In this document: in pieces, positions 1-60,128 of the stretch
Layout of the letters: each line of letters starts with the position of its first letter
How positions within the stretch are numbered: position 1 is the stretch's first letter
Position numbers and translations under genes: made by a program
The notes under the pieces: generated by a model
What the model was told of the DNA's origin: nothing
Databases searched by the model: none
What the model saw: the letters and a program-made list of their open reading frames with translations, nothing else
DNA from: Longimicrobiales bacterium
GTDB taxonomy: Bacteria > Gemmatimonadota > Gemmatimonadetes > Longimicrobiales > Gaopeijiaceae
Length of the DNA: 60,128 nucleotides
Assembly: GCA_032250975.1 (NCBI GenBank)
Contig: JAVVFC010000001.1
Location: 1 to 60,128, forward strand
Direction of reading: 5' to 3'

Positions 1-1125
1 GGCGGACGTCCCCGCCGCTCCACCCCCGCCCGCCGCATCGGGCCAGGCGCGTCCTGGCTCCGCGACCGCGAGCGGGGCGGGGGCGCGTCCGGGACTCTGG
101 CCCAGCCCGGCCCCGCTCTCCTCCCCGGCGAGGGCGCGGCGCACGGCTCGCTCCACCATGGCCTCCACCGCGCTCCGGTCCTGGAAGCGGACCTCAGCCT
201 TGGCCGGGTGGACGTTCACATCCACCGTGCCTTCAGGCATGTGCAGGAAGAGCAGGTACCAGGGGCGGACGCCCTGCGGAATCGTGGTCCGGTAGCCCCG
301 GTCCAGGGCCGCCTGAACGCCGGCGTCCCGGAAGGGGCGCCCGTTCACGAAGAGGTGCCCCCGGCGCAGCCCGGGTCCGGCGGCATCCGGGCGCTGCACC
401 AGCCCCAGCACCGCGTACCCCGCGGGTCCGTCGGACGCCGGGGCGGACGGGAGGGCGAGCAGCGTAGCCGCGGCCTCGTCCCCCCAGAGGCGGGCCACGC
501 GCTCACGCAGGTCGGACGTCGCGGGCAGGTCCAGGAGTGGACGGTCGTCCGAGACGAGCAGGACGCGTACGCCCGGGTTCGCCAGGGCCAGTGATGTGAG
601 GGCCTCGCGGCAGGCGCGCGCCTCGGCGGCGACGCTCTTCAGGAAGGCGCTGCGCGCGGGCGCGTTGAAGAAGAGGCCCTGGACCTCCACGGTGGTGCCG
701 GGTCGGCGGGGAAAGTCCGCCACCTCAAGGATCCGGCCGCCCGTGGCGCGCACCAGGGTGCCCACCGGCCCCGACCCGTCGTGGGTCTCGACCCGCAGGC
801 GGGAGACGGCGGCGATGGAGGGCAGCGCCTCGCCCCGGAATCCGAAGCTGCGCACACTGCGCAGGTCCGTCGCCGACACGATCTTGCTGGTGGCGTGCCG
901 GTCGAGCGCCAGCACGGCGTCCTCCCGCCCCATGCCGTGTCCGTCGTCGGTGACCCGGATGCGGCGCCGGCCGCCCCGCTCCACCGTCACCTCGACAAAC
1001 CTGGCCGCCGCATCCAGCGCGTTCTCGACCAGTTCCCGCACCACCGACGCCGGGCGCTCCACGACCTCGCCGGCCGCGATCTGATTGGCGACCTCGTCCG
1101 GAAGCACCCGGACCGGGGCGCGCAT
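1..1125 (-). CDS. mutL: DNA mismatch repair protein MutL (N-terminal part; 3' end beyond window edge)
   Basis: Manual translation from ATG 1125 (alternative GTG 1152): MRAPVRVLPDEVANQIAAGEVVERPASVVRELVENALDA...DDGHGM...HATSK...GFRGEALPSI, the GHKL/MutL signature. Not in the ORF track because it is open at the edge. Confidence 0.96.
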   Translation of the reverse strand, partial: MRAPVRVLPDEVANQIAAGEVVERPASVVRELVENALDAAARFVEVTVERGGRRRIRVTDDGHGMGREDAVLALDRHATSKIVSATDLRSVRSFGFRGEALPSIAAVSRLRVETHDGSGPVGTLVRATGGRILEVADFPRRPGTTVEVQGLFFNAPARSAFLKSVAAEARACREALTSLALANPGVRVLLVSDDRPLLDLPATSDLRERVARLWGDEAAATLLALPSAPASDGPAGYAVLGLVQRPDAAGPGLRRGHLFVNGRPFRDAGVQAALDRGYRTTIPQGVRPWYLLFLHMPEGTVDVNVHPAKAEVRFQDRSAVEAMVERAVRRALAGEESGAGLGQSPGRAPAPLAVAEPGRAWPDAAGGGGAAGTSA

Positions 1126-1156
1126 GCCCGGGGGCGCTCCGGACGCCGACACGGGG

Positions 1157-1936
1157 TCAGGCACCTCCGCCCCCCGGCCCCAGGCCAAACAGGGCGCGGG
1201 CATTGGCCTCCACCTTCGCGCCGAACGCCTCGGGGTCGATCCCGCGGATCTCGGCGACGCGGCGCGTGGTGAGGAGGACGTGCGCCGGCTCGTTGCGCTT
1301 CCCCCGGTGCGGTACGGGCGCCAGGTAGGGCGCATCGGTCTCCACCAGAATCCGGTCGTCGGGTACCCGCCGGATCTGGGCCTCGCCCTGAAAGCGCCGA
1401 AAGGTGACCAGACCGGAAAAGGAGACGAACCACCCCGCATCGAGCCCGGCCTCCAGCAGTCGATCACCGCCGCTGAAGCAGTGGAGGACTCCGCGCACCC
1501 CGGGGGGCAGCCCCCTGAGCGCGTCTGCCATCGGGGCATCGGCCTCCCGGCAGTGAACCACCAGCGGCAACCCGGACGCCGCCGCCAGTTCCACCTGGGC
1601 GCCGAAGACCTCCACCTGCCGGTCGCGCGGGGCGAAGTCGTAGTGGAAGTCCAGGCCGCACTCGCCCACCCCGACCACCTCCGGCTCCCACAGCAGGGGG
1701 GCGAGCGCCTCCGCCCACCCGGGCTCGGCATCCGCGGCCTCGTGGGGATGGAGGCCCGCCGTACACCAGACGTCGTCGTGCGCCCGCGCGAATTCGAGCG
1801 CGGCCCGGGCGTCGTCGGGATTGGACGCCACGCAGACCATCCCCCGCACCCCGGCCCGTCGCGCCCGCATGAGCACGGCGTCCCGATCCTCCCGGAACGC
1901 GTTCGCTGTCAGGTGGCAGTGGGAGTCGAAGGACAT
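1157..1936 (-). CDS. tatD: TatD-family deoxyribonuclease
   Basis: DSHCH, GLHPH, GECGLD, HCR, HCFSG and ETDAPYLAP motifs. Confidence 0.93.
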   Translation of the reverse strand: MSFDSHCHLTANAFREDRDAVLMRARRAGVRGMVCVASNPDDARAALEFARAHDDVWCTAGLHPHEAADAEPGWAEALAPLLWEPEVVGVGECGLDFHYDFAPRDRQVEVFGAQVELAAASGLPLVVHCREADAPMADALRGLPPGVRGVLHCFSGGDRLLEAGLDAGWFVSFSGLVTFRRFQGEAQIRRVPDDRILVETDAPYLAPVPHRGKRNEPAHVLLTTRRVAEIRGIDPEAFGAKVEANARALFGLGPGGGGA

Positions 1937-1965
1937 CCGGTTCGGGCGTTCTCCGGCCGGCGGCC

Positions 1966-2919
1966 TCAGGTGGGGATGGCGTCCGCCGCTCGCGGGGCCG
2001 CCTTGCGCTCCCTGCCCTCTCCCATCCGCTTGCGGATCTCCAGCAGGGCCGGGGAGGCGACGAAGATGGACGAGTAGGTTCCCACCACGATCCCGAGGAT
2101 CAGCACCAGCGAGAAGTCCCGGATCACGGCGGGGCCGAGGAGGAGGAGCGCCAGCAGCACGGCCAGCGTGGTGCCGGACGTGAGCACGGTGCGGGGGAGC
2201 GTCTCGTTGATGGAGCGGTTGACCAACTCCACCTGATCCTGCTTGCGGGCTCCCTTCCTGCCCAGGTTCTCGCGGATGCGGTCGAAGACCACGATGGTGT
2301 CGTTCAGCGAGTACCCCACGATGGTGAGGATGGCCGCCACCGTGGGGAGCATGATCTCGACCCGGAACAGGGCCAGGAATCCCAGGGTGATGAGGATGTC
2401 GTGCAGCGTGGCGATCACCGCCGCCATGCCGAAGCGGAGCTCGAACCTGGCGGCCAGATAGAGGAGGGTGAGCGCGAAGGAGAAGAGGATGGCCAGCGCC
2501 GCCTTGGTCTGAAGCTCGCTGCCGATCTTCGGTCCGACGAGTTCGGTGCGTGAGATCTCGTAGGACGTCCCGAAGGCCTGCGTGAGCTGGCCTTCGATGT
2601 CGGCCCGCACCTGATCGATGTTCGCGTCGGAGAGCTGGGCCCGGATCACGAACTCGTTGACCCCGCTGAAGCGCGTCACCTCCGGACCCGAGATCCCACC
2701 CAGCGCGGAGCGCACGTCCTGCACGGTGACCTCATTCTCGAAGTGGACCTGGATGAGCGACCCACCGGTGAAATCCACCCCGTAGTTCAGCCACGATCCC
2801 ATGGTGGCGGCGTTGAAGATCATCGCGCCGATGCCGACCGCGATGACAACGGCGCTCAACAGATAGGCGGGTCGACGCTTCTGGATGAACTGGAAGTTGG
2901 CGTGGCTGAAGAAGCGCAT
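1966..2919 (-). CDS. secF: Protein translocase subunit SecF
   Basis: GVDFTGG, HDILIT, GYSLNDTIVVFDRIRE, GTYSSIFVA; downstream of secD. Confidence 0.97.
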   Translation of the reverse strand: MRFFSHANFQFIQKRRPAYLLSAVVIAVGIGAMIFNAATMGSWLNYGVDFTGGSLIQVHFENEVTVQDVRSALGGISGPEVTRFSGVNEFVIRAQLSDANIDQVRADIEGQLTQAFGTSYEISRTELVGPKIGSELQTKAALAILFSFALTLLYLAARFELRFGMAAVIATLHDILITLGFLALFRVEIMLPTVAAILTIVGYSLNDTIVVFDRIRENLGRKGARKQDQVELVNRSINETLPRTVLTSGTTLAVLLALLLLGPAVIRDFSLVLILGIVVGTYSSIFVASPALLEIRKRMGEGRERKAAPRAADAIPT

Positions 2920-2925
2920 GATGCC

Positions 2926-4599
2926 TCAGATGCTGATGGGATCCGACGCCTTCCGACCCTGGAGGTAGAGAAGGAAGAAGGTTCGGGTCACGAAGAGAGC
3001 GGAGAAGAACGAGGCCACGATCCCGATGGAGAGGGTCACGGCGAAGCCGCGCACCGGTCCGGTTCCGAACTGGAACAGGATCAGCGCGGTGATGAGCGTG
3101 GTGATGTTGGCGTCCACGATCGCGGAGAGCGCGTGCCCGAAACCCTCGTCCACGGCGGTGCGGGTGGCCCGGCCGGCCGCCAACTCCTCGCGGATGCGTT
3201 CGAAGATCAGGACGTTGGCGTCCACCGCCATCCCGACCGAGAGGATCAGCCCCGCGATGCCCGGCAGGGTGAGGGTGGCGTTCAGAGCGGCCAGTCCGCC
3301 CATGACCAGGATCACGTAGACGAGCAGGGCCCCCAGCGCCAGGACGCCCGCCATTCGGTAATAGGCGATCATGACGACGAGCACGAGCAGGATGCCGATC
3401 AGGCCGGCGACCTCGCCCTGCGCGATGGATCCCGCCCCCAGCGACGGGCCCACGGTGCGCTCCTCCATGATGCGCAGGGGCGCCGGGAGAGCACCGGCCC
3501 TGAGCACCAGGGCGAGGTCGCTGGCCTCCTCCATGGGGGCGCCGGCCAGATCGATCTGGCCGCGCGCGCCGATGCGGTCCCGGATCACGGGCGCACTCAT
3601 GACCTCGCCGTCCAGCACGATGGCCAGATAGTCCCCGACGTGCTGACCCGTGAAGCGCGAGAACTCGCGCCCGCCGGCGCGGTTCAACTGGAACTGGACC
3701 TGGGGCGTGCTGAACTGGGCGTCCCGGGCCGCCACCGCGTCCTCCAGGCGATCCCCGGTCATGAAGGCGTCCGCCTCCAGAACGTAGAGCCGCTTGAAGG
3801 TGCGGGCGCCCCGGCCCAGGATCTCCGAACCCCAGTGCAGCTGGATGTCACGGGGGAATGCCCGGCGGACCTCCGGGAGACCGAGGAAGAGGTCGGCCTG
3901 GGGGATGTCCTCGGATGCGACGAGGTAGATGCCCTCGCCGTCGCCCACGTTCAGCAGCGAGGTGAATGGCCGAAGGTTGGGTTCACGCGGTCCGGATGCG
4001 GTGTCCGACGCCGGATCGCCCGCCCCCGCTGCGCTGTCGGCGGCGGCGGTGTCGGCGCCGCCGAACAGGAGTGCCTCCACATCGGCGCCGTCGGGTGCCT
4101 CCACGGCACGCCCGAGCGCCTCCAGGGAGTCCACGCCCAGCGCCGCGACGATGGCGCGGTCGATCCGGGGCAGGCCGGCCTCCAGCTCCGTGACCGGTCG
4201 CACCAGCTTGAACTCCAGGAAGGCGGCCTGCTGAACGATGTCCCGCGCCCGCTTCTGATCCCGGATTCCGGCCAGCTCCACGATCAGCCGCTCGGAGCCG
4301 GACTTCTGGATGAGGGGCTCCTCGACACCGAGCTCGTCGATGCGTGTGCGGATGACGCGCTCGACCCGGTCGATGGCGTCGGCCCGCGCTTCCGGTGTCA
4401 TGGTGCCGAGGGAGTCGTCAACCTCGAGCACCAGGTGCATCCCGCCCTGAAGGTCGAGGCCCAGCTTGATGGGCGACTTGACGCACTCCGAGTCGGCGTC
4501 CTCGACGCACGAGTCGTGGTAGCGATCGTAGAGCTGCCAACCGGAGATCGCGACCACCGCGAGCGTGAAGAGCAGCCGACGTCTGACGGTTTTGAACAT
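2926..4599 (-). CDS. secD: Protein translocase subunit SecD
   Basis: LGLDLQGG, GMAVDANVLIFERIREE, DANITT, GPVRGFAVTL; start taken at MFKTVRR. Confidence 0.97.
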   Translation of the reverse strand: MFKTVRRRLLFTLAVVAISGWQLYDRYHDSCVEDADSECVKSPIKLGLDLQGGMHLVLEVDDSLGTMTPEARADAIDRVERVIRTRIDELGVEEPLIQKSGSERLIVELAGIRDQKRARDIVQQAAFLEFKLVRPVTELEAGLPRIDRAIVAALGVDSLEALGRAVEAPDGADVEALLFGGADTAAADSAAGAGDPASDTASGPREPNLRPFTSLLNVGDGEGIYLVASEDIPQADLFLGLPEVRRAFPRDIQLHWGSEILGRGARTFKRLYVLEADAFMTGDRLEDAVAARDAQFSTPQVQFQLNRAGGREFSRFTGQHVGDYLAIVLDGEVMSAPVIRDRIGARGQIDLAGAPMEEASDLALVLRAGALPAPLRIMEERTVGPSLGAGSIAQGEVAGLIGILLVLVVMIAYYRMAGVLALGALLVYVILVMGGLAALNATLTLPGIAGLILSVGMAVDANVLIFERIREELAAGRATRTAVDEGFGHALSAIVDANITTLITALILFQFGTGPVRGFAVTLSIGIVASFFSALFVTRTFFLLYLQGRKASDPISI

Positions 4600-4624
4600 G
4601 GACCCGCTCGCCCTCATGAAACGG

Positions 4625-4662
4625 AAAAAAAAGCCCGGACGGCCCCGGGGGCCCGCCCGACT
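4625..4662 (-). terminator. Intrinsic terminator-like hairpin with U8 tail, just upstream of secD
   Basis: Minus strand gtcgggcgggcccccggggccgtccgggc followed by 8 T (A-run 4625-4632 on plus). Confidence 0.7.
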
Positions 4663-4678
4663 TCGGGATCAGCCTCTA

Positions 4679-4707
4679 AACCTGCTGTCGCCCCCGATAG
4701 GTGTCAA
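4679..4707 (-). promoter_or_regulatory. Putative sigma70 promoter for secDF
   Basis: TTGACA-N17-CAGGTT on the minus strand. Confidence 0.55.
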
Positions 4708-4735
4708 TTCAGGGGCGGGACGGGCGCCCCCGGTT

Positions 4736-6826
4736 TCAGACCGCGCGCCGCATGACGGCGCGCACCCGCGCGATCAGTCGGCTGGCGTCGGCGGCTTTCG
4801 TGACGAAGTCGTCCGCTCCGGCGTTCAGCAGATCCGCCTCGTCCCGGTCGGTAGCGGTTCCGGTGTGGATGACCACTGGAAGTGCGGCGGTGTCCACCGA
4901 CCCGCGAATCCGGTTCAGAACCTCCCGCCCGTTCAGGCCCGGCATCATCAGGTCCAGAATCACCAGGGAATAGGCGGGGTCCGACTTGAGGATCTCCAGC
5001 GCCAGTTCCCCGTCCGACGCCTCGTCGATCTGAAAGCCATCCGCCTGCAGGAGGGTGCGGGCCATGAGCCGGGCATCAGCGTCGTCGTCCACGATCAGGG
5101 CGCGAGGCGGTCCCTTCTCGACCTCCTCCTTCTCCTCCTCAACGACCTGGCCCAGGACCCGCTCCACTTCCACCAGGGTGGTCTTGCCGGCGCGCACATG
5201 GTCGAGCGCCACCTCCGACATCGGCCGCATGCCCCCCCGACGCGCAACCCGGGCCAGCGTCGCGTGGCCCTTCCTCTGCTCCACGGCGGCTTCGAAGCGC
5301 GGGCCGGCAACCACGACCTCGACCACGGGAATCCGGCCCCGATACCCGGTAAAGCCGCACTGCTGGCACCCGACCGCCCGCACGAGCGGCTCAACCCCGT
5401 GTACCGCAGCCAGTCGGGACTCCTCGGGAGTCAGGTTGCCGCGCACCGACTCGGCGCAGGCCGAGCAGACCCGTCTGAGGAGCCTCTGCGCGAGCGCGCC
5501 CCGGAGCGTCTGCGCGATGGTCGGGAACGGCAGGCCCATGTCTGCCAGCCGCCCGACGGCCGCCACCGCGTCGTTGGCATGGACCGTTGCCAGCACGAGG
5601 TGCCCGGTCATGGCCGCCTGAGCGGCGACCTCGGCGGTCTCCCGATCCCGGATCTCCCCCACCAGGATGACGTCCGGGTCCTGGCGCAGCATGGCCCGGA
5701 GCGCCGAGGCGAAGGTCACGCCCTGCTTCACCTCGACCTGGGTCTGGGTGATGGCCGGCAGGTCGTACTCGATGGGGTCCTCCACGGTCATGATGTTGAC
5801 CTTCCCGTCCGCCATCTCGCGCAAGGCGCCATAGAGCGTGGTCGTCTTGCCGGACCCGGTGGGACCGGTGATGACCACGATTCCGTCCCGGTGCGTAACC
5901 AGTCCCCGCAGCCGCGCCAGTTCCTCGGCGGTCAGGTCCAGATCGTCCAGTGTGAATGCGGCCGAGGAGTCGAGGATGCGGATCACGCACTTCTCGGAAC
6001 CCGCAGCGGGGAGCGTCGAGACCCGCAGGTCGTAATGCAGGTCCCCGATCCGGACCCGCGCCTTGCCGTCCTGGGGACGGAGCCGGTCGGCGATGTCCAG
6101 CCGTGAGAGGATCTTGATGCGCGAGATCACACGGTTCACGGCGGACATGGGAAGGTCCATGTGCTTGCGCAGGACACCGTCCACCCGGTAGCGCACGGTG
6201 CCGCCGCGCCGCCCCGGCTCGATATGGATGTCGCTGGCCCCCTGAGCGATGCCGTCCGAGATGATCAGGTTGGTGAGTCGCACCATGGGGGTGGCGTCCA
6301 CGTCCCCCTCGGACACCTCCTCGGGACCGGACTCCTCCACCAGGGTGAGGGCGTCGGCAGCGTCGAGTTCGGCCCCCAGGGATCCCAGGATGGCCTCCAC
6401 CTGCCGCTCGGGTGCGAAGCGCGCGTCCAGCGACGACTGGATGGCCGACGGAGAGGCGATCTGGAACTCCACGGTGCGTCCGGAACTGAACCCGACCGCG
6501 CGCTCCATCTCCACATCGGTCGGGTCGCACGTGGCGACGGTGACGCGGCGCCCGGCCTGCCGCACCGGAAAGACGTGGTGCTTGCGGGCGAGCGACTCCG
6601 GCACGACCTGGGCCGCGGAGGGGTCCGCCATGTCCAGGTCGGCGGGCTGCAGGTGGTAGTACTCCGCGACCAGGTGACAGAGCGCCTCGTCCGACAGCCC
6701 GTAGGCGCGCGTGGCGATCCCCCAGGCCTCGCGAGCCGGCAGGGCGGCGTCCAGTCCGCTGGAGGACGAGGCCGAGTGGCCCGCCCGCTCCGCGATGCGC
6801 GCAAGCCAGTGACTCGGACCCGTCAC
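4736..6826 (-). CDS. GspE/PilB-family secretion/pilus assembly ATPase with C-terminal response-regulator receiver domain
   Basis: ASDIHIEP, RYRVDG, LDIADRLRPQDG, Walker A GPTGSGKTT, TVEDPIEY, LRQDPDVILVGEIRD, His box TGHLVLATVH, Zn site CSAC..CQQC; C-terminal ALIVDDD..ILDLMMP..IHTG..DFVTK receiver. Confidence 0.92.
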   Translation of the reverse strand: MTGPSHWLARIAERAGHSASSSSGLDAALPAREAWGIATRAYGLSDEALCHLVAEYYHLQPADLDMADPSAAQVVPESLARKHHVFPVRQAGRRVTVATCDPTDVEMERAVGFSSGRTVEFQIASPSAIQSSLDARFAPERQVEAILGSLGAELDAADALTLVEESGPEEVSEGDVDATPMVRLTNLIISDGIAQGASDIHIEPGRRGGTVRYRVDGVLRKHMDLPMSAVNRVISRIKILSRLDIADRLRPQDGKARVRIGDLHYDLRVSTLPAAGSEKCVIRILDSSAAFTLDDLDLTAEELARLRGLVTHRDGIVVITGPTGSGKTTTLYGALREMADGKVNIMTVEDPIEYDLPAITQTQVEVKQGVTFASALRAMLRQDPDVILVGEIRDRETAEVAAQAAMTGHLVLATVHANDAVAAVGRLADMGLPFPTIAQTLRGALAQRLLRRVCSACAESVRGNLTPEESRLAAVHGVEPLVRAVGCQQCGFTGYRGRIPVVEVVVAGPRFEAAVEQRKGHATLARVARRGGMRPMSEVALDHVRAGKTTLVEVERVLGQVVEEEKEEVEKGPPRALIVDDDADARLMARTLLQADGFQIDEASDGELALEILKSDPAYSLVILDLMMPGLNGREVLNRIRGSVDTAALPVVIHTGTATDRDEADLLNAGADDFVTKAADASRLIARVRAVMRRAV

Positions 6827-7713
6827 GGGCGCACCATCCTTCGTCCGTGCTTCTCAATGTTCATGTCCGCACCGGCCCGGGCAACGAGGTCTCCGAGCTC
6901 CATCTCCGGAGCCCCTTCGTCCCGTACGACCCCAACGCTGACGGACAGCTGGAAGGGGTCATCGGAGTCGCGGTTGTACGCCGCCACGGCATCACGGATC
7001 CGGCGCACCAGGAATTGAGGGGGCGCTTCGGAGGTCTCCGGCGCCAGCACCGCGAACTCGTCCGGGCCCACCCGTGCGATCAGGTCGGAGTTCCGGAAGG
7101 CGTCCTCGAGCACGCGCGCCACCCGCTGAAGGGCGCGGTCCCCCATGTGATGTCCGAGGGATTGGTTGATGTTCCTGAATCGGTCCAGATCGAGATAGAT
7201 CAACGTCACGCACTTTCCGGCGCGGCGCGCGAAACGAAGGTAGCGCGCCCCCAGTTCGTTGAAGCCCCTGTGGTTGTAGAGACCGGTAAGATCATCGATC
7301 AGAGAGAGGCTCCGCAACGCGGACATGAGCCGGTGACGTTCGACCGCGTGCCGCAGGATCCGGATGAGGAGCCTGGGGGTGAGCTCCCGCTCCGGGACGA
7401 AGTCCTGGGCCCCGCCGCGCATTCCCTCCCGGGCCATGCCTTCGTCTCCAGCCTCCGTGACGACGACCACCGGCACCTCGGGTGCGAAGGCGCGCATACG
7501 CTCCAGGGCCTCCAGTCCCTCGCTGTCGGGCAGGCGCAGGTCCAGGATTACCACGTCCGTGCGTCCGCGCGCCAGGACCACGAGCGCCTCCCGCAGCTCC
7601 AGCGCCCGCTCGACCGCGAAGACGCCGGGCTCTCTATCCAGGAAACCCTGCAGGCGTCGGTAGGCGGCCTCGTCGGGCTCGACCAGGAGTACGTGGAGGG
7701 CGCGCTTGCTCAC
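6823..7713 (-). CDS. REC-GGDEF protein with degenerate active site (GPDEF)
   Basis: GTG start at 7713; VLLVEPD..ILDLRLPD receiver; DDLTGLYN, LDLDRFRNINQSLGH, RNSD-LIARV-GPDEF. Confidence 0.88.
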   Translation of the reverse strand: MSKRALHVLLVEPDEAAYRRLQGFLDREPGVFAVERALELREALVVLARGRTDVVILDLRLPDSEGLEALERMRAFAPEVPVVVVTEAGDEGMAREGMRGGAQDFVPERELTPRLLIRILRHAVERHRLMSALRSLSLIDDLTGLYNHRGFNELGARYLRFARRAGKCVTLIYLDLDRFRNINQSLGHHMGDRALQRVARVLEDAFRNSDLIARVGPDEFAVLAPETSEAPPQFLVRRIRDAVAAYNRDSDDPFQLSVSVGVVRDEGAPEMELGDLVARAGADMNIEKHGRRMVRP

Positions 7714-7862
7714 CGGTCCGGCAGGGGGCACGGGGGAGTGGGTCGGGGAGGTTGGGAAGCTACCCGGCGTGAAGACGGGCCGCCACCTCCCCCGCTCCGG
7801 CGCCCACGGCCCGGACTCCGGTTCGCTCCGAGGTCCCTCGGATGGATCCGCCAGGACAACGC

Positions 7863-8275
7863 TCAGCGCGGCAGGTTCCGGAGGATGGCATCGAGGAGGG
7901 ACTGCATCTCGAAGGGCTTGGCGATGACCTCGACCGCCCCGAGCATGTCGGCGTCCTGGAGCAGCGACGTCTTGGGGACCCGCCCGCCACCCGACATTGC
8001 GATGACCGGAATGACGTGGCCGGCCGCCTGCATCTCGAGCAGGAACTCGATGCCGTTCATCTCGGGCATGTTGAGGTCCGAGAGGACGAGGTCGGGCGCC
8101 TCGGCCTCGACCATGAGGAGGGCTTCGGCTCCGCCGTCCGCCTCCAGCGCAGCGCACCCCAGGTGGCCGAGCCAGCGCACCAGGGCGCGTCGCAGGGTCA
8201 CGTCGTCGTCCACCACCAGGATGCGCACTCCGGCCAGCGTCCGGTGCGGACCGGACGGAGTCGTGGATTCGCCCA

Positions 8276-8279
<4 letters not shown>
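7863..8279 (-). CDS. Single-domain response regulator (CheY-like)
   Basis: ILVVDDD, LSDLNMPEMNG, IAMSGG, IAKPF; ATGA overlap with the upstream gene. Confidence 0.9.
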
Positions 8280-9387
<1,108 letters not shown>

Positions 9388-9391
<4 letters not shown>

Positions 9392-10875
9392 CCGGCGTCC
9401 TCCGCGAGTGCGGTGCGGACCGCCTCCGCCAGTTCGGCGACCGCCCACGGTTTGGGCAGGAAGCGCACGTCCGGAAAATCCCCCGGGTCCCAGGGCGCCG
9501 CCGCATACCCGCTGGTGAAGACGAAGCGCGGACGGTGGTCCCAGCGGCGCACGGCGTCGTAGAGGTCCGTGCCGCTGCCATGAGGCATGATCAGGTCCGA
9601 AACCACGACATCCACCTCCGAGCGGTGATCCATCAGGGTGGTGAGCGCCTCCATGCCGTCCGAGGCGGTGAGCACGGCATAGCCCAGGTCCCGCAGCGCC
9701 CGCGCGGCGGCGCGCCGGAGCGGTTCCTCGTCCTCGGCGAGCAGGACGGTGACGTGGCGATCCCCGACGGCCGCCGCGGGATCGGCGCCTTCGGGCACCT
9801 CGGCAGGGGGCGCGACCGCCGGCAGCCGGAGCGTGAAGACGCTCCCCTGGCCGGGCTGGGAATCCACCGCCACCTCTCCACCCAGCGCGTCCACGATGCC
9901 CGACACCACCGCCAGCCCCATACCCGTCCCGTAGCCCGGGACTTTGGTCGTGAAGAAGGGGTCGAAGACGCGCAGAAGCGTATCGGCGTCCATCCCCACC
10001 CCGGTGTCGCGCACCGTGAAACGCACCTGGGGCGCGTCTCCGACCCCTGCCGACTCGCAGGCGGCGGAGATGGTCAGGGTTCCGCCCCGGGGCATGGCGT
10101 CCACGCCGTTGCGCGCCAGGTTCACCAGCGCCTGTTCGAGTGCGAGCGGGTCGGCCATCACGTGGCACCCGCCCGCCTCCATCTCGACCCGCACTGCCAC
10201 CGAAGCCGGCGCCAGCCGCCGCATGAAGCGCTCCACCTCCTGCAGCATCGCATCGACCAGGACCGGCCGGGGGCTCAGATCGCCGTCGCGGGAGAACAGA
10301 ACGAGCTTGCGCACCAGCTCCCCGCCCCGCCGGGCGGCGGCCACGATGTCCGCCACCTCGGGTTCGGGCGGGCTCCCCTCCGCCCGACTCATGTCCAGGA
10401 TCTGGGCATTGGTCAGGATGCTGGCGAGCAGGTTGTTGAAGTCGTGGGCCATTCCGGCCACCAGCTGTCCGGCGGCGCCGGCGCGATGGGCCATCAGGAG
10501 CTGCGCCTCCAACTCCTTCTCGCGGCTCACGTCCTCGCCGATACCCACGTAGTTGACCACGCGGCCGTCCACGTCGCGCACCGGAAAGATGGTGCTGCGC
10601 TGCCAGTACTCGCGCCCGTCCCGGGTCAGGTTGACGAATTCGCCCGTGAAGCTCTCCCCCGCGGACAGCCGCTTCCACATGTCCCGGTAGAACGCGGCCG
10701 ACTGCCGCTCACTTTTGAGGATCCGGGGGTTCTGGCCGACGGCTTCGGCCGACGGGTACCCGGTGATGCGCTCGAACGCGGGATTGACGTACTCGATCGT
10801 GCCGGAAGGGTCGGTCACGATCACGATGGACGCCGATTGCTCGACGGCAGCGGAGAGGAGGCGCTCCTTGCGCAT
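9388..10875 (-). CDS. Soluble PAS-HisKA-HATPase-REC hybrid sensor histidine kinase
   Basis: PAS (IEYVNPAFERITGY), H-box AHDFNNLL, N-box NLARNGVDAM, DTGVGM, FDPFFTTK, GTGMGL, C-terminal receiver (LAEDE..SDLIMP..TSGY..PKPW); no TM segment. Confidence 0.93.
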
Positions 10876-10881
10876 CCGTTG

Positions 10882-10911
10882 AATGTGCCGGACGGCGCGG
10901 GAGGACGTCAA
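10882..10911 (-). promoter_or_regulatory. Putative leaderless promoter for the signalling cluster
   Basis: TTGACG-N18-CACATT-N6-ATG(10875); the -35 overlaps the esterase stop codon. Confidence 0.45.
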
Positions 10912-11594
10912 TCCCGCCCCGAGAACTCCCGGGCGAGTCCCGCCAGCACCCACGCGTCCAGCGTGTGCCCCGACGGGTGGTTCCGCTCGTCGAGTTCGAG
11001 CCCCAGGCGGCCCGCCAGGTGGCGTTGCCGGCTCAGGATCGCGGGCGGAATGAGCGCGTCCTCCTGCCCCTGCACCGAGACGAGACGGGCGTCGCGCAGG
11101 CCCGGACCCACCGGACTGGCCTCCAGGTCCGCCGGGAGCACCTCTCCCCAGAGCACGACCCACCGGGGCCGCACACCCCCGCGCGCAACCCACCGCGCCA
11201 GGGTGTGGCAGCCCTGGCTGAACCCCAGGGTCAGTACCGGAACCGGAGCGGCGAGCCGGCCCTGGACGTGGTCGTGAAAGCGATCCAGGTAGCGCACGTA
11301 GTCGTGGATCTCGGCCTCCCGGTCCTCCCGGGTCATCCAGGTGGCGCCCACGGGGGATCCGGGTCCGTGCCGACCGGGGCCGTCCTCCAGGTAGAAGCGG
11401 CTCAGCGCCTCGGGGGCCGCCAGCAGGCGCCAGGGGCGCGCCAGACTCCGGAAGCGGCGCAGAAAGCGAGCGGCGAGCTGGCGGTACCCGTGCAGCACGA
11501 TCCAGAGTTCCCGCACCTCCGGTCCGGGTTCCCCCAGCAGCGCGTAGCGGGCCGAGCGCACCACTTCGAGATGTCCCTCGGTGAGGGCGCTCAT
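10908..11594 (-). CDS. Alpha/beta-hydrolase (phospholipase/carboxylesterase family)
   Basis: LHGY oxyanion motif, GFSQG nucleophile elbow, C-terminal D and GH. Confidence 0.85.
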   Translation of the reverse strand: MSALTEGHLEVVRSARYALLGEPGPEVRELWIVLHGYRQLAARFLRRFRSLARPWRLLAAPEALSRFYLEDGPGRHGPGSPVGATWMTREDREAEIHDYVRYLDRFHDHVQGRLAAPVPVLTLGFSQGCHTLARWVARGGVRPRWVVLWGEVLPADLEASPVGPGLRDARLVSVQGQEDALIPPAILSRQRHLAGRLGLELDERNHPSGHTLDAWVLAGLAREFSGRD

Positions 11595-11950
11595 GCCAGC
11601 AGACGCGCCACCGTGTACGCCAGCGTTCCCAGGTGCACCACCAGGAAGGCCAGGAGCAGCCGACGTGGCCACCCCGGCCCGACCAGGCGCAGGTTGCGCC
11701 AGACCAGCCAGACGGCCGGCAGGGCGAGCCACCCCAGCACGGGTATGAAGTGGTCGGCCACCGCGGGCACCGGGTCGAGGATTCTCGAGGGGCCCTCGAC
11801 CAGACCCGAGGCGCGCAGAAGCCAGCGGAGCGACCAGGGGTAGAGCGCCGAGAGCGCGGGGGCGACCAGCAGGGCGTTGACGAAGAAGAGCCCTCCGGCG
11901 CGGGTCTCGATCCAGGGGGGGGCGGCGGCGGCCGGACCGGGCACCGTCAT
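11591..11950 (-). CDS. Small hypothetical membrane protein (about 3 TM)
   Basis: Hydrophobic helices; ATGA overlaps at both ends. Confidence 0.65.
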   Translation of the reverse strand: MTVPGPAAAAPPWIETRAGGLFFVNALLVAPALSALYPWSLRWLLRASGLVEGPSRILDPVPAVADHFIPVLGWLALPAVWLVWRNLRLVGPGWPRRLLLAFLVVHLGTLAYTVARLLA

Positions 11951-12537
11951 GCCCGGTCCACCGCGGCCTGGAAGACCGCGTCCAGCCGCTCCAGCCGATG
12001 TGCCTCCTGGCGGAGTTCGAGCAGCGACTGCTGCCAGCGTCCGTCGATCTGGATGCAGGGCGCCAGTTGAAAGGAGAGGTCCCGTTCCATGTCCAGCTCC
12101 GGCAGCTCCCCGGGGGAGGGGTCCATGCCCGCAACCACGGTGTTGAAGAGATCCAGGGTGCGCCGCCGGGCGGTCTGGATGGCGCCGTTGCGCGGGGCCG
12201 CCAGGTCGCAGTAGGGGAGCACTTCGGCCTCGTAGTAGAGTTCACGCTGGTCCAGCCCCCGCACGATGCGGAAGCGGTCCCCGCCCCGCACCAGAATCAG
12301 GGAGCGGCCGTCGGGCACGGGCTGGTGCTTCTCGATGCGCGCCAGCGTGCCCACCCGACCCTCGTCCAGCAGGAAGGGCCCCTGCTCGTCCCAGTCGTGG
12401 TGCACCAACCCGAACGACTGCGACGCGTCGAGGCAATCCGCCACCATCGCCCGGTATCGTGGCTCGAAGATGTGGAGCGGCATGGGTGCTCCGGGAAAGA
12501 GCACGGCCGGCAGGGGGAAGAGCGGGATGACGTCCAT
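11947..12537 (-). CDS. Lon protease N-terminal (substrate-binding) domain protein
   Basis: IPLFPLPAVLFPGAPMPLHIFEPRYRAMV signature. Confidence 0.9.
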   Translation of the reverse strand: MDVIPLFPLPAVLFPGAPMPLHIFEPRYRAMVADCLDASQSFGLVHHDWDEQGPFLLDEGRVGTLARIEKHQPVPDGRSLILVRGGDRFRIVRGLDQRELYYEAEVLPYCDLAAPRNGAIQTARRRTLDLFNTVVAGMDPSPGELPELDMERDLSFQLAPCIQIDGRWQQSLLELRQEAHRLERLDAVFQAAVDRA

Positions 12538-12571
12538 GGGGGAGCGCCTACACCCGGGTGCCGTCCAGGTT

Positions 12572-13966
12572 CTACACCGCGGGGACGGGCAGCTCCTCGT
12601 CGCCGGTCTCGAGCCGGTCCAGCGCGCCCGCCAGCCGGATGCGGATGCGGATCACCAGCAGGACCGCGACCAGCGCCAGTCCCAGGGCCAGTCCCCACCA
12701 GAGCCCCCTTGGACCCATACCCGCCCGGAAGGAGAGAAGCGCGCCCACCGGAAGTCCGGCACCCCAGAATCCGAGGAGGTTGGTCCACATCGGCACCCGC
12801 GTGTCGCCCACCCCGCGCAACACTCCCTGCGCGACCACCTGCAGGCCGTCGAACACCTGGAAGAGCCCGGCGATGGGCAGGAGCGAGGCGGCGAGCGCCA
12901 CCACGGCCGGGTCGGACGAGTAGAGGCGTGCCAGGCCGCCCGGGACGGCAAGGAACACGGCCATGGTCACCGTCATGAATCCGGCGCCCACCAGCATGCC
13001 GCCGGCCGCCGCCCGTCGCGCCCGCTCCGGATCGCGCGCGCCCACTCCCCGCCCCACCAGTACGGTGGTGGCCTGGGAGACGCCGAGCGGAACCATGAAG
13101 GTGAGGGCGGCCAGGTTGAGTGCGATCTGGTGTCCCGCGACGGAAAGCGTCCCCAGGACACCCATGAGGACTCCGGCCATGCCGAAGGCCCCGTACTCCA
13201 GCCCCATCTGCGCCCCGATCGGCACCCCCAGTCGCATCATGCGCGCGAGCGGTGCCCAGCGCAGGGCCTGGGGACGAAGCGGCAGGAGCTGGCTGCGCAG
13301 CCGGCCCCAGGAGAGGCCCAGCAGCGCGAGCGCCATCACCCAGCGGGAGAGCGAGGACGCCCACCCCGAACCGACCGCGCCCAGGGGCGGCGCCCCCAGA
13401 TTCCCGTACACCAGCATCCAGTTGAAGAGCACGTTCGCCACGTTGGCCACGGCGATGGCGACCAGGATCGGCGTCACCTCGCCGCGGGCCTGGAGCGTCT
13501 GCCGAAGGACCACGAAGAGGTAGAAGGGGAGCACGCCGGGAATGGTGGCCAGGGCGTACCCTGCGGCGCGGGGGATGACCTCGGGCGGTTGCCGCAGCAG
13601 GTGCAGGACCGGCTCGGCCAGCAGCAGCAGCCCCGCGGCCAGCACCGTCAGACCCAGGGCGAGGATCAGGCCCCGCTGGACTCCGCGCGCCACCCCCTCC
13701 TCGTCCCCCGCGCCCACCGCCTGCGACACCACCGGGTCCAGGGAGAGGAGGAGCCCCATGCCAAAGACCGCGCATGCGAAGAAGTAGATGTTGCCGAGCG
13801 CCACCGCGGCCAGGTCGGCGGGTGAGACGTGCCCCACCATGACCGTGTCCACCACCCCCATGAGCATCATGCCCACCTGGACGGCGGCCACCGGGAGTGC
13901 CAGACGGAGCAGCTCCGCGAGTTCGCCCCTTCGGAGCAGGACTACCCCCGGCGTTCCGGGTCGCAC
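12572..13966 (-). CDS. MATE family efflux transporter (NorM-like)
   Basis: LALPV, VDTVMVGH, DPVVSQAVGA, GHQIALN, FQVFDGLQ, LRGVGDT; GTG 13966 has a GGAGG SD (alternative start 14008). Confidence 0.92.
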   Translation of the reverse strand: MRPGTPGVVLLRRGELAELLRLALPVAAVQVGMMLMGVVDTVMVGHVSPADLAAVALGNIYFFACAVFGMGLLLSLDPVVSQAVGAGDEEGVARGVQRGLILALGLTVLAAGLLLLAEPVLHLLRQPPEVIPRAAGYALATIPGVLPFYLFVVLRQTLQARGEVTPILVAIAVANVANVLFNWMLVYGNLGAPPLGAVGSGWASSLSRWVMALALLGLSWGRLRSQLLPLRPQALRWAPLARMMRLGVPIGAQMGLEYGAFGMAGVLMGVLGTLSVAGHQIALNLAALTFMVPLGVSQATTVLVGRGVGARDPERARRAAAGGMLVGAGFMTVTMAVFLAVPGGLARLYSSDPAVVALAASLLPIAGLFQVFDGLQVVAQGVLRGVGDTRVPMWTNLLGFWGAGLPVGALLSFRAGMGPRGLWWGLALGLALVAVLLVIRIRIRLAGALDRLETGDEELPVPAV

Positions 13967-14493
13967 CCGTCCCTCCGGCGCGTGTCCACCAGCTGCAGGA
14001 TCTCCCACCCTCCGACGGCGCGGGTCATGACGAAGAGGTCCACGCCGCAGTGCTGGAAGGCCCCGTCCACGAAGAGGTTGTAGGGCGTCCAGGCCATGGC
14101 CAGGTTCCCCTCCACCAGCACCACCTCGTCGAAGGTGACCTCGTCCAGGTGCGCCCGGCCGGCCAGCACCCGGCCGACGAAGGCCTCCGCCGTACCCCCC
14201 GGGGTGGCGGGGGCCCCGGCCGCGTCGGTGGCCGCGGTGTGCAGTCGCGCCTCGGGGTGGAAGACCGAGCGCAGCAGCGCTTCGTCCTTCTGGCGCATGC
14301 CGTCGAAGAGCGTCCGCACCACGCCGAGCACCGCTTCACGGTCCGCGCCCGTGGACCCCGCGCCGGTGCCCGCCCCGGCCCCGCTCTGAGCCAGGAGCCC
14401 CGCGGGAAGGAGGGCCAGGAGCAGCACCGACAGCGGGATTCGACAAGCTGGCCCGCACGGAAGCGGGTCGCGGGTGGGGCATCGCCTGGCCAT
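13942..14493 (-). CDS. Exported NTF2/SnoaL-like fold protein
   Basis: Signal-peptide-like LLLALLPAGLLAQ; NLAMAWTPY..HCGVDLF..WEILQLVDT typical of the NTF2-like family. Confidence 0.75.
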   Translation of the reverse strand: MARRCPTRDPLPCGPACRIPLSVLLLALLPAGLLAQSGAGAGTGAGSTGADREAVLGVVRTLFDGMRQKDEALLRSVFHPEARLHTAATDAAGAPATPGGTAEAFVGRVLAGRAHLDEVTFDEVVLVEGNLAMAWTPYNLFVDGAFQHCGVDLFVMTRAVGGWEILQLVDTRRRDGCDPERRG

Positions 14494-14662
14494 GGTCGTT
14501 CTCTCCGGATCGGGGGGTACGCGCGCCCGCGGGCGCCGGAGCGCAATCTCGCACCGCGCCACTTGCCGCACCAAGAGCGGAGGCCGATCCTGGCCGTTGT
14601 CTCGCGGCCACCCCGTTCCGGCGGGGCCGGCCCGTCCCCGCACCCACTCCGACTCCCCCGCC

Positions 14663-15142
14663 ATGCCTCCCGACCCCGCCGCTCCCGGTGCACGCGTGCT
14701 CTCGCTCTGGCGCCGGCTGGCACCCCTGCCCGGGGGCGCCTTCCTCTTCGCGCGGGCCCTCGGGCGCATGGTGCCCTACACCGGAGCGTTGGGCGCGCGC
14801 GTGCGGCGACTGGAGCCGGGTCACGCGTGCGTCACCCTCGCCGAGCGCCGCGGCGTGCGGAACCACCTCCGCTCGATCCATGCGGTGGCGCTCGCCAATC
14901 TGGGGGAGCTGGCCACCGGTCTGGCCGTGCTCACGGCGCTACCGGTGGGTGTGCGCGGCATCGTGACCGAGCTGTGCACCACCTATCACGCCAAGGCGCG
15001 CGGCACCATCCGTGCGGAGTGCCGGGCCCCGGGACCGTTCCGGCCCGACACCGCGGTCGAGGTCACGGCCGAACTCACAGACGGCGACGGGGTGCCGGTC
15101 GCCACCGTGCGGGCGCAGTGGACGCTGGGGGAGGCCTCGTGA
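14663..15142 (+). CDS. Hotdog-fold thioesterase (DUF4442/PaaI-like)
   Basis: VPYTG, VRNHLRSIHAVALANLGE, YHAKARG. Confidence 0.85.
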   Translation: MPPDPAAPGARVLSLWRRLAPLPGGAFLFARALGRMVPYTGALGARVRRLEPGHACVTLAERRGVRNHLRSIHAVALANLGELATGLAVLTALPVGVRGIVTELCTTYHAKARGTIRAECRAPGPFRPDTAVEVTAELTDGDGVPVATVRAQWTLGEAS

Positions 15143-16143
15143 GCGCCGGACTGCTGCAGACCGCGCTCACGCGCGACGCGGGCGTGTCGCTGCCCGTGAT
15201 CGGGGGACCCATGTATCCGTGCTCCAATCCGGAGCTGGTGGCCGCCGTCAGCGAAGCGGGGGGCATAGGGGTGGTGCAGCCGGTCTCGCTCACCTTCGTG
15301 CACGGGTGGGACTTCCGCTCCGGGCTCCGCCACATCCGCACGCTCACGTCGGGGCCGGTGGGGCTGAACGCGCTCATCGAGGGGTCGAGCCGCCGCTACC
15401 GGGAGCGGGTCGAGCAGTGGATCGACGTGGCCATTGAGGAGGGTGTCCGCTTCTTCGTCACTTCGCTGGGCAAGCCGGACTGGGTGGTCGCGCGGGCGCA
15501 TACGGTCGGGGGCGTGGTCTACCACGACGCCACAGAGCGGAAGTGGGCGGAAAAGGCGCGGGACGGCGGGGTGGACGGGCTCATCGCCGTGAACGCCCAG
15601 GCGGGCGGGCACGCGGGCCCCCGCTCGCCCGAGGCGCTGCTGGAGGAGCTGGCGGGGCTGGGGCTGCCCGTGGTGCGGGCGGGCGGGGTGGCCACCGCCG
15701 AGGATTTCATGGCCTCGCTGCGGGCGGGGTACGCGGGGGTCCAGATGGGCACCCGCCTGATCGCCACCGACGAGTGCACCGCCAGCGACGCGTACAAGGC
15801 CGCCATCGTGCGTGCCCGCGCCCGCGATATCGTCCTGAGCGAGCGCATCACCGGGGTGCCGGTGGCCCTCATCAACACGCCCTACGTGCAGGCCCTGGGT
15901 ACGCGGGCCGGCCCCCTCGCCCGCCGGCTGCTGCGGGGGCGGCGCACCAGGCACTGGATGCGGGCCTTCTACACCCTTCGTTCGCTCTGGCAACTGAGAC
16001 GCGCCTCCTACGGCGACGACGTCCGCCGGGAGTACTGGCAGGCAGGGCGTTCCGTGGAGGGCATACACGGGGTGGAGCCGGTCGGCGAGATTCTCGGTAG
16101 ATTCAGGAACCACGCAACGCGGCCCGGGGGTAGCACCCCGTGA
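15139..16143 (+). CDS. Nitronate monooxygenase / FabK-like flavin oxidoreductase
   Basis: PVIGGPM, AAVSEAGGIG, AGGHAG, AGGV, GVQMGTR; GTGA overlap. Confidence 0.88.
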   Translation: MSAGLLQTALTRDAGVSLPVIGGPMYPCSNPELVAAVSEAGGIGVVQPVSLTFVHGWDFRSGLRHIRTLTSGPVGLNALIEGSSRRYRERVEQWIDVAIEEGVRFFVTSLGKPDWVVARAHTVGGVVYHDATERKWAEKARDGGVDGLIAVNAQAGGHAGPRSPEALLEELAGLGLPVVRAGGVATAEDFMASLRAGYAGVQMGTRLIATDECTASDAYKAAIVRARARDIVLSERITGVPVALINTPYVQALGTRAGPLARRLLRGRRTRHWMRAFYTLRSLWQLRRASYGDDVRREYWQAGRSVEGIHGVEPVGEILGRFRNHATRPGGSTP

Positions 16144-16175
16144 CGGAAAACCGAACTCGATTCCGCGAGGTAACC

Positions 16176-16850
16176 ATGCGACGCATCACCACCGCGCTCA
16201 CCGTGCTGGCCACCGCCGGCGCGCTCCTCTTCACCACGGCGTGCGCGTCGAACACGGGGCGGGGCGCGGCCATCGGCGCGGCCGGCGGGGCGGTCGTGGG
16301 CGCGGCCGTGGGAAGCGCCGCCGGCTCCACGACCAAGGGCGCCATCATCGGAGCGGTGGTGGGCGGCGCCGCCGGGGCGATCATCGGCCAGCGCATGGAC
16401 CGCAAGGCGGAGGAGCTGGCCCGCCGCCTGCCCAACGCCTCCGTGGAGCGCGTCGGCGAAGGCATCCTCATCACCTTCGACTCCGGCATCCTCTTCGACG
16501 TGGACTCCAGCACCCTCAAGGCGGAGGCGCGCAGCAACCTCTCGGCGCTGGCCAACTCGCTCAGCGACCTCGAGTCGGACGCCGTCCTCATGGTGGTCGG
16601 TCACACCGACGCCACCGGCTCGGACACCTACAACCAGAGCCTCTCCGAGCGGCGGGCGGCGGCGGCGGTCAGCCACCTGGCGCAGTCGGGCATGAACCCG
16701 ACCCAGATCGAGACGCTCGGCCTGGGTGAGTCCGAGCCGGTGGCGGACAACACCACCGAGGCCGGCCGCTCGCTCAACCGCCGGGTCGAGGTCGCCATCT
16801 ACGCCAGCGAAGCCTACCGCCAGCGGGTCCAGAACCGGGTCGGTCAGTAA
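16176..16850 (+). CDS. OmpA-family lipoprotein with glycine zipper
   Basis: TTAC lipobox, GAAIGAAGGAVVG zipper, VGHTDATG, NQSLSERRA, NRRVE; GAGG SD. Confidence 0.93.
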   Translation: MRRITTALTVLATAGALLFTTACASNTGRGAAIGAAGGAVVGAAVGSAAGSTTKGAIIGAVVGGAAGAIIGQRMDRKAEELARRLPNASVERVGEGILITFDSGILFDVDSSTLKAEARSNLSALANSLSDLESDAVLMVVGHTDATGSDTYNQSLSERRAAAAVSHLAQSGMNPTQIETLGLGESEPVADNTTEAGRSLNRRVEVAIYASEAYRQRVQNRVGQ

Positions 16851-16871
16851 CGCCCGGCCGGGGGTAGCCCG

Positions 16872-17645
16872 TCAGCGCCCGGGGAGCCGGGGGAAGACCG
16901 CGGGGGTCCGCTCCGCGTACTCCCGGTACCCCGGGCGCGTCTCGTTCAGGTGCGGCTCCAGGAGCGGTACGCCCGAGACCCGAAGCAGCAGCAGCGTCAT
17001 GGCTGCGGGGGCCGGGAACGTCCACCACCCGCCCGCGTCCGCGGCCAGCAGGTAGAAGCCCCACCAGAGGACGATCTCGCCGAAGTAGTTCGGGTGCCGG
17101 GAGAGGCGCCAGAGCCCCGAAGTCAGGACCCGGCCGCGCTGGGCCGGGTCGCTCCGGAAGCGAGCGAGCTGGGCGTCCGCAACCGCCTCCCAGGCGAAGC
17201 CGGTCAGGAAGGTGAGTGCGCCCGCCCAGCCGAGGAGTCCGGGCACCCCCTCCCGCCAGACGGCCACCGCCAGCGGGACCGAAAGCAGCCAGGCGAGCAC
17301 GGCCTGCAGCCAGAAGACCGTGGCCAGGCTCCGACGGGGGAATCCTTCCGGATCGCGGGCGCGCATGGCGGCGTAGCGGCGGTCCTCGCCGGAGGCGCGC
17401 GCCCAGCGGCGTCCCAGGTGCAGCGCCAGGCGAACCGCCCAGAGGAGCACCGCCCCCAGTGCGAGCATGGCGCGCGTACCGCGCACGCCGCCCCCGGCGG
17501 CCACCAGTGTGAGCGCCACCACCGCGAAGGCGGGGCCCCAGGCGACGTCCACGACCGATACGTCCGCCCGGCGGGACGCGAAGCCCCAGAGCGCCGTGGC
17601 CAGGAGCAGCAGGAGCGGCAGGGCCGCCAGCCAGGGATCGATCAT
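16872..17645 (-). CDS. DUF1295 / steroid 5-alpha-reductase-like membrane protein
   Basis: VDVAWG, EDRRY, EAVADAQL, GLWRLSRHPNYFGE. Confidence 0.9.
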   Translation of the reverse strand: MIDPWLAALPLLLLLATALWGFASRRADVSVVDVAWGPAFAVVALTLVAAGGGVRGTRAMLALGAVLLWAVRLALHLGRRWARASGEDRRYAAMRARDPEGFPRRSLATVFWLQAVLAWLLSVPLAVAVWREGVPGLLGWAGALTFLTGFAWEAVADAQLARFRSDPAQRGRVLTSGLWRLSRHPNYFGEIVLWWGFYLLAADAGGWWTFPAPAAMTLLLLRVSGVPLLEPHLNETRPGYREYAERTPAVFPRLPGR

Positions 17646-17699
17646 GCCCGTCTCACCCCACAGCGGTCGCCCGGATCCGCCACCGCCGGACGGGACCCG

Positions 17700-19049
17700 T
17701 CAGAACGAGGTGTTGAGACCCGGGAAGCGGGCGTTGACGATGTTGTTGAAGATGGAGCCGAACCGATAGCTGAGGCCCACCTCGAACGAGGTGCGGGACC
17801 CGGTCGCGAGCGCACGCCTCGAGGTGAGGATCTCCTCGGGGCTCAGACCCGCGCCCGAGAGGAAGCGCTGGTCCCGGATCACCTCGTAGTTGGCGCCCAG
17901 CGAGAGGCTCAGCCCACGCACGAGACGGTAGTCGAGGCGGCCCGAGAGCTCCACCCGGAACTGGTCGGAGTGCTGGAGGAGGTGTCGGCCCTCGGCCCCG
18001 ACGCGGGCGCTGCCCCACGGCTCCTGGACCCGGACCTGCACATCCAGGCGCTGGGCGAGGAGGGTCTCCTCCATCTTCTGGAAGACGGTGACCTCCTCGT
18101 AGTCCAGGTAGTCGACGCCCAGGGTGTAGAGCACCACGAAGCGCCGGCGGGTGGACTCCTGCCAGGGGAAGAAATTCCACTCCACCGCGGGGGCGAACTC
18201 CACGGCGAAGTCCCGGTTGAAGCGGGTCGAGGATCCGGCGGCGGTCAGGAAGCCCACCGACCAGTGGGGACTCAGGCTCCGCACCAGCAGCAGCGAGGTC
18301 TCCCAGTCGTTGCGCTCGTCCACGAAGCCGCCGCCGTCCTCGAAGTTCACTTCGCGCCGGAAGATGTCGAGGGAACCCCGGACGTCCAGCTTCCAGAGGT
18401 CGGTGGTGCGGTTGGCGGTGACGTCGAGGCCGAATTCGTCCTGCGTCTCGCGGTCCTCTCGTTCGATCTCGGCGTCCGCCCGGATGGAGAAGACCCAGAA
18501 GTTCCACGGATCGTCCTCCGGGGCGACCTCACGCTCGCCGCCCGTGCGATCCGCCGCGGGCACCCCCGTGACCTCGACAGTGCCGCCCAGCCCCGCCAGG
18601 GCCGCGTAGCGGACCAGCCCCAGGGAGAGGACCCGTCGCAGCCCCGCCACCACCTCCTCCTCCACGTCGGTGGCGCTGGAGGTGAACCGGAAGCGGTCGC
18701 GTGCCTCGGCCAGCGCCCCGCGCCCCTGGAAGTCGAGAGAGTACTGGAAGCCGCCGCTCCCCGCGGACTGGCCGGTCATCAGGATGTGGACCTGGGCGTC
18801 CTGCGGCTCGCGCACCCAGACCACCCAGGTGATCTCCTGGCGGAAACGATCCGCGCGGCAGTTGAACGTCTGACAGTCGAGAAAGACGCGCAGGGCGTCG
18901 GCGGTGGTGGGCTGCTCCGCCGCCGGCTCCTGTCCGATGAGCGGGCCGGGCCGCCCGACGGCCGCGCCGGCCAGAACGGCGAGCGCGGGCAGGAGGCGTC
19001 GGAGCGTAGCGGGACGGCATATCGAGGATACCGGATGGAATGCGGTCAA
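17700..19049 (-). CDS. Hypothetical outer-membrane beta-barrel protein (start uncertain)
   Basis: Signal-like RRLLPALAVLAGAA; N-terminal VFLDCQTFNC domain; amphipathic strands; C-terminal YRFGSIFNNIVNARF; nearest in-frame start is TTG 19049. Confidence 0.7.
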   Translation of the reverse strand: MTAFHPVSSICRPATLRRLLPALAVLAGAAVGRPGPLIGQEPAAEQPTTADALRVFLDCQTFNCRADRFRQEITWVVWVREPQDAQVHILMTGQSAGSGGFQYSLDFQGRGALAEARDRFRFTSSATDVEEEVVAGLRRVLSLGLVRYAALAGLGGTVEVTGVPAADRTGGEREVAPEDDPWNFWVFSIRADAEIEREDRETQDEFGLDVTANRTTDLWKLDVRGSLDIFRREVNFEDGGGFVDERNDWETSLLLVRSLSPHWSVGFLTAAGSSTRFNRDFAVEFAPAVEWNFFPWQESTRRRFVVLYTLGVDYLDYEEVTVFQKMEETLLAQRLDVQVRVQEPWGSARVGAEGRHLLQHSDQFRVELSGRLDYRLVRGLSLSLGANYEVIRDQRFLSGAGLSPEEILTSRRALATGSRTSFEVGLSYRFGSIFNNIVNARFPGLNTSF

Positions 19050-19158
19050 TTTCTTCAGGGTCGAAGCCGGGGCTTTCCCCGCCCGCAGTTCGGGGTGGGG
19101 ATCGCCCGGGGGACACGCCCCGGGCCCTGCGTGTTGGGCGGGACTACCGGCGGACGCC

Positions 19159-22100
19159 CTACTCGGCCTGCAGGGCGGGCGTGCCCACCCGCCGCCGTGC
19201 GACGGCGCTCGCTGCCGGCTCGGCGCGCTCGGCGTCGGGCGCGCTGTCGGTCGCCGCAGCCGGCGCCACGAAGTACCGCGCCCAGAATCGGGCGCCGTCG
19301 TCCACCAGCGAGTACAGCACCGGGACCAGCACCAGCGTGAGGAAGGTGGCGAAGATGATCCCGGCAATGACCGCCACCGCCATCGGTCCCCACCAGGCCG
19401 CCTGCTCACCGCCCCAGAAGAGCTCGGGCTGCAGGCTCCCGTAGAACCCGAAGAAGTTGAAGTTGAGGCCGATGGCGAGCGGGACCAGGCCCAGGGCGGT
19501 GGTGGCGGCGGTGAGGACCACCGGCCGGAAGCGGGTGCGTCCCCCCTGCACGAGCGCCTCGCGCCGGTCCATGCCGTCGCGGGAGCGCAGCACGTCGATG
19601 TAGTCGATCAGAACGATAGCGTTGTTCACCACGATGCCGGCCAGCGAAATGATCCCGACGCCGGTCATGATGACGCCGAAGGGCATCCGCCAGAGCAGCA
19701 GCCCGAGCAGGACGCCGACCGTGGACATCAGGACCGAGGTGAGGATGATGACCGGCTTCACCACGGAGTTGAACTGGCTGACCAGGATGAATCCGATCAG
19801 GAGCACCGCCACCAGGAAGGCGGAGAGCAGGAAGCCCTGGGCCTCACTCTGCTCCTCCTGCTGGCCGGTATACTGGACGGTGTATCCCGGCGGCAGGTCG
19901 GCCACGAAGCCCGTCAGCGCCTCCCGGGTTTCGGCGAGGAGCGCGTTGCTGTTCACGCCGGCGGCGGCATCCGCCGAGACGGTCGCCATCCGCATCTGGT
20001 CCTTGCGCCGGATGGTGCCGTAGCCCTCCCCCACCCGCCAGGACGCCACCGAGGAGAGGGGGATCTGGGCGCCGCCCTCGGCGACCACCGTCAGGTTGGC
20101 GAGCTGGTCGAGCTCCCGCCGGTAGCGCTCCGCCAGGCGCACCACGATGTCGTACTCGTCGGTCCCGGTCCGGTACTTGGCGGCCTCGATCCCCTGGATG
20201 GCGCCCCGCACCGCCCGCCCCACGTCGGCGGTCGAGAGGTCCCAGAGCGCCGCCTTCTCGCGGTCCACCACCACCGAAAGTTCGGGGCGCGCGGCGTCCA
20301 GGTCGCTCTCCAGACCCACCATGCGGGTGAAGACCGGATGGTTCTGCAGCACCTCGATGGCGCCCTCGCTCAGCGCCTTCAGGACGGCCGGGTCCTCGCC
20401 CACGATCTCGACGTTGACGGCGGGTCCGCTCGACACGCCCTCCTGGCGCTGCTCCACCGAGATCTCGCCTCCGGCGATGTCCCGGCCGATGTTGGCCTGC
20501 ATCCAGGCCAGCGTCTCGAAGGCGTCGTGCCTGCGGTCCTGGAAGTCCACGAAGCTGATGGCGATGCGCCCCCGATCCGGTCCGGAAGGCCCCCCCTGCC
20601 CGATGGCGCCCGCGATGCCCGACGCCCCACCACTCCCCGCGGTGGCCACCCGCGACTTCCAGTCCTCCCGCCCCGGGACCCCGTCGAGCTCCGCCTCCAG
20701 GCGGCGGACGAGGGCGTCGGTGGCGTCCGCGCGGGTCCCCACCGGCGTCTCCACGTCCACGAAGACCTCCTTGGGCGGAATCGCCTCCGGAAAGAACTCG
20801 ATGCCGTGGTTGAAGCGGACGAAGAGCAGCAGGGTCACCACGAAGCTCGCGAAGGTCCCGCCCAGGATGATCAGGCGGTGGTCCAGCGCCCAGCGCAGCT
20901 GGCCCTCGTAGATCCGGACCGCTTCCGGCACCCACTCGCGCTGGAAGCGCTTTGCGAGGCCCGTGAGAAGGAAGTGGAAGAGCCCCCAGAGCAGCAGTCC
21001 GGTGGCGAGCAGAAGAAGCGCGGTCAGGGGATTGGCCTTCAGGACCAGCCCCACCGCCAGCGCACCCGCGCCGGCGAGAGTCCAGCGCGCCGCCGGGGTC
21101 AGGCCTCGGCGACGTGCCCCTTCCAGGCGCATATGGTCGGCGCAGAGGGAGGGAACGATGATCAGCGCCACGAAGAGCGACGCCGACAGGGTGACGATCA
21201 GCGTCTGGGGAAGGAAGCCCATGAACTCCCCCACCATGCCGGGCCAGAAGAGCAGAGGCGCGAATGCGGCCAGGGTAGTGAGCGTCGCAGCGATCACGGG
21301 CAGAGCCACCTCGCCCGTGGCCTTCCTGGCCGCCTGCCGTCGGTCCCACCCCTCCTCCATGTAGCGGTAGATGTTCTCCACCACCACGATGGCGTTGTCC
21401 ACGAGCATCCCCAGCGCGAGGATGAGCGAGAAGAGGACCACCATGTTCATGCTCGTGCCCAGCACGCGCAGAACGATGAAGCTCAGGAGCATGGACGTGG
21501 GGATGGAGATCCCCACGAAGAAGGAGTTGGTGAGGCCCAGGAAGAAGAGCAGGACCCCCACGATGAGGATCAGACCCGAGACGATGTTGTTCTCCAGCGA
21601 GGAGACCATCACCCGGATCTCCTCGGACTGGTCCGAGGTGACCTTCACCACCGTGGAGGGCGGAAAGAGTGGAACCGCCTCGTCCAGCACCGCCTTCACC
21701 TTGTCCGACGTCTCGATGATGTTCCGCCCGGAGCGCTTGATGATGTCCAGCGTGATGACGTCCACGCCGTCCAGGCGGGCGTAGCTCTCGCGCTCGGCGA
21801 AACCGAACTCGACGTCGGCCACGTCGCGGACGTAGACCGGACCCCCCTGCTCGGCAGTGATCACCAGGTCCCGGATCACGGCCGGGTCCCCGAACTCCCC
21901 GTCGATGCGCACCAGGTACTTGGAGCGGCCGACGTCGATGGCGCCGCCGGGCGTGTTCACGTTCTCGCGCGCCACCGCGTCCACCACATCGGCGAGCGCC
22001 AGCCCGTGGTGCTTGAGGCGCTGGAGGTCCACGTCCACTTTGACCTCCCGCTCCAACCCCCCCCGGAGGTCGACGCGCAGGATCTCGGGAATGGTCTCCA

Positions 22101-22641
22101 GCCGGTCCTGCAGGTCCTCCGCGAGCTCCTTCAGGCGCACCAGGCCATACTCCCCCGCCAGGTTCACCTGCATGATGGGAACCTCGGAGAAGTTGAACTC
22201 CGAGATCGTCGGATCCTCCGCGTCCACGGGCAGCTCCGGCCGGGCCAGATCCACCTTCTCGCGCACGCGGGCGAGGGCGTCCTCCAGGTCCACCGTGGTC
22301 TCGAACTCGGCCACGATGCTCGAGAGCCCCTCTGTGGAGGTGGAGCTGAGCTCCTTGATGTCGCCGATGGTAGAGAGTTCGTCCTCGAGCGGGCGGGTCA
22401 CCAGCGACTCCATGTCCGCGGGCGAAACCCCCGGATAGACGGTCGTCACCGCAATCATCGGAAGCTCGATCTCCGGGAACGACTCCTTGGGGGTGGTCGC
22501 GTAGGCCAGCACCCCGAGGATGGTCAGGATCAGGAGCAGCACCTTCACGCTCGTCCCGTGGTCCACCGCGAAGGAGGTGGGGCCGAATTCCTTGAAACGG
22601 TCCTGGAATCCACCCTCCCCGGGTCCGCGCCCCGACGTCAT
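19159..22641 (-). CDS. RND efflux permease (AcrB/AcrD/AcrF family)
   Basis: PKESFPEI, YPGVSP, LGMLVDNAIVVVENI, GIVVNNAIVLID, RFRPVVLT. Confidence 0.95.
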   Translation of the reverse strand: MTSGRGPGEGGFQDRFKEFGPTSFAVDHGTSVKVLLLILTILGVLAYATTPKESFPEIELPMIAVTTVYPGVSPADMESLVTRPLEDELSTIGDIKELSSTSTEGLSSIVAEFETTVDLEDALARVREKVDLARPELPVDAEDPTISEFNFSEVPIMQVNLAGEYGLVRLKELAEDLQDRLETIPEILRVDLRGGLEREVKVDVDLQRLKHHGLALADVVDAVARENVNTPGGAIDVGRSKYLVRIDGEFGDPAVIRDLVITAEQGGPVYVRDVADVEFGFAERESYARLDGVDVITLDIIKRSGRNIIETSDKVKAVLDEAVPLFPPSTVVKVTSDQSEEIRVMVSSLENNIVSGLILIVGVLLFFLGLTNSFFVGISIPTSMLLSFIVLRVLGTSMNMVVLFSLILALGMLVDNAIVVVENIYRYMEEGWDRRQAARKATGEVALPVIAATLTTLAAFAPLLFWPGMVGEFMGFLPQTLIVTLSASLFVALIIVPSLCADHMRLEGARRRGLTPAARWTLAGAGALAVGLVLKANPLTALLLLATGLLLWGLFHFLLTGLAKRFQREWVPEAVRIYEGQLRWALDHRLIILGGTFASFVVTLLLFVRFNHGIEFFPEAIPPKEVFVDVETPVGTRADATDALVRRLEAELDGVPGREDWKSRVATAGSGGASGIAGAIGQGGPSGPDRGRIAISFVDFQDRRHDAFETLAWMQANIGRDIAGGEISVEQRQEGVSSGPAVNVEIVGEDPAVLKALSEGAIEVLQNHPVFTRMVGLESDLDAARPELSVVVDREKAALWDLSTADVGRAVRGAIQGIEAAKYRTGTDEYDIVVRLAERYRRELDQLANLTVVAEGGAQIPLSSVASWRVGEGYGTIRRKDQMRMATVSADAAAGVNSNALLAETREALTGFVADLPPGYTVQYTGQQEEQSEAQGFLLSAFLVAVLLIGFILVSQFNSVVKPVIILTSVLMSTVGVLLGLLLWRMPFGVIMTGVGIISLAGIVVNNAIVLIDYIDVLRSRDGMDRREALVQGGRTRFRPVVLTAATTALGLVPLAIGLNFNFFGFYGSLQPELFWGGEQAAWWGPMAVAVIAGIIFATFLTLVLVPVLYSLVDDGARFWARYFVAPAAATDSAPDAERAEPAASAVARRRVGTPALQAE

Positions 22642-23723
22642 GAGCCCTCCACCACCCGCACCCGGTCCCCGTCCGCCACGCTCTTCTGGCCCACCACCAC
22701 CAGGCGCTCGCCGGCCTCCAGCCCGGCGGTGACCACCACCCGGTTTCCGCGCGACGAGCCCAGCTCCACGCGGCGGCGGCGAGCGAACGTCTGCTCGCCC
22801 TCCCCCTCCACCACGAACACCACGTAACCGTCGTCCAGGCGGACCAGTGCGTCCTGGGGCACGGCCAGCGCGCCCTCCACTGCACTCCGCTCCAGGGTGA
22901 CGTTGGCCACCATCTCCGGCTTGATCCGGAGCTGCGGATTGGGCAACCGGAATTCGACCGGGAAGGTCCGGTTGCGCGGATCCACCGCCGAGCCCACGAA
23001 GTCCACGGTCGCCAGACCACCCGCCTCGGGCAGGACGTCGAAGGTCACGTCGGCGGCGGTCCCCGGGCGCACGTCGGGCGCGTAGCGCTCAGGCACCCCG
23101 GCGCGGATCTTGACCGGGTCCGCGTCCACCACCCGGAATACGGGCGTGCCGGCCGCCACCAGGCTCCCGACCTCCACCATGCGGTCCTCCAGCACGCCGG
23201 CGAAGGGGGCACGGATGACGGTGCGGGCCAGGCGCTCCTCCAGGCCGCGGAGCGTGGCCGCCGACTGCTCGGCGGCGAAGCGCGCCTCCAGATAGGCCAG
23301 TTCCGAACCCACGCGGTCCTCCTCCCACAGGCGTCGCCGGCGCGTCCAGGTCTCCTCGGCCAGTTGCGCGGCCGCGCGCGCCTGGTCCACCTGGGCCCGC
23401 AGCACCCGGTCGTCGATACGCAGCACCGCGTCTCCCGTGCGCACGCGCTCCCCCTTGTCCCGCACGATCTCCAACACCGCGCCGCTCTCCTCGGCCGCCA
23501 CCGTGACATCCTGCTCGGCGGCTACCGTGCCGGTCAGCAGGATCTCCTCGATAAAGCGCTCGGGCGCGACCGTCTGGACCTCGACGTTGATGACGCGGAC
23601 GAACCCGGTCCCCGCACCGCCCTCGGCGGCACCGGGATCCCCCGCCGAGGCGTCGCCGCACGCGGCCGCGACGACCGCACCCAGAAGAAACGCCCGGCGC
23701 ACCGTTTCACCCCGCTGCCTCAT
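22638..23723 (-). CDS. RND periplasmic adaptor (membrane fusion protein)
   Basis: AAAC lipobox, IRAPFAG, VDPRNRTF, GLEAGERLVVVG. Confidence 0.93.
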   Translation of the reverse strand: MRQRGETVRRAFLLGAVVAAACGDASAGDPGAAEGGAGTGFVRVINVEVQTVAPERFIEEILLTGTVAAEQDVTVAAEESGAVLEIVRDKGERVRTGDAVLRIDDRVLRAQVDQARAAAQLAEETWTRRRRLWEEDRVGSELAYLEARFAAEQSAATLRGLEERLARTVIRAPFAGVLEDRMVEVGSLVAAGTPVFRVVDADPVKIRAGVPERYAPDVRPGTAADVTFDVLPEAGGLATVDFVGSAVDPRNRTFPVEFRLPNPQLRIKPEMVANVTLERSAVEGALAVPQDALVRLDDGYVVFVVEGEGEQTFARRRRVELGSSRGNRVVVTAGLEAGERLVVVGQKSVADGDRVRVVEGS

Positions 23724-25213
23724 GCTCCCTCCCCAACGGCGGGAACGCGCCCCACCGCCTCGTCGAGCCGCGCCCGGGCGACCAGGTAGTCGAAGACCGC
23801 CTGCGCGTAGTTGAATTCACTCTCCCGAAGCGCCACCTCGGCGTCGGTCAGCTCCAGCTGGCTGCCCAGCCCCTCGCGGTACTGCGCGCGGGCGATCTCG
23901 AATCCACGCTCCGCCTGCGAAACGGCCAATCGCTGGCCGTCGGCCCGCAGCCGGGCCTCCTCCACCTGCTCGGCCAGCGTGCGCACCTCGCTGGCGGCCT
24001 GGCTCTGCGCCAGCTCGGTCTGCACGCGGGCCTGGCGGAGCGCCGCCCGCTTCTGGTCGATGCGCGCGTCGCGGCGGAAGCCCTGGAACACCGGAAGCGT
24101 GAGGCGGACGCCCGCCAGCCGCGTGTAGGTCCGGGGGGCGCCGAAGAACTCGGGGCCGCCGTTCTGCTGGGAGTTGATGATGTAGCTTCCGAACAGGGAT
24201 AGGCTCGGCAGATACTCCACCTGCTCCAGGCGAAGCTCCGTCTGCCGCAGGCTCTCGGTGGCCAGCAGTTGGCGCACGTCGGAGCGGCCCACCCGGGCCA
24301 GCGCAACCAGCGTGTCCGGGGGTAGATCCTCCGCCACACCGGCCATGGCCAGGATGGCCCGGTTCTCGGGCGTGTTCGCCTCCGGCCGCTCCAGATCCAT
24401 GTCGGCGAGTGATCCGGCGAGCTCCATGCGCTCGGCCTCCCCGTCCGGCAGCCCGAGTTCCACCCCCAGGGCGCGCTTTCCCTGGGTCACCGCGTTCTCG
24501 GCCCGCCGCACGTTGGGCTCCAGATTTGCCCGCTCCACGTCCAGCCGCAGCACGTCGTAGTCGGCCGCCAGTCCCGCGGCGTTGAGGGCGCGCGTCTCCG
24601 CCAGGCTCTCCTCCACGCGCCGCAGCGAATTGGTCAGCAGGCGAAGCTGCTCCTGGGCCAGCAGCAGTTCGTAGAAGCCGGTTCGCACCCGCGTCACCAC
24701 CGCCTGCACCTCGCCCCGCACCGACTCCTCCTGGAGCGCCCGGAAGCGGCCCGCCGCCCCCACGCCGATGAAGGCCCGGGCATCGAGCAGAGGCTGTTCG
24801 GCGTCGAGCGACAGATTCCAGATGTTGTCGGCTCCGAAGCGGATGGCGATCAGATCGTCCGGACCCGCCTCCGGGTCGAAGATGATGGCGGGCAGGAAGT
24901 TCACCGCCGGAGACAGGTTGCGGGTGTAGGTGGTGTTCAGGTCCAGCGTGGGAAAGACGTTGCTCCACGCCTCGCTCACCTGTTCCCCGGACTCCTCGAG
25001 TGCGAAGCGCGCCGCCCGCAGCTGCGGGTTGCGCGTCACCGCCACCCGCACCGCCTCGTCCAGCGCGAGCACACGCGTCCGTGTCGAATCCGGACGCCAC
25101 TGGCCGGCCGCCCCGGCAGGCCCCCCCAGGGCCATGGACAGGGCCAGGGCGAGCGGCATCGCCATCCCCATCCGCACCCCTGCCCGTACCCGGGCCTTCG
25201 TTCCCGACCTCAT
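23720..25213 (-). CDS. TolC-family outer-membrane efflux protein
   Basis: Signal peptide; LALDEAVRVAVTRNP, LTLPVFQG, YREGLGSQLELTDAE. Confidence 0.92.
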   Translation of the reverse strand: MRSGTKARVRAGVRMGMAMPLALALSMALGGPAGAAGQWRPDSTRTRVLALDEAVRVAVTRNPQLRAARFALEESGEQVSEAWSNVFPTLDLNTTYTRNLSPAVNFLPAIIFDPEAGPDDLIAIRFGADNIWNLSLDAEQPLLDARAFIGVGAAGRFRALQEESVRGEVQAVVTRVRTGFYELLLAQEQLRLLTNSLRRVEESLAETRALNAAGLAADYDVLRLDVERANLEPNVRRAENAVTQGKRALGVELGLPDGEAERMELAGSLADMDLERPEANTPENRAILAMAGVAEDLPPDTLVALARVGRSDVRQLLATESLRQTELRLEQVEYLPSLSLFGSYIINSQQNGGPEFFGAPRTYTRLAGVRLTLPVFQGFRRDARIDQKRAALRQARVQTELAQSQAASEVRTLAEQVEEARLRADGQRLAVSQAERGFEIARAQYREGLGSQLELTDAEVALRESEFNYAQAVFDYLVARARLDEAVGRVPAVGEGA

Positions 25214-25863
25214 CGCTCCACCCCTCCCATGGCCGCTTCGGGGCGGCCGTCCAGGATTTCCAGCAGTGCCGGCGTACCGACGCCCTCCAGCATTCGCCTC
25301 CCGGAAGCCTCGAAGAAGCGGCGGAAGCCGTCCCGGTCGAGGGGCGCGCCCTCCCGCAGCAGGCGACCGCGCAGGAAGAGGATGAGGAGGCCGTGCGCGT
25401 GGCCCCAGAGCGTCACCGACACGTCCTCGGGGTCCCCCGGGCGCAGCAGGCCCTCGTCCATGCACTCCCGGACCCGGTCGTGCCAGAACTGCCCGATGGC
25501 GCAGCCGAGCGCCTCCACCTCCGGCGCCTGGCGGGCCATGCCCAGCGTGTCGGGATCGGCGAACATGAAACCGTAGAGCCGTGGATTCTCCAGGGCGAAG
25601 TCCAGATAGCCCTCCGAGGCGAGCGAAAGACGCTCCAGCGGCGTGCCTCCGGCCAGGCCCCGGTACAGGTACTGGGCGAAGCGCTGGTACGCCTGGACGA
25701 GAACGTCCTGGAGCAGCTGCTCACGGCTCTCGTAGTGCTTGTAGAGCGCCGGAGCGGTCACCCCTAAAGAACGGGCGAGCCGGCGCATGCTGAAGCCGTC
25801 CGCCCCCTGTGCGAGGAAGAGTTCGCAGGCGTGTTCGAGGATGCGATCGCGTTGCTCAGACAT
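25210..25863 (-). CDS. TetR/AcrR-family regulator (WHG-like C-terminus)
   Basis: FSMRRLARSLGVTAPALYKHY helix-turn-helix; LWGHAHG. Confidence 0.93.
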   Translation of the reverse strand: MSEQRDRILEHACELFLAQGADGFSMRRLARSLGVTAPALYKHYESREQLLQDVLVQAYQRFAQYLYRGLAGGTPLERLSLASEGYLDFALENPRLYGFMFADPDTLGMARQAPEVEALGCAIGQFWHDRVRECMDEGLLRPGDPEDVSVTLWGHAHGLLILFLRGRLLREGAPLDRDGFRRFFEASGRRMLEGVGTPALLEILDGRPEAAMGGVER

Positions 25864-25935
25864 GGTGAACAGTGTAAACCAATCCTGCGTCCTCCTCAAG
25901 ACGTGCAGGCGGCAGGAAGGGTAACACCGTTTAGC
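25864..25935 (-). promoter_or_regulatory. Leaderless promoter of the tetR-tolC-MFP-RND operon with two putative TetR operators
   Basis: TTGAGG-N17-TACACT-N7-ATG; imperfect palindrome GGTGAACAGTGTAAACC (25864-25880) and related GGGTAACACCGTTTAGC (25919-25935). Confidence 0.65.
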
Positions 25936-25959
25936 ACCATTTAGTGCGATACCGAAACG

Positions 25960-27768
25960 TCAGAGGGCGCCCGGCACCACCCATGCCCGCACGATCCGGT
26001 CCTCGGGCGCGAGCGCCGCCAGCACCGCCGTCCCCCGCACTACCCGCCCGAAGGCCGTATAGGCCCCGTCCAGATGAGGCTGGGGCGAGTGGGTGACGAA
26101 GAACTGGGTGGACTCGGTGTCCTTGCCCGCGCTCGCCATCCCGAGCGTCCCCTCCCGGTACGGCAGCCGCGTGAACTCGCTGCGCAGGCGGAAGCCCGCC
26201 CCAGGGCGCGCGCCCCCCAGCGTAACGTCTCCACCCTGTGCCACGAAGTTGGGGATCACCCGGTGGAAGGGGATCCCGTCGAAGCGGCCCTCCCGGGCGG
26301 TGGACGCGATTGCGTCCACGGTGAGCGGCGCGAATTCACTCCGGAGTTCAAGCACCACTTCCCCCCGTTCGGTGAGGAGATGGAGACGGGGCCGGGGACC
26401 GAGGTCGCGGAGGTGAGCCCACGAGATCGCCCGATACGGGGGTGGGGGCGGGAATGCGCCGCCTTCCGCTTCGCCCTCGTCGTCCGCGGAGGCATCGCCT
26501 GCCGCCGGCGTGGTGTCGGCCGCGAAGGGCGCCGCCGCCAGGATGCGGGCCGCCTGACGCCCGGCGCGGGAATCCGCGCGCGCTGCCGCGGTGCGCAGCA
26601 GAGTCTCGCCCGCGCGCCCGGGAAGCGCGGCCGCGGCGGCCACCCCGGCCAGCAGAACCCCGTCCCGGTCCAGATCCTGGCGCTCGAACCAGGCGGCCAC
26701 CGGCTCCGTCCGGCCCGCCTGCCCGAGCGCGCTGAGCACGGCTCCGGCCGGTGCGACGTCTCCCGGGTGCGCGTCCAGCCACGCCGCCAGCCGGTCCGCG
26801 AGCGCCGGGAACCCCGCCAGCACCCCGGCCATGCCCTGGGCGGCCCGCAGGCGGACGTGCACCGAGGCGTCGTCCAGCCCGTCCGGGAGCCCCTCAGCGG
26901 CCCGCGCCGAGCCCTCCACCGCCAGCGCGGCCAGCGCCTCGGCGGCGTTCACCCGCGTCTGCCAGCGGGCACCGTTCCGCAGCCACCAGAGTGCGGACCG
27001 GACCTGGCGCGCGTCGCTCGCCCGGCCCACCGCGCGCAGGAGGTGGGCCGCCGCCCGGTCGTCCGCCTCCAGGCGGGTCAGGGCCTCGGCGACCGCGCCC
27101 AGGTGCGTCCGCCAGACCTCGGGTTCGGGGTGGCGCCCGAACGGGTAGGCGGCCCACTCGCGCACCGCCGGGTCCGGATGGGCGAGGTCGTGCGCCAAGC
27201 GGCCCAGCAGGGTGTCCACCGCCACGCCGGCCAGCACGCAACGCCCCATGGCGCGCGCCACGCCCGGCTGGAGCCCCGGGTCGCCGATCTGGAAGAGGCG
27301 GAGCGCGGCGCCCTCCTCGCACCGCTTGCCCACGGCCTCGAGCTGGGCGGCTTGCGCGCGCGCGTCCCACTCCACTTTCAGCACGTTGAAGAGCGGGGTC
27401 GCGACGCCGGAAACCGGCAGCTGACCGAGGGCGAAGGCCACGTCCGCCCGCACCCGCGCGTCCAGGTCGTGCAGGGCGCCCACCAGAAGCTCAACCAGGG
27501 CCGTGTCCTGCACCGAGCCGAGGGTGAAGGCGGCGCGCGCGCGTACCGTGGGATCGGGGTGGGCAACCGGGTCGAGATAGGCCGCGAGCGCGGCCCCGTC
27601 CCGGGCCAGGCCCAGCTCGACAATGCGCTGCAGGTCGGGCCGCTCGAGCAGGGCGTCTTCCGGCCGCCCTTCCGGCTCACCCGGCGGGAGGGGGGCGGGG
27701 TCCGGTGGCGCACAGGCGGTGCCGAGCAGGAGCAGGAGAGCGGAGAGGGGGGCGATGCGATGGGTCAT
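25960..27768 (-). CDS. Lipoprotein with HEAT repeats and C-terminal cyclophilin-type PPIase
   Basis: GTAC lipobox; VRARAAFTLG / VRADVAFALG HEAT repeats; FHRVIPNFVAQGGD, GMASAGKDTESTQFF, HLDGAYTAFGRV. Confidence 0.9.
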   Translation of the reverse strand: MTHRIAPLSALLLLLGTACAPPDPAPLPPGEPEGRPEDALLERPDLQRIVELGLARDGAALAAYLDPVAHPDPTVRARAAFTLGSVQDTALVELLVGALHDLDARVRADVAFALGQLPVSGVATPLFNVLKVEWDARAQAAQLEAVGKRCEEGAALRLFQIGDPGLQPGVARAMGRCVLAGVAVDTLLGRLAHDLAHPDPAVREWAAYPFGRHPEPEVWRTHLGAVAEALTRLEADDRAAAHLLRAVGRASDARQVRSALWWLRNGARWQTRVNAAEALAALAVEGSARAAEGLPDGLDDASVHVRLRAAQGMAGVLAGFPALADRLAAWLDAHPGDVAPAGAVLSALGQAGRTEPVAAWFERQDLDRDGVLLAGVAAAAALPGRAGETLLRTAAARADSRAGRQAARILAAAPFAADTTPAAGDASADDEGEAEGGAFPPPPPYRAISWAHLRDLGPRPRLHLLTERGEVVLELRSEFAPLTVDAIASTAREGRFDGIPFHRVIPNFVAQGGDVTLGGARPGAGFRLRSEFTRLPYREGTLGMASAGKDTESTQFFVTHSPQPHLDGAYTAFGRVVRGTAVLAALAPEDRIVRAWVVPGAL

Positions 27769-30488
27769 GAGCCGACGCTCCAGGCCGGGGTCTCGTCCGG
27801 ACCGTACACGATGCGGGCGGCCCGCCGCACGTCGTCGGCGGACTGCAGGATCTTGCCCCGCAACCGGGGCGGATAGTCGGGGTGAGCGGCGAGGAAGTCG
27901 GCCACCGTGGTCCAGACCTCCGGGGTGTTGTGATTCCCGAGCAGGGCGTCCAGCCATCGCCCGGGGAAGAAGATGTCGCCGGTGCGCTGGATCTCCTCGA
28001 CCAGCGCGAGACCGGCGGGCACGAACGTGGCGCCATGCGCGCGGCGCAGGGGGTGCTGCAGGTGGCCGAGGGCGGCGAGCACCCAGGGCTCACGCTCCCG
28101 GTTGGCGGGCTCCGCGAGCGAGGCGAAGAACGCCTCCCGCACGGCGGCATCCGCCGAGAGCGCCGGACGCACGAAGCGGAATCGGTCCTTCCGGTCCGGG
28201 TTGCGGATGCGCGCGAACTGGGCGTCCAGGATCGCCTCGCCGTCCGCCACGCCGCGCAGCGCCAGCGCCTCGGCCAGCTGGATCTCGCGCGCCTCGGAGA
28301 GGGGCACGCCCGGGACCTCCTCCTCGCCCGCCCAGATCCGCCGCAGCCGGTCCACCCCGGCGGGGGTGCCGACCACACGCGTCCACGCCTGGAAGTAGGC
28401 CGCCCGCCCGGTATCGCTCCCGGCGGAGCGGACCCCCGCGAGCAGCACCCGCTCGACCTCCGGGGCCACCGCCTGCCGCTCCTCCTCCGGGAGCAGGGTC
28501 CAGAAGATGCGCCCGACCAGCCCCAGGATCTGTCCGGTCAGGAGTTCGTCCCGTTCGCCGGGAAGCGTGGCCAGCGCGAGCTCCAGCAGGCGCCGGGGTG
28601 CGACCTGCTCCTCGAGCAGCGCGTCCTGCAACAGCAGCCATGCCCCGCCCCGCAGGACCGCCTCCTCGAGGGCCGGCAGGTCCTCCATGAGGGCGGAGAG
28701 CGGGTCCTCTTCCAGCAGGAAGAGTCCGTACTCGATCCCGGCACCGGTGGGGAGGACCCACCGGGGGGACCGCCCGCGCCAGGCCTCCACCTCGGCGGTG
28801 CCGTCCTCGAGGGCCACGTTGGCGCGCTCCAGTCCGCCAGGGAAGGCACCCACCAGCTCCAGGGTCTGCGGCCACCTTCGACCACGCCCCCAGGCGTCCT
28901 CCTGGGTGAGCAGGATCCGGGCCGGCTCCGGCCCCGGCTCGGCGATCTCCAGACGGACGGTCGGGCGGCCGGGCTCTTCCACCCAGACCCGGCTCCACGA
29001 GGCCAGGTCGGCGGGAGCGCGCGCGTCCAGGATGTCCACCAGCTCGGGCCAGGAGGCGTTGCCGTAGCGGTTGACGTCCAGATACTCCCGCAGCCCGTCC
29101 CGGAAGGTCTCCTCGCCCACGGTGCGCTCCAGGTGGGCCATGACCACGGGGGCCTTCTGGTAGATGATGGCGCCGTAGAGGGTGCCGGCCTGCTGCAGGT
29201 TCTCGAGGGGCTGGCGGACGGGGTTGGCGCCCGGGGTGCGGTCCACGCCGTAGGCGGCCGGGTGGTGCGCCAGCAGGAACCGCAGGCGGTGGTCCACGTC
29301 CGGGAAGGAGGGGTGCACGATCCTGGCCGCCATGAAGTTGGCGAACACCTCCTTGGTCCAGACGTCGTCGAACCAGCGCATGGTGACCAGATCGCCGAAC
29401 CACATGTGTGCGGTCTCGTGGGCGATGAGACTGGCCCGTCCCAGCAGGTCCGCCTGGGTGGGGGCCTCATCCAGCATGAGCGACGACTGGCGGTAGAAGA
29501 CCGACCCCGGGTGCTCCATCCCGCCGTACTGGAACGGCGGCAGGAGCACGAAGTCGAACTTCTGGAAGGGGTAGTTGAGCCCGGTGTAGTCCTGAAGCCA
29601 GGTGAGCGCGGTGTGGTGCAGATCGAAGATGGCGTCCCGGTTGCGGGCGACCACGTCCGGGTCCGTCTCCCGGTGGTACATGGTGAAGTGGAACCCCCCG
29701 CGCGCGCCCGTCTCGACCTGGAAGCGCCCAGCCGCAAAGGCCATCAGGTAGGTGGAGATGGGGCGCGATGGGCGGAAGGCGTAGCGGCGCGGCCCGGGCG
29801 CGGGTGGCGCCCCGGGTGGCTCGGCCAGCTCCGGGTGCACGCTCGCACCCGCGAGGTCGTCGGGGATGAGGGGGTTCACCCCCGCCGGAGGCCCGTTGGC
29901 CACCGCCACCCACCCCTCGGGCACAGTGAGCTCCCACGAGACGCGCGCCTTCAGATCCGGCTGATCGAAGACCGGGAGGGAGAAGTGGGCCCGGTCCGGC
30001 ACGAAGAGCGTGTAGAGGAAGTCGTCGGAGCGATTGAGCGCATCGTCTCCGGCGCGGTAGGCGAGTTCCACCTCGTTGGGGCCCGGGCGGAGCACGGAGG
30101 CTGGAAGGACCACGTGGTCTGCCTCGGCCCGCCACGCCGCCGCGGTGCCGTTCACCCGCACGGTATCGACCCGCTCCGCGGGGTCCTTGAAGTCGAGCAC
30201 CACGTCGCGGCGCTCGGGATCGGACCAGGTGAAGGTGACCCTGCTGCGGCCCCGGATGGGGGCCTCCCGCTCCGCGGGGATCTCGAGGGCCGTGTGGTAG
30301 GCGACCTCGCTCAGGGTGCGGGCGCGGTGCTGCGCGAGCGTCCAGGGAATCCCCGCCTCCACCGGGGGCGGGGGGGGCTCGGCACATGCCGCCACCAGGA
30401 TCCCGAATGCGATCGCGACCGCCAGCGCGGTGGGCGACGCCGAGGTGCGGCGGTGGAGGCGGGCACGGGAGGGCGGACGGGTGGGCAT
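27765..30488 (-). CDS. M1-family Zn aminopeptidase (PepN-like), probable lipoprotein
   Basis: GGMEH, HETAHMWFGDLVT..W..E, IYQKAP; VAAC lipobox. Confidence 0.93.
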   Translation of the reverse strand: MPTRPPSRARLHRRTSASPTALAVAIAFGILVAACAEPPPPPVEAGIPWTLAQHRARTLSEVAYHTALEIPAEREAPIRGRSRVTFTWSDPERRDVVLDFKDPAERVDTVRVNGTAAAWRAEADHVVLPASVLRPGPNEVELAYRAGDDALNRSDDFLYTLFVPDRAHFSLPVFDQPDLKARVSWELTVPEGWVAVANGPPAGVNPLIPDDLAGASVHPELAEPPGAPPAPGPRRYAFRPSRPISTYLMAFAAGRFQVETGARGGFHFTMYHRETDPDVVARNRDAIFDLHHTALTWLQDYTGLNYPFQKFDFVLLPPFQYGGMEHPGSVFYRQSSLMLDEAPTQADLLGRASLIAHETAHMWFGDLVTMRWFDDVWTKEVFANFMAARIVHPSFPDVDHRLRFLLAHHPAAYGVDRTPGANPVRQPLENLQQAGTLYGAIIYQKAPVVMAHLERTVGEETFRDGLREYLDVNRYGNASWPELVDILDARAPADLASWSRVWVEEPGRPTVRLEIAEPGPEPARILLTQEDAWGRGRRWPQTLELVGAFPGGLERANVALEDGTAEVEAWRGRSPRWVLPTGAGIEYGLFLLEEDPLSALMEDLPALEEAVLRGGAWLLLQDALLEEQVAPRRLLELALATLPGERDELLTGQILGLVGRIFWTLLPEEERQAVAPEVERVLLAGVRSAGSDTGRAAYFQAWTRVVGTPAGVDRLRRIWAGEEEVPGVPLSEAREIQLAEALALRGVADGEAILDAQFARIRNPDRKDRFRFVRPALSADAAVREAFFASLAEPANREREPWVLAALGHLQHPLRRAHGATFVPAGLALVEEIQRTGDIFFPGRWLDALLGNHNTPEVWTTVADFLAAHPDYPPRLRGKILQSADDVRRAARIVYGPDETPAWSVGS

Positions 30489-30518
30489 GGGGCGCTCCGG
30501 GCGGGGGATGGGCCCCGT

Positions 30519-30547
30519 AGGATGCCGCGCCCCAGATCCGGTGTAAA
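30519..30547 (-). promoter_or_regulatory. Putative promoter of the aminopeptidase-PPIase operon
   Basis: TTTACA-N17-CATCCT. Confidence 0.5.
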
Positions 30548-30559
30548 GCGGGCCCTGCG

Positions 30560-32887
30560 CTACAGGATGGCGTCCAGGTAGAGGTCGACCCGGAATTGTC
30601 GCTCGGGGCCGCGCAGGCCGTGCGAGAGGTCCAGGCGGATCAGCCCGTCCAGGATGCTCCCGCCCACGCCCACGCCGTAGAGCAGGTCGCCGGCATCGAA
30701 GTCGTCCCGGTCACCGGCCCACGCGGCGTCCGTGAACGCGGAAAGCGTGCCCACGTCCAGCACCCGCGCCGCCTCCAGGCGCCCTCGCACGAAGGTCGGA
30801 CCGAAGCGGGCGGATGCCGGATAGCCGCGCAGCGTGGTCGGCCCGCCCAGGAACCAGTTCCGCTGCACGGGGGCGTCGCCGAACGTGGTGCCGCCCCCCG
30901 CTTCCACGCCCACGCGCCAGCGGGCGTCGGCCACCGGTACCACCACGCGCGCGACCGCGGAGGCGCGCACGAACTCGTCGGAACCAGCGTCGCCGGGCAC
31001 ACGCCACGCCGCGCCCTGGCCGTAGAGTTCCAGCCCCACCTGGGGCAGGAGCGGGTCCGTGCCCCACCAGGGCGCGAGCCGGAACTCCCCCCCCGCCTCG
31101 TCGAGGCGCGCCGCGGTCAGGTTGGGTCGGAAGATCCCTTCCCCGCCCCAGTCTCGGAAGAGCGCGAAGTCGGTTTTCTTGGAGAGCGATGCGTGCCGCT
31201 CGCCGTACAGGCGCACCTCCCACCAGGCCCGGCTGGCCTCGGGCGGGCGCAGGGTGAGGTCGAGCCCGGTCGCGCGGAAGTATTCGCCGTCGTCGCGGCC
31301 GAAGAGGAGGGCGTTCACCGAGTTGCCGACCTCCAGGTGGCGCGCCCCAGGCTCCACCGCCCGCACCTCACGGTAAAGGCCGAGCGCCGCCCGGCGGCGG
31401 AGCGTGGCGCGCTCCAGCTGCAGGCGCGCCTTGGGCTCCAGGTCGGCCAGCCCGAGGAAACCGGTCAGGGAGAGGTCGAGCGGACCGGTGAGGCCACCCC
31501 CGGTTCGGGCCTGAAGGCGGGCGCCCACGGCGGGCCCCTCCACGCGGTTGTAGCGGAGCAGGTCGGGGCGGTGCCACCCCCAGTTGGCCGCCCAGAGGAC
31601 CCCGGGCGACGGGGGCTCGGGGAGGTCCGCAAGCGCCCGGAACATCTGCTCCAGCTCGGCCGGGTCCGCGAATCCGGGCGCGTCCTCCCAGATAGGGGGC
31701 GGCAGGTCGGGACTGGCGGCGATCCGGCTCCGGTCCTCCGGCACGAGCAGACGCGTGGCCCGCGAGTCGCGGGCCCCCTCCGTGGCGGGGAGGGGCTCGT
31801 AGGGCACCGCGTCCCGATCCGAGAGAAGCTCGGCGATGAATGCCATGGCCTCGGCCCGGGAGGCAAAGTGCCGCTCGGTGAGCCCCGGCGCCCGCCCCGA
31901 GTCGAGCGCCGCCCGGAGCGCCCGGGCCTCCGCGTCCGCCTCCTCCGCGGTGGTGACCGACTCGATGCGGTAGGCGATGTCCATGCGAACCGGGAACTTG
32001 AGGATGCCGGCCGCCGCCTCGCCCTCGACCCGCATGGTGCGGGGGAGCCAGGTCTGGAAGTCCCACAGGCCATACTCGATGGCGACCATCCGCAGATCGA
32101 ACGTCCACGGCTTGAGGATGCCCGGCACCCGCCGGAATTCGCCCGCCTCGTCCTCCTCCCGCAGCTCGGGAATGTCCCGCAGGGCGTCGAACCGCCGGCT
32201 CAGACGGTAGACGGCCTGCACCAGCGCCCCGGAGGTGGGATCGATCCAGAGGGCGCCGCTGATGCGGTGCACGTCGGCCTCGCGCGGGAGGACGTCCAGG
32301 CGTACAGTGCGCAGAGTCCGCCCGTCCGGGAGGCTCAGAGTGAGGGTGTCCCCGCTCCGGTACCGGTACAGGGTGTCGGCCCCGGGCGCCAGCGGGTGCG
32401 CGACCCAGAACTCCTCCTGGGAGGGCTCGAAGACGGAGCTCTCGCTGTCCTCCTCCGGGCGTGCTCCGAAGAAGAGGCGGTCGCCCCCCGGCTCGAAGGG
32501 CGCATCGAAGGCCAGGTCGTCGAGCCAGTTCAGGTCGCCCTCGCGCACCGCCGACTCCCGCCCCGGGTAGCGGGAGTTCGCACCCAGCACCTGCACCAGG
32601 GCGTCGTGGTCCCGGTCCCAGAAGGCGCGCACGGCGGTCTCGTTGCGGTAGAGGGTGCGGTCCTTCAGGGGCAGCCGCAGATCGGCCGCGATGCGCTGCT
32701 GGATGAGGGCGGTGTAGCGCGCCACGGAGGCGTCCACTTCCTGCCACGCCGTGCGGGCCGCGGCGTGCACCTCCGCGGCAACCGGATCGAGGTACGCATC
32801 GGAGGCCTGGGCGGCGCCTGTGCGGGGCATCCCGGCAGAGACCAGGAGCAGGATTGCCGAGGTGAACCCCCGGTTGCACAGCGTCAC
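30560..32887 (-). CDS. Hypothetical outer-membrane protein with C-terminal Omp85/BamA-like barrel
   Basis: Signal peptide; RYNRVEG, LGGPTTLRGY, YGVGVGGSILDGLIRLDLS, terminal FRVDLYLDAIL; GTGA overlap. Confidence 0.7.
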   Translation of the reverse strand: MTLCNRGFTSAILLLVSAGMPRTGAAQASDAYLDPVAAEVHAAARTAWQEVDASVARYTALIQQRIAADLRLPLKDRTLYRNETAVRAFWDRDHDALVQVLGANSRYPGRESAVREGDLNWLDDLAFDAPFEPGGDRLFFGARPEEDSESSVFEPSQEEFWVAHPLAPGADTLYRYRSGDTLTLSLPDGRTLRTVRLDVLPREADVHRISGALWIDPTSGALVQAVYRLSRRFDALRDIPELREEDEAGEFRRVPGILKPWTFDLRMVAIEYGLWDFQTWLPRTMRVEGEAAAGILKFPVRMDIAYRIESVTTAEEADAEARALRAALDSGRAPGLTERHFASRAEAMAFIAELLSDRDAVPYEPLPATEGARDSRATRLLVPEDRSRIAASPDLPPPIWEDAPGFADPAELEQMFRALADLPEPPSPGVLWAANWGWHRPDLLRYNRVEGPAVGARLQARTGGGLTGPLDLSLTGFLGLADLEPKARLQLERATLRRRAALGLYREVRAVEPGARHLEVGNSVNALLFGRDDGEYFRATGLDLTLRPPEASRAWWEVRLYGERHASLSKKTDFALFRDWGGEGIFRPNLTAARLDEAGGEFRLAPWWGTDPLLPQVGLELYGQGAAWRVPGDAGSDEFVRASAVARVVVPVADARWRVGVEAGGGTTFGDAPVQRNWFLGGPTTLRGYPASARFGPTFVRGRLEAARVLDVGTLSAFTDAAWAGDRDDFDAGDLLYGVGVGGSILDGLIRLDLSHGLRGPERQFRVDLYLDAIL

Positions 32888-34176
32888 CGTTCCGTCCCCC
32901 CCGCCCGGAAGTGCACCTCGGCCAGCGCCTCCCAGGGCACCAGCGTCCAATGCCGTCCGCCCTCCGCATCGGTCGGGGTGCCCACCAGGACCCCGCGGTT
33001 CTCCGGGCCCACGTCGTTGGACCCGGACAGGTCCCAGCCACGTCCATCCCACAGGGTCACCGTGGCGCCGTCTTCGCGTCGCCGGATGGATGCAATCCCC
33101 CCGAATTCGATCGCCATCTCCACGCCTCCGGCGCTGCCGTCCAGCACCTCCCAGGCTCTGGCCTCGTCTGCGTCCCAGACGACCTCGCCCTCGTACACGT
33201 CGCCCGCCCGCGTGTAAACCTCGCCGACGAGCGGCCCCGAGGGAACGACCCCCGGCGGTGGTCCGGCCGGCGCCGCAGCGGGCGGGTGGAAGCGGATCCG
33301 GCGAACCCGGCTCCACGGAATCCCGACCCACCCCAGCGTCGGGTCCGAGACCCGAAGGCCCCGGCGTCGTACGTCGCGCAGGTCGCGCCCGGTCAGCGCG
33401 CGGACGTCACCGCCCACCAGGCGAGCCTCGGCGGCCTCCCCGCCAACCTCCTCCCGGCGCTCCACCGCCGAGACCGAGGCGAAGGGGAGTCCTCCGCGGC
33501 CGGCCGCCAGCGTGTCGGAGGTCGTCAGCCCGGCGCGCCCCCAGCCCAGGTAGCCGGTGAAGGTCCGACCCTCCACATCCTGCACGGAGCCGTGCAGGCG
33601 GACGTCAGGCGCCGCCGGGCCCGTGCCCTCCCCGTCCACCTCCCCATCCAGGACGATCCGGGCCACGTCGGCCCAGGCCAGCACGATGCGCCCTCCCGCG
33701 GGCGGCTCGACCTCGACCACGCGCTCCGAGCGCGCGAGGCCGGCAGGTGCGCGGAAGGGCACCACCTCGCCCCAGCGGAGGGCCACCTCGACCCCCCCGT
33801 CCTCTCCGGGCCGAAGCTCCGCGATGTGGGCGAACCGGACCTCGGCCGCTCTCCGTGCGCCGAAGTCCTCGTCCTCCTCCGGCCAGGAGATCCGATACCC
33901 CTCGACCTCCAGCACGCGCAGAGGCGGCAGGGTATCCCGATCCTGCGCCTGTCGCCACGCCACCACCCGCTCCCGGGGAACGGGGCGCGTTCCCGTCAGC
34001 GCGTCCGCCCACACCGCCGCTTCCCCGCCCCAGCGCAGGTAGCCGCGGTGGAGGGTGCCGTCGCGGGCCTCCACGGTCCCGTACAGCCGGGGGGATCCCT
34101 GCCCGGCGACGGCCGGGGGCAGTGCGCCCGCGCCCGCCAACAGGAGGACTCCCACCAGCGCCGCCCCTGGGTGCAT
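32884..34176 (-). CDS. Exported hypothetical protein with three internal repeats of about 130 aa
   Basis: Signal peptide; repeats LYGTVEARDG..GYLRWG / LHGSVQDVEG..GYLGWG / LVGEVYTRAG..GEVVWD. Confidence 0.75.
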   Translation of the reverse strand: MHPGAALVGVLLLAGAGALPPAVAGQGSPRLYGTVEARDGTLHRGYLRWGGEAAVWADALTGTRPVPRERVVAWRQAQDRDTLPPLRVLEVEGYRISWPEEDEDFGARRAAEVRFAHIAELRPGEDGGVEVALRWGEVVPFRAPAGLARSERVVEVEPPAGGRIVLAWADVARIVLDGEVDGEGTGPAAPDVRLHGSVQDVEGRTFTGYLGWGRAGLTTSDTLAAGRGGLPFASVSAVERREEVGGEAAEARLVGGDVRALTGRDLRDVRRRGLRVSDPTLGWVGIPWSRVRRIRFHPPAAAPAGPPPGVVPSGPLVGEVYTRAGDVYEGEVVWDADEARAWEVLDGSAGGVEMAIEFGGIASIRRREDGATVTLWDGRGWDLSGSNDVGPENRGVLVGTPTDAEGGRHWTLVPWEALAEVHFRAGGTER

Positions 34177-34275
34177 TGCTCGCTCTCCACGGTGTCCGGA
34201 ATCCGGGGGCATCCGCCCCGTACCCGACCTTGTACGGCTTCGGGGGCGGCCGGGTTTCGATATATCTTCCGCGCC

Positions 34276-35343
34276 ATGTCCTCCCACTCCACTCCCACGC
34301 CGCCGGCCCCGGAGGCGCCCGCGTTGCCGCCCGAGGCGCTGCCGGATGCCTTCCGCCCGCCGGTGTGGGCCCGCAATCCCCACCTGCAGACCCTGGCCGG
34401 CAAGTATCTTCGCCCGGAGCCCGACCTGCCCCTGGGGCGCGAGCGCTGGGAAACGGCGGACGGGGACTTCCTGGATCTGGACTTCCTCCCCGACGGAGGC
34501 GGCCCGGTGGTGCTGGTGCTGCACGGGCTGGAGGGTCACACACGCCGTCGCTACATGCTGAACACCTTCAGCGTGCTGGGGGCCGCCGGATTCGCCTGCG
34601 TGGGCCTCAACTTCCGCTCCTGCTCCGGCGAGCCGAACCGGACTCCGCGCGCCTACCATTCGGGCGAAACCGGGGATCTCGCGCTGGTGATGGAGCGGCT
34701 GCGCGCGCGCTTTCCCAACCGGGCGCTGGCGGTGGTGGGCTTCTCGCTGGGGGGGAACATGCTGCTCAAGTACCTGGGGGAGCGCGGCCACGACCCGCCC
34801 GCCCTCCCGTCCCGCGCGGGTCCGCTTCCCGATGCCGCGGTCGCGGTGTCGGTTCCGTTCGATCTGGCGGCCGGCGCCGACCTCCTCGGCCGCTCCGCCA
34901 TGGGACGGGCCTACACCCGCTATTTCCTCTCCTCCCTGCGGGAAAAGGCGCGGCGCAAGGCGCACCTGCTCCGGGACCACGTCCCGCTGGATGCACTCGA
35001 GCGGGTACGCACGCTGCGGGGCTTCGACGACCTCCTCACGGCGCCCGTGCACGGCTTTCGCGACGCGGACGACTACTACGCGCGGTGCAGCTCGGGGCCC
35101 TTTCTGCCCGCCATCCGCACGCCCACGCTGGTGCTGCACGCCGTGGACGACCCCTTTCTGCCGGCCACATGCATCCCGCGCGCGGCGCTCACCTCCAACC
35201 CGTGGCTGCACCCGGTGCTCCCGGAGCGGGGCGGTCACGTAGGGTTCGTGCGGGGCTCGGTGCGACGCCCGCACTTCTGGGGCGAGGCCGCCACGGTCGG
35301 CTTTCTGACAGTCCTCCTCGCCGGATCCGGGCGGGGGGGATAA
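34276..35343 (+). CDS. YheT-family alpha/beta hydrolase
   Basis: NPHLQT, DGDFLDLD, LHGLEG, FRSCSG, GFSLGG, DDPF, GGHVGF. Confidence 0.92.
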   Translation: MSSHSTPTPPAPEAPALPPEALPDAFRPPVWARNPHLQTLAGKYLRPEPDLPLGRERWETADGDFLDLDFLPDGGGPVVLVLHGLEGHTRRRYMLNTFSVLGAAGFACVGLNFRSCSGEPNRTPRAYHSGETGDLALVMERLRARFPNRALAVVGFSLGGNMLLKYLGERGHDPPALPSRAGPLPDAAVAVSVPFDLAAGADLLGRSAMGRAYTRYFLSSLREKARRKAHLLRDHVPLDALERVRTLRGFDDLLTAPVHGFRDADDYYARCSSGPFLPAIRTPTLVLHAVDDPFLPATCIPRAALTSNPWLHPVLPERGGHVGFVRGSVRRPHFWGEAATVGFLTVLLAGSGRGG

Positions 35344-35417
35344 ACTTCGGACGACCGCCGCCGGGGGGTGTCGTCCTCGGCCGACGATCCATACCACCCC
35401 CGACTGGAGAAGAGGCG

Positions 35418-36989
35418 TTGAGCACCGACCACCACGAGCGGAGCTTTTTCGGGCACCCCCAGGGGCTCTCCACCCTGTTCTTCACCGAGATGTGGGAGCG
35501 CTTCTCGTACTACGGGATGCGGGCGCTGCTCATCCTCTTCATGACCACGGAGACCACCCACGTCATCCGGGACGCGGCCGGCAACGCCGTGCGCGAGAAT
35601 CCGGGCATGGGGCTCGACGTGGCCACCGCGGCGGCCATCTACGGCCTTTACACCTCGCTCGTCTACATCATGTCGCTCCCGGGCGGCTGGGTGGCCGACA
35701 ACCTCTGGGGGCAGCGCAAGGCGGTCTGGGTGGGTGGCTGGATCATCGCGGCCGGGCACTTCACGATGGCCGCGCCCACCCTCACCTTCGGGCTGGTCCA
35801 CGGTCCCTCGGCGGACTTCACCTTCTTCCTGGGGCTGGTCCTCATCGTCCTCGGCACCGGCCTCCTCAAGCCCAACGTCTCCACGGTGGTGGGCGACCTC
35901 TACCCCGAGGGCGGGGCGCGTCGTGATGCCGGCTTCTCGATCTTCTACATGGGGATCAACATCGGCGCGCTGGCCGGTCCGATCATCACCGGAATCCTCG
36001 GCGAGGGGTACAACTGGCACTGGGGTTTCGGGGCCGCGGGCGTGGGCATGGCGTTCGGCCTCCTGCAGTATCGCGTTGGCATGGCGAAGATGGGGGATGC
36101 GGGCCTGCTCAAGTCCACCGAGACGCCGGAGCGGATCGCGGCCCTCACCCGCCGCTTCTTCGGGGTCTTCTCCGGAGGACTGGCCGTCGTGGTCGTCTTC
36201 GGGTTCCTGGTCGCCAACGGCGCCATCCCCCTCACGCTGACCCAGATCGCCTCGTATCTGGGGAGCGGCGTGCTCGTCCTCGTCTTTCTCTACTTCGTCT
36301 ACCTCTGGTTCGCCGGGGGGCACACGCCCGACGAGAACAAGCGGCTGGGGGTGATCTTCTGGCTATTCATCCTTATCGCCGTCTTCTGGTCCGGGTTCGA
36401 GCAGGCCGGCTCCTCGCTCAACCTCTTCGCGCAGGATCTCACCGACCGGCGCATCCCCTCGTGGATCCCCATCCTCGGGAACGAGGTCCCGGCTTCGCTC
36501 CTCCAGTCCATCAATCCGCTCTTCATCATCGTGCTGGCGCCCGTCTTCGGATCGATCTGGGTCTGGCTGGAGAAGCGCCAGGTGAACCCCTCCATCCCCA
36601 TGAAGGCGGGGCTCGGCCTGATCGGGCTGGCGATGGGCTTCTTCGTCCTATCCTGGGGCGCGGCCAACGCCACCTCCGACACGCTGGTCACCCCGGCCTG
36701 GCTGATCGTCACGTACTTCCTGCACACCGCCGGGGAGCTCACCATCTCTCCCGTGGGGCTGAGCGCCATCACCAAGCTCGCCCCGGCCAAGCGGGTCGGG
36801 CAGATGATGGGGATCTGGTTCGTGGGCGCGGCGCTCGGCAATCTTATCGCAGGGCTGGTCGCGGGTCAGCTGGAGAGCCTGGCACCCTTCGCGCTCTTCC
36901 GCACCGTGGCGCTCATCACGGGCGGGGTGGGCATCTTCGCCGTGCTGGTGAGTCCAGCGGTGCGGCGACTGATGGGCGAGGTGCGATGA
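35418..36989 (+). CDS. POT/PTR family di/tripeptide:H+ symporter
   Basis: FFGHPQGL, EMWERFSYYGMR, GLLKPN, FYMGINIG, GELTISPVGLS; TTG start. Confidence 0.95.
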   Translation: MSTDHHERSFFGHPQGLSTLFFTEMWERFSYYGMRALLILFMTTETTHVIRDAAGNAVRENPGMGLDVATAAAIYGLYTSLVYIMSLPGGWVADNLWGQRKAVWVGGWIIAAGHFTMAAPTLTFGLVHGPSADFTFFLGLVLIVLGTGLLKPNVSTVVGDLYPEGGARRDAGFSIFYMGINIGALAGPIITGILGEGYNWHWGFGAAGVGMAFGLLQYRVGMAKMGDAGLLKSTETPERIAALTRRFFGVFSGGLAVVVVFGFLVANGAIPLTLTQIASYLGSGVLVLVFLYFVYLWFAGGHTPDENKRLGVIFWLFILIAVFWSGFEQAGSSLNLFAQDLTDRRIPSWIPILGNEVPASLLQSINPLFIIVLAPVFGSIWVWLEKRQVNPSIPMKAGLGLIGLAMGFFVLSWGAANATSDTLVTPAWLIVTYFLHTAGELTISPVGLSAITKLAPAKRVGQMMGIWFVGAALGNLIAGLVAGQLESLAPFALFRTVALITGGVGIFAVLVSPAVRRLMGEVR

Positions 36990-37033
36990 CGTAGCAATGG
37001 GTGGGGGACTCCGTGCGGCGGCGCATCGTACGC

Positions 37034-37063
37034 TTGACCGCCCGGGGGCCCATTCCCTACCGT
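37034..37063 (+). promoter_or_regulatory. Putative promoter of the cold-shock gene (5' leader of about 90 nt)
   Basis: TTGACC-N18-TACCGT. Confidence 0.45.
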
Positions 37064-37162
37064 TGGTCGCCCTCGCGCCCACGGGCACGTGGCCGCGCGC
37101 GGGCATGGGAATGGGCGGCTGGCGCCGTCCCGTGCAACGTTTCATTCGATGGAGCAGGAAAG

Positions 37163-37369
37163 ATGCGGACCACCGGAATGGTGAAGTGGTTCAACGACTC
37201 GAAGGGCTTCGGGTTCATCTCCCCGGAGGACGGGTCCCGAGATTGCTTCGTGCACTTCTCGGCGATCCAGGCGGACGGCTTCAAGACGCTGGCCGAGGGG
37301 GAGAGGGTCGAGTTCGACATCGTTGACGGACCCAAGGGCCCCTCGGCGGAGAACGTGGTCCGGGTCTGA
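37163..37369 (+). CDS. Cold-shock protein (CspA family)
   Basis: [15 protein letters not shown] (RNP1), CFVHFSAI (RNP2), [10 protein letters not shown]; GGAG SD. Confidence 0.97.
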
Positions 37370-37392
37370 CGTCCGGGACTGCCGAGCACGGG

Positions 37393-37430
37393 AAGGCGCC
37401 GCTCCGAAGGATCGGAGCGGCGCCTTTCTC
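37393..37430 (+). terminator. Intrinsic terminator after the csp gene
   Basis: AAGGCGCCGCTCCG-aaggat-CGGAGCGGCGCCTT-tctc. Confidence 0.85.
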
Positions 37431-37453
37431 GTTCCCCGGCGAAGCCCGCCGGG

Positions 37454-37969
37454 CTACCCGGACCGGAGGGGACCGGCGAAGAAGGCGGCCCCGTGCCAGC
37501 TGTCCCGGGCAGCGCGCTCCAGCCCCCCCGCGCGCAGCAAGCCCAGCGCGGTGAGGGTGGTATCGAAGACCGGGGTGTCGGGCGTGAGCTCCCCGCGTGA
37601 GGCCGCGTCCCGGAACTCGTTGCGGCTCATCCGCCTGATGCGACCGACCTCATCCCGGAAGTAGACCGGTGCATGGTCGAGGACGCGGCACCCCAGCCGG
37701 GCCTCCTCGGCCTTCAGAAGCCGGGTCAGCGCGTCCACGGAGCACCCGGACGGCGGGACGCTGGCCGGGTCCACGGCCACCAGCAGGAAGCGATCCTCCA
37801 GCAGGCGGCAGCCGGCGGTGAGCGGGGCGCCGTGGGCGGCCCACCCGTCCAGAAAGGCCTCCACCGCCCCGAGGAGCCGTCTGCCCGCGTCGGCGTCCAG
37901 CGGCTCGTGGGCGGCGAACACCCACAGGCGGGCGTCGTCGGGCAGGTCGTCGAACGGGATCCTGGGCAT
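37454..37969 (-). CDS. Conserved hypothetical protein (SGCS.D motif)
   Basis: MPRIPFDDLPDDARLWVF..WAAHG..SGCSVD..TPVFD; GGAG SD; the ORF track extends it artificially. Confidence 0.78.
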   Translation of the reverse strand: MPRIPFDDLPDDARLWVFAAHEPLDADAGRRLLGAVEAFLDGWAAHGAPLTAGCRLLEDRFLLVAVDPASVPPSGCSVDALTRLLKAEEARLGCRVLDHAPVYFRDEVGRIRRMSRNEFRDAASRGELTPDTPVFDTTLTALGLLRAGGLERAARDSWHGAAFFAGPLRSG

Positions 37970-37977
37970 GCTGCGTC

Positions 37978-39192
37978 TCACACCCCCCGTGCGCTCGGGA
38001 GCGGCGGCTCCCCCGCCCCGCTCCTCTCCCCCACCGCCCCGTCGCCGGCGCCGGGAGCGGGGGTCTCCCCGCTCCGCCCCGACGCTGCGGCGCCGCCCGA
38101 CGGACTGCTCCCCAGCGAAGCCACAGACACGGGCGGTCGCTTGTCGATCAGGATCGCCACCCAGCGCAGGTCGCGGGTGTTCTCCAGGAAGATCTTCACC
38201 ACCATGGTGAGAGGAACCGAGAGCAGGGCTCCCAGCGGCCCCCAGGTCCACCCCCAGAAGAGCAGCGAGAGCATCACCACCAGGGTCGAGATGCCCAGGC
38301 GGCGCCCCATCAGGCTGGGCTCCAGGATCGAGCCGAAGATGGTGTTGATGGCGAAGTAGCCGAGCGCCACCACCAGCGCGTGTCCGACCGTCCCCACCAG
38401 GATCAGGCTCAGGGCGATGCCGGGAATGGAGGCGATGATGGACCCCACGGTGGGGATGTAGTTCAGGAAGAAGCCGATGACGCCGAGCAGGACGGGAAAA
38501 TCCAGTCCCATGAACCACGCCCAGCCGCCGATCGCCAGGCCGGTCATGAGCGAGACCACCGTCTTGATCCCGAGGTACTCCTGCACCTCCTCCATGATCT
38601 TCTGGATGCGCTCCTCCCCCCGGATCCCGCTTCCCAGAATGGCCTCCAGCTTGCCCGGGAGCGCGGTCATCTCGGAGAGGATGAACCCCATCACCAGCAC
38701 CACCAGCACGGCCTGGGCCAGGAGCGAGGCTCCCAACTGGGCCGTGCCGCCCAGGAACTCCAGCACCTGGTCCCGCCCCAGCAGCGTGAGCGGCACGATC
38801 TCCTGGGTGCCCTCGCCGAAGAGCTGGATCCCGACGTCCCCCAACGCCTCCTGCAGGTTGCGGGCCCACGCGACCTGGATCTCCTGCAGCCGCATCACGT
38901 AGCGGTCCCCCACCTGGCGCAGGTCGGCCAATGCGCGGCTGGCCCCCAGCAGGAGAAGGCTCGCCAGCCCCACCACCATGCCCACTGCCGTCAGGATGGC
39001 GAGGGTGGCGGGCACCCGCCGGCACTTGAGGAAGCTGACGACCGGATAGGTGAGAACGGCCAGAAAGAGCGCCAGCGCCGTGGGCACCAGAATCGGGGCG
39101 GCGAACTGAAGGCCCCAGACCACGACCACGCCGGAGGCGAGGACCAGCAGGAATCGCGCGCCCGGGTGTCGCTCGCTGCGGTCGTAGATCAT
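37978..39192 (-). CDS. AI-2E (PerM) family transporter
   Basis: YLGIKTVVS, LNYIPTVGS, LEPSLMG, SLLFWGWTWG..LSVPLT; alternative GTG start 39225. Confidence 0.92.
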   Translation of the reverse strand: MIYDRSERHPGARFLLVLASGVVVVWGLQFAAPILVPTALALFLAVLTYPVVSFLKCRRVPATLAILTAVGMVVGLASLLLLGASRALADLRQVGDRYVMRLQEIQVAWARNLQEALGDVGIQLFGEGTQEIVPLTLLGRDQVLEFLGGTAQLGASLLAQAVLVVLVMGFILSEMTALPGKLEAILGSGIRGEERIQKIMEEVQEYLGIKTVVSLMTGLAIGGWAWFMGLDFPVLLGVIGFFLNYIPTVGSIIASIPGIALSLILVGTVGHALVVALGYFAINTIFGSILEPSLMGRRLGISTLVVMLSLLFWGWTWGPLGALLSVPLTMVVKIFLENTRDLRWVAILIDKRPPVSVASLGSSPSGGAAASGRSGETPAPGAGDGAVGERSGAGEPPLPSARGV

Positions 39193-39269
39193 GGAGGCGG
39201 GAGAGTTGCGGGACGGGTTCACCAATGGTAGGACAATGGGGGATGCCTGACCATACTTCCAAACCCGAC

Positions 39270-39638
39270 ATGACCCGTTCGGATCCCCCGGGCGCCATCC
39301 CGGAGGACGACGCAGCGCTCCTGTCCCAGTGCCGGGTGGAGACGTTTCGCGCGGGGGGAAAAGGCGGCCAGCACCAGAACACCACCGACAGCGGGGTCCG
39401 CCTGGTGCACCGGCCCACCGGAATGCGGGCGGAGAGCCGCACCGAGCGCAGCCAGCTCATGAACCGGCGCCGGGCGCTCGCACGCCTGCGGGAGAAGCTG
39501 GATGCCCTGACCCGACGCCCGGCGGAGCGCGTCCCCACAACGCCCCCCCCGGCCTCACGGCGGCGGCGCCTTGAAGAGAAGCGCCGCCGCGCACGCCTCA
39601 AGAAGACGCGGCGTCCCCCCGGGCCGGAGGACGATTGA
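39270..39638 (+). CDS. Short peptidyl-tRNA hydrolase / ribosome rescue factor (ArfB-like)
   Basis: RAGGKGGQHQNTTDSGVRL, ERSQLMN, basic tail RRRRLEEKRRRARLKKTRR. Confidence 0.88.
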   Translation: MTRSDPPGAIPEDDAALLSQCRVETFRAGGKGGQHQNTTDSGVRLVHRPTGMRAESRTERSQLMNRRRALARLREKLDALTRRPAERVPTTPPPASRRRRLEEKRRRARLKKTRRPPGPEDD

Positions 39639-42301
39639 GTTCCTGGCACGCCCTCCCCGTCCAGGCGGTGCTGAGGGAGCTCGATTCGTCGCCCGACGGG
39701 CTGAGTGCAGCCGAGGCCGGTCGCCGGCTGACGCGGCACGGCCCCAACGCCCTGGAGGCGACGCCCGCCGCCTCACCCTGGCGGATCCTGGCCGAACAGT
39801 TCCGCAGCCTGGTCGTGCTCCTGCTGCTGGCGGCGGCGCTGGTCGCTTTGCTGCTGGGCGACGTGATGGAGTCCGTGGCCATCGGCGTGGTGTTGATGCT
39901 GAACGCCGGCATCGGCTTCGCTGTGGAACTCCGCGCCCGTCGGGCCATGGAGGCGCTGCTCGAGTACGCGGCGCCCACGGCGAACGTCCTGCGGGAGGGC
40001 GCCGCCGTGAGCGTGCCCGCCGCGGAACTCGTCCCGGGCGACGTGGTGCTGGTGGAGGCGGGGGACGCGGTGCCGGCGGACGCGCGCCTGCTCGAAGCCT
40101 GGGACCTGCGGGTCACCGAGGCGGCCCTGACCGGGGAGTTCGTTCCGGTCCTCAAAGCCATCGATCCCGTCCCCGAGGATGCGGTGCCGGCGGACCGGAC
40201 TTCGGTCCTTTTCATGGGTACGGGTGTGGCCGCCGGGCGCGGCACCGCGGTGGTGGTCGGTACCGGGGTGGAGACGGAGCTCGGCCGCATCGGTGCGCTG
40301 GTTGCGGGCGTCGAGGCGCGCCGGACGCCGCTGGAGCGTCGGCTGGACGCCCTGGGGCGTCGCCTGGTCTGGTTCACCCTGGGGGTGGCGCTGCTGGTTG
40401 GGGGTGTGGGCGTGCTGCAGGGTCTTCCCCTCCGCGTCATGGTAGAGACGGCGCTGGCGCTGGCGGTGGCCGCAGTGCCGGAGGGGCTGCCCGCCGTGGC
40501 CACCATCACCCTCGCCGTGGGGCTGAGCCGGATGGCACGCCGGCACGCCCTGGTGCGGCGGCTGGTGGCGGTGGAATCGCTGGGGAGCACCACGGTGGTC
40601 TGCACCGACAAGACCGGGACGCTTACCTCGGGCGAGATGACGGTCACCCGCATCGCGGCCCCGGGGTGGGAAGTCGAGGTCACGGGGGTGGGCTTCGACC
40701 CCGCGGGAGAGATCCGCCGCGGTGGCGCACCCGTCACGCCGCGAGCCGACACGCCGCTCGGGCAATTCCTGCGTACCACCGCGCTCTGCAGCGAGGCCAC
40801 CCTCGACCCGGAGCGGGGTCTGGTGCGCGGAGACCCGACGGACGCCGCACTGCTGGTGCTGGCGGCCAAGGGTGGCTTCGGGGAGGGGTCTGGGGCCGAG
40901 GCACCACCCGAGGTCGAGAAGGTCCCCTTCCTGTCCGAACGCCCGCTTACGGCCTCGCTCAGGCGGGAGGCGGACGGGCGCACCTCGGTCCACGTGAAGG
41001 GGGCGCCCGCCGAGGTCGTCGCGCGCTGCGCCGCTCGGCTGGACGCGGAGGGTGGAGAAGCCGTGCTGGGCGCGGCGGAGCGGCGCGAGATCGAGGCCCT
41101 CAACGATGCGCTCTCCCGGGAGGGCCTCCGCGTGATCGCGCTGGCACGGGCCTCCGAAGCGGGCTCCGACCCGCTCCGGGAGCTCACCTTCCTGGGCTAT
41201 GCCGGGATCACGGACCCGCCCGCGTCCGGGGTGGCGGAGACCATCGAGGGACTGCGCCGGGCCGGAATCCGCACCGTCATGATCACCGGAGACCAGCCTG
41301 CCACCGCCGGCGCCATCGCCCGGGCCCTGGGGATGATCGAGGAGGGCAGCCGCGTGGTGGAGGGGCGCGAACTCACCGGACTCCCGCGCGAGGCGCTGGA
41401 GGCCGTGGTGGCGGAGGCGGGGGCCTTCGCCCGCGCCACGCCCGCCAACAAGCTGGACATCGTTGCCGCCCTTCAGGCGCGGGGGGAGGTGGTGGCCATG
41501 CTGGGGGACGGCGTCAACGACGCGCCCGCCCTCAAGCGCGCGGACGTGGGGGTGGCGATGGGGGGGCGGGGCACGGATGCGGCCCGTGAGACCGCGGCGG
41601 TGGTGCTCCAGGACGACCGCTTCCCCACCATCGCCCGCGCGGTGGAGGAGGGGCGGGTCATCTTCGACAATATCCGCAAATTCGTCTTCTACCTCTTCTC
41701 CTGCAACGTGGCGGAGGTCCTGGTCCTGCTGGTTGCCGGCGTGGCGGGACTCCCCCTGCCCCTCCTCCCCCTGCAGATCCTCTGGCTCAACCTGGTGACG
41801 GACACCTTCCCCGCCCTCGCGCTGGCCATGGAACCGGGCGAGGAGGGCATCATGGCGCGGCCTCCGAGAGCGCCCGACGCCGGTATCCTGTCCCGACGCT
41901 TCGTGCGTGCGCTCTTCTTCTACGCCGGCCTCATCACCCTCGTGACCCTGGCGGTCTACCTCTGGGCCCTGCAGACACGGGGAGCGGCGCATGCGAACGC
42001 CGCCGCCTTCATGACACTGGCCCTGGCGCAGATCTTCCACCTTGGGAACGCCCGCTCGCACGACGCGGTGCTCTCACGCAAGCGGGCGATGGCCAACCCC
42101 TGGGCGCTGGCGTCCCTGCCCCTGGTGGTGGGACTCCAGGTGGCCGCCGTTCACACGCCCGCGCTGCAGCGCATCCTCGGCACCGCGCCCCTCACGCCCA
42201 CCGAATGGGGCGTGGTCACCGCCGCGGCGCTCGTCCCCGCCGTGACGGGGCAGGCGCTGCGCTGGACGCGCGCGCATCACAGTGGGCCCGGCAGGACTTG
42301 A
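39635..42301 (+). CDS. P-type ATPase, type IIA (Ca2+-transporting-like)
   Basis: PEGLP, DKTGTLT, KGAP, MITGD, GDGVNDAPAL, NVAE, NLVTD; TGEF in place of TGES. Confidence 0.93.
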   Translation: MSSWHALPVQAVLRELDSSPDGLSAAEAGRRLTRHGPNALEATPAASPWRILAEQFRSLVVLLLLAAALVALLLGDVMESVAIGVVLMLNAGIGFAVELRARRAMEALLEYAAPTANVLREGAAVSVPAAELVPGDVVLVEAGDAVPADARLLEAWDLRVTEAALTGEFVPVLKAIDPVPEDAVPADRTSVLFMGTGVAAGRGTAVVVGTGVETELGRIGALVAGVEARRTPLERRLDALGRRLVWFTLGVALLVGGVGVLQGLPLRVMVETALALAVAAVPEGLPAVATITLAVGLSRMARRHALVRRLVAVESLGSTTVVCTDKTGTLTSGEMTVTRIAAPGWEVEVTGVGFDPAGEIRRGGAPVTPRADTPLGQFLRTTALCSEATLDPERGLVRGDPTDAALLVLAAKGGFGEGSGAEAPPEVEKVPFLSERPLTASLRREADGRTSVHVKGAPAEVVARCAARLDAEGGEAVLGAAERREIEALNDALSREGLRVIALARASEAGSDPLRELTFLGYAGITDPPASGVAETIEGLRRAGIRTVMITGDQPATAGAIARALGMIEEGSRVVEGRELTGLPREALEAVVAEAGAFARATPANKLDIVAALQARGEVVAMLGDGVNDAPALKRADVGVAMGGRGTDAARETAAVVLQDDRFPTIARAVEEGRVIFDNIRKFVFYLFSCNVAEVLVLLVAGVAGLPLPLLPLQILWLNLVTDTFPALALAMEPGEEGIMARPPRAPDAGILSRRFVRALFFYAGLITLVTLAVYLWALQTRGAAHANAAAFMTLALAQIFHLGNARSHDAVLSRKRAMANPWALASLPLVVGLQVAAVHTPALQRILGTAPLTPTEWGVVTAAALVPAVTGQALRWTRAHHSGPGRT

Positions 42302-42355
42302 ACCTGCGACCGTTGGATTATGAGTCCACCGCTCTGACCACTGAGCTACGGGCCC
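42283..42355 (-). tRNA. tRNA with CAT anticodon, probably tRNA-Ile2 (lysidine); CCA not encoded
   Basis: GGGCCCG-TAGCTCAGTGGTCAGAGC-GGTGGA-CTCATAA-TCCAA-CGGTC-GCAGGTTCAAGTCCTGC-CGGGCCC-A cloverleaf; paired first position and no GGG/CCC anticodon stem, so not initiator; Ile2 vs elongator Met is inferred. Confidence 0.92.
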
Positions 42356-42413
42356 GGATGACGCAAACATAGGGCCGTGGCCCCGCCCACGTCACCCGGG
42401 CCCGCGACCCCGC

Positions 42414-43493
42414 TCAGTACCGGAGCCGGACGGCGAGTCCCTCCCCGGTCCGGTCGAGACGTTCGGCCGCCGGCCCTTCCAGCACCTCGATCTCCGCGTT
42501 CTGGTCCAGGGCCGCCTGCACCAACTGCTCCGTCAGCCGGGATTCCCGGGCATGCAGGTTGCCGGAGATGAGCAGGAGTTCGGCGCGCTGCTCCCGCAGC
42601 ATCTTGCGGGTATCGCGCGTACCTGTACGCCCGCGCCCGTCCGGACGCACCTCGGCGAGCACCTCCTCCAGCAGCCCCTCCTGGAGCTTCCGGGTGAGTG
42701 CCGAAACCGCGTCCCGCACCAGGGGCTCCATTCGCGACAACTCCATGTCCAGCGCGAGACCGGGCGCCACGGCGGTCCTGGCTGCCAGCGGCCCATCCAC
42801 CAGACGGTTCAGGCGAGCGGTGGTCTCGCCCGGACCGCCCAGCAGCAGCAGCCCGTCCCTCCCCGCCTCGGCCGTGGCGCGTTCGACGGCCTCGTGATGC
42901 AGCCGCTCCGCCTCCACCTCCAGGAACCGCTGCGCCAGGTCCCTGCCGGTCGCGCCCCGCACACCCGTGCTGCGTGCGGCCCGCTTGGCCATCGCGCTCT
43001 CGCTCACGTCGCCGACGTCCGCGAACGCCACCAGGCCCGGGGTCTCCTCCAGAGCGCCTTCCCGGAAGCGGAGCACGCGCGCGTGCCGGCGGTCCGCCAC
43101 CACCACCACGGCGGGGCGCAGGTGGCGCATCCCCCCGAAGTAGGGCGCGACGTGGGGACCTGCCTCCCAGAGGACCAGGTCCGGGACCGGAAAGGGGACC
43201 TCCTCCGAATGCTGCAGGGAGGCCGCGGTGGCGAACGCCACATAACCGCACCCAGGCAGGAAGCCGTCGGCGGGCAGGGTGGCCTCGACGTGCTCGAGGG
43301 CACGGTCGAAGGCGGTTACGGCAGACGCACCCTCCCCGAGCCCCTGCCGGACCTCCCGGCATGTCCGCTGCAGGCGGGTGCGCCAGGCACTGCGCAGCGC
43401 GGGGTCGTGCTGGTCGGTGTTCAGGTAGACGGAGAGAACCGGTTCGTCCTGCAGTTCGCGGTGAAGCCGCGCGAGGCGTTCGCGACTGAGCAT
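42414..43493 (-). CDS. Bacterial archaeo-eukaryotic release-factor-like (aeRF1/baeRF) protein lacking GGQ
   Basis: VLSVYL N-domain, VVVVADRRHARV RNase-H-like core, LLLLGG, L7Ae-like C-terminus (ALDQNAEIEV..GLAVRLRY); GGAGG SD. Confidence 0.75.
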   Translation of the reverse strand: MLSRERLARLHRELQDEPVLSVYLNTDQHDPALRSAWRTRLQRTCREVRQGLGEGASAVTAFDRALEHVEATLPADGFLPGCGYVAFATAASLQHSEEVPFPVPDLVLWEAGPHVAPYFGGMRHLRPAVVVVADRRHARVLRFREGALEETPGLVAFADVGDVSESAMAKRAARSTGVRGATGRDLAQRFLEVEAERLHHEAVERATAEAGRDGLLLLGGPGETTARLNRLVDGPLAARTAVAPGLALDMELSRMEPLVRDAVSALTRKLQEGLLEEVLAEVRPDGRGRTGTRDTRKMLREQRAELLLISGNLHARESRLTEQLVQAALDQNAEIEVLEGPAAERLDRTGEGLAVRLRY

Positions 43494-43624
43494 GAAACCT
43501 CCCGACCCGTGGGTCCGGCGCCCGTTGCGCCGCCGGAGTTGCGCATGGAGGGTCGTCCCTTCACATGAATCTCCCCACTTTGCCGTGCTTTGCAAGCCCC
43601 GGCCCCCGGGGTAGCTTCGGGGTC

Positions 43625-44971
43625 ATGCGCGTACTCATCGTGGGTGCCGGCGAAGTGGGGTTCCACCTGGCGGAGCGCCTGTCCCAGGAGGGTCAGGACG
43701 TGGTCCTCCTGGAGCAGGATCCGGAGCGGGCGGACTTCGCCTCCAAGCAGCTCGACGTCCTGACCCTGGCCGGAAACGGCGCTTCGCTCCCCGTGCTGGA
43801 AAAGGCCGGGGTGAAAGGTGCTCGCATACTGCTGGCGGTCACCTCACAGGACGAGGTGAATCTGATCTCGTGTCTGGCCGCCTCCCGCATGGGGGTCGAA
43901 TTCACGGTGGCGCGCGTCTCCAACCCGGAGTACTTCCAGCGGGGCTCGGTCCTCTCGGGGGACCAGATGGGAATCGACCTGCTCATCAATCCGGAGCGAG
44001 AGTGCGCGTGGGAGACCTTCCAGCTGCTGCAGGCCGCCGCCGCGACCGACGTGGCGCAGTTCGCCCAGGGGCGAGTCGAACTGCTCGGGGTACGGGTGAA
44101 GGAGGGCGCCCCCGTGGCCGGCCGCACGCTGGCGGAGGTCGGCGTCGAACTCAAGGACCTGCACTACAACACGGTGGCCATCCGCCGGGGGGACAGGACC
44201 ATCATCCCTCGCGGCGCGGACCGGGTCCTGGTGGGCGACCAGATCTACGTGCTCGCGCCCACCGAGGAGGTCGGCCGCATCCATCAGCTGGCGGGGCACG
44301 AGGACTTCGAGCTGCGTCGGGTGATGATCGCCGGGGGGAGCGAAGAGGGGGCCTACCTGGCCGAAATGCTCGAGCAGAACGGCATCGAGTGCACGATCCT
44401 GGATCATGATCGGCGCCGGTGCCTGGAGCTGGCCGAGCGGCTTCCGCGCTCCCTGGTTCTCCACGCCGACGCCACCGATCTGGAGCTGCTGGAGATGGAG
44501 GGCGTAGCCGGGATCGACGGCTTCGTGGCCTGTACCGGTCAGGACGAGACCAACATGCTCGCCTCGCTGCTGGCCAAGTCGGTGGGGGCGCGCAAGGTGG
44601 TGAGCCTGGTGCATCGCTTCGCCTACCTGTCCATCGTCGCCAAGGTGGGCATCGACGCGGCCGTCTCGCCCCGCATGTCCACGGTCAACGCCATTCTGCG
44701 CTACGTGCGCCGAGGTCGCGTGCTGACAGTGGCCGCGCTGCAGGGCATCGATGCGGAGGCCATCGAGTTCAGCGTCGGACCGGGAGCCCCCATCGTCGGG
44801 CGCCCGCTGCACGAGGTCCAGATTCCGGCCGGCGCCTTCATCGGCACGATCCTGCGGGGCGAGGAGATCATCCTTCCGCGCGGGGGCGACTGCATCCAGG
44901 CCGGTGACGAGGTCATAGTCTTCACCCTCCCCGAGGCGATCTCCCGCGTGGAACGCCTCTTCGCCGAGTAG
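43625..44971 (+). CDS. trkA: Trk K+ uptake NAD-binding subunit TrkA
   Basis: MRVLIVGAGEVG, two RCK N/C pairs; TAGCTT-N7-ATG leaderless start. Confidence 0.95.
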   Translation: MRVLIVGAGEVGFHLAERLSQEGQDVVLLEQDPERADFASKQLDVLTLAGNGASLPVLEKAGVKGARILLAVTSQDEVNLISCLAASRMGVEFTVARVSNPEYFQRGSVLSGDQMGIDLLINPERECAWETFQLLQAAAATDVAQFAQGRVELLGVRVKEGAPVAGRTLAEVGVELKDLHYNTVAIRRGDRTIIPRGADRVLVGDQIYVLAPTEEVGRIHQLAGHEDFELRRVMIAGGSEEGAYLAEMLEQNGIECTILDHDRRRCLELAERLPRSLVLHADATDLELLEMEGVAGIDGFVACTGQDETNMLASLLAKSVGARKVVSLVHRFAYLSIVAKVGIDAAVSPRMSTVNAILRYVRRGRVLTVAALQGIDAEAIEFSVGPGAPIVGRPLHEVQIPAGAFIGTILRGEEIILPRGGDCIQAGDEVIVFTLPEAISRVERLFAE

Positions 44972-44984
44972 CGCCAGGAAGCCG

Positions 44985-46463
44985 GTGTCACTCCGTCGCG
45001 TCCTGGGCGTGGTCGGCCTCATGGAGATCTTCTTCGGGATCGCCATGGCGGCGCCGCTGGCGGTATCGCTCATCTACCGGGACGGCGACGCCCTGGCGTT
45101 CCTGGGCGCCATGGTCCTCACGATCGCAGCGGGCGGCGCGCTCTCGCGCCTGGCTCGCGGCGACAGCGAGATCACCACGCGCGAGGGCTTCGCCATCGTC
45201 ACTCTCGGCTGGACGGGCGCGGCCGCCTTCGGTGCACTCCCGTATCTGTTCACCGGTACCGCGGGTGGATTCTGGCGCGCCCTCTTCGAGTCCATGTCCG
45301 GGCTCACCACCACCGGTGCGACCATCTTCTCCGACATCGAGGCGCTGCCGCGCGGCATCCTCTTCTGGCGCTCCCTCACCCACTGGATCGGGGGGATGGG
45401 AATCATCGTCCTGGCCATCGCCGTGCTTCCCTACCTCGGCGTGGGCGGGATGCAGCTCTTCCGGGCCGAAGTGCCCGGTCCCACGCCCGAGCGGCTCCGT
45501 CCCCGGATCGCGCAGACAGCCAAGCTGCTCTGGCTGGTGTACCTGGGCATGACGCTCGCACAGTCCCTGCTCTACCGGCTGGGCGGCCTGGACTGGTTCG
45601 ACGCCATCACCCACACCTTCGCCACGCTGGCCACGGGCGGCTTCAGCACCCGCAACGACTCCCTGGCCGCCTTCCCCTCCCCATTCGTCCAGTACGTCAC
45701 CATCCTGTTCATGTATCTGGCGGGGATCAACTTCGCCCTCCACTTCCGGGCCCTGACCGGACGCCTGGAGTACTTCCGGGACCAGGAGTGGCGCTTCCTG
45801 ACCGGGATCATCCTCGGCTCCGGACTGGTGCTGGCCGGGGTGAACCTGGTCGGCGGCGCGCACCCGCTCACGACGGGGGGTGTCGAGGAAGCAGTCCGGA
45901 CCGGGCTCTTCCAGAGTACTTCGATCACCACCACCACCGGCTTCGTCTCGGCCGACTACGAGGCCTGGCTGCCCGCGGGCCAGGTAATTCTGCTGGCGCT
46001 CATGTTCGTGGGCGGCATGGCGGGCTCCACCGGCGGGGGGATCAAGGCGGTCCGGGTGCTGCTCCTGCTCAAGCACGGCTGGCTCGAGGTGCGCAAGCAC
46101 CTGCACCCGCGCGCAATCTTCCTCACGCGCGTGGGCCGCCAGACGGTGGGCGAGGGGGTCATGGCCAACATCATCGGCTTCGTCCTCCTCTACCTCCTGC
46201 TGCTGCTCGCCGGTATCCTGGTGCTGGGGTTCATGGGCATGGACCTGCTGACCGCCCTCGGAGCGAGCGCCGCCACCGTGGGAAACATCGGGCCCGGATG
46301 GGGCGCCGTGGGAGCGACCGACCACTACGGGTGGATGGAAGCCCCCGCCCTCGCCGTGCTCACCTTCCTGATGCTGGTGGGTCGTCTGGAGATCTACACC
46401 GTCCTGCTGCTGCTGCTGCCGGAGACCTGGCGTCGGCGGCGGCCCCGGAGCGTACGAACATGA
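44985..46463 (+). CDS. trkH: Trk K+ uptake membrane subunit TrkH
   Basis: ESMSGLTTTG, GGMGIIVL, TGGFS, TTTGF, GSTGGGIK, GNIGPG, GRLEI. Confidence 0.96.
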   Translation: MSLRRVLGVVGLMEIFFGIAMAAPLAVSLIYRDGDALAFLGAMVLTIAAGGALSRLARGDSEITTREGFAIVTLGWTGAAAFGALPYLFTGTAGGFWRALFESMSGLTTTGATIFSDIEALPRGILFWRSLTHWIGGMGIIVLAIAVLPYLGVGGMQLFRAEVPGPTPERLRPRIAQTAKLLWLVYLGMTLAQSLLYRLGGLDWFDAITHTFATLATGGFSTRNDSLAAFPSPFVQYVTILFMYLAGINFALHFRALTGRLEYFRDQEWRFLTGIILGSGLVLAGVNLVGGAHPLTTGGVEEAVRTGLFQSTSITTTTGFVSADYEAWLPAGQVILLALMFVGGMAGSTGGGIKAVRVLLLLKHGWLEVRKHLHPRAIFLTRVGRQTVGEGVMANIIGFVLLYLLLLLAGILVLGFMGMDLLTALGASAATVGNIGPGWGAVGATDHYGWMEAPALAVLTFLMLVGRLEIYTVLLLLLPETWRRRRPRSVRT

Positions 46464-47206
46464 ACGCAAAAGCACCGCCGCCCCACGTCGCGCACGTGCA
46501 CGAGCACCTCGAGCGCCTCGAAAGCGGAATGTCCATCACCACCGACGAGGCGAGCGTCTTCCTGGGCGCCGAGAACGACACCCACTTCTGGGAGGTGGTG
46601 GGGTTACGCCTCCGGGGCGTACCCTCGGTGGTGCTCGCCGCGCTCCGTTTTCAGCGGCACGACCACCCGGGGGAGCCCTACGCGCGGGAGTCCCTCGCCA
46701 CCTACCTCTCCTCGCCCCCCGCCCCGCTCGCCACCGACCTGGGGGCAGCTCGACCGGGTGAGATTTCGGGCTATCTCCCGCGCTGGACTGAGACCATCCC
46801 CAACTTCCTGGCCCGCATGCGGGCGGGCGTGGACACCGACGCCGTGCACCTCTCGCCCGGCATGGTGGAGGCCGCCTTCGATTTCCGGACCGGCAACCCG
46901 TTCAGCGTGGACGTCATCCGGCGCTCGGTGGGGCCGATGACGCCCCACGTGCTACGCACCGCCGACGGGCACGTCCTGTACGGACTCGCTCACCCGGGCG
47001 CGCACCACGGCGGGGCCTTCCTGGCGCTCACCCACGCCCACCAGTTCACGCCCGGCGGCAAGATCTCGGTTCCGCCCCTCATGGTGCGGCGCGACTGGCT
47101 GGTCGCCTTCCTGCCGCTCGCCCACGAGCGCACCCGCCTGGCGGCCTCCAACTGGGCGCCCTTCCTGCCGGCCACCGCGAACAGCCGGCACATCCTGCAC
47201 ATCTGA
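46460..47206 (+). CDS. Hypothetical His-rich cytoplasmic protein
   Basis: ATGA overlap with trkH; 248 aa with protein-like composition; fills the gap before convergent upp. Confidence 0.72.
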   Translation: MNAKAPPPHVAHVHEHLERLESGMSITTDEASVFLGAENDTHFWEVVGLRLRGVPSVVLAALRFQRHDHPGEPYARESLATYLSSPPAPLATDLGAARPGEISGYLPRWTETIPNFLARMRAGVDTDAVHLSPGMVEAAFDFRTGNPFSVDVIRRSVGPMTPHVLRTADGHVLYGLAHPGAHHGGAFLALTHAHQFTPGGKISVPPLMVRRDWLVAFLPLAHERTRLAASNWAPFLPATANSRHILHI

Positions 47207-47218
47207 CGGCGCCGCCCG

Positions 47219-47236
47219 GCCCGACCGCGGTCGGGC
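47219..47236. repeat. Perfect 18-bp palindrome between convergent genes (probable terminator hairpin)
   Basis: GCCCGACCGCGGTCGGGC equals its reverse complement; no U-tract. Confidence 0.6.
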
Positions 47237-47243
47237 ACCCCGG

Positions 47244-47906
47244 CTAACGCGTGCCGAAGAGCCGGTCGCCGGCGTCCCCCAGTCCGGGCAGAATGTAGCC
47301 CCTCTCGTTGAGTTCCCGGTCCAGGGCGGCGGCATGCACCGCCACGTCCGGGTGGTCCTCCTCCAGCCGGCGTACCCCCTCGGGTGCGGCCACCAGACAG
47401 AGCAGCATCAGGCTCCGGGCGCCGTGCGACTTGAGCAGCCTGAGGGCGGCCGAGGCCGAGCCGCCCGTGGCCAGCATCGGGTCCAGGACCAGGAAGAGCC
47501 GCTCGGACGGCGAGGGCGGGATCTTCACGTAGTACTCCACCGGCTCCAGCGTCTCCTCGTTGCGGTAGAGCCCCACGTGTCCCACGCGCGCGCCCGGGAT
47601 CAGGGCGCACGCCCCGGGCACCATTCCCAGCCCCGCCCGCAGGATGGGAACCAGCACCGGCTTCTTCCCCCGGATCCGTCGCGCGGTCGTGGCCTCCATG
47701 GGGGTGCGGATCCGGACCTCCTCGGTCTCGAGCCCGCGGGTCGCTTCGCAGATCAGCAGCGTCGTGATCTCGCTCGCGAGCGCCTGCATGTCGCGCAACG
47801 GGGTGGCCTGGTCGCGCAGGTGCGAGAGCTTGTGCTGGATGAGCGGGTGGTCGGCCAGATGGAAGCGGGGGTGAGTCACCCCCGCCGGCCGCGCCGCGCC
47901 GCTCAT
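47244..47906 (-). CDS. upp: Uracil phosphoribosyltransferase
   Basis: HPLIQHKL, VPILRAGLGM, LDPMLATGGS, GYILPGLGDAGDRLFGT. Confidence 0.97.
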   Translation of the reverse strand: MSGAARPAGVTHPRFHLADHPLIQHKLSHLRDQATPLRDMQALASEITTLLICEATRGLETEEVRIRTPMEATTARRIRGKKPVLVPILRAGLGMVPGACALIPGARVGHVGLYRNEETLEPVEYYVKIPPSPSERLFLVLDPMLATGGSASAALRLLKSHGARSLMLLCLVAAPEGVRRLEEDHPDVAVHAAALDRELNERGYILPGLGDAGDRLFGTR

Positions 47907-49555
47907 CGCTTGATCCGCTCCCCCCGGTCCTCCACACGGAAGATCCAGGCCGCCATGCGCCCGGGCCGGATGCGGCCCGTCTCGTCCCCGAACTCGTGAT
48001 CCGCCATCGAGCCCATGTTCAGCCCGGGGCGCTCCGCGATCTCACGGTGCACAGCCCCGACCCGCTCCCGCCACCGCACCCAGTTGGCCGGACGCAGATC
48101 CACCCAGCCCGAATCGACCACGCGCGGGTCGTCCGGCGCCTGCCCCTCGTCGGGTGGCACCTTCACCCGGGCCCCCCGCAGCACCCGGTCCCCGGCCGGG
48201 AGCAGCACGGGCAGCCCGATCGAGAGGATGCGTTGCCGGAAGTCGGCGTCCTCCCGCACCAGGGCCTCCGCCCGTACCGCGGTCTCGTCCGGATCGAGGT
48301 CGGCGGCAGCCGCCCGCGTCCCGTACAGGCGCTCCAGGATGGACGCCTCGAAAAGGAGCTTGGAGAGGCGGGGGGGGCCCAGCATCTCGTAGGCCACCGA
48401 GCGCACCCCGTGCTCGGCCTCCAGCGCGTCCATGAAGGCGAGCGCACGCCCCCGCAGCGCACCGGCCCGGTAGGTGGGGCCCAGGGTGGCGCCGTCGAGC
48501 GCCGCCACCACGTCCTTGCCGGTGGGATGCGCCAGGATCTCGCGCAGCACCGTGTCCGCGATCTCCTCGGGCGTCAGGAACTCCATGAGGCCCAGTGCCG
48601 TCAGGGTCTCGAACTCCCCGGGGGAGAACAGGCCGTTCTCTCCCGCGTCCAGGAAGACCCCCTCGAGGGGCGTGTCCAGCTGTTCGAAGCCATGCTCGCC
48701 GTCGAAGGCCTCCGCCAGCGGCAGCGGGGTGGTGGCATCGGAGCGGAGGATGGGACGCCCCCCCTGACGCACGGGTCCGTATCCGATGGACTTCCACGAG
48801 ATGGCGGCGGTGGGCTTGACCTCCTTCACGGAGGGTGCGCCCGGGGTGCGAGCCATCAGATAGAGGAGCAGCGTGTGCGCCCCCGCCAGCGAGGCCTTGG
48901 CCAGCAGCACCCGCGAGGGCCGCTCCTCGGAGTGGGTGAAGGGAATGTTGAGCCCCATCCCCCCGGTGCCGGCCGTTCCGACCTTGACGTACATCTGCGT
49001 TCCCGCCCGCTTCATCCCTTCCAGGGCGATCTGCACGTGCCGGATCAGCTGCGGCAGGTAGAGGTTGGCCAGGTGCCGCTCGACGTCCTCGCTGTCGGCT
49101 CCCCCCGCCTCGGCCCGGGCCCGGAGATGGGCGGCGGAGCGGAAGGCGTTCTGGTAGGCCATGGCTCCGGCGGTGTTGATGCAGTCCACCACCACGTCCG
49201 GGCGGACGTCGGCCAGCAGCGCCCCCAGCGCCGAGCGCTCCAGGACCGCCGGGGTCAGCTCCCCGAAGACGTCGTCCACCAGGGCCCGGCGATCCGCATC
49301 GTCGTGATGGATCTCCTCCCGCGTGCGCAGACGCATCGCATCGGGCACGAAGAGATCGCCCCAGTGGCCCCCGATGCGGTCCTCCAGCCCGGGATACTCC
49401 CGGGAGAGCTCCGCCCGTGCTTCCGTCACCTCGTGCTCGCGCAGCGAGGTGATCACCACCCGCCGGGGATCGGCTTCGAGCACACGGCGCGTCACCGCCA
49501 TCCCCACCAGGCCCGCGCCGCCCAGTACCAGCACCGTCCGGTCCTTCAGGTCCAT
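47903..49555 (-). CDS. Uncharacterised extended Rossmann-fold (SDR-like) protein
   Basis: VLVLGGAGLVG, VVDCINTA, VGTAGTGGMGLNIPFTHSE; GGAGG SD. Confidence 0.8.
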   Translation of the reverse strand: MDLKDRTVLVLGGAGLVGMAVTRRVLEADPRRVVITSLREHEVTEARAELSREYPGLEDRIGGHWGDLFVPDAMRLRTREEIHHDDADRRALVDDVFGELTPAVLERSALGALLADVRPDVVVDCINTAGAMAYQNAFRSAAHLRARAEAGGADSEDVERHLANLYLPQLIRHVQIALEGMKRAGTQMYVKVGTAGTGGMGLNIPFTHSEERPSRVLLAKASLAGAHTLLLYLMARTPGAPSVKEVKPTAAISWKSIGYGPVRQGGRPILRSDATTPLPLAEAFDGEHGFEQLDTPLEGVFLDAGENGLFSPGEFETLTALGLMEFLTPEEIADTVLREILAHPTGKDVVAALDGATLGPTYRAGALRGRALAFMDALEAEHGVRSVAYEMLGPPRLSKLLFEASILERLYGTRAAAADLDPDETAVRAEALVREDADFRQRILSIGLPVLLPAGDRVLRGARVKVPPDEGQAPDDPRVVDSGWVDLRPANWVRWRERVGAVHREIAERPGLNMGSMADHEFGDETGRIRPGRMAAWIFRVEDRGERIKR

Positions 49556-49583
49556 GCCCCCTCCAATCCGGGGCCGGAGGGGC

Positions 49584-50321
49584 TCACCCCGCCGTCCGCC
49601 GGAGCCGGTTGATCTCGTCCGCTTCCAGGTCCCGCCACGCGCCCGGCGCCAACGACCCCAGGCGCACGGGACCGAACCGCTCCCGCCGCAGGCGCAGCAC
49701 CGGGTGCCCCACCGCCGCCAACATCCGCCGAACCTCCCGCTTTCGCCCCTCCGTCAGGATCAGGCGCACCTCGCCGGGTCCGGCGCCGGAGCTCCGCCAC
49801 GCGCGCACCGCCCGGGCCGGACCATCCTCCAGCACCACCCCCTCCGTGAGCCTCATGAAGGTAGCCGAATCCGGGGCACCCTTCACCTGTGCATGGTACT
49901 CGCGCTCCACCTGAAAGGCGGGGTGCGTGAGGCGGTGCAGCAGGTCGCCGTCGGTGGTCATCAGCAGGAGTCCCTCGGTATCGCGATCCAGGCGGCCCAC
50001 GTAGCGCAGGGGGTGCAGCGCGGGCGGGAGCAGGTCGTAGACGGTGCGCCCTCCCCCCGGATCCCGGCGCGTGGTCAGGACGCCGGCCGGCTTGTGCAGC
50101 AGCACCCAGCGCGCGGGCGGGGCGTGGACCGTCCTCCCATCGACCTCCACCACGTCCCGGTCCGGGTCGATGCGTACCCCGAGTTCGCCCGCGGGCGCCC
50201 CGTTCACCCGCACCCGCCCGGCCCGCATGAGCACCTCGGCCTTGCGACGCGACGCCACCCCGGCCCGCGCCAGGAACTTCTGCAGGCGAACCCCTTCCGT
50301 GCCCTCGTCCGTGCCCCCCAC
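49584..50321 (-). CDS. rluB: rRNA pseudouridine synthase (RluB/RsuA family)
   Basis: RLQKFLARAGVASRRKAE S4 domain, VGRLDRDTEGLLL, EGRKREVRRM; follows scpAB. Confidence 0.9.
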   Translation of the reverse strand: MGGTDEGTEGVRLQKFLARAGVASRRKAEVLMRAGRVRVNGAPAGELGVRIDPDRDVVEVDGRTVHAPPARWVLLHKPAGVLTTRRDPGGGRTVYDLLPPALHPLRYVGRLDRDTEGLLLMTTDGDLLHRLTHPAFQVEREYHAQVKGAPDSATFMRLTEGVVLEDGPARAVRAWRSSGAGPGEVRLILTEGRKREVRRMLAAVGHPVLRLRRERFGPVRLGSLAPGAWRDLEADEINRLRRTAG

Positions 50322-50334
50322 TGCGGACGCCCGG

Positions 50335-50954
<620 letters not shown>

Positions 50955-50958
<4 letters not shown>

Positions 50959-51821
50959 GGGCTCTCCTGCGTGGTCGTTTCGGGCCGGTCCCCGCCGGCA
51001 TCGTCCGTGGCCTCCGCGGCATCGTCGGTGGCCCCCGCGGACTCGTCCGCGGCACCCTCGGTCTCGGGATCGCGCCGGTAGATCCAGAGCTCCGAGAAGG
51101 GGTTCACCTGGCGCAGATAGACGGCGCGACGGCGCGTGAGTTCCAGCGAAGCCAGGAAGGTCATGACACCGTGCATGCGCGCCTGCAGTCCCTCGACACC
51201 GCGCAGCAGGCGCGAGAACTCCACGCGGGTGGCGCGACCGAGCGCGTCCAGGATGAGCGCCACCTTCGTCTCCATCGCCACCGGCCGCACCCGAACCCGG
51301 TGCTCGACGTCGCGGGGATCGGGCATCTCGACCGCCAGCGCCGCCTCCATCACCTCCTCCCAGCCGGTCTCGAGGGGAGTGTCCTCGAGCGTGGGCCGGG
51401 GACGCGCCTCCACATACCCCTTGCCGAAACGCCGGCCGCGCTCCGCCTCGGCCGTCTGCAGGCGCGCCGAGATCTCCCGGATCTGCTCGTACTCGAGCAG
51501 CCGGCGCACCAGTTCCGCCCGCGGGTCGGCCTCCTCGTCGTCGCCGTAGCGCGGCAGGAGCATCTGCGCCTTGATGCGCACCAGCGTGGCCGCCATCTCC
51601 AGGAATTCACCGGCGCTGTCGAGCTGCGTGGCGTGGATCTCCTTGACGGCCCGCAGGAACTGGTCGGTGATGCGCGCGATCGGGATGTCGAAGACGTCGA
51701 CGTCCTGCACCCGGATCAGGTGCAGCAGCAGGTCGAGCGGTCCCTGGAAGCGGTCGATCTCGACCACCCAGAAGCCCGCCTTCTCGCCGAAGAGCCCGGC
51801 GCCGGTCTCCGGAGCCGCCAT
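50955..51821 (-). CDS. scpA: Segregation and condensation protein ScpA
   Basis: FQGPLDLLLHLI, FLEMAATLVRIKAQMLLP, TFLASLEL. Confidence 0.95.
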
Positions 51822-52474
51822 CAGATCCAGAGGCGCACGAAGGCGTCCGCGATGCCCATGAGCCAGAAGACGGGCGCCAGCGCCACCCGCAGCGCACCGG
51901 GCACGACGAAGACCAGGACGAGCAGGAGGGGGATGCCGATCCGCCCCAACGCCGCGTAGCGGGCGCGCCAGCGTGCCGGCAGCAGCTGCGCCAACACGTG
52001 CGAGCCGTCCAGGGGCGGGATGGGGAGCAGGTTGAAGAAGGCGAGCAGCAGGTTGATGAAGATTCCGAAGAAGGCCCCCCGCTGCAGCACCTCGGCCAAT
52101 CCGGCAGGAATCGTCCCACCCAGCGCAGCCGTCCCCGCAGCCACCAGGGTACAGAGCAACGCCAGCAGAAGGTTGGCCACGATCCCCGCCAGCGACACCC
52201 GCACGTCCCCCCAGGGGTGCGACCGGAAACGGGCCGGGTTCACGGGTACCGGACGGGCCCATCCGAAGATCATGCCCTCGGTGGCCAGGTAGAGGAAGAT
52301 GGGGACGATCAGCGAACCCACCGGGTCCAGGTGCGGGATGGGGTTCAGCGTGATCCGGCCCAGCTCGTCGGCGGTGGGGTCCCCCTCCCGACGCGCCTGC
52401 CAGGCATGCGCCACTTCGTGCACCACCACCGACATGACGAGGATGGGCACCAGGAGGAGGAAGTCGGGATTCAT
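51821..52474 (-). CDS. Site-2 protease (M50) family membrane metalloprotease
   Basis: HEVAH, TLNPIPHLDPVG, FNLLPIPPLDG. Confidence 0.94.
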   Translation of the reverse strand: MNPDFLLLVPILVMSVVVHEVAHAWQARREGDPTADELGRITLNPIPHLDPVGSLIVPIFLYLATEGMIFGWARPVPVNPARFRSHPWGDVRVSLAGIVANLLLALLCTLVAAGTAALGGTIPAGLAEVLQRGAFFGIFINLLLAFFNLLPIPPLDGSHVLAQLLPARWRARYAALGRIGIPLLLVLVFVVPGALRVALAPVFWLMGIADAFVRLWI

Positions 52475-52542
52475 GGAGGGGGAAAGCTATTCGCGCAGGG
52501 AGTGGGCGACCAGACCCGTCCCGGGCGGGGGCGGTCGGGGCG

Positions 52543-52571
52543 TTGCTCCGGTGCGTCTGCTCGCCTATCTT
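52543..52571 (+). promoter_or_regulatory. Putative rpsT promoter
   Basis: TTGCTC-N17-TATCTT. Confidence 0.55.
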
Positions 52572-52622
52572 TCACGGCTTGTCGGACCATCTGGTCCCAC
52601 ATCCCGAACAACCAGCACGCCG

Positions 52623-52874
52623 ATGCCGAACATCAAGAGCGCCACCAAGCGCATGGAACTCAGCCGCAAGTGGGCCGCGGCCAACCGCCGCAAGCGGTCC
52701 ACCCTGCGCACCGCCATCAAGAAGGTCCGGTCCGCCACGTCGGCCGAGGAGGCACAGGCACGCTTCCGCGAGGCGGTGGCGCTGCTCGACCGCGCGGCCA
52801 CCCGCCGGCTGGTACATCCCAATCAGGCGGCCCGCATCAAGAGCCGGCTTTCGCAGCACGTCGCCGGGCTCTGA
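52623..52874 (+). CDS. rpsT: 30S ribosomal protein S20
   Basis: MPNIKSATKR..RTAIKKV..HPNQAARIKSRL. Confidence 0.97.
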   Translation: MPNIKSATKRMELSRKWAAANRRKRSTLRTAIKKVRSATSAEEAQARFREAVALLDRAATRRLVHPNQAARIKSRLSQHVAGL

Positions 52875-52991
52875 CCTGACGCCGGGCCCACTGCCCGGGC
52901 CTTTTCGGCCGCCCATGAAGCCGGGCGGCCCCGACGGATGCCGGCTCCGGCCCCGTTCGTCCCCCCGCGCGCGCCGCGGGTAAGCGGGTAG

Positions 52992-54277
52992 TCAGTCGAG
53001 TTCGAAGACCGGCGCACCCCCCACCACCGTCAGTACGGCTCGGCCGGTCAACTCCCAGCCGTGGAACGGGGTGTTCCGCCCCAGGGAGCGGAAGGCGTTC
53101 CGGTCCACGGTCCAGCGGCGTGCCGGATCCAGCACGGTGACGTCCGCGGGACTGCCCACACGCAGGGTGCCCCCGGGCAGATTGAAGGCCTGCGCCGGCT
53201 GGCAGCTCATGCGCTCCACCATGCGGGAGAGGTCCATCCGGCCGGCGCCCACGAAGTGCGTGAGGATGAGCCCCACGGAAGTCTCCAGCCCGACGATTCC
53301 GTTGGGCGCATCGTCGAAGGCGGCCTCCTTCTCGTCGTAGTGATGCGGGGCGTGGTCGGTGGCGATGATGTCGAGCGTCCCATCCAGCACTCCCTCCACC
53401 ACCGCGTCCCGGTCCGCCGAGGTGCGGAGCGGCGGGTTCATCTTGGCCTCGGTGCGGTAGCCCTCCACGGCCTCGTCGGTGAGGATCAGGTGGTGGGGCG
53501 AGGCCTCTGCGGTGACGCGGACGCCGCGGGCCTTGGCCTGGCGGATCATCTCCACACCGAAGCGGGTCGAGACATGCTGCAGATGAATGTGTCCGCCCGT
53601 GAACTCGGCCACCAGCAGGTCCCGCACGATGTGGACGTCCTCGCTGGCGTTGGGCTTGCCGCGCAGCCCCAGCCGGGTGGAAACCAGCCCCTCGTTCATC
53701 TGCCCACCGCGGGAGAGCCCCAGATCCTCGGGGTGATCGGCGACCGGGATGCCGAAGCCGCGGGCGTACTCCAGCGCCAGGCGCATGAGCCCCGAATCCA
53801 TGACCGGGTGCCCGTCGTCGGTGATGGCCACCGCCCCCGCCTCCACCATCTCGCCCACGGGAGCCAGCCGGACGCCCTTGAGGCCCAGCGAGATGGCGCC
53901 GGTGGGGTGGACGCGGGCGGCCCCGGCACGCCGGCCCTCGGCCAGCACGAAGCCCACCAGCGCAGGAGAGTCCAGCACCGGGTCGGTGTTCGGCATGGCC
54001 ACCACCGCGGTGAACCCCCCCGCGGCGGCGGCCCGCGCCCCGCTCCGGATGGTCTCCTTGTGCTCCTGACCGGGCTCGCGCAGGTGCACGTGCGGGTCGA
54101 TCAGGCCCGGGGTGACCACGTGGTCCGCACACGATACCACGCGCGCCCCCTCGGGCGGCTCGAGCGCTCCCCCCACCGCGGCCACGATCCCGTCGGCCAG
54201 CAGCACGTCCCGCACCCCGTCCAGGCGCTGCGAGGGGTCCACCACCCGGCCCCCCTTGAGGAACAGCGGTCGCGGCG

Positions 54278-54281
<4 letters not shown>
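52992..54281 (-). CDS. pyrC: Dihydroorotase (type I)
   Basis: [35 protein letters not shown]. Confidence 0.96.
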
Positions 54282-55245
<964 letters not shown>

Positions 55246-55249
<4 letters not shown>

Positions 55250-55806
55250 GCTTCCTCCTCGGCTTCGTCCACGAGTTCCACCGCCAGCCGCCCATCCAGC
55301 TCCGGCACCCGCACCTCGACGCGCCGGCCGCCGACCCACTCCACGTGCCGTCCCACCACGTCCGCCTGCACGGGGATCTCGCGCCCCTCCCGATCCACCA
55401 GTACGCAGAGGAGTACGCGCGCCGGGCGCCCGTAGTCCATCAGTTCGTTGAGCGCCGCCCGCACGGTGCGGCCGGTGAAGAGAACGTCGTCCACCACCAC
55501 CACGGTGGCGCCGTCGATGCCGCCCGGGGGGAGCTCCGTCTCGCCCACCACCGGCCGGGGTCCGACCGTGGCCAGATCGTCGCGGTAGAGGGTGATGTCG
55601 AGCGCACCCAACGGGACCTCGACCTGTTCGGCGCTCCGGATCTCGCCGTGGAGGAGGGCGGCGAGGTGGTCACCCCGGCGCCGGATGCCCATCAGCACCA
55701 GCCCGGCGGTACCGCCCGTGCGCTCGACCACCTCCCGCGCCATGCGCGCGAGGGCACGACGGACCGCGGTCTCGTCCATGATGGGGGTGACACGCTCGCT
55801 GCTCAT
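55246..55806 (-). CDS. pyrR: Bifunctional pyr regulator / UPRTase PyrR
   Basis: [30 protein letters not shown]. Confidence 0.95.
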
Positions 55807-55899
55807 GACGGTCGGGGGCGGGGGGCGCGGGCGCCGCCCCCGGATCGGAGGCGCCGGGCGTGCGGCCCGCCGCCCGGGTCCGCGGGCGGCCGGGTCCCG

Positions 55900-55976
55900 A
55901 ATCTTCGTCGGCCCCTTCCGGGGTGTCAACGCGGCGCGCGGGCAGGCTTTACATCGAGGGGAGTGGGACCCATTCT
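55900..55976. promoter_or_regulatory. Divergent promoters for pyrR (minus) and the NhaC gene (plus)
   Basis: Minus: TTGACA (55924-55929)-N17/18-GAAGAT/AAGATT; plus: TTTACA-N17-CATTCT (55948-55976). Confidence 0.5.
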
Positions 55977-56020
55977 GACGGGATTTTTTCGACCACTCCC
56001 CCTTCGCGACGCCCCCCGCC

Positions 56021-57973
56021 ATGCGAACTCGACGCTCCCGGTGCCTTCCGCTGCTCGCCCTCGCCGGCACGACGCTCCTGCCGGCCCCTCCGGCGCTGCA
56101 GGCCCAGGAGGTCCGCGGGGCGCCCGACGTGGTGCTGCGCGGAGTCCCCTTCTCCTTCCACGTGCACGGCCCCGCCGAGGGGGGCGCCGAGGCCGCGTGG
56201 TCGGTTTCCGACGCCACGGGGCGCACCCTGGCATCCGGGACCGTTGCGGGGTACGACAGCGTCCAGGTCGCAGACCTGCAGGTGAGCGAACGCGCTCAGC
56301 TCCCCCTGCGCGTGACGGTGGGCGCCCACAGCGAATCCCTGTCCCCGACGCTCACCGCGGGCTGGTTCTCCCTCCTCCCTCCCCTGCTGGCGATCCTGCT
56401 CGCGCTCCTCTTCCGAGAGGTCGTCACCGCCCTGGTGGCGGGCGTCTGGCTTGGGGCCCTGGCGGTCGCGGGCTTCAACCCCGTGGCGGGGCTGTGGCGC
56501 ATGATGGACCAGTTCGTGGTCCCGGCGGTGGCGCATCCGGACCACGCGTCCATCCTGGTGTTTTCGCTCCTGCTGGGCGGGATGGTGGGCATCATCTCCC
56601 GCAACGGAGGTACGGCCGGAATCGTGGAGGCGGTGGCGCCTATGGCCTCCACGCCCCGGCGGGGCAAGCTGGCGACCTGGCTGGCCGGGATGGCGATCTT
56701 CTTCGACGACTACGCCAACACCCTCATCGTGGGCAATACCATGCGGCCCATCACCGACCGGCTGAAGATCTCGCGCGAGAAGCTGGCGTATCTGGTCGAC
56801 TCCACGGCGGCGCCGGTCGCGGCGCTGGTGCCGGTGAGCACGTGGGTCGGGTACGAGATGAGCCTCATCGCGGACGGCTTCGGGATCGCCGCCCAGCAGG
56901 CCGGCTCGCCGGAGGTCGCGGCGGCGTTCACGGCGGTGAGCCCCTTCACGGTCTTCGTGCACACCATTCCCTACCTGTTCTACCCGCTGCTGGCCCTCGC
57001 GCTGGTATTTCTGACCTCGGCCACCGGGCGCGACCTGGGCCCGATGGCCTGGGCGGAGGCCCGCGCGGCTTCAGGTCGGGGGCTCTTCCGTCCAGGTGCC
57101 CAGCTGGCCAGTGACACCGGATCGGACGAGATGGCGGTCAAGGAGGGGGTCCCGCTGCGCTGGTGGAACGCGGCCCTGCCGGTCCTCACCGTGGTTGTGG
57201 TCGTCCTGGGCGGGCTCTACGCCACCGGGCGGGCCGCCGCGGGGGCGGGGGCGCCACTGCGCGACGTCTTCGGGGAGGCTGACCCGTTCAGCACCCTGCT
57301 GTGGGGATCGCTGGCGGGGTGCCTGGTGGCGTTCCTGCTCACGCTGGGCCAGCGCATCCTGACACTGCCCGAGGCCATCGAGGGGTGGCTGGGGGGGATG
57401 CGCGCCATGATGATCGCCATGATCATCCTCACCCTGGCCTGGTCCCTGGGCAAGGTCACCGAGGAGGTGGGCACCGCCCAGTTCCTGTCCTCGGTCCTGT
57501 CCGACCGGGTGGCCCTGGAGCTCCTTCCCGTGCTCGTCTTCCTGACCGCGGCCGCCATGGCGTTCGCGACCGGGACGTCGTGGGGGACGATGGCGATTCT
57601 GATCCCGCTGGTCATTCCGCTCACGGTGAGCCTGGGCGGCGCTGTCAACTTCGACGGCGGCAGCCACTATTCGATCCTGCTGGGCGCCATCTCGTCGGTG
57701 CTGGCGGGCGCGATTTTCGGCGACCACTGCTCGCCCATCTCCGACACCACCGTTCTCTCGTCCACCGCCTCGGGGTGCGACCACGTGGATCACGTCCGCA
57801 CCCAGCTGCCCTACGCCCTGCTGGTGGCGGTGCTGGGGATGCTGCTCGGGGACCTCGGGACGGCCTACGGCCTGCCGAACTGGTTGGCCCTGGGCGCGGG
57901 TGTGCTCATCCTCTTCCTGGTGCTGCGCCTGTTCGGGAAGGAGGCGGTAGCGACGGCGTCCGCGTCCGGGTGA
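56021..57973 (+). CDS. NhaC-family Na+/H+ antiporter-like transporter with extra N-terminal exported domain
   Basis: FFDDYAN, SREKLAYLVDSTAAP, FATGTSWGT, GDHCSPISDTT..DHVRTQLPY. Confidence 0.92.
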   Translation: MRTRRSRCLPLLALAGTTLLPAPPALQAQEVRGAPDVVLRGVPFSFHVHGPAEGGAEAAWSVSDATGRTLASGTVAGYDSVQVADLQVSERAQLPLRVTVGAHSESLSPTLTAGWFSLLPPLLAILLALLFREVVTALVAGVWLGALAVAGFNPVAGLWRMMDQFVVPAVAHPDHASILVFSLLLGGMVGIISRNGGTAGIVEAVAPMASTPRRGKLATWLAGMAIFFDDYANTLIVGNTMRPITDRLKISREKLAYLVDSTAAPVAALVPVSTWVGYEMSLIADGFGIAAQQAGSPEVAAAFTAVSPFTVFVHTIPYLFYPLLALALVFLTSATGRDLGPMAWAEARAASGRGLFRPGAQLASDTGSDEMAVKEGVPLRWWNAALPVLTVVVVVLGGLYATGRAAAGAGAPLRDVFGEADPFSTLLWGSLAGCLVAFLLTLGQRILTLPEAIEGWLGGMRAMMIAMIILTLAWSLGKVTEEVGTAQFLSSVLSDRVALELLPVLVFLTAAAMAFATGTSWGTMAILIPLVIPLTVSLGGAVNFDGGSHYSILLGAISSVLAGAIFGDHCSPISDTTVLSSTASGCDHVDHVRTQLPYALLVAVLGMLLGDLGTAYGLPNWLALGAGVLILFLVLRLFGKEAVATASASG

Positions 57974-57986
57974 CGTAACGGGTCCA

Positions 57987-59408
57987 TCAGGGGGCGCCCG
58001 GATCGTGGGGACGGGGCGGATCACGAGGGTCCGGGGAGCGGAAGGCGCGTCGCGAGAGCGCCTCCAGATAGCGTTCGCCGGGTGGGGCCGCCCCCTCGGC
58101 CGTGGCCCAGTCGTAGCTGAAGAGCACCACGCCCGCGGCGCCTGCGCCACGCGCCAGACCGACCATGCGCGCGGCCCCCTCCAGGTCGGTGCGGTAGAGA
58201 CCCACGCCGGCCCACACCCGCCGGCCCCCGCCGGCGCGGTCGGCCCGGCGGGCGGCCTGCATCAGGTCCGCGAAGCGCGCTTCATCGGGGGTGTACGCCA
58301 TGGGGGCCACCGCGTCCACCCACCCTCCCGCCAGCCACTCCCCCCAGTCCTGGAACCGGCCGCGCAGCGCGTCCACCGGGTCGGCGAAGACCGCGGCCGT
58401 GAGCAGGGGCCTGCCCGGTGCGCGCCGCACCACCTCCCGCACGGCCAGCAGCGTCTCGGTCACCTGCCGCTCGCGCCAGCCGTCCCAGAGGTCGGGGTTT
58501 TCCCGGGGCCAGACCGTCACGTCCCCCTCCCTCAGCCGGGCGTCCAGCGAGGCCGCGCGCCCCTCCGGCACGCGCCCGCGCGCATAGGCCCGGAAGGCCT
58601 CGAGCGCGGGCCTCGCGTAATCGAACTCGGGCGAGGGGTAGCGGATGTAGTCCAGGTGCACGCCGGCCAGCCCGGGATAGCGGGCGAGCAGGTCCTCCAC
58701 CACCGCCACCAGCCGGGCGCGCGCGCCGGGGTGGGAGGGGGAGGCGAAGAGGCCCTCCACCCGCTCCCCGTTCCGGACCGCCCACTCGTGCAGCCGTCGG
58801 CGGAAGGACTCCCCGGCCGGGTCGGCATGGTAGAGCTCCCCGGCCAGCTCGCGCGGCACCGCCAGCCATTCCGGGTGGGCGTTCGCCAGGTGGTCGGGCG
58901 CCTCTGGCAGGGGCGCCAGCCCCCAGACCAGCTGGGCCACCACCCAGGCGTGGACCGCCAGGCCGCGGGCGGCGGCCTCTTCCAGCACCAGGGCCAGCGG
59001 ATCGAACCCCGGGGCGGCACCGATCAGCTGAGCCGCGGGGGGCTCGAGCGCGGAGCGATAGAAGGCGTCGGCACGGCCCCTCACCTGCACCAGCAGGGTG
59101 TTGAGGCCGGCTTCCTGCGTCTCCTGCACCATGCGCCGGATCGCCTGGGGATCGGTGAGGGTGGTCCGTACGACCCAGACGCCGCGCACCTCCTCGGCCG
59201 GGGCCGGGGCCGCCACCTCACCGGGCGCGGGTGCGGGCCGCTCGGGGATCGGCCCCCGGTCCACCGTCACCACCGGACCGGGACGCTCCGTCGTGGCCAC
59301 CCGGGCGCACCCGGCGAGCGCCAGCAGGATCCATGCGAGTGTGGCCCCCGCCACCGTGCGTCGGCCGCGTGCCCGGGAACACGGAGCCAGGGAGCGGGCG
59401 CCCATCAT
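57987..59408 (-). CDS. Glycosyl hydrolase-like 10 (YddW/DigH-like) lipoprotein
   Basis: LAGC lipobox, EVRGVWV, NTLLVQVRGRADAFY, FDPL, VHAW, GVHLDYIRYP, PMAY. Confidence 0.88.
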   Translation of the reverse strand: MMGARSLAPCSRARGRRTVAGATLAWILLALAGCARVATTERPGPVVTVDRGPIPERPAPAPGEVAAPAPAEEVRGVWVVRTTLTDPQAIRRMVQETQEAGLNTLLVQVRGRADAFYRSALEPPAAQLIGAAPGFDPLALVLEEAAARGLAVHAWVVAQLVWGLAPLPEAPDHLANAHPEWLAVPRELAGELYHADPAGESFRRRLHEWAVRNGERVEGLFASPSHPGARARLVAVVEDLLARYPGLAGVHLDYIRYPSPEFDYARPALEAFRAYARGRVPEGRAASLDARLREGDVTVWPRENPDLWDGWRERQVTETLLAVREVVRRAPGRPLLTAAVFADPVDALRGRFQDWGEWLAGGWVDAVAPMAYTPDEARFADLMQAARRADRAGGGRRVWAGVGLYRTDLEGAARMVGLARGAGAAGVVLFSYDWATAEGAAPPGERYLEALSRRAFRSPDPRDPPRPHDPGAP

Positions 59409-59926
59409 CCTCCCCGCCGGGCCCGGAAGAAGGCTCGCAGGAGCGTGCCGCACGGCTCGGCCAGCACGTCGGCGGTGACGGCGCAGCGGTGGTTGAGGCG
59501 CGGGTCCTGGAGCAGATTGCCCAGGCTGCCGACCATGCCCGCCTTGGGGTCGCGGGCGCCGTAGACGACGCGCGGCACGCGCGCCAGCACCACGGCGCCC
59601 GCGCACATTGCGCACGGCTCCAGCGTCACGTACAGGGTGCACCCCTCCAGCCGATGGTCCCCCTGACCGTGAGCGGCCGCCCGCAGCACCACCGACTCGG
59701 CATGCGCCGTCGGATCGCGATCCAGGAAGGTCCGGTTGTGTCCCTCCGCGACCAGGCACCCCTCCCGCACCAGGACGGCCCCGACCGGCACCTCGCCGCG
59801 GATCCAGGCCAGCCGGGCCTGCTCGATTGCGCGGGCCATCCACATGCGGTCGCGCTCCAGGGCGGGTTCGGCCTGCAGGGACGGGGCGGCCGGGGGCGGA
59901 GCCATCGGGACGGCGGGCCGGGTCAC
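59405..59926 (-). CDS. tadA: tRNA adenosine(34) deaminase
   Basis: EVPVGAV, DPTAHAE, TLEPCAMCAGA, DPKAG, LNH; start uncertain. Confidence 0.94.
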   Translation of the reverse strand: MTRPAVPMAPPPAAPSLQAEPALERDRMWMARAIEQARLAWIRGEVPVGAVLVREGCLVAEGHNRTFLDRDPTAHAESVVLRAAAHGQGDHRLEGCTLYVTLEPCAMCAGAVVLARVPRVVYGARDPKAGMVGSLGNLLQDPRLNHRCAVTADVLAEPCGTLLRAFFRARRGG

Positions 59927-59954
59927 GGGCGATGCGGACGTGCGCCCGCGGGGA

Positions 59955-60128
59955 TCAATGCGCGGTCACGCTCGCCGGCGCCGGGGCCCGGTCCATCAGC
60001 CGGAAGATGCCCTTCACCCGTCCCATCACCGGGAGTCGCTGCGGGTCCTCCACCAGCATCGGGGGCTCCGCGCCGCGCAGCGACTGCAGGTAGACACCCT
60101 GACCGTTGCGCGTGAAGCGGTGGAACCC
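59955..60128 (-). CDS. C-terminus of a LexA/S24-peptidase-like protein (5' end beyond window)
   Basis: Manual translation GFHRFTRNGQGVYLQSLRGAEPPMLVEDPQRLPVMGRVKGIFRLMDRAPAPASVTAH* resembles the LexA C-terminal strands (..KR....V.L........I.G.V.GV.R). Confidence 0.55.
   Translation of the reverse strand, partial: GFHRFTRNGQGVYLQSLRGAEPPMLVEDPQRLPVMGRVKGIFRLMDRAPAPASVTAH

Follow-up and report, generated by a model that had tools for sequence, protein, structure and literature searches.

By what route do two-component signals reach the extension motor of a type IV pilus? This is open even in Pseudomonas, for which no contact of PilG or PilH with PilB is reported (PMC11656802), and a locus of a Longimicrobiales bacterium raises the question anew. 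The window, i.e., the whole 60,128-nt stretch of contig JAVVFC010000001.1 that was analysed, holds five genes, the last of which encodes a PilB/GspE-type ATPase with a C-terminal receiver. A preliminary description had read them as a self-contained plug-in cassette, in which one cytoplasmic PAS kinase sets the local c-di-GMP level and also gates an alternative motor. The explanation favoured here, to which we give about an even chance, is that a trio of genes adjoins a conserved REC-GGDEF/PilB-REC pair, and that the ATPase would be a phosphorylation-gated alternative extension motor on a single type IVa pilus machine.

Layout of the cluster

ORF calls and Pfam bear out the basic layout as first described (Table 1): the five genes are all on the minus strand, running from 10875 to 4736, and overlap by 4 bp (ATGA or GTGA) at three of the four junctions, the other being a 149-nt gap between the stand-alone REC and REC-GPDEF genes. 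Each protein has a receiver or receiver-like domain, the latter being that of the GPDEF protein, which is only receiver-like because its conserved Lys is missing. Maximal 19-residue hydropathy values of 1.14-1.63 indicate no clear TM helix in any of the five, and pilin, PilC, secretin and Hpt genes are indeed absent from the window; genome-wide family searches for T2SSF, secretin, Hpt, pilin N-methyl and PilM gave no match on its contig.

The dedicated promoter and the self-containment that had been proposed found no support. A sigma-70 scan of 4500-12600 gave 0 sites; the gap between the stop of the upstream hydrolase-like gene (a label taken from reading its sequence, with no Pfam match) and the ATG of the kinase is just 32 nt, and the kinase has an alternative start, a TTG at 10911, that overlaps this stop. 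A promoter-like motif kept in relatives, TGGCG-N18-TAGCTT, falls within the cluster, upstream of the REC-GPDEF gene, whose start at 7713 agrees with orthologue starts in L143 and L147. The motif is present in 36 of 70 related loci versus 0.44 expected, the pattern having been derived from these same 70 loci; the window, which is not among them, has two matches over its entire length, this one included. The motif would divide the cluster in two. In 15 of 67 related loci the gene upstream of REC-GGDEF is divergent. A scan found no terminator-like site between the stand-alone REC and REC-GPDEF genes. The GC content of the trio, about 0.70, is that of the flanks, without any shift, and the window's Pfam matches include no integrase or transposase.

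Table 1. Features of the locus and its flanks, in window coordinates.
Feature	Position	Strand	Length (aa)	Remark	Basis
secD	2926..4599	minus		Conserved neighbour downstream (secD-secF-tatD-mutL)	Pfam + synteny
Terminator-like hairpin + T run	4634..4649	minus		After the ATPase gene	
PilB/GspE-type ATPase, MshEN-T2SSE-REC	4736..6826	minus	696		Pfam
REC-GGDEF-domain protein, GPDEF site	6823..7713	minus	296	Conserved partner gene of the ATPase	
Promoter-like motif TGGCG-N18-TAGCTT	7757..7785	minus		Upstream of REC-GGDEF, kept in relatives	
Stand-alone receiver	7863..8279	minus	138	Part of the putative local insertion	
REC-HD-GYP c-di-GMP phosphodiesterase (predicted)	8276..9391	minus	371	HD and GYP motifs intact	
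PAS-HisKA-HATPase-REC hybrid kinase	9388..10875	minus	495	CckA-type, cytoplasmic	
Hydrolase-like gene	10908..11594	minus		Upstream edge of the variable slot	

Gene neighbourhoods in relatives

Synteny was followed in 80 Longimicrobiales-type loci, 60 of which have at least 4.5 kb upstream. REC-GGDEF directly precedes the ATPase gene in 78 of the 80 by tblastn, and in 79 with a gene call for L212, the remaining locus having no upstream DNA; secD lies downstream in all 58 loci that extend at least 5.5 kb on that side. The pairing is conserved before secDF, yet not obligate: eight loci have REC-GGDEF but no ATPase gene, and in two of these a lone REC shares 41-47% identity with the fused receiver; L048 carries the ATPase gene and lacks REC-GGDEF. 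A metagenome scan added one locus (L101) with the usual pair, the trio being absent from its 2.7 kb of upstream sequence.

The gene order of the supposed cassette is not conserved, as the trio of kinase, HD-GYP and REC genes occurs in none of the 80 loci, in which we found neither an HD-GYP gene nor a kinase orthologue. The highest-scoring kinase match in these loci (75 bits) is of the NtrB type and has a sigma-54 regulator as its partner, and the kinase common upstream in relatives was accordingly rejected as an orthologue; for the stand-alone REC, fused receivers aside, the best match reaches only 36 bits. Differing genes fill the slot upstream of REC-GGDEF across lineages, and orthologues of the hydrolase-like gene lie further upstream in L033, L085, L089 and L184. 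The nearest relative of the kinase is 49% identical, a search for longer relatives returned generic multi-PAS kinases only (30-52%), and the genes for the nearest relatives of the REC-HD-GYP protein (46-49%) are not linked to the ATPase. Judged by these comparisons, the trio is a local insertion before an older two-gene unit.

The kinase shares its PAS-HisKA-HATPase-REC layout with CckA-type hybrid kinases, CckA being its top NCBIfam match, but its score of 276 bits falls short of the cut-off of 1000, and it has neither a TM segment nor a ChpT/CtrA context. Its PAS domain is closest to PDB 3ewk, which we take to be the FAD redox sensor of MmoS. HD-GYP phosphodiesterases are marked by an HD dyad, HHExxDGxGYP and a C-terminal RxY motif, and the REC-HD-GYP protein, with HDIGK, HHEQWDGSGYPDG and TRVYR (Pfam HD_5, 118 bits), carries this predicted signature. 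The trio is probably a redox-sensing kinase governing a phosphodiesterase.

The five genes could nonetheless be a functional unit, young and confined to this lineage, with the PAS kinase as donor for all downstream receivers, including that of the motor. The co-orientation and 4-bp overlaps of the trio genes, the lack of a terminator-like site before REC-GPDEF and a GC content equal to that of the flanks all agree with such a unit, as does a similar set, assembled independently, in L114 (GGDEF-REC, REC-HD-GYP at 49%, two RECs, an Hpt-hybrid kinase and PilB-REC). What makes it unlikely, besides the absence of the trio from all 80 loci and the varying contents of the slot, is that the ancestral promoter-like motif persists within the cluster, that the kinase lacks an Hpt and differs in type from those adjoining PilB-REC elsewhere, and that the closest kinase/HD-GYP pairs of relatives sit on different contigs from PilB-REC.

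The cyclase partner and the ATPase

GGDEF is retained in 63 of the 75 ATPase-linked orthologues and its second G in 74, GPDEF being seen in the window genome alone. The GPDEF protein is also altered at substrate-binding residues (K to R at 180, D to Q at 184) and does not match the active diguanylate cyclase site, (G/S/A)G(D/E)EF with its substrate-binding residues; the tolerance known for the GGDEF site is limited to its first position (PMC3974145). From its sequence, this cyclase is likely catalytically dead. The I-site RxxD (R207/D210), five residues before GPDEF, is intact in the window copy and invariant in 75/75 orthologues, and the protein would at most bind c-di-GMP through it. It departs at 15 of 107 conserved sites (mean 2.7), the second highest count among 76. 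An association of degenerate GGDEF with ATPase retention (7/20 versus 0/9) was dropped, the genomes being few and related and most linked orthologues having GGDEF. With its own cyclase probably inactive, the cluster could bring c-di-GMP down but is unlikely to synthesise it.

Its REC-GGDEF layout and RxxD I-site are shared with DgcR of Leptospira (6ZXB/6ZXM), and the layout is likened to that of Bdellovibrio CdgA, a degenerate c-di-GMP binder (GVNEF, with an RxxD I-site) located at the pilus-bearing pole (PMC3983030). The window family differs in that its GGDEF is mostly intact and only the window copy has GPDEF, and c-di-GMP binding is here a prediction.

The ATPase has the N1-N2-CTD layout of PilB (Geobacter 5TSH/5ZFR; Thermus PilF 5OIU) and GspE (4PHT), with their Walker A/B, Asp and His boxes and tetracysteine Zn motif, and its model (pLDDT 82.6) finds GspE and PilB structures as best Foldseek matches (E ~1e-41, 35-44% identity). 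It scores below the cut-offs for both PilB (TIGR02538, 454 versus 675.65) and GspE (TIGR02533, 472 versus 630.25), and differs from them in its C-terminal canonical receiver and its location outside pil/gsp operons. In a tree of 184 ATPase domains, rooted on three PilT and weak at its deep nodes, the window clade (support 1.0; 0.98 for its HW group) is separate from the PilB and GspE of the genome family itself. K327, T328, E349, E391, H409, H416 and C454/457/487/490 (Walker A/B, Asp/His boxes, Zn) are found in 120/120 homologues, and D580, D581, D625, T655 and K677 of the receiver are conserved in 119-120 of them; by its residues, this receiver has the canonical response regulator set (acidic pair, phospho-Asp, Thr/Ser, Lys). 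The window copy departs at 12 of 356 conserved sites (mean 7.6, sd 6.0), i.e., it is normally conserved.

Its N-terminus has the MshEN fold region (PF05157) of MshE-type ATPases (V. cholerae MshE, M. xanthus PilB) but lacks their RLGxx..Q motifs: the tandem RLGxx(L/V/I)2xxG(L/V/I)2xxxxLxxxLxxQ, as defined in PMC5013675, is found in 0/120 homologues, the relaxed pattern of that paper included. It is replaced by HW-L-x-x-I-x-x-RAG, the HW motif occurring in 113 of the 120; the genome's canonical PilB, which served as positive control of the search, carries one strict MshEN motif. With the motif lost, control of this motor by c-di-GMP via MshEN, as initially envisaged, is unlikely.

PilB-REC is the architecture of 108 of the best 150 50%-identity clusters, in a search whose profile favours fusions, and its Atlas clusters come from Gemmatimonadota, Thermodesulfobacteriota and Elusimicrobiota. 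Gmet_3473 of G. metallireducens (REC-MshEN-T2SSE) is a receiver-PilB-type fusion too, with the receiver N-terminal instead of C-terminal; it appears in Supplementary Table 4 of PMC5013675 with no functional reference given, and that table does not list the C-terminal form. Our literature search brought up no study of a PilB with a receiver fused to its C-terminus; response-regulator census reviews may list it.

Rather than a motor, the protein might be a signalling ATPase, a scaffold or a dominant-negative regulator that reads the pilus machine, or blocks it, and keeps a diguanylate cyclase localised. Such a role would suit the HW-group members that end in PAS-GGDEF, PAS-GGDEF-EAL or TPR, not REC (P0128, P0166, P0212, P0139), the lone REC standing in for the ATPase gene in two loci, the decay of ATPase motifs with a kept receiver in L066 and L067, and the reported signalling of M. 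xanthus PilB to exopolysaccharide synthesis (PMC5544727); the invariance of the tested catalytic positions and Zn motif in 120/120 close homologues, the normal conservation of the window copy and the pilin genes adjoining two other ATPase subgroups render it rather improbable. Under neutral gene traffic, the trio would simply have entered a variable slot, the cyclase would be in decay, and the pair would amount to an old operon whose two products are functionally unconnected. This could account for the divergent window cyclase, for the eight loci that lost the ATPase and, if location before secDF keeps gene order passively, for the synteny, but is very improbable given a pair adjacent in 79/80 loci, an RxxD kept in every orthologue and the window copy, and GGDEF domains that are fused to members of this ATPase group in other places.

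Pilus machine, candidate phosphate donor and proposed mechanism

Family searches find pilBTC, pilMNOPQ, pilins and Tad in the genome itself, whose two secretins sit in the pilMNOPQ and Tad clusters; they found no T2SS secretin, and a second PilC, on contig C279, was rejected as TadB-like. One PilC and one secretin accompany three to four PilB-type ATPases in G015 and G333, and G028 also has one of each. The genome is 88% complete, so that a further platform could be missing from the assembly. The proposal that the ATPase is an alternative motor for a machine whose genes lie elsewhere is favoured indirectly, by several PilB-type ATPases for one PilC and one PilQ and by a weak predicted binding to PilM. 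The complex of PilM with ATPase residues 1-150 scored 0.50 versus 0.01 for the best control and is rated weak; at least 82% of contacts are shared between runs, and the partner pLDDT is 82 or more. The mark it reaches was attained by 116 of 157 solved pairs and by 2 of 215 mismatched ones, and at scores of 0.60 or less by only 18 solved pairs and by both mismatches. This modelled contact may stem from a resemblance to the GspE-GspL complex, whose structure is solved (4PHT). PilM has no match in G030, which carries a member with decayed ATPase motifs.

As for the phosphate donor, 5 of 28 HW-type loci outside the window clade directly follow an Hpt-containing hybrid kinase and 6 of 28 precede a stand-alone Hpt. 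The genome's one stand-alone Hpt, on contig C4, and its adjacent REC match those of HW-type loci at 39% and 66%, making this single Hpt locus a better-conserved candidate donor for the motor than the local PAS kinase.

In the mechanism that we favour, a hybrid kinase would pass phosphate to Asp625, most likely through the Hpt on contig C4, and the phosphorylated receiver would change the activity or docking of the ATPase hexamer. The N-terminal domain would dock on PilM, and the ring would drive PilC instead of canonical PilB. In relatives, the cyclase made from the same transcript would increase c-di-GMP, to which canonical PilB would respond through its one strict MshEN motif, so that the pair would coordinate two motors. 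In the window genome, the cyclase would have drifted to GPDEF, with at most c-di-GMP binding left at the I-site, and the inserted trio may cross-feed the motor.

Regulation of the extension motor by two-component or c-di-GMP signals, as proposed here, is a trait shared with DrdR, the PATAN regulators and FimX; the receiver protein DrdR of Xanthomonas campestris (PMC13507683) and the PATAN receiver regulators of Synechocystis (10.1101/2021.06.11.447907) are reported to act on PilB in trans. Those are separate proteins, whereas the window receiver is covalently attached, and the cluster has no PilZ or FimX-like EAL partner.

The PilB-receiver architecture is common, and the five-gene arrangement itself is local. 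We tentatively propose, as a possible though doubtful generalisation, that Gemmatimonadota swap the c-di-GMP-read PilB for a phospho-receiver paralogue as the output of a His-Asp-His-Asp relay; the Longimicrobiales cyclase would couple both, and in the present genome would have become a c-di-GMP-binding adaptor, joined by a recruited redox kinase/phosphodiesterase trio. As a natural fusion of PilB and receiver, the ATPase lets the question of how signals reach the motor be tested in one purified protein.

Five co-oriented genes and their order in relatives

The five minus-strand genes listed in the table are real and match the preliminary description in several respects: three of their four junctions are 4-bp overlaps, no product has a clear transmembrane helix, and the window's contig lacks matches to pilin, T2SSF, secretin, PilM and Hpt. 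Judging by the names of its homologues, the organism belongs to the Longimicrobiales (Gemmatimonadota). The fourth junction is a 149-nt gap, and the kinase starts 32 nt past the upstream gene's stop, or overlaps it if an alternative TTG start is used. Elsewhere in the window lies an RND efflux cluster, TetR-TolC-HlyD-AcrB, followed by a 449-aa gene without annotation (19162-25863).

Features of the locus, of the rest of its genome (in all 398 contigs, 88% complete) and of related loci
Feature	Location	Strand	Remark
PAS hybrid kinase	10875-9388	minus	
REC-HD-GYP	9391-8276	minus	
Stand-alone REC	8279-7863	minus	
REC-GPDEF	7713-6823	minus	
MshEN-T2SSE-REC (ATPase)	6826-4736	minus	
pilB-pilT-pilC	contig C357		window's genome
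pilMNOPQ	contig C30		window's genome
Second orphan PilB-type ATPase	C247:112-1920 (L225)		window's genome; no receiver, partial MshEN motif
PilB fragment	contig C300		window's genome; 584 nt
Pilin-adjacent PilB-REC loci	L050, L054, L056, L058, L060, L061, L062, L065; L127-L133, L138		

These genes had also been proposed to form a self-contained phosphorelay and c-di-GMP cassette with a candidate dedicated promoter. A consensus scan did not detect that promoter, and the five-gene cassette is not supported by gene order, which was compared in two overlapping sets, one of 21 orthologous loci drawn from 60 relatives and the other made up of the best 80 of 111 loci in the genome collection. HD-GYP was found in 0 of these 80 loci (at least 4.5 kb of upstream sequence in 60 of them), and the best match to the kinase, at 75 bits, came from an NtrB/NtrC-type pair. 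The closest kinase/HD-GYP pairs among relatives (40-49%) lie on contigs other than that of PilB-REC, the ATPase with a C-terminal receiver, and the slot upstream of REC-GGDEF is variously filled by an ECF sigma cluster, SCO, murB or ABC genes.

What is conserved is the REC-GGDEF gene, located at most 400 nt upstream of the ATPase in 78 of the best 80 of 111 loci; among the 80, it is adjacent by gene call in L212, and the upstream DNA is missing in L187. Downstream, secD follows in 58/58 loci long enough to show it. One locus, L048, has the ATPase without REC-GGDEF, and eight have REC-GGDEF before secD with the ATPase missing; two of the eight (L081:8173-8574 and L083:7552-7971) carry a single REC with 41-47% identity to the receiver of the fusion, and seven of the eight genomes encode another PilB-REC paralogue elsewhere. 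Of note, the orthologue in genome G022 (L049:5995-8126) is split into three ORFs by frameshifts or assembly errors. In the window, a TTGACA box stands about 100 nt ahead of secD, upstream of a terminator-like hairpin (4600-4710, minus), so that the hairpin could also be a secDF attenuator.

A promoter-like motif and a degenerate cyclase

In 15 of 67 loci REC-GGDEF is preceded by a divergently transcribed gene, so the REC-GGDEF/ATPase pair needs its own promoter. The motif T(G/C)G(C/T)(G/C)-N16-20-TAxxTT occurs within 200 nt upstream of REC-GGDEF in 36/70 loci, a count that is optimistic because the pattern was derived from those same 70 loci; Markov-shuffled copies gave 0.44 and coding controls 0. 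The window, which was not used in deriving it, matches at 7785-7757, inside the cluster, which the motif would split into two transcription units. The only other match in the 60 kb (52484-52512, minus) sits just upstream of an M50 peptidase-scpA-scpB run, and the motif may be a housekeeping promoter form of the group.

The orthologues of REC-GPDEF read GGDEF in 63 of 75 cases and a variant in 12, GPDEF being found in none of the 75; the second glycine is retained in 74/75, and the tolerance reported for active cyclases, in the part of the source available, concerns the first motif position (PMC3974145). The window's protein further deviates at 15 of 107 conserved sites, including K180R and D184Q, against a mean of 2.7 (sd 3.1), and ranks second among 76 in this respect, while deviations of the window's ATPase are in the normal range (12/356; mean 7.6, sd 6.0). 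We infer from these substitutions that REC-GPDEF is an inactive cyclase, which may still bind c-di-GMP, the RxxD I-site being invariant. Only 42 of the 75 orthologues retain the phospho-Asp of the receiver, and phospho-control of this protein is therefore not a family constant.

Possible regulation of the ATPase and candidate phosphodonors

The motor residues tested are invariant in 120/120 homologues, and the five key residues of the fused receiver are kept in 119-120 of them. The ATPase model (pLDDT 82.6) matches GspE and PilB structures, the protein scores under the cut-offs of both, and in the tree PilB-REC occupies a clade of its own, distinct from PilB, GspE and the second orphan ATPase of the family. 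The MshEN c-di-GMP motif, as defined in the accessible part of PMC5013675, is present in 0/120 homologues, 113 of which have an HW motif in its place (HW-L-x-x-I-x-x-RAG in the window's ATPase); the canonical PilB of the window's genome retains one strict motif. MshE-type gating of PilB-REC by c-di-GMP thus appears unlikely.

The first candidate phosphodonor for PilB-REC would be a relay on contig C4 (639-4773, L223), where the sole Hpt of the window's genome is coupled to a REC, then a MASE3-PAS hybrid kinase. In L067, L117, L118 and L141, PilB-REC is followed by an Hpt-REC pair to which these two C4 genes are orthologous (38-47% for Hpt, 63-67% for REC). Among 28 HW-type loci outside the window's clade, PilB-REC directly follows a hybrid kinase with built-in Hpt in five and directly precedes a stand-alone Hpt in six. 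The window's own CckA-type kinase has a single PAS, closest to PDB 3ewk (E 1.5e-35), which we take to be the FAD redox sensor of MmoS; the kinase most plausibly serves the adjoining HD-GYP and REC. A comparable, independently built gene set surrounds a PilB-REC in L114; recruitment of such genes is thus not unique, and the window's kinase may cross-feed the motor.

Possible docking platform, family spread and novelty

The window's genome also encodes major and minor pilins and a Tad system. Its second orphan ATPase is conserved across the order, also off pil genes (L262, L264, L266, L268, L280). Three near-complete relatives each have one PilC and one secretin; G015 and G333 encode 3-4 PilB-type ATPases, and the additional T2SSF pairs and secretins of G008 and G012, clustered together, are read as Tad. 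A predicted complex of PilM with ATPase residues 1-150 scored 0.50 versus 0.01 for the best control, with 82% or more of contacts in agreement and a partner pLDDT of 82 or higher. The prediction is rated weak: its score band holds only 18 of 157 solved complexes, together with the two of 215 mismatched pairs that passed, and resemblance to GspE-GspL may account for it.

The N-terminal profile of the ATPase matches 247/401 genomes of the phylum (165/166 in one family, 20/70 in the window's family), with the architecture verified in the 40 fetched loci. A plain motor role is weakened by members with decayed Walker/Asp/His motifs and an intact receiver (L066:5974-8073, L067:5992-8043), and by relatives in which PAS-GGDEF, PAS-GGDEF-EAL or TPR replaces REC (P0128, P0166, P0212, P0191, P0225, P0139). 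Two further PilB-REC subgroups adjoin a small uncharacterised gene and a pilin-like gene, and in L062 PilB-REC adjoins a pilC/pseudopilin cluster on the opposite strand. P0141, P0146 and 12 more of 150 representatives are proteins of about 1000 aa in which two T2SSE ATPase domains lie in tandem. In other Gemmatimonadota families (L122, L125, L126, L134-L137, L139), near-core PilB-REC comes after a gene weakly resembling window 30563-32887, often with a small gene downstream that reads as NUDIX-like.

As far as the sources could be consulted, PilB is regulated in trans by receiver proteins (PMC13507683; 10.1101/2021.06.11.447907), the N-terminal fusion REC-MshEN-T2SSE is already tabulated (PMC5013675 supplement), Geobacter is known to possess several PilB homologues (PMC8557921), and the accessible part of a 2024 review of PilB control (PMC11656802) has no mention of a fused receiver. 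A literature search that covered sources other than response-regulator census reviews returned no study of the C-terminal fusion, which automatic JGI protein names already flag. New at the window's locus are the conserved pairing of cyclase and motor, with a promoter-like motif of its own, the cyclase degeneration, and the count of one platform (PilC/secretin) against several PilB-type ATPases.
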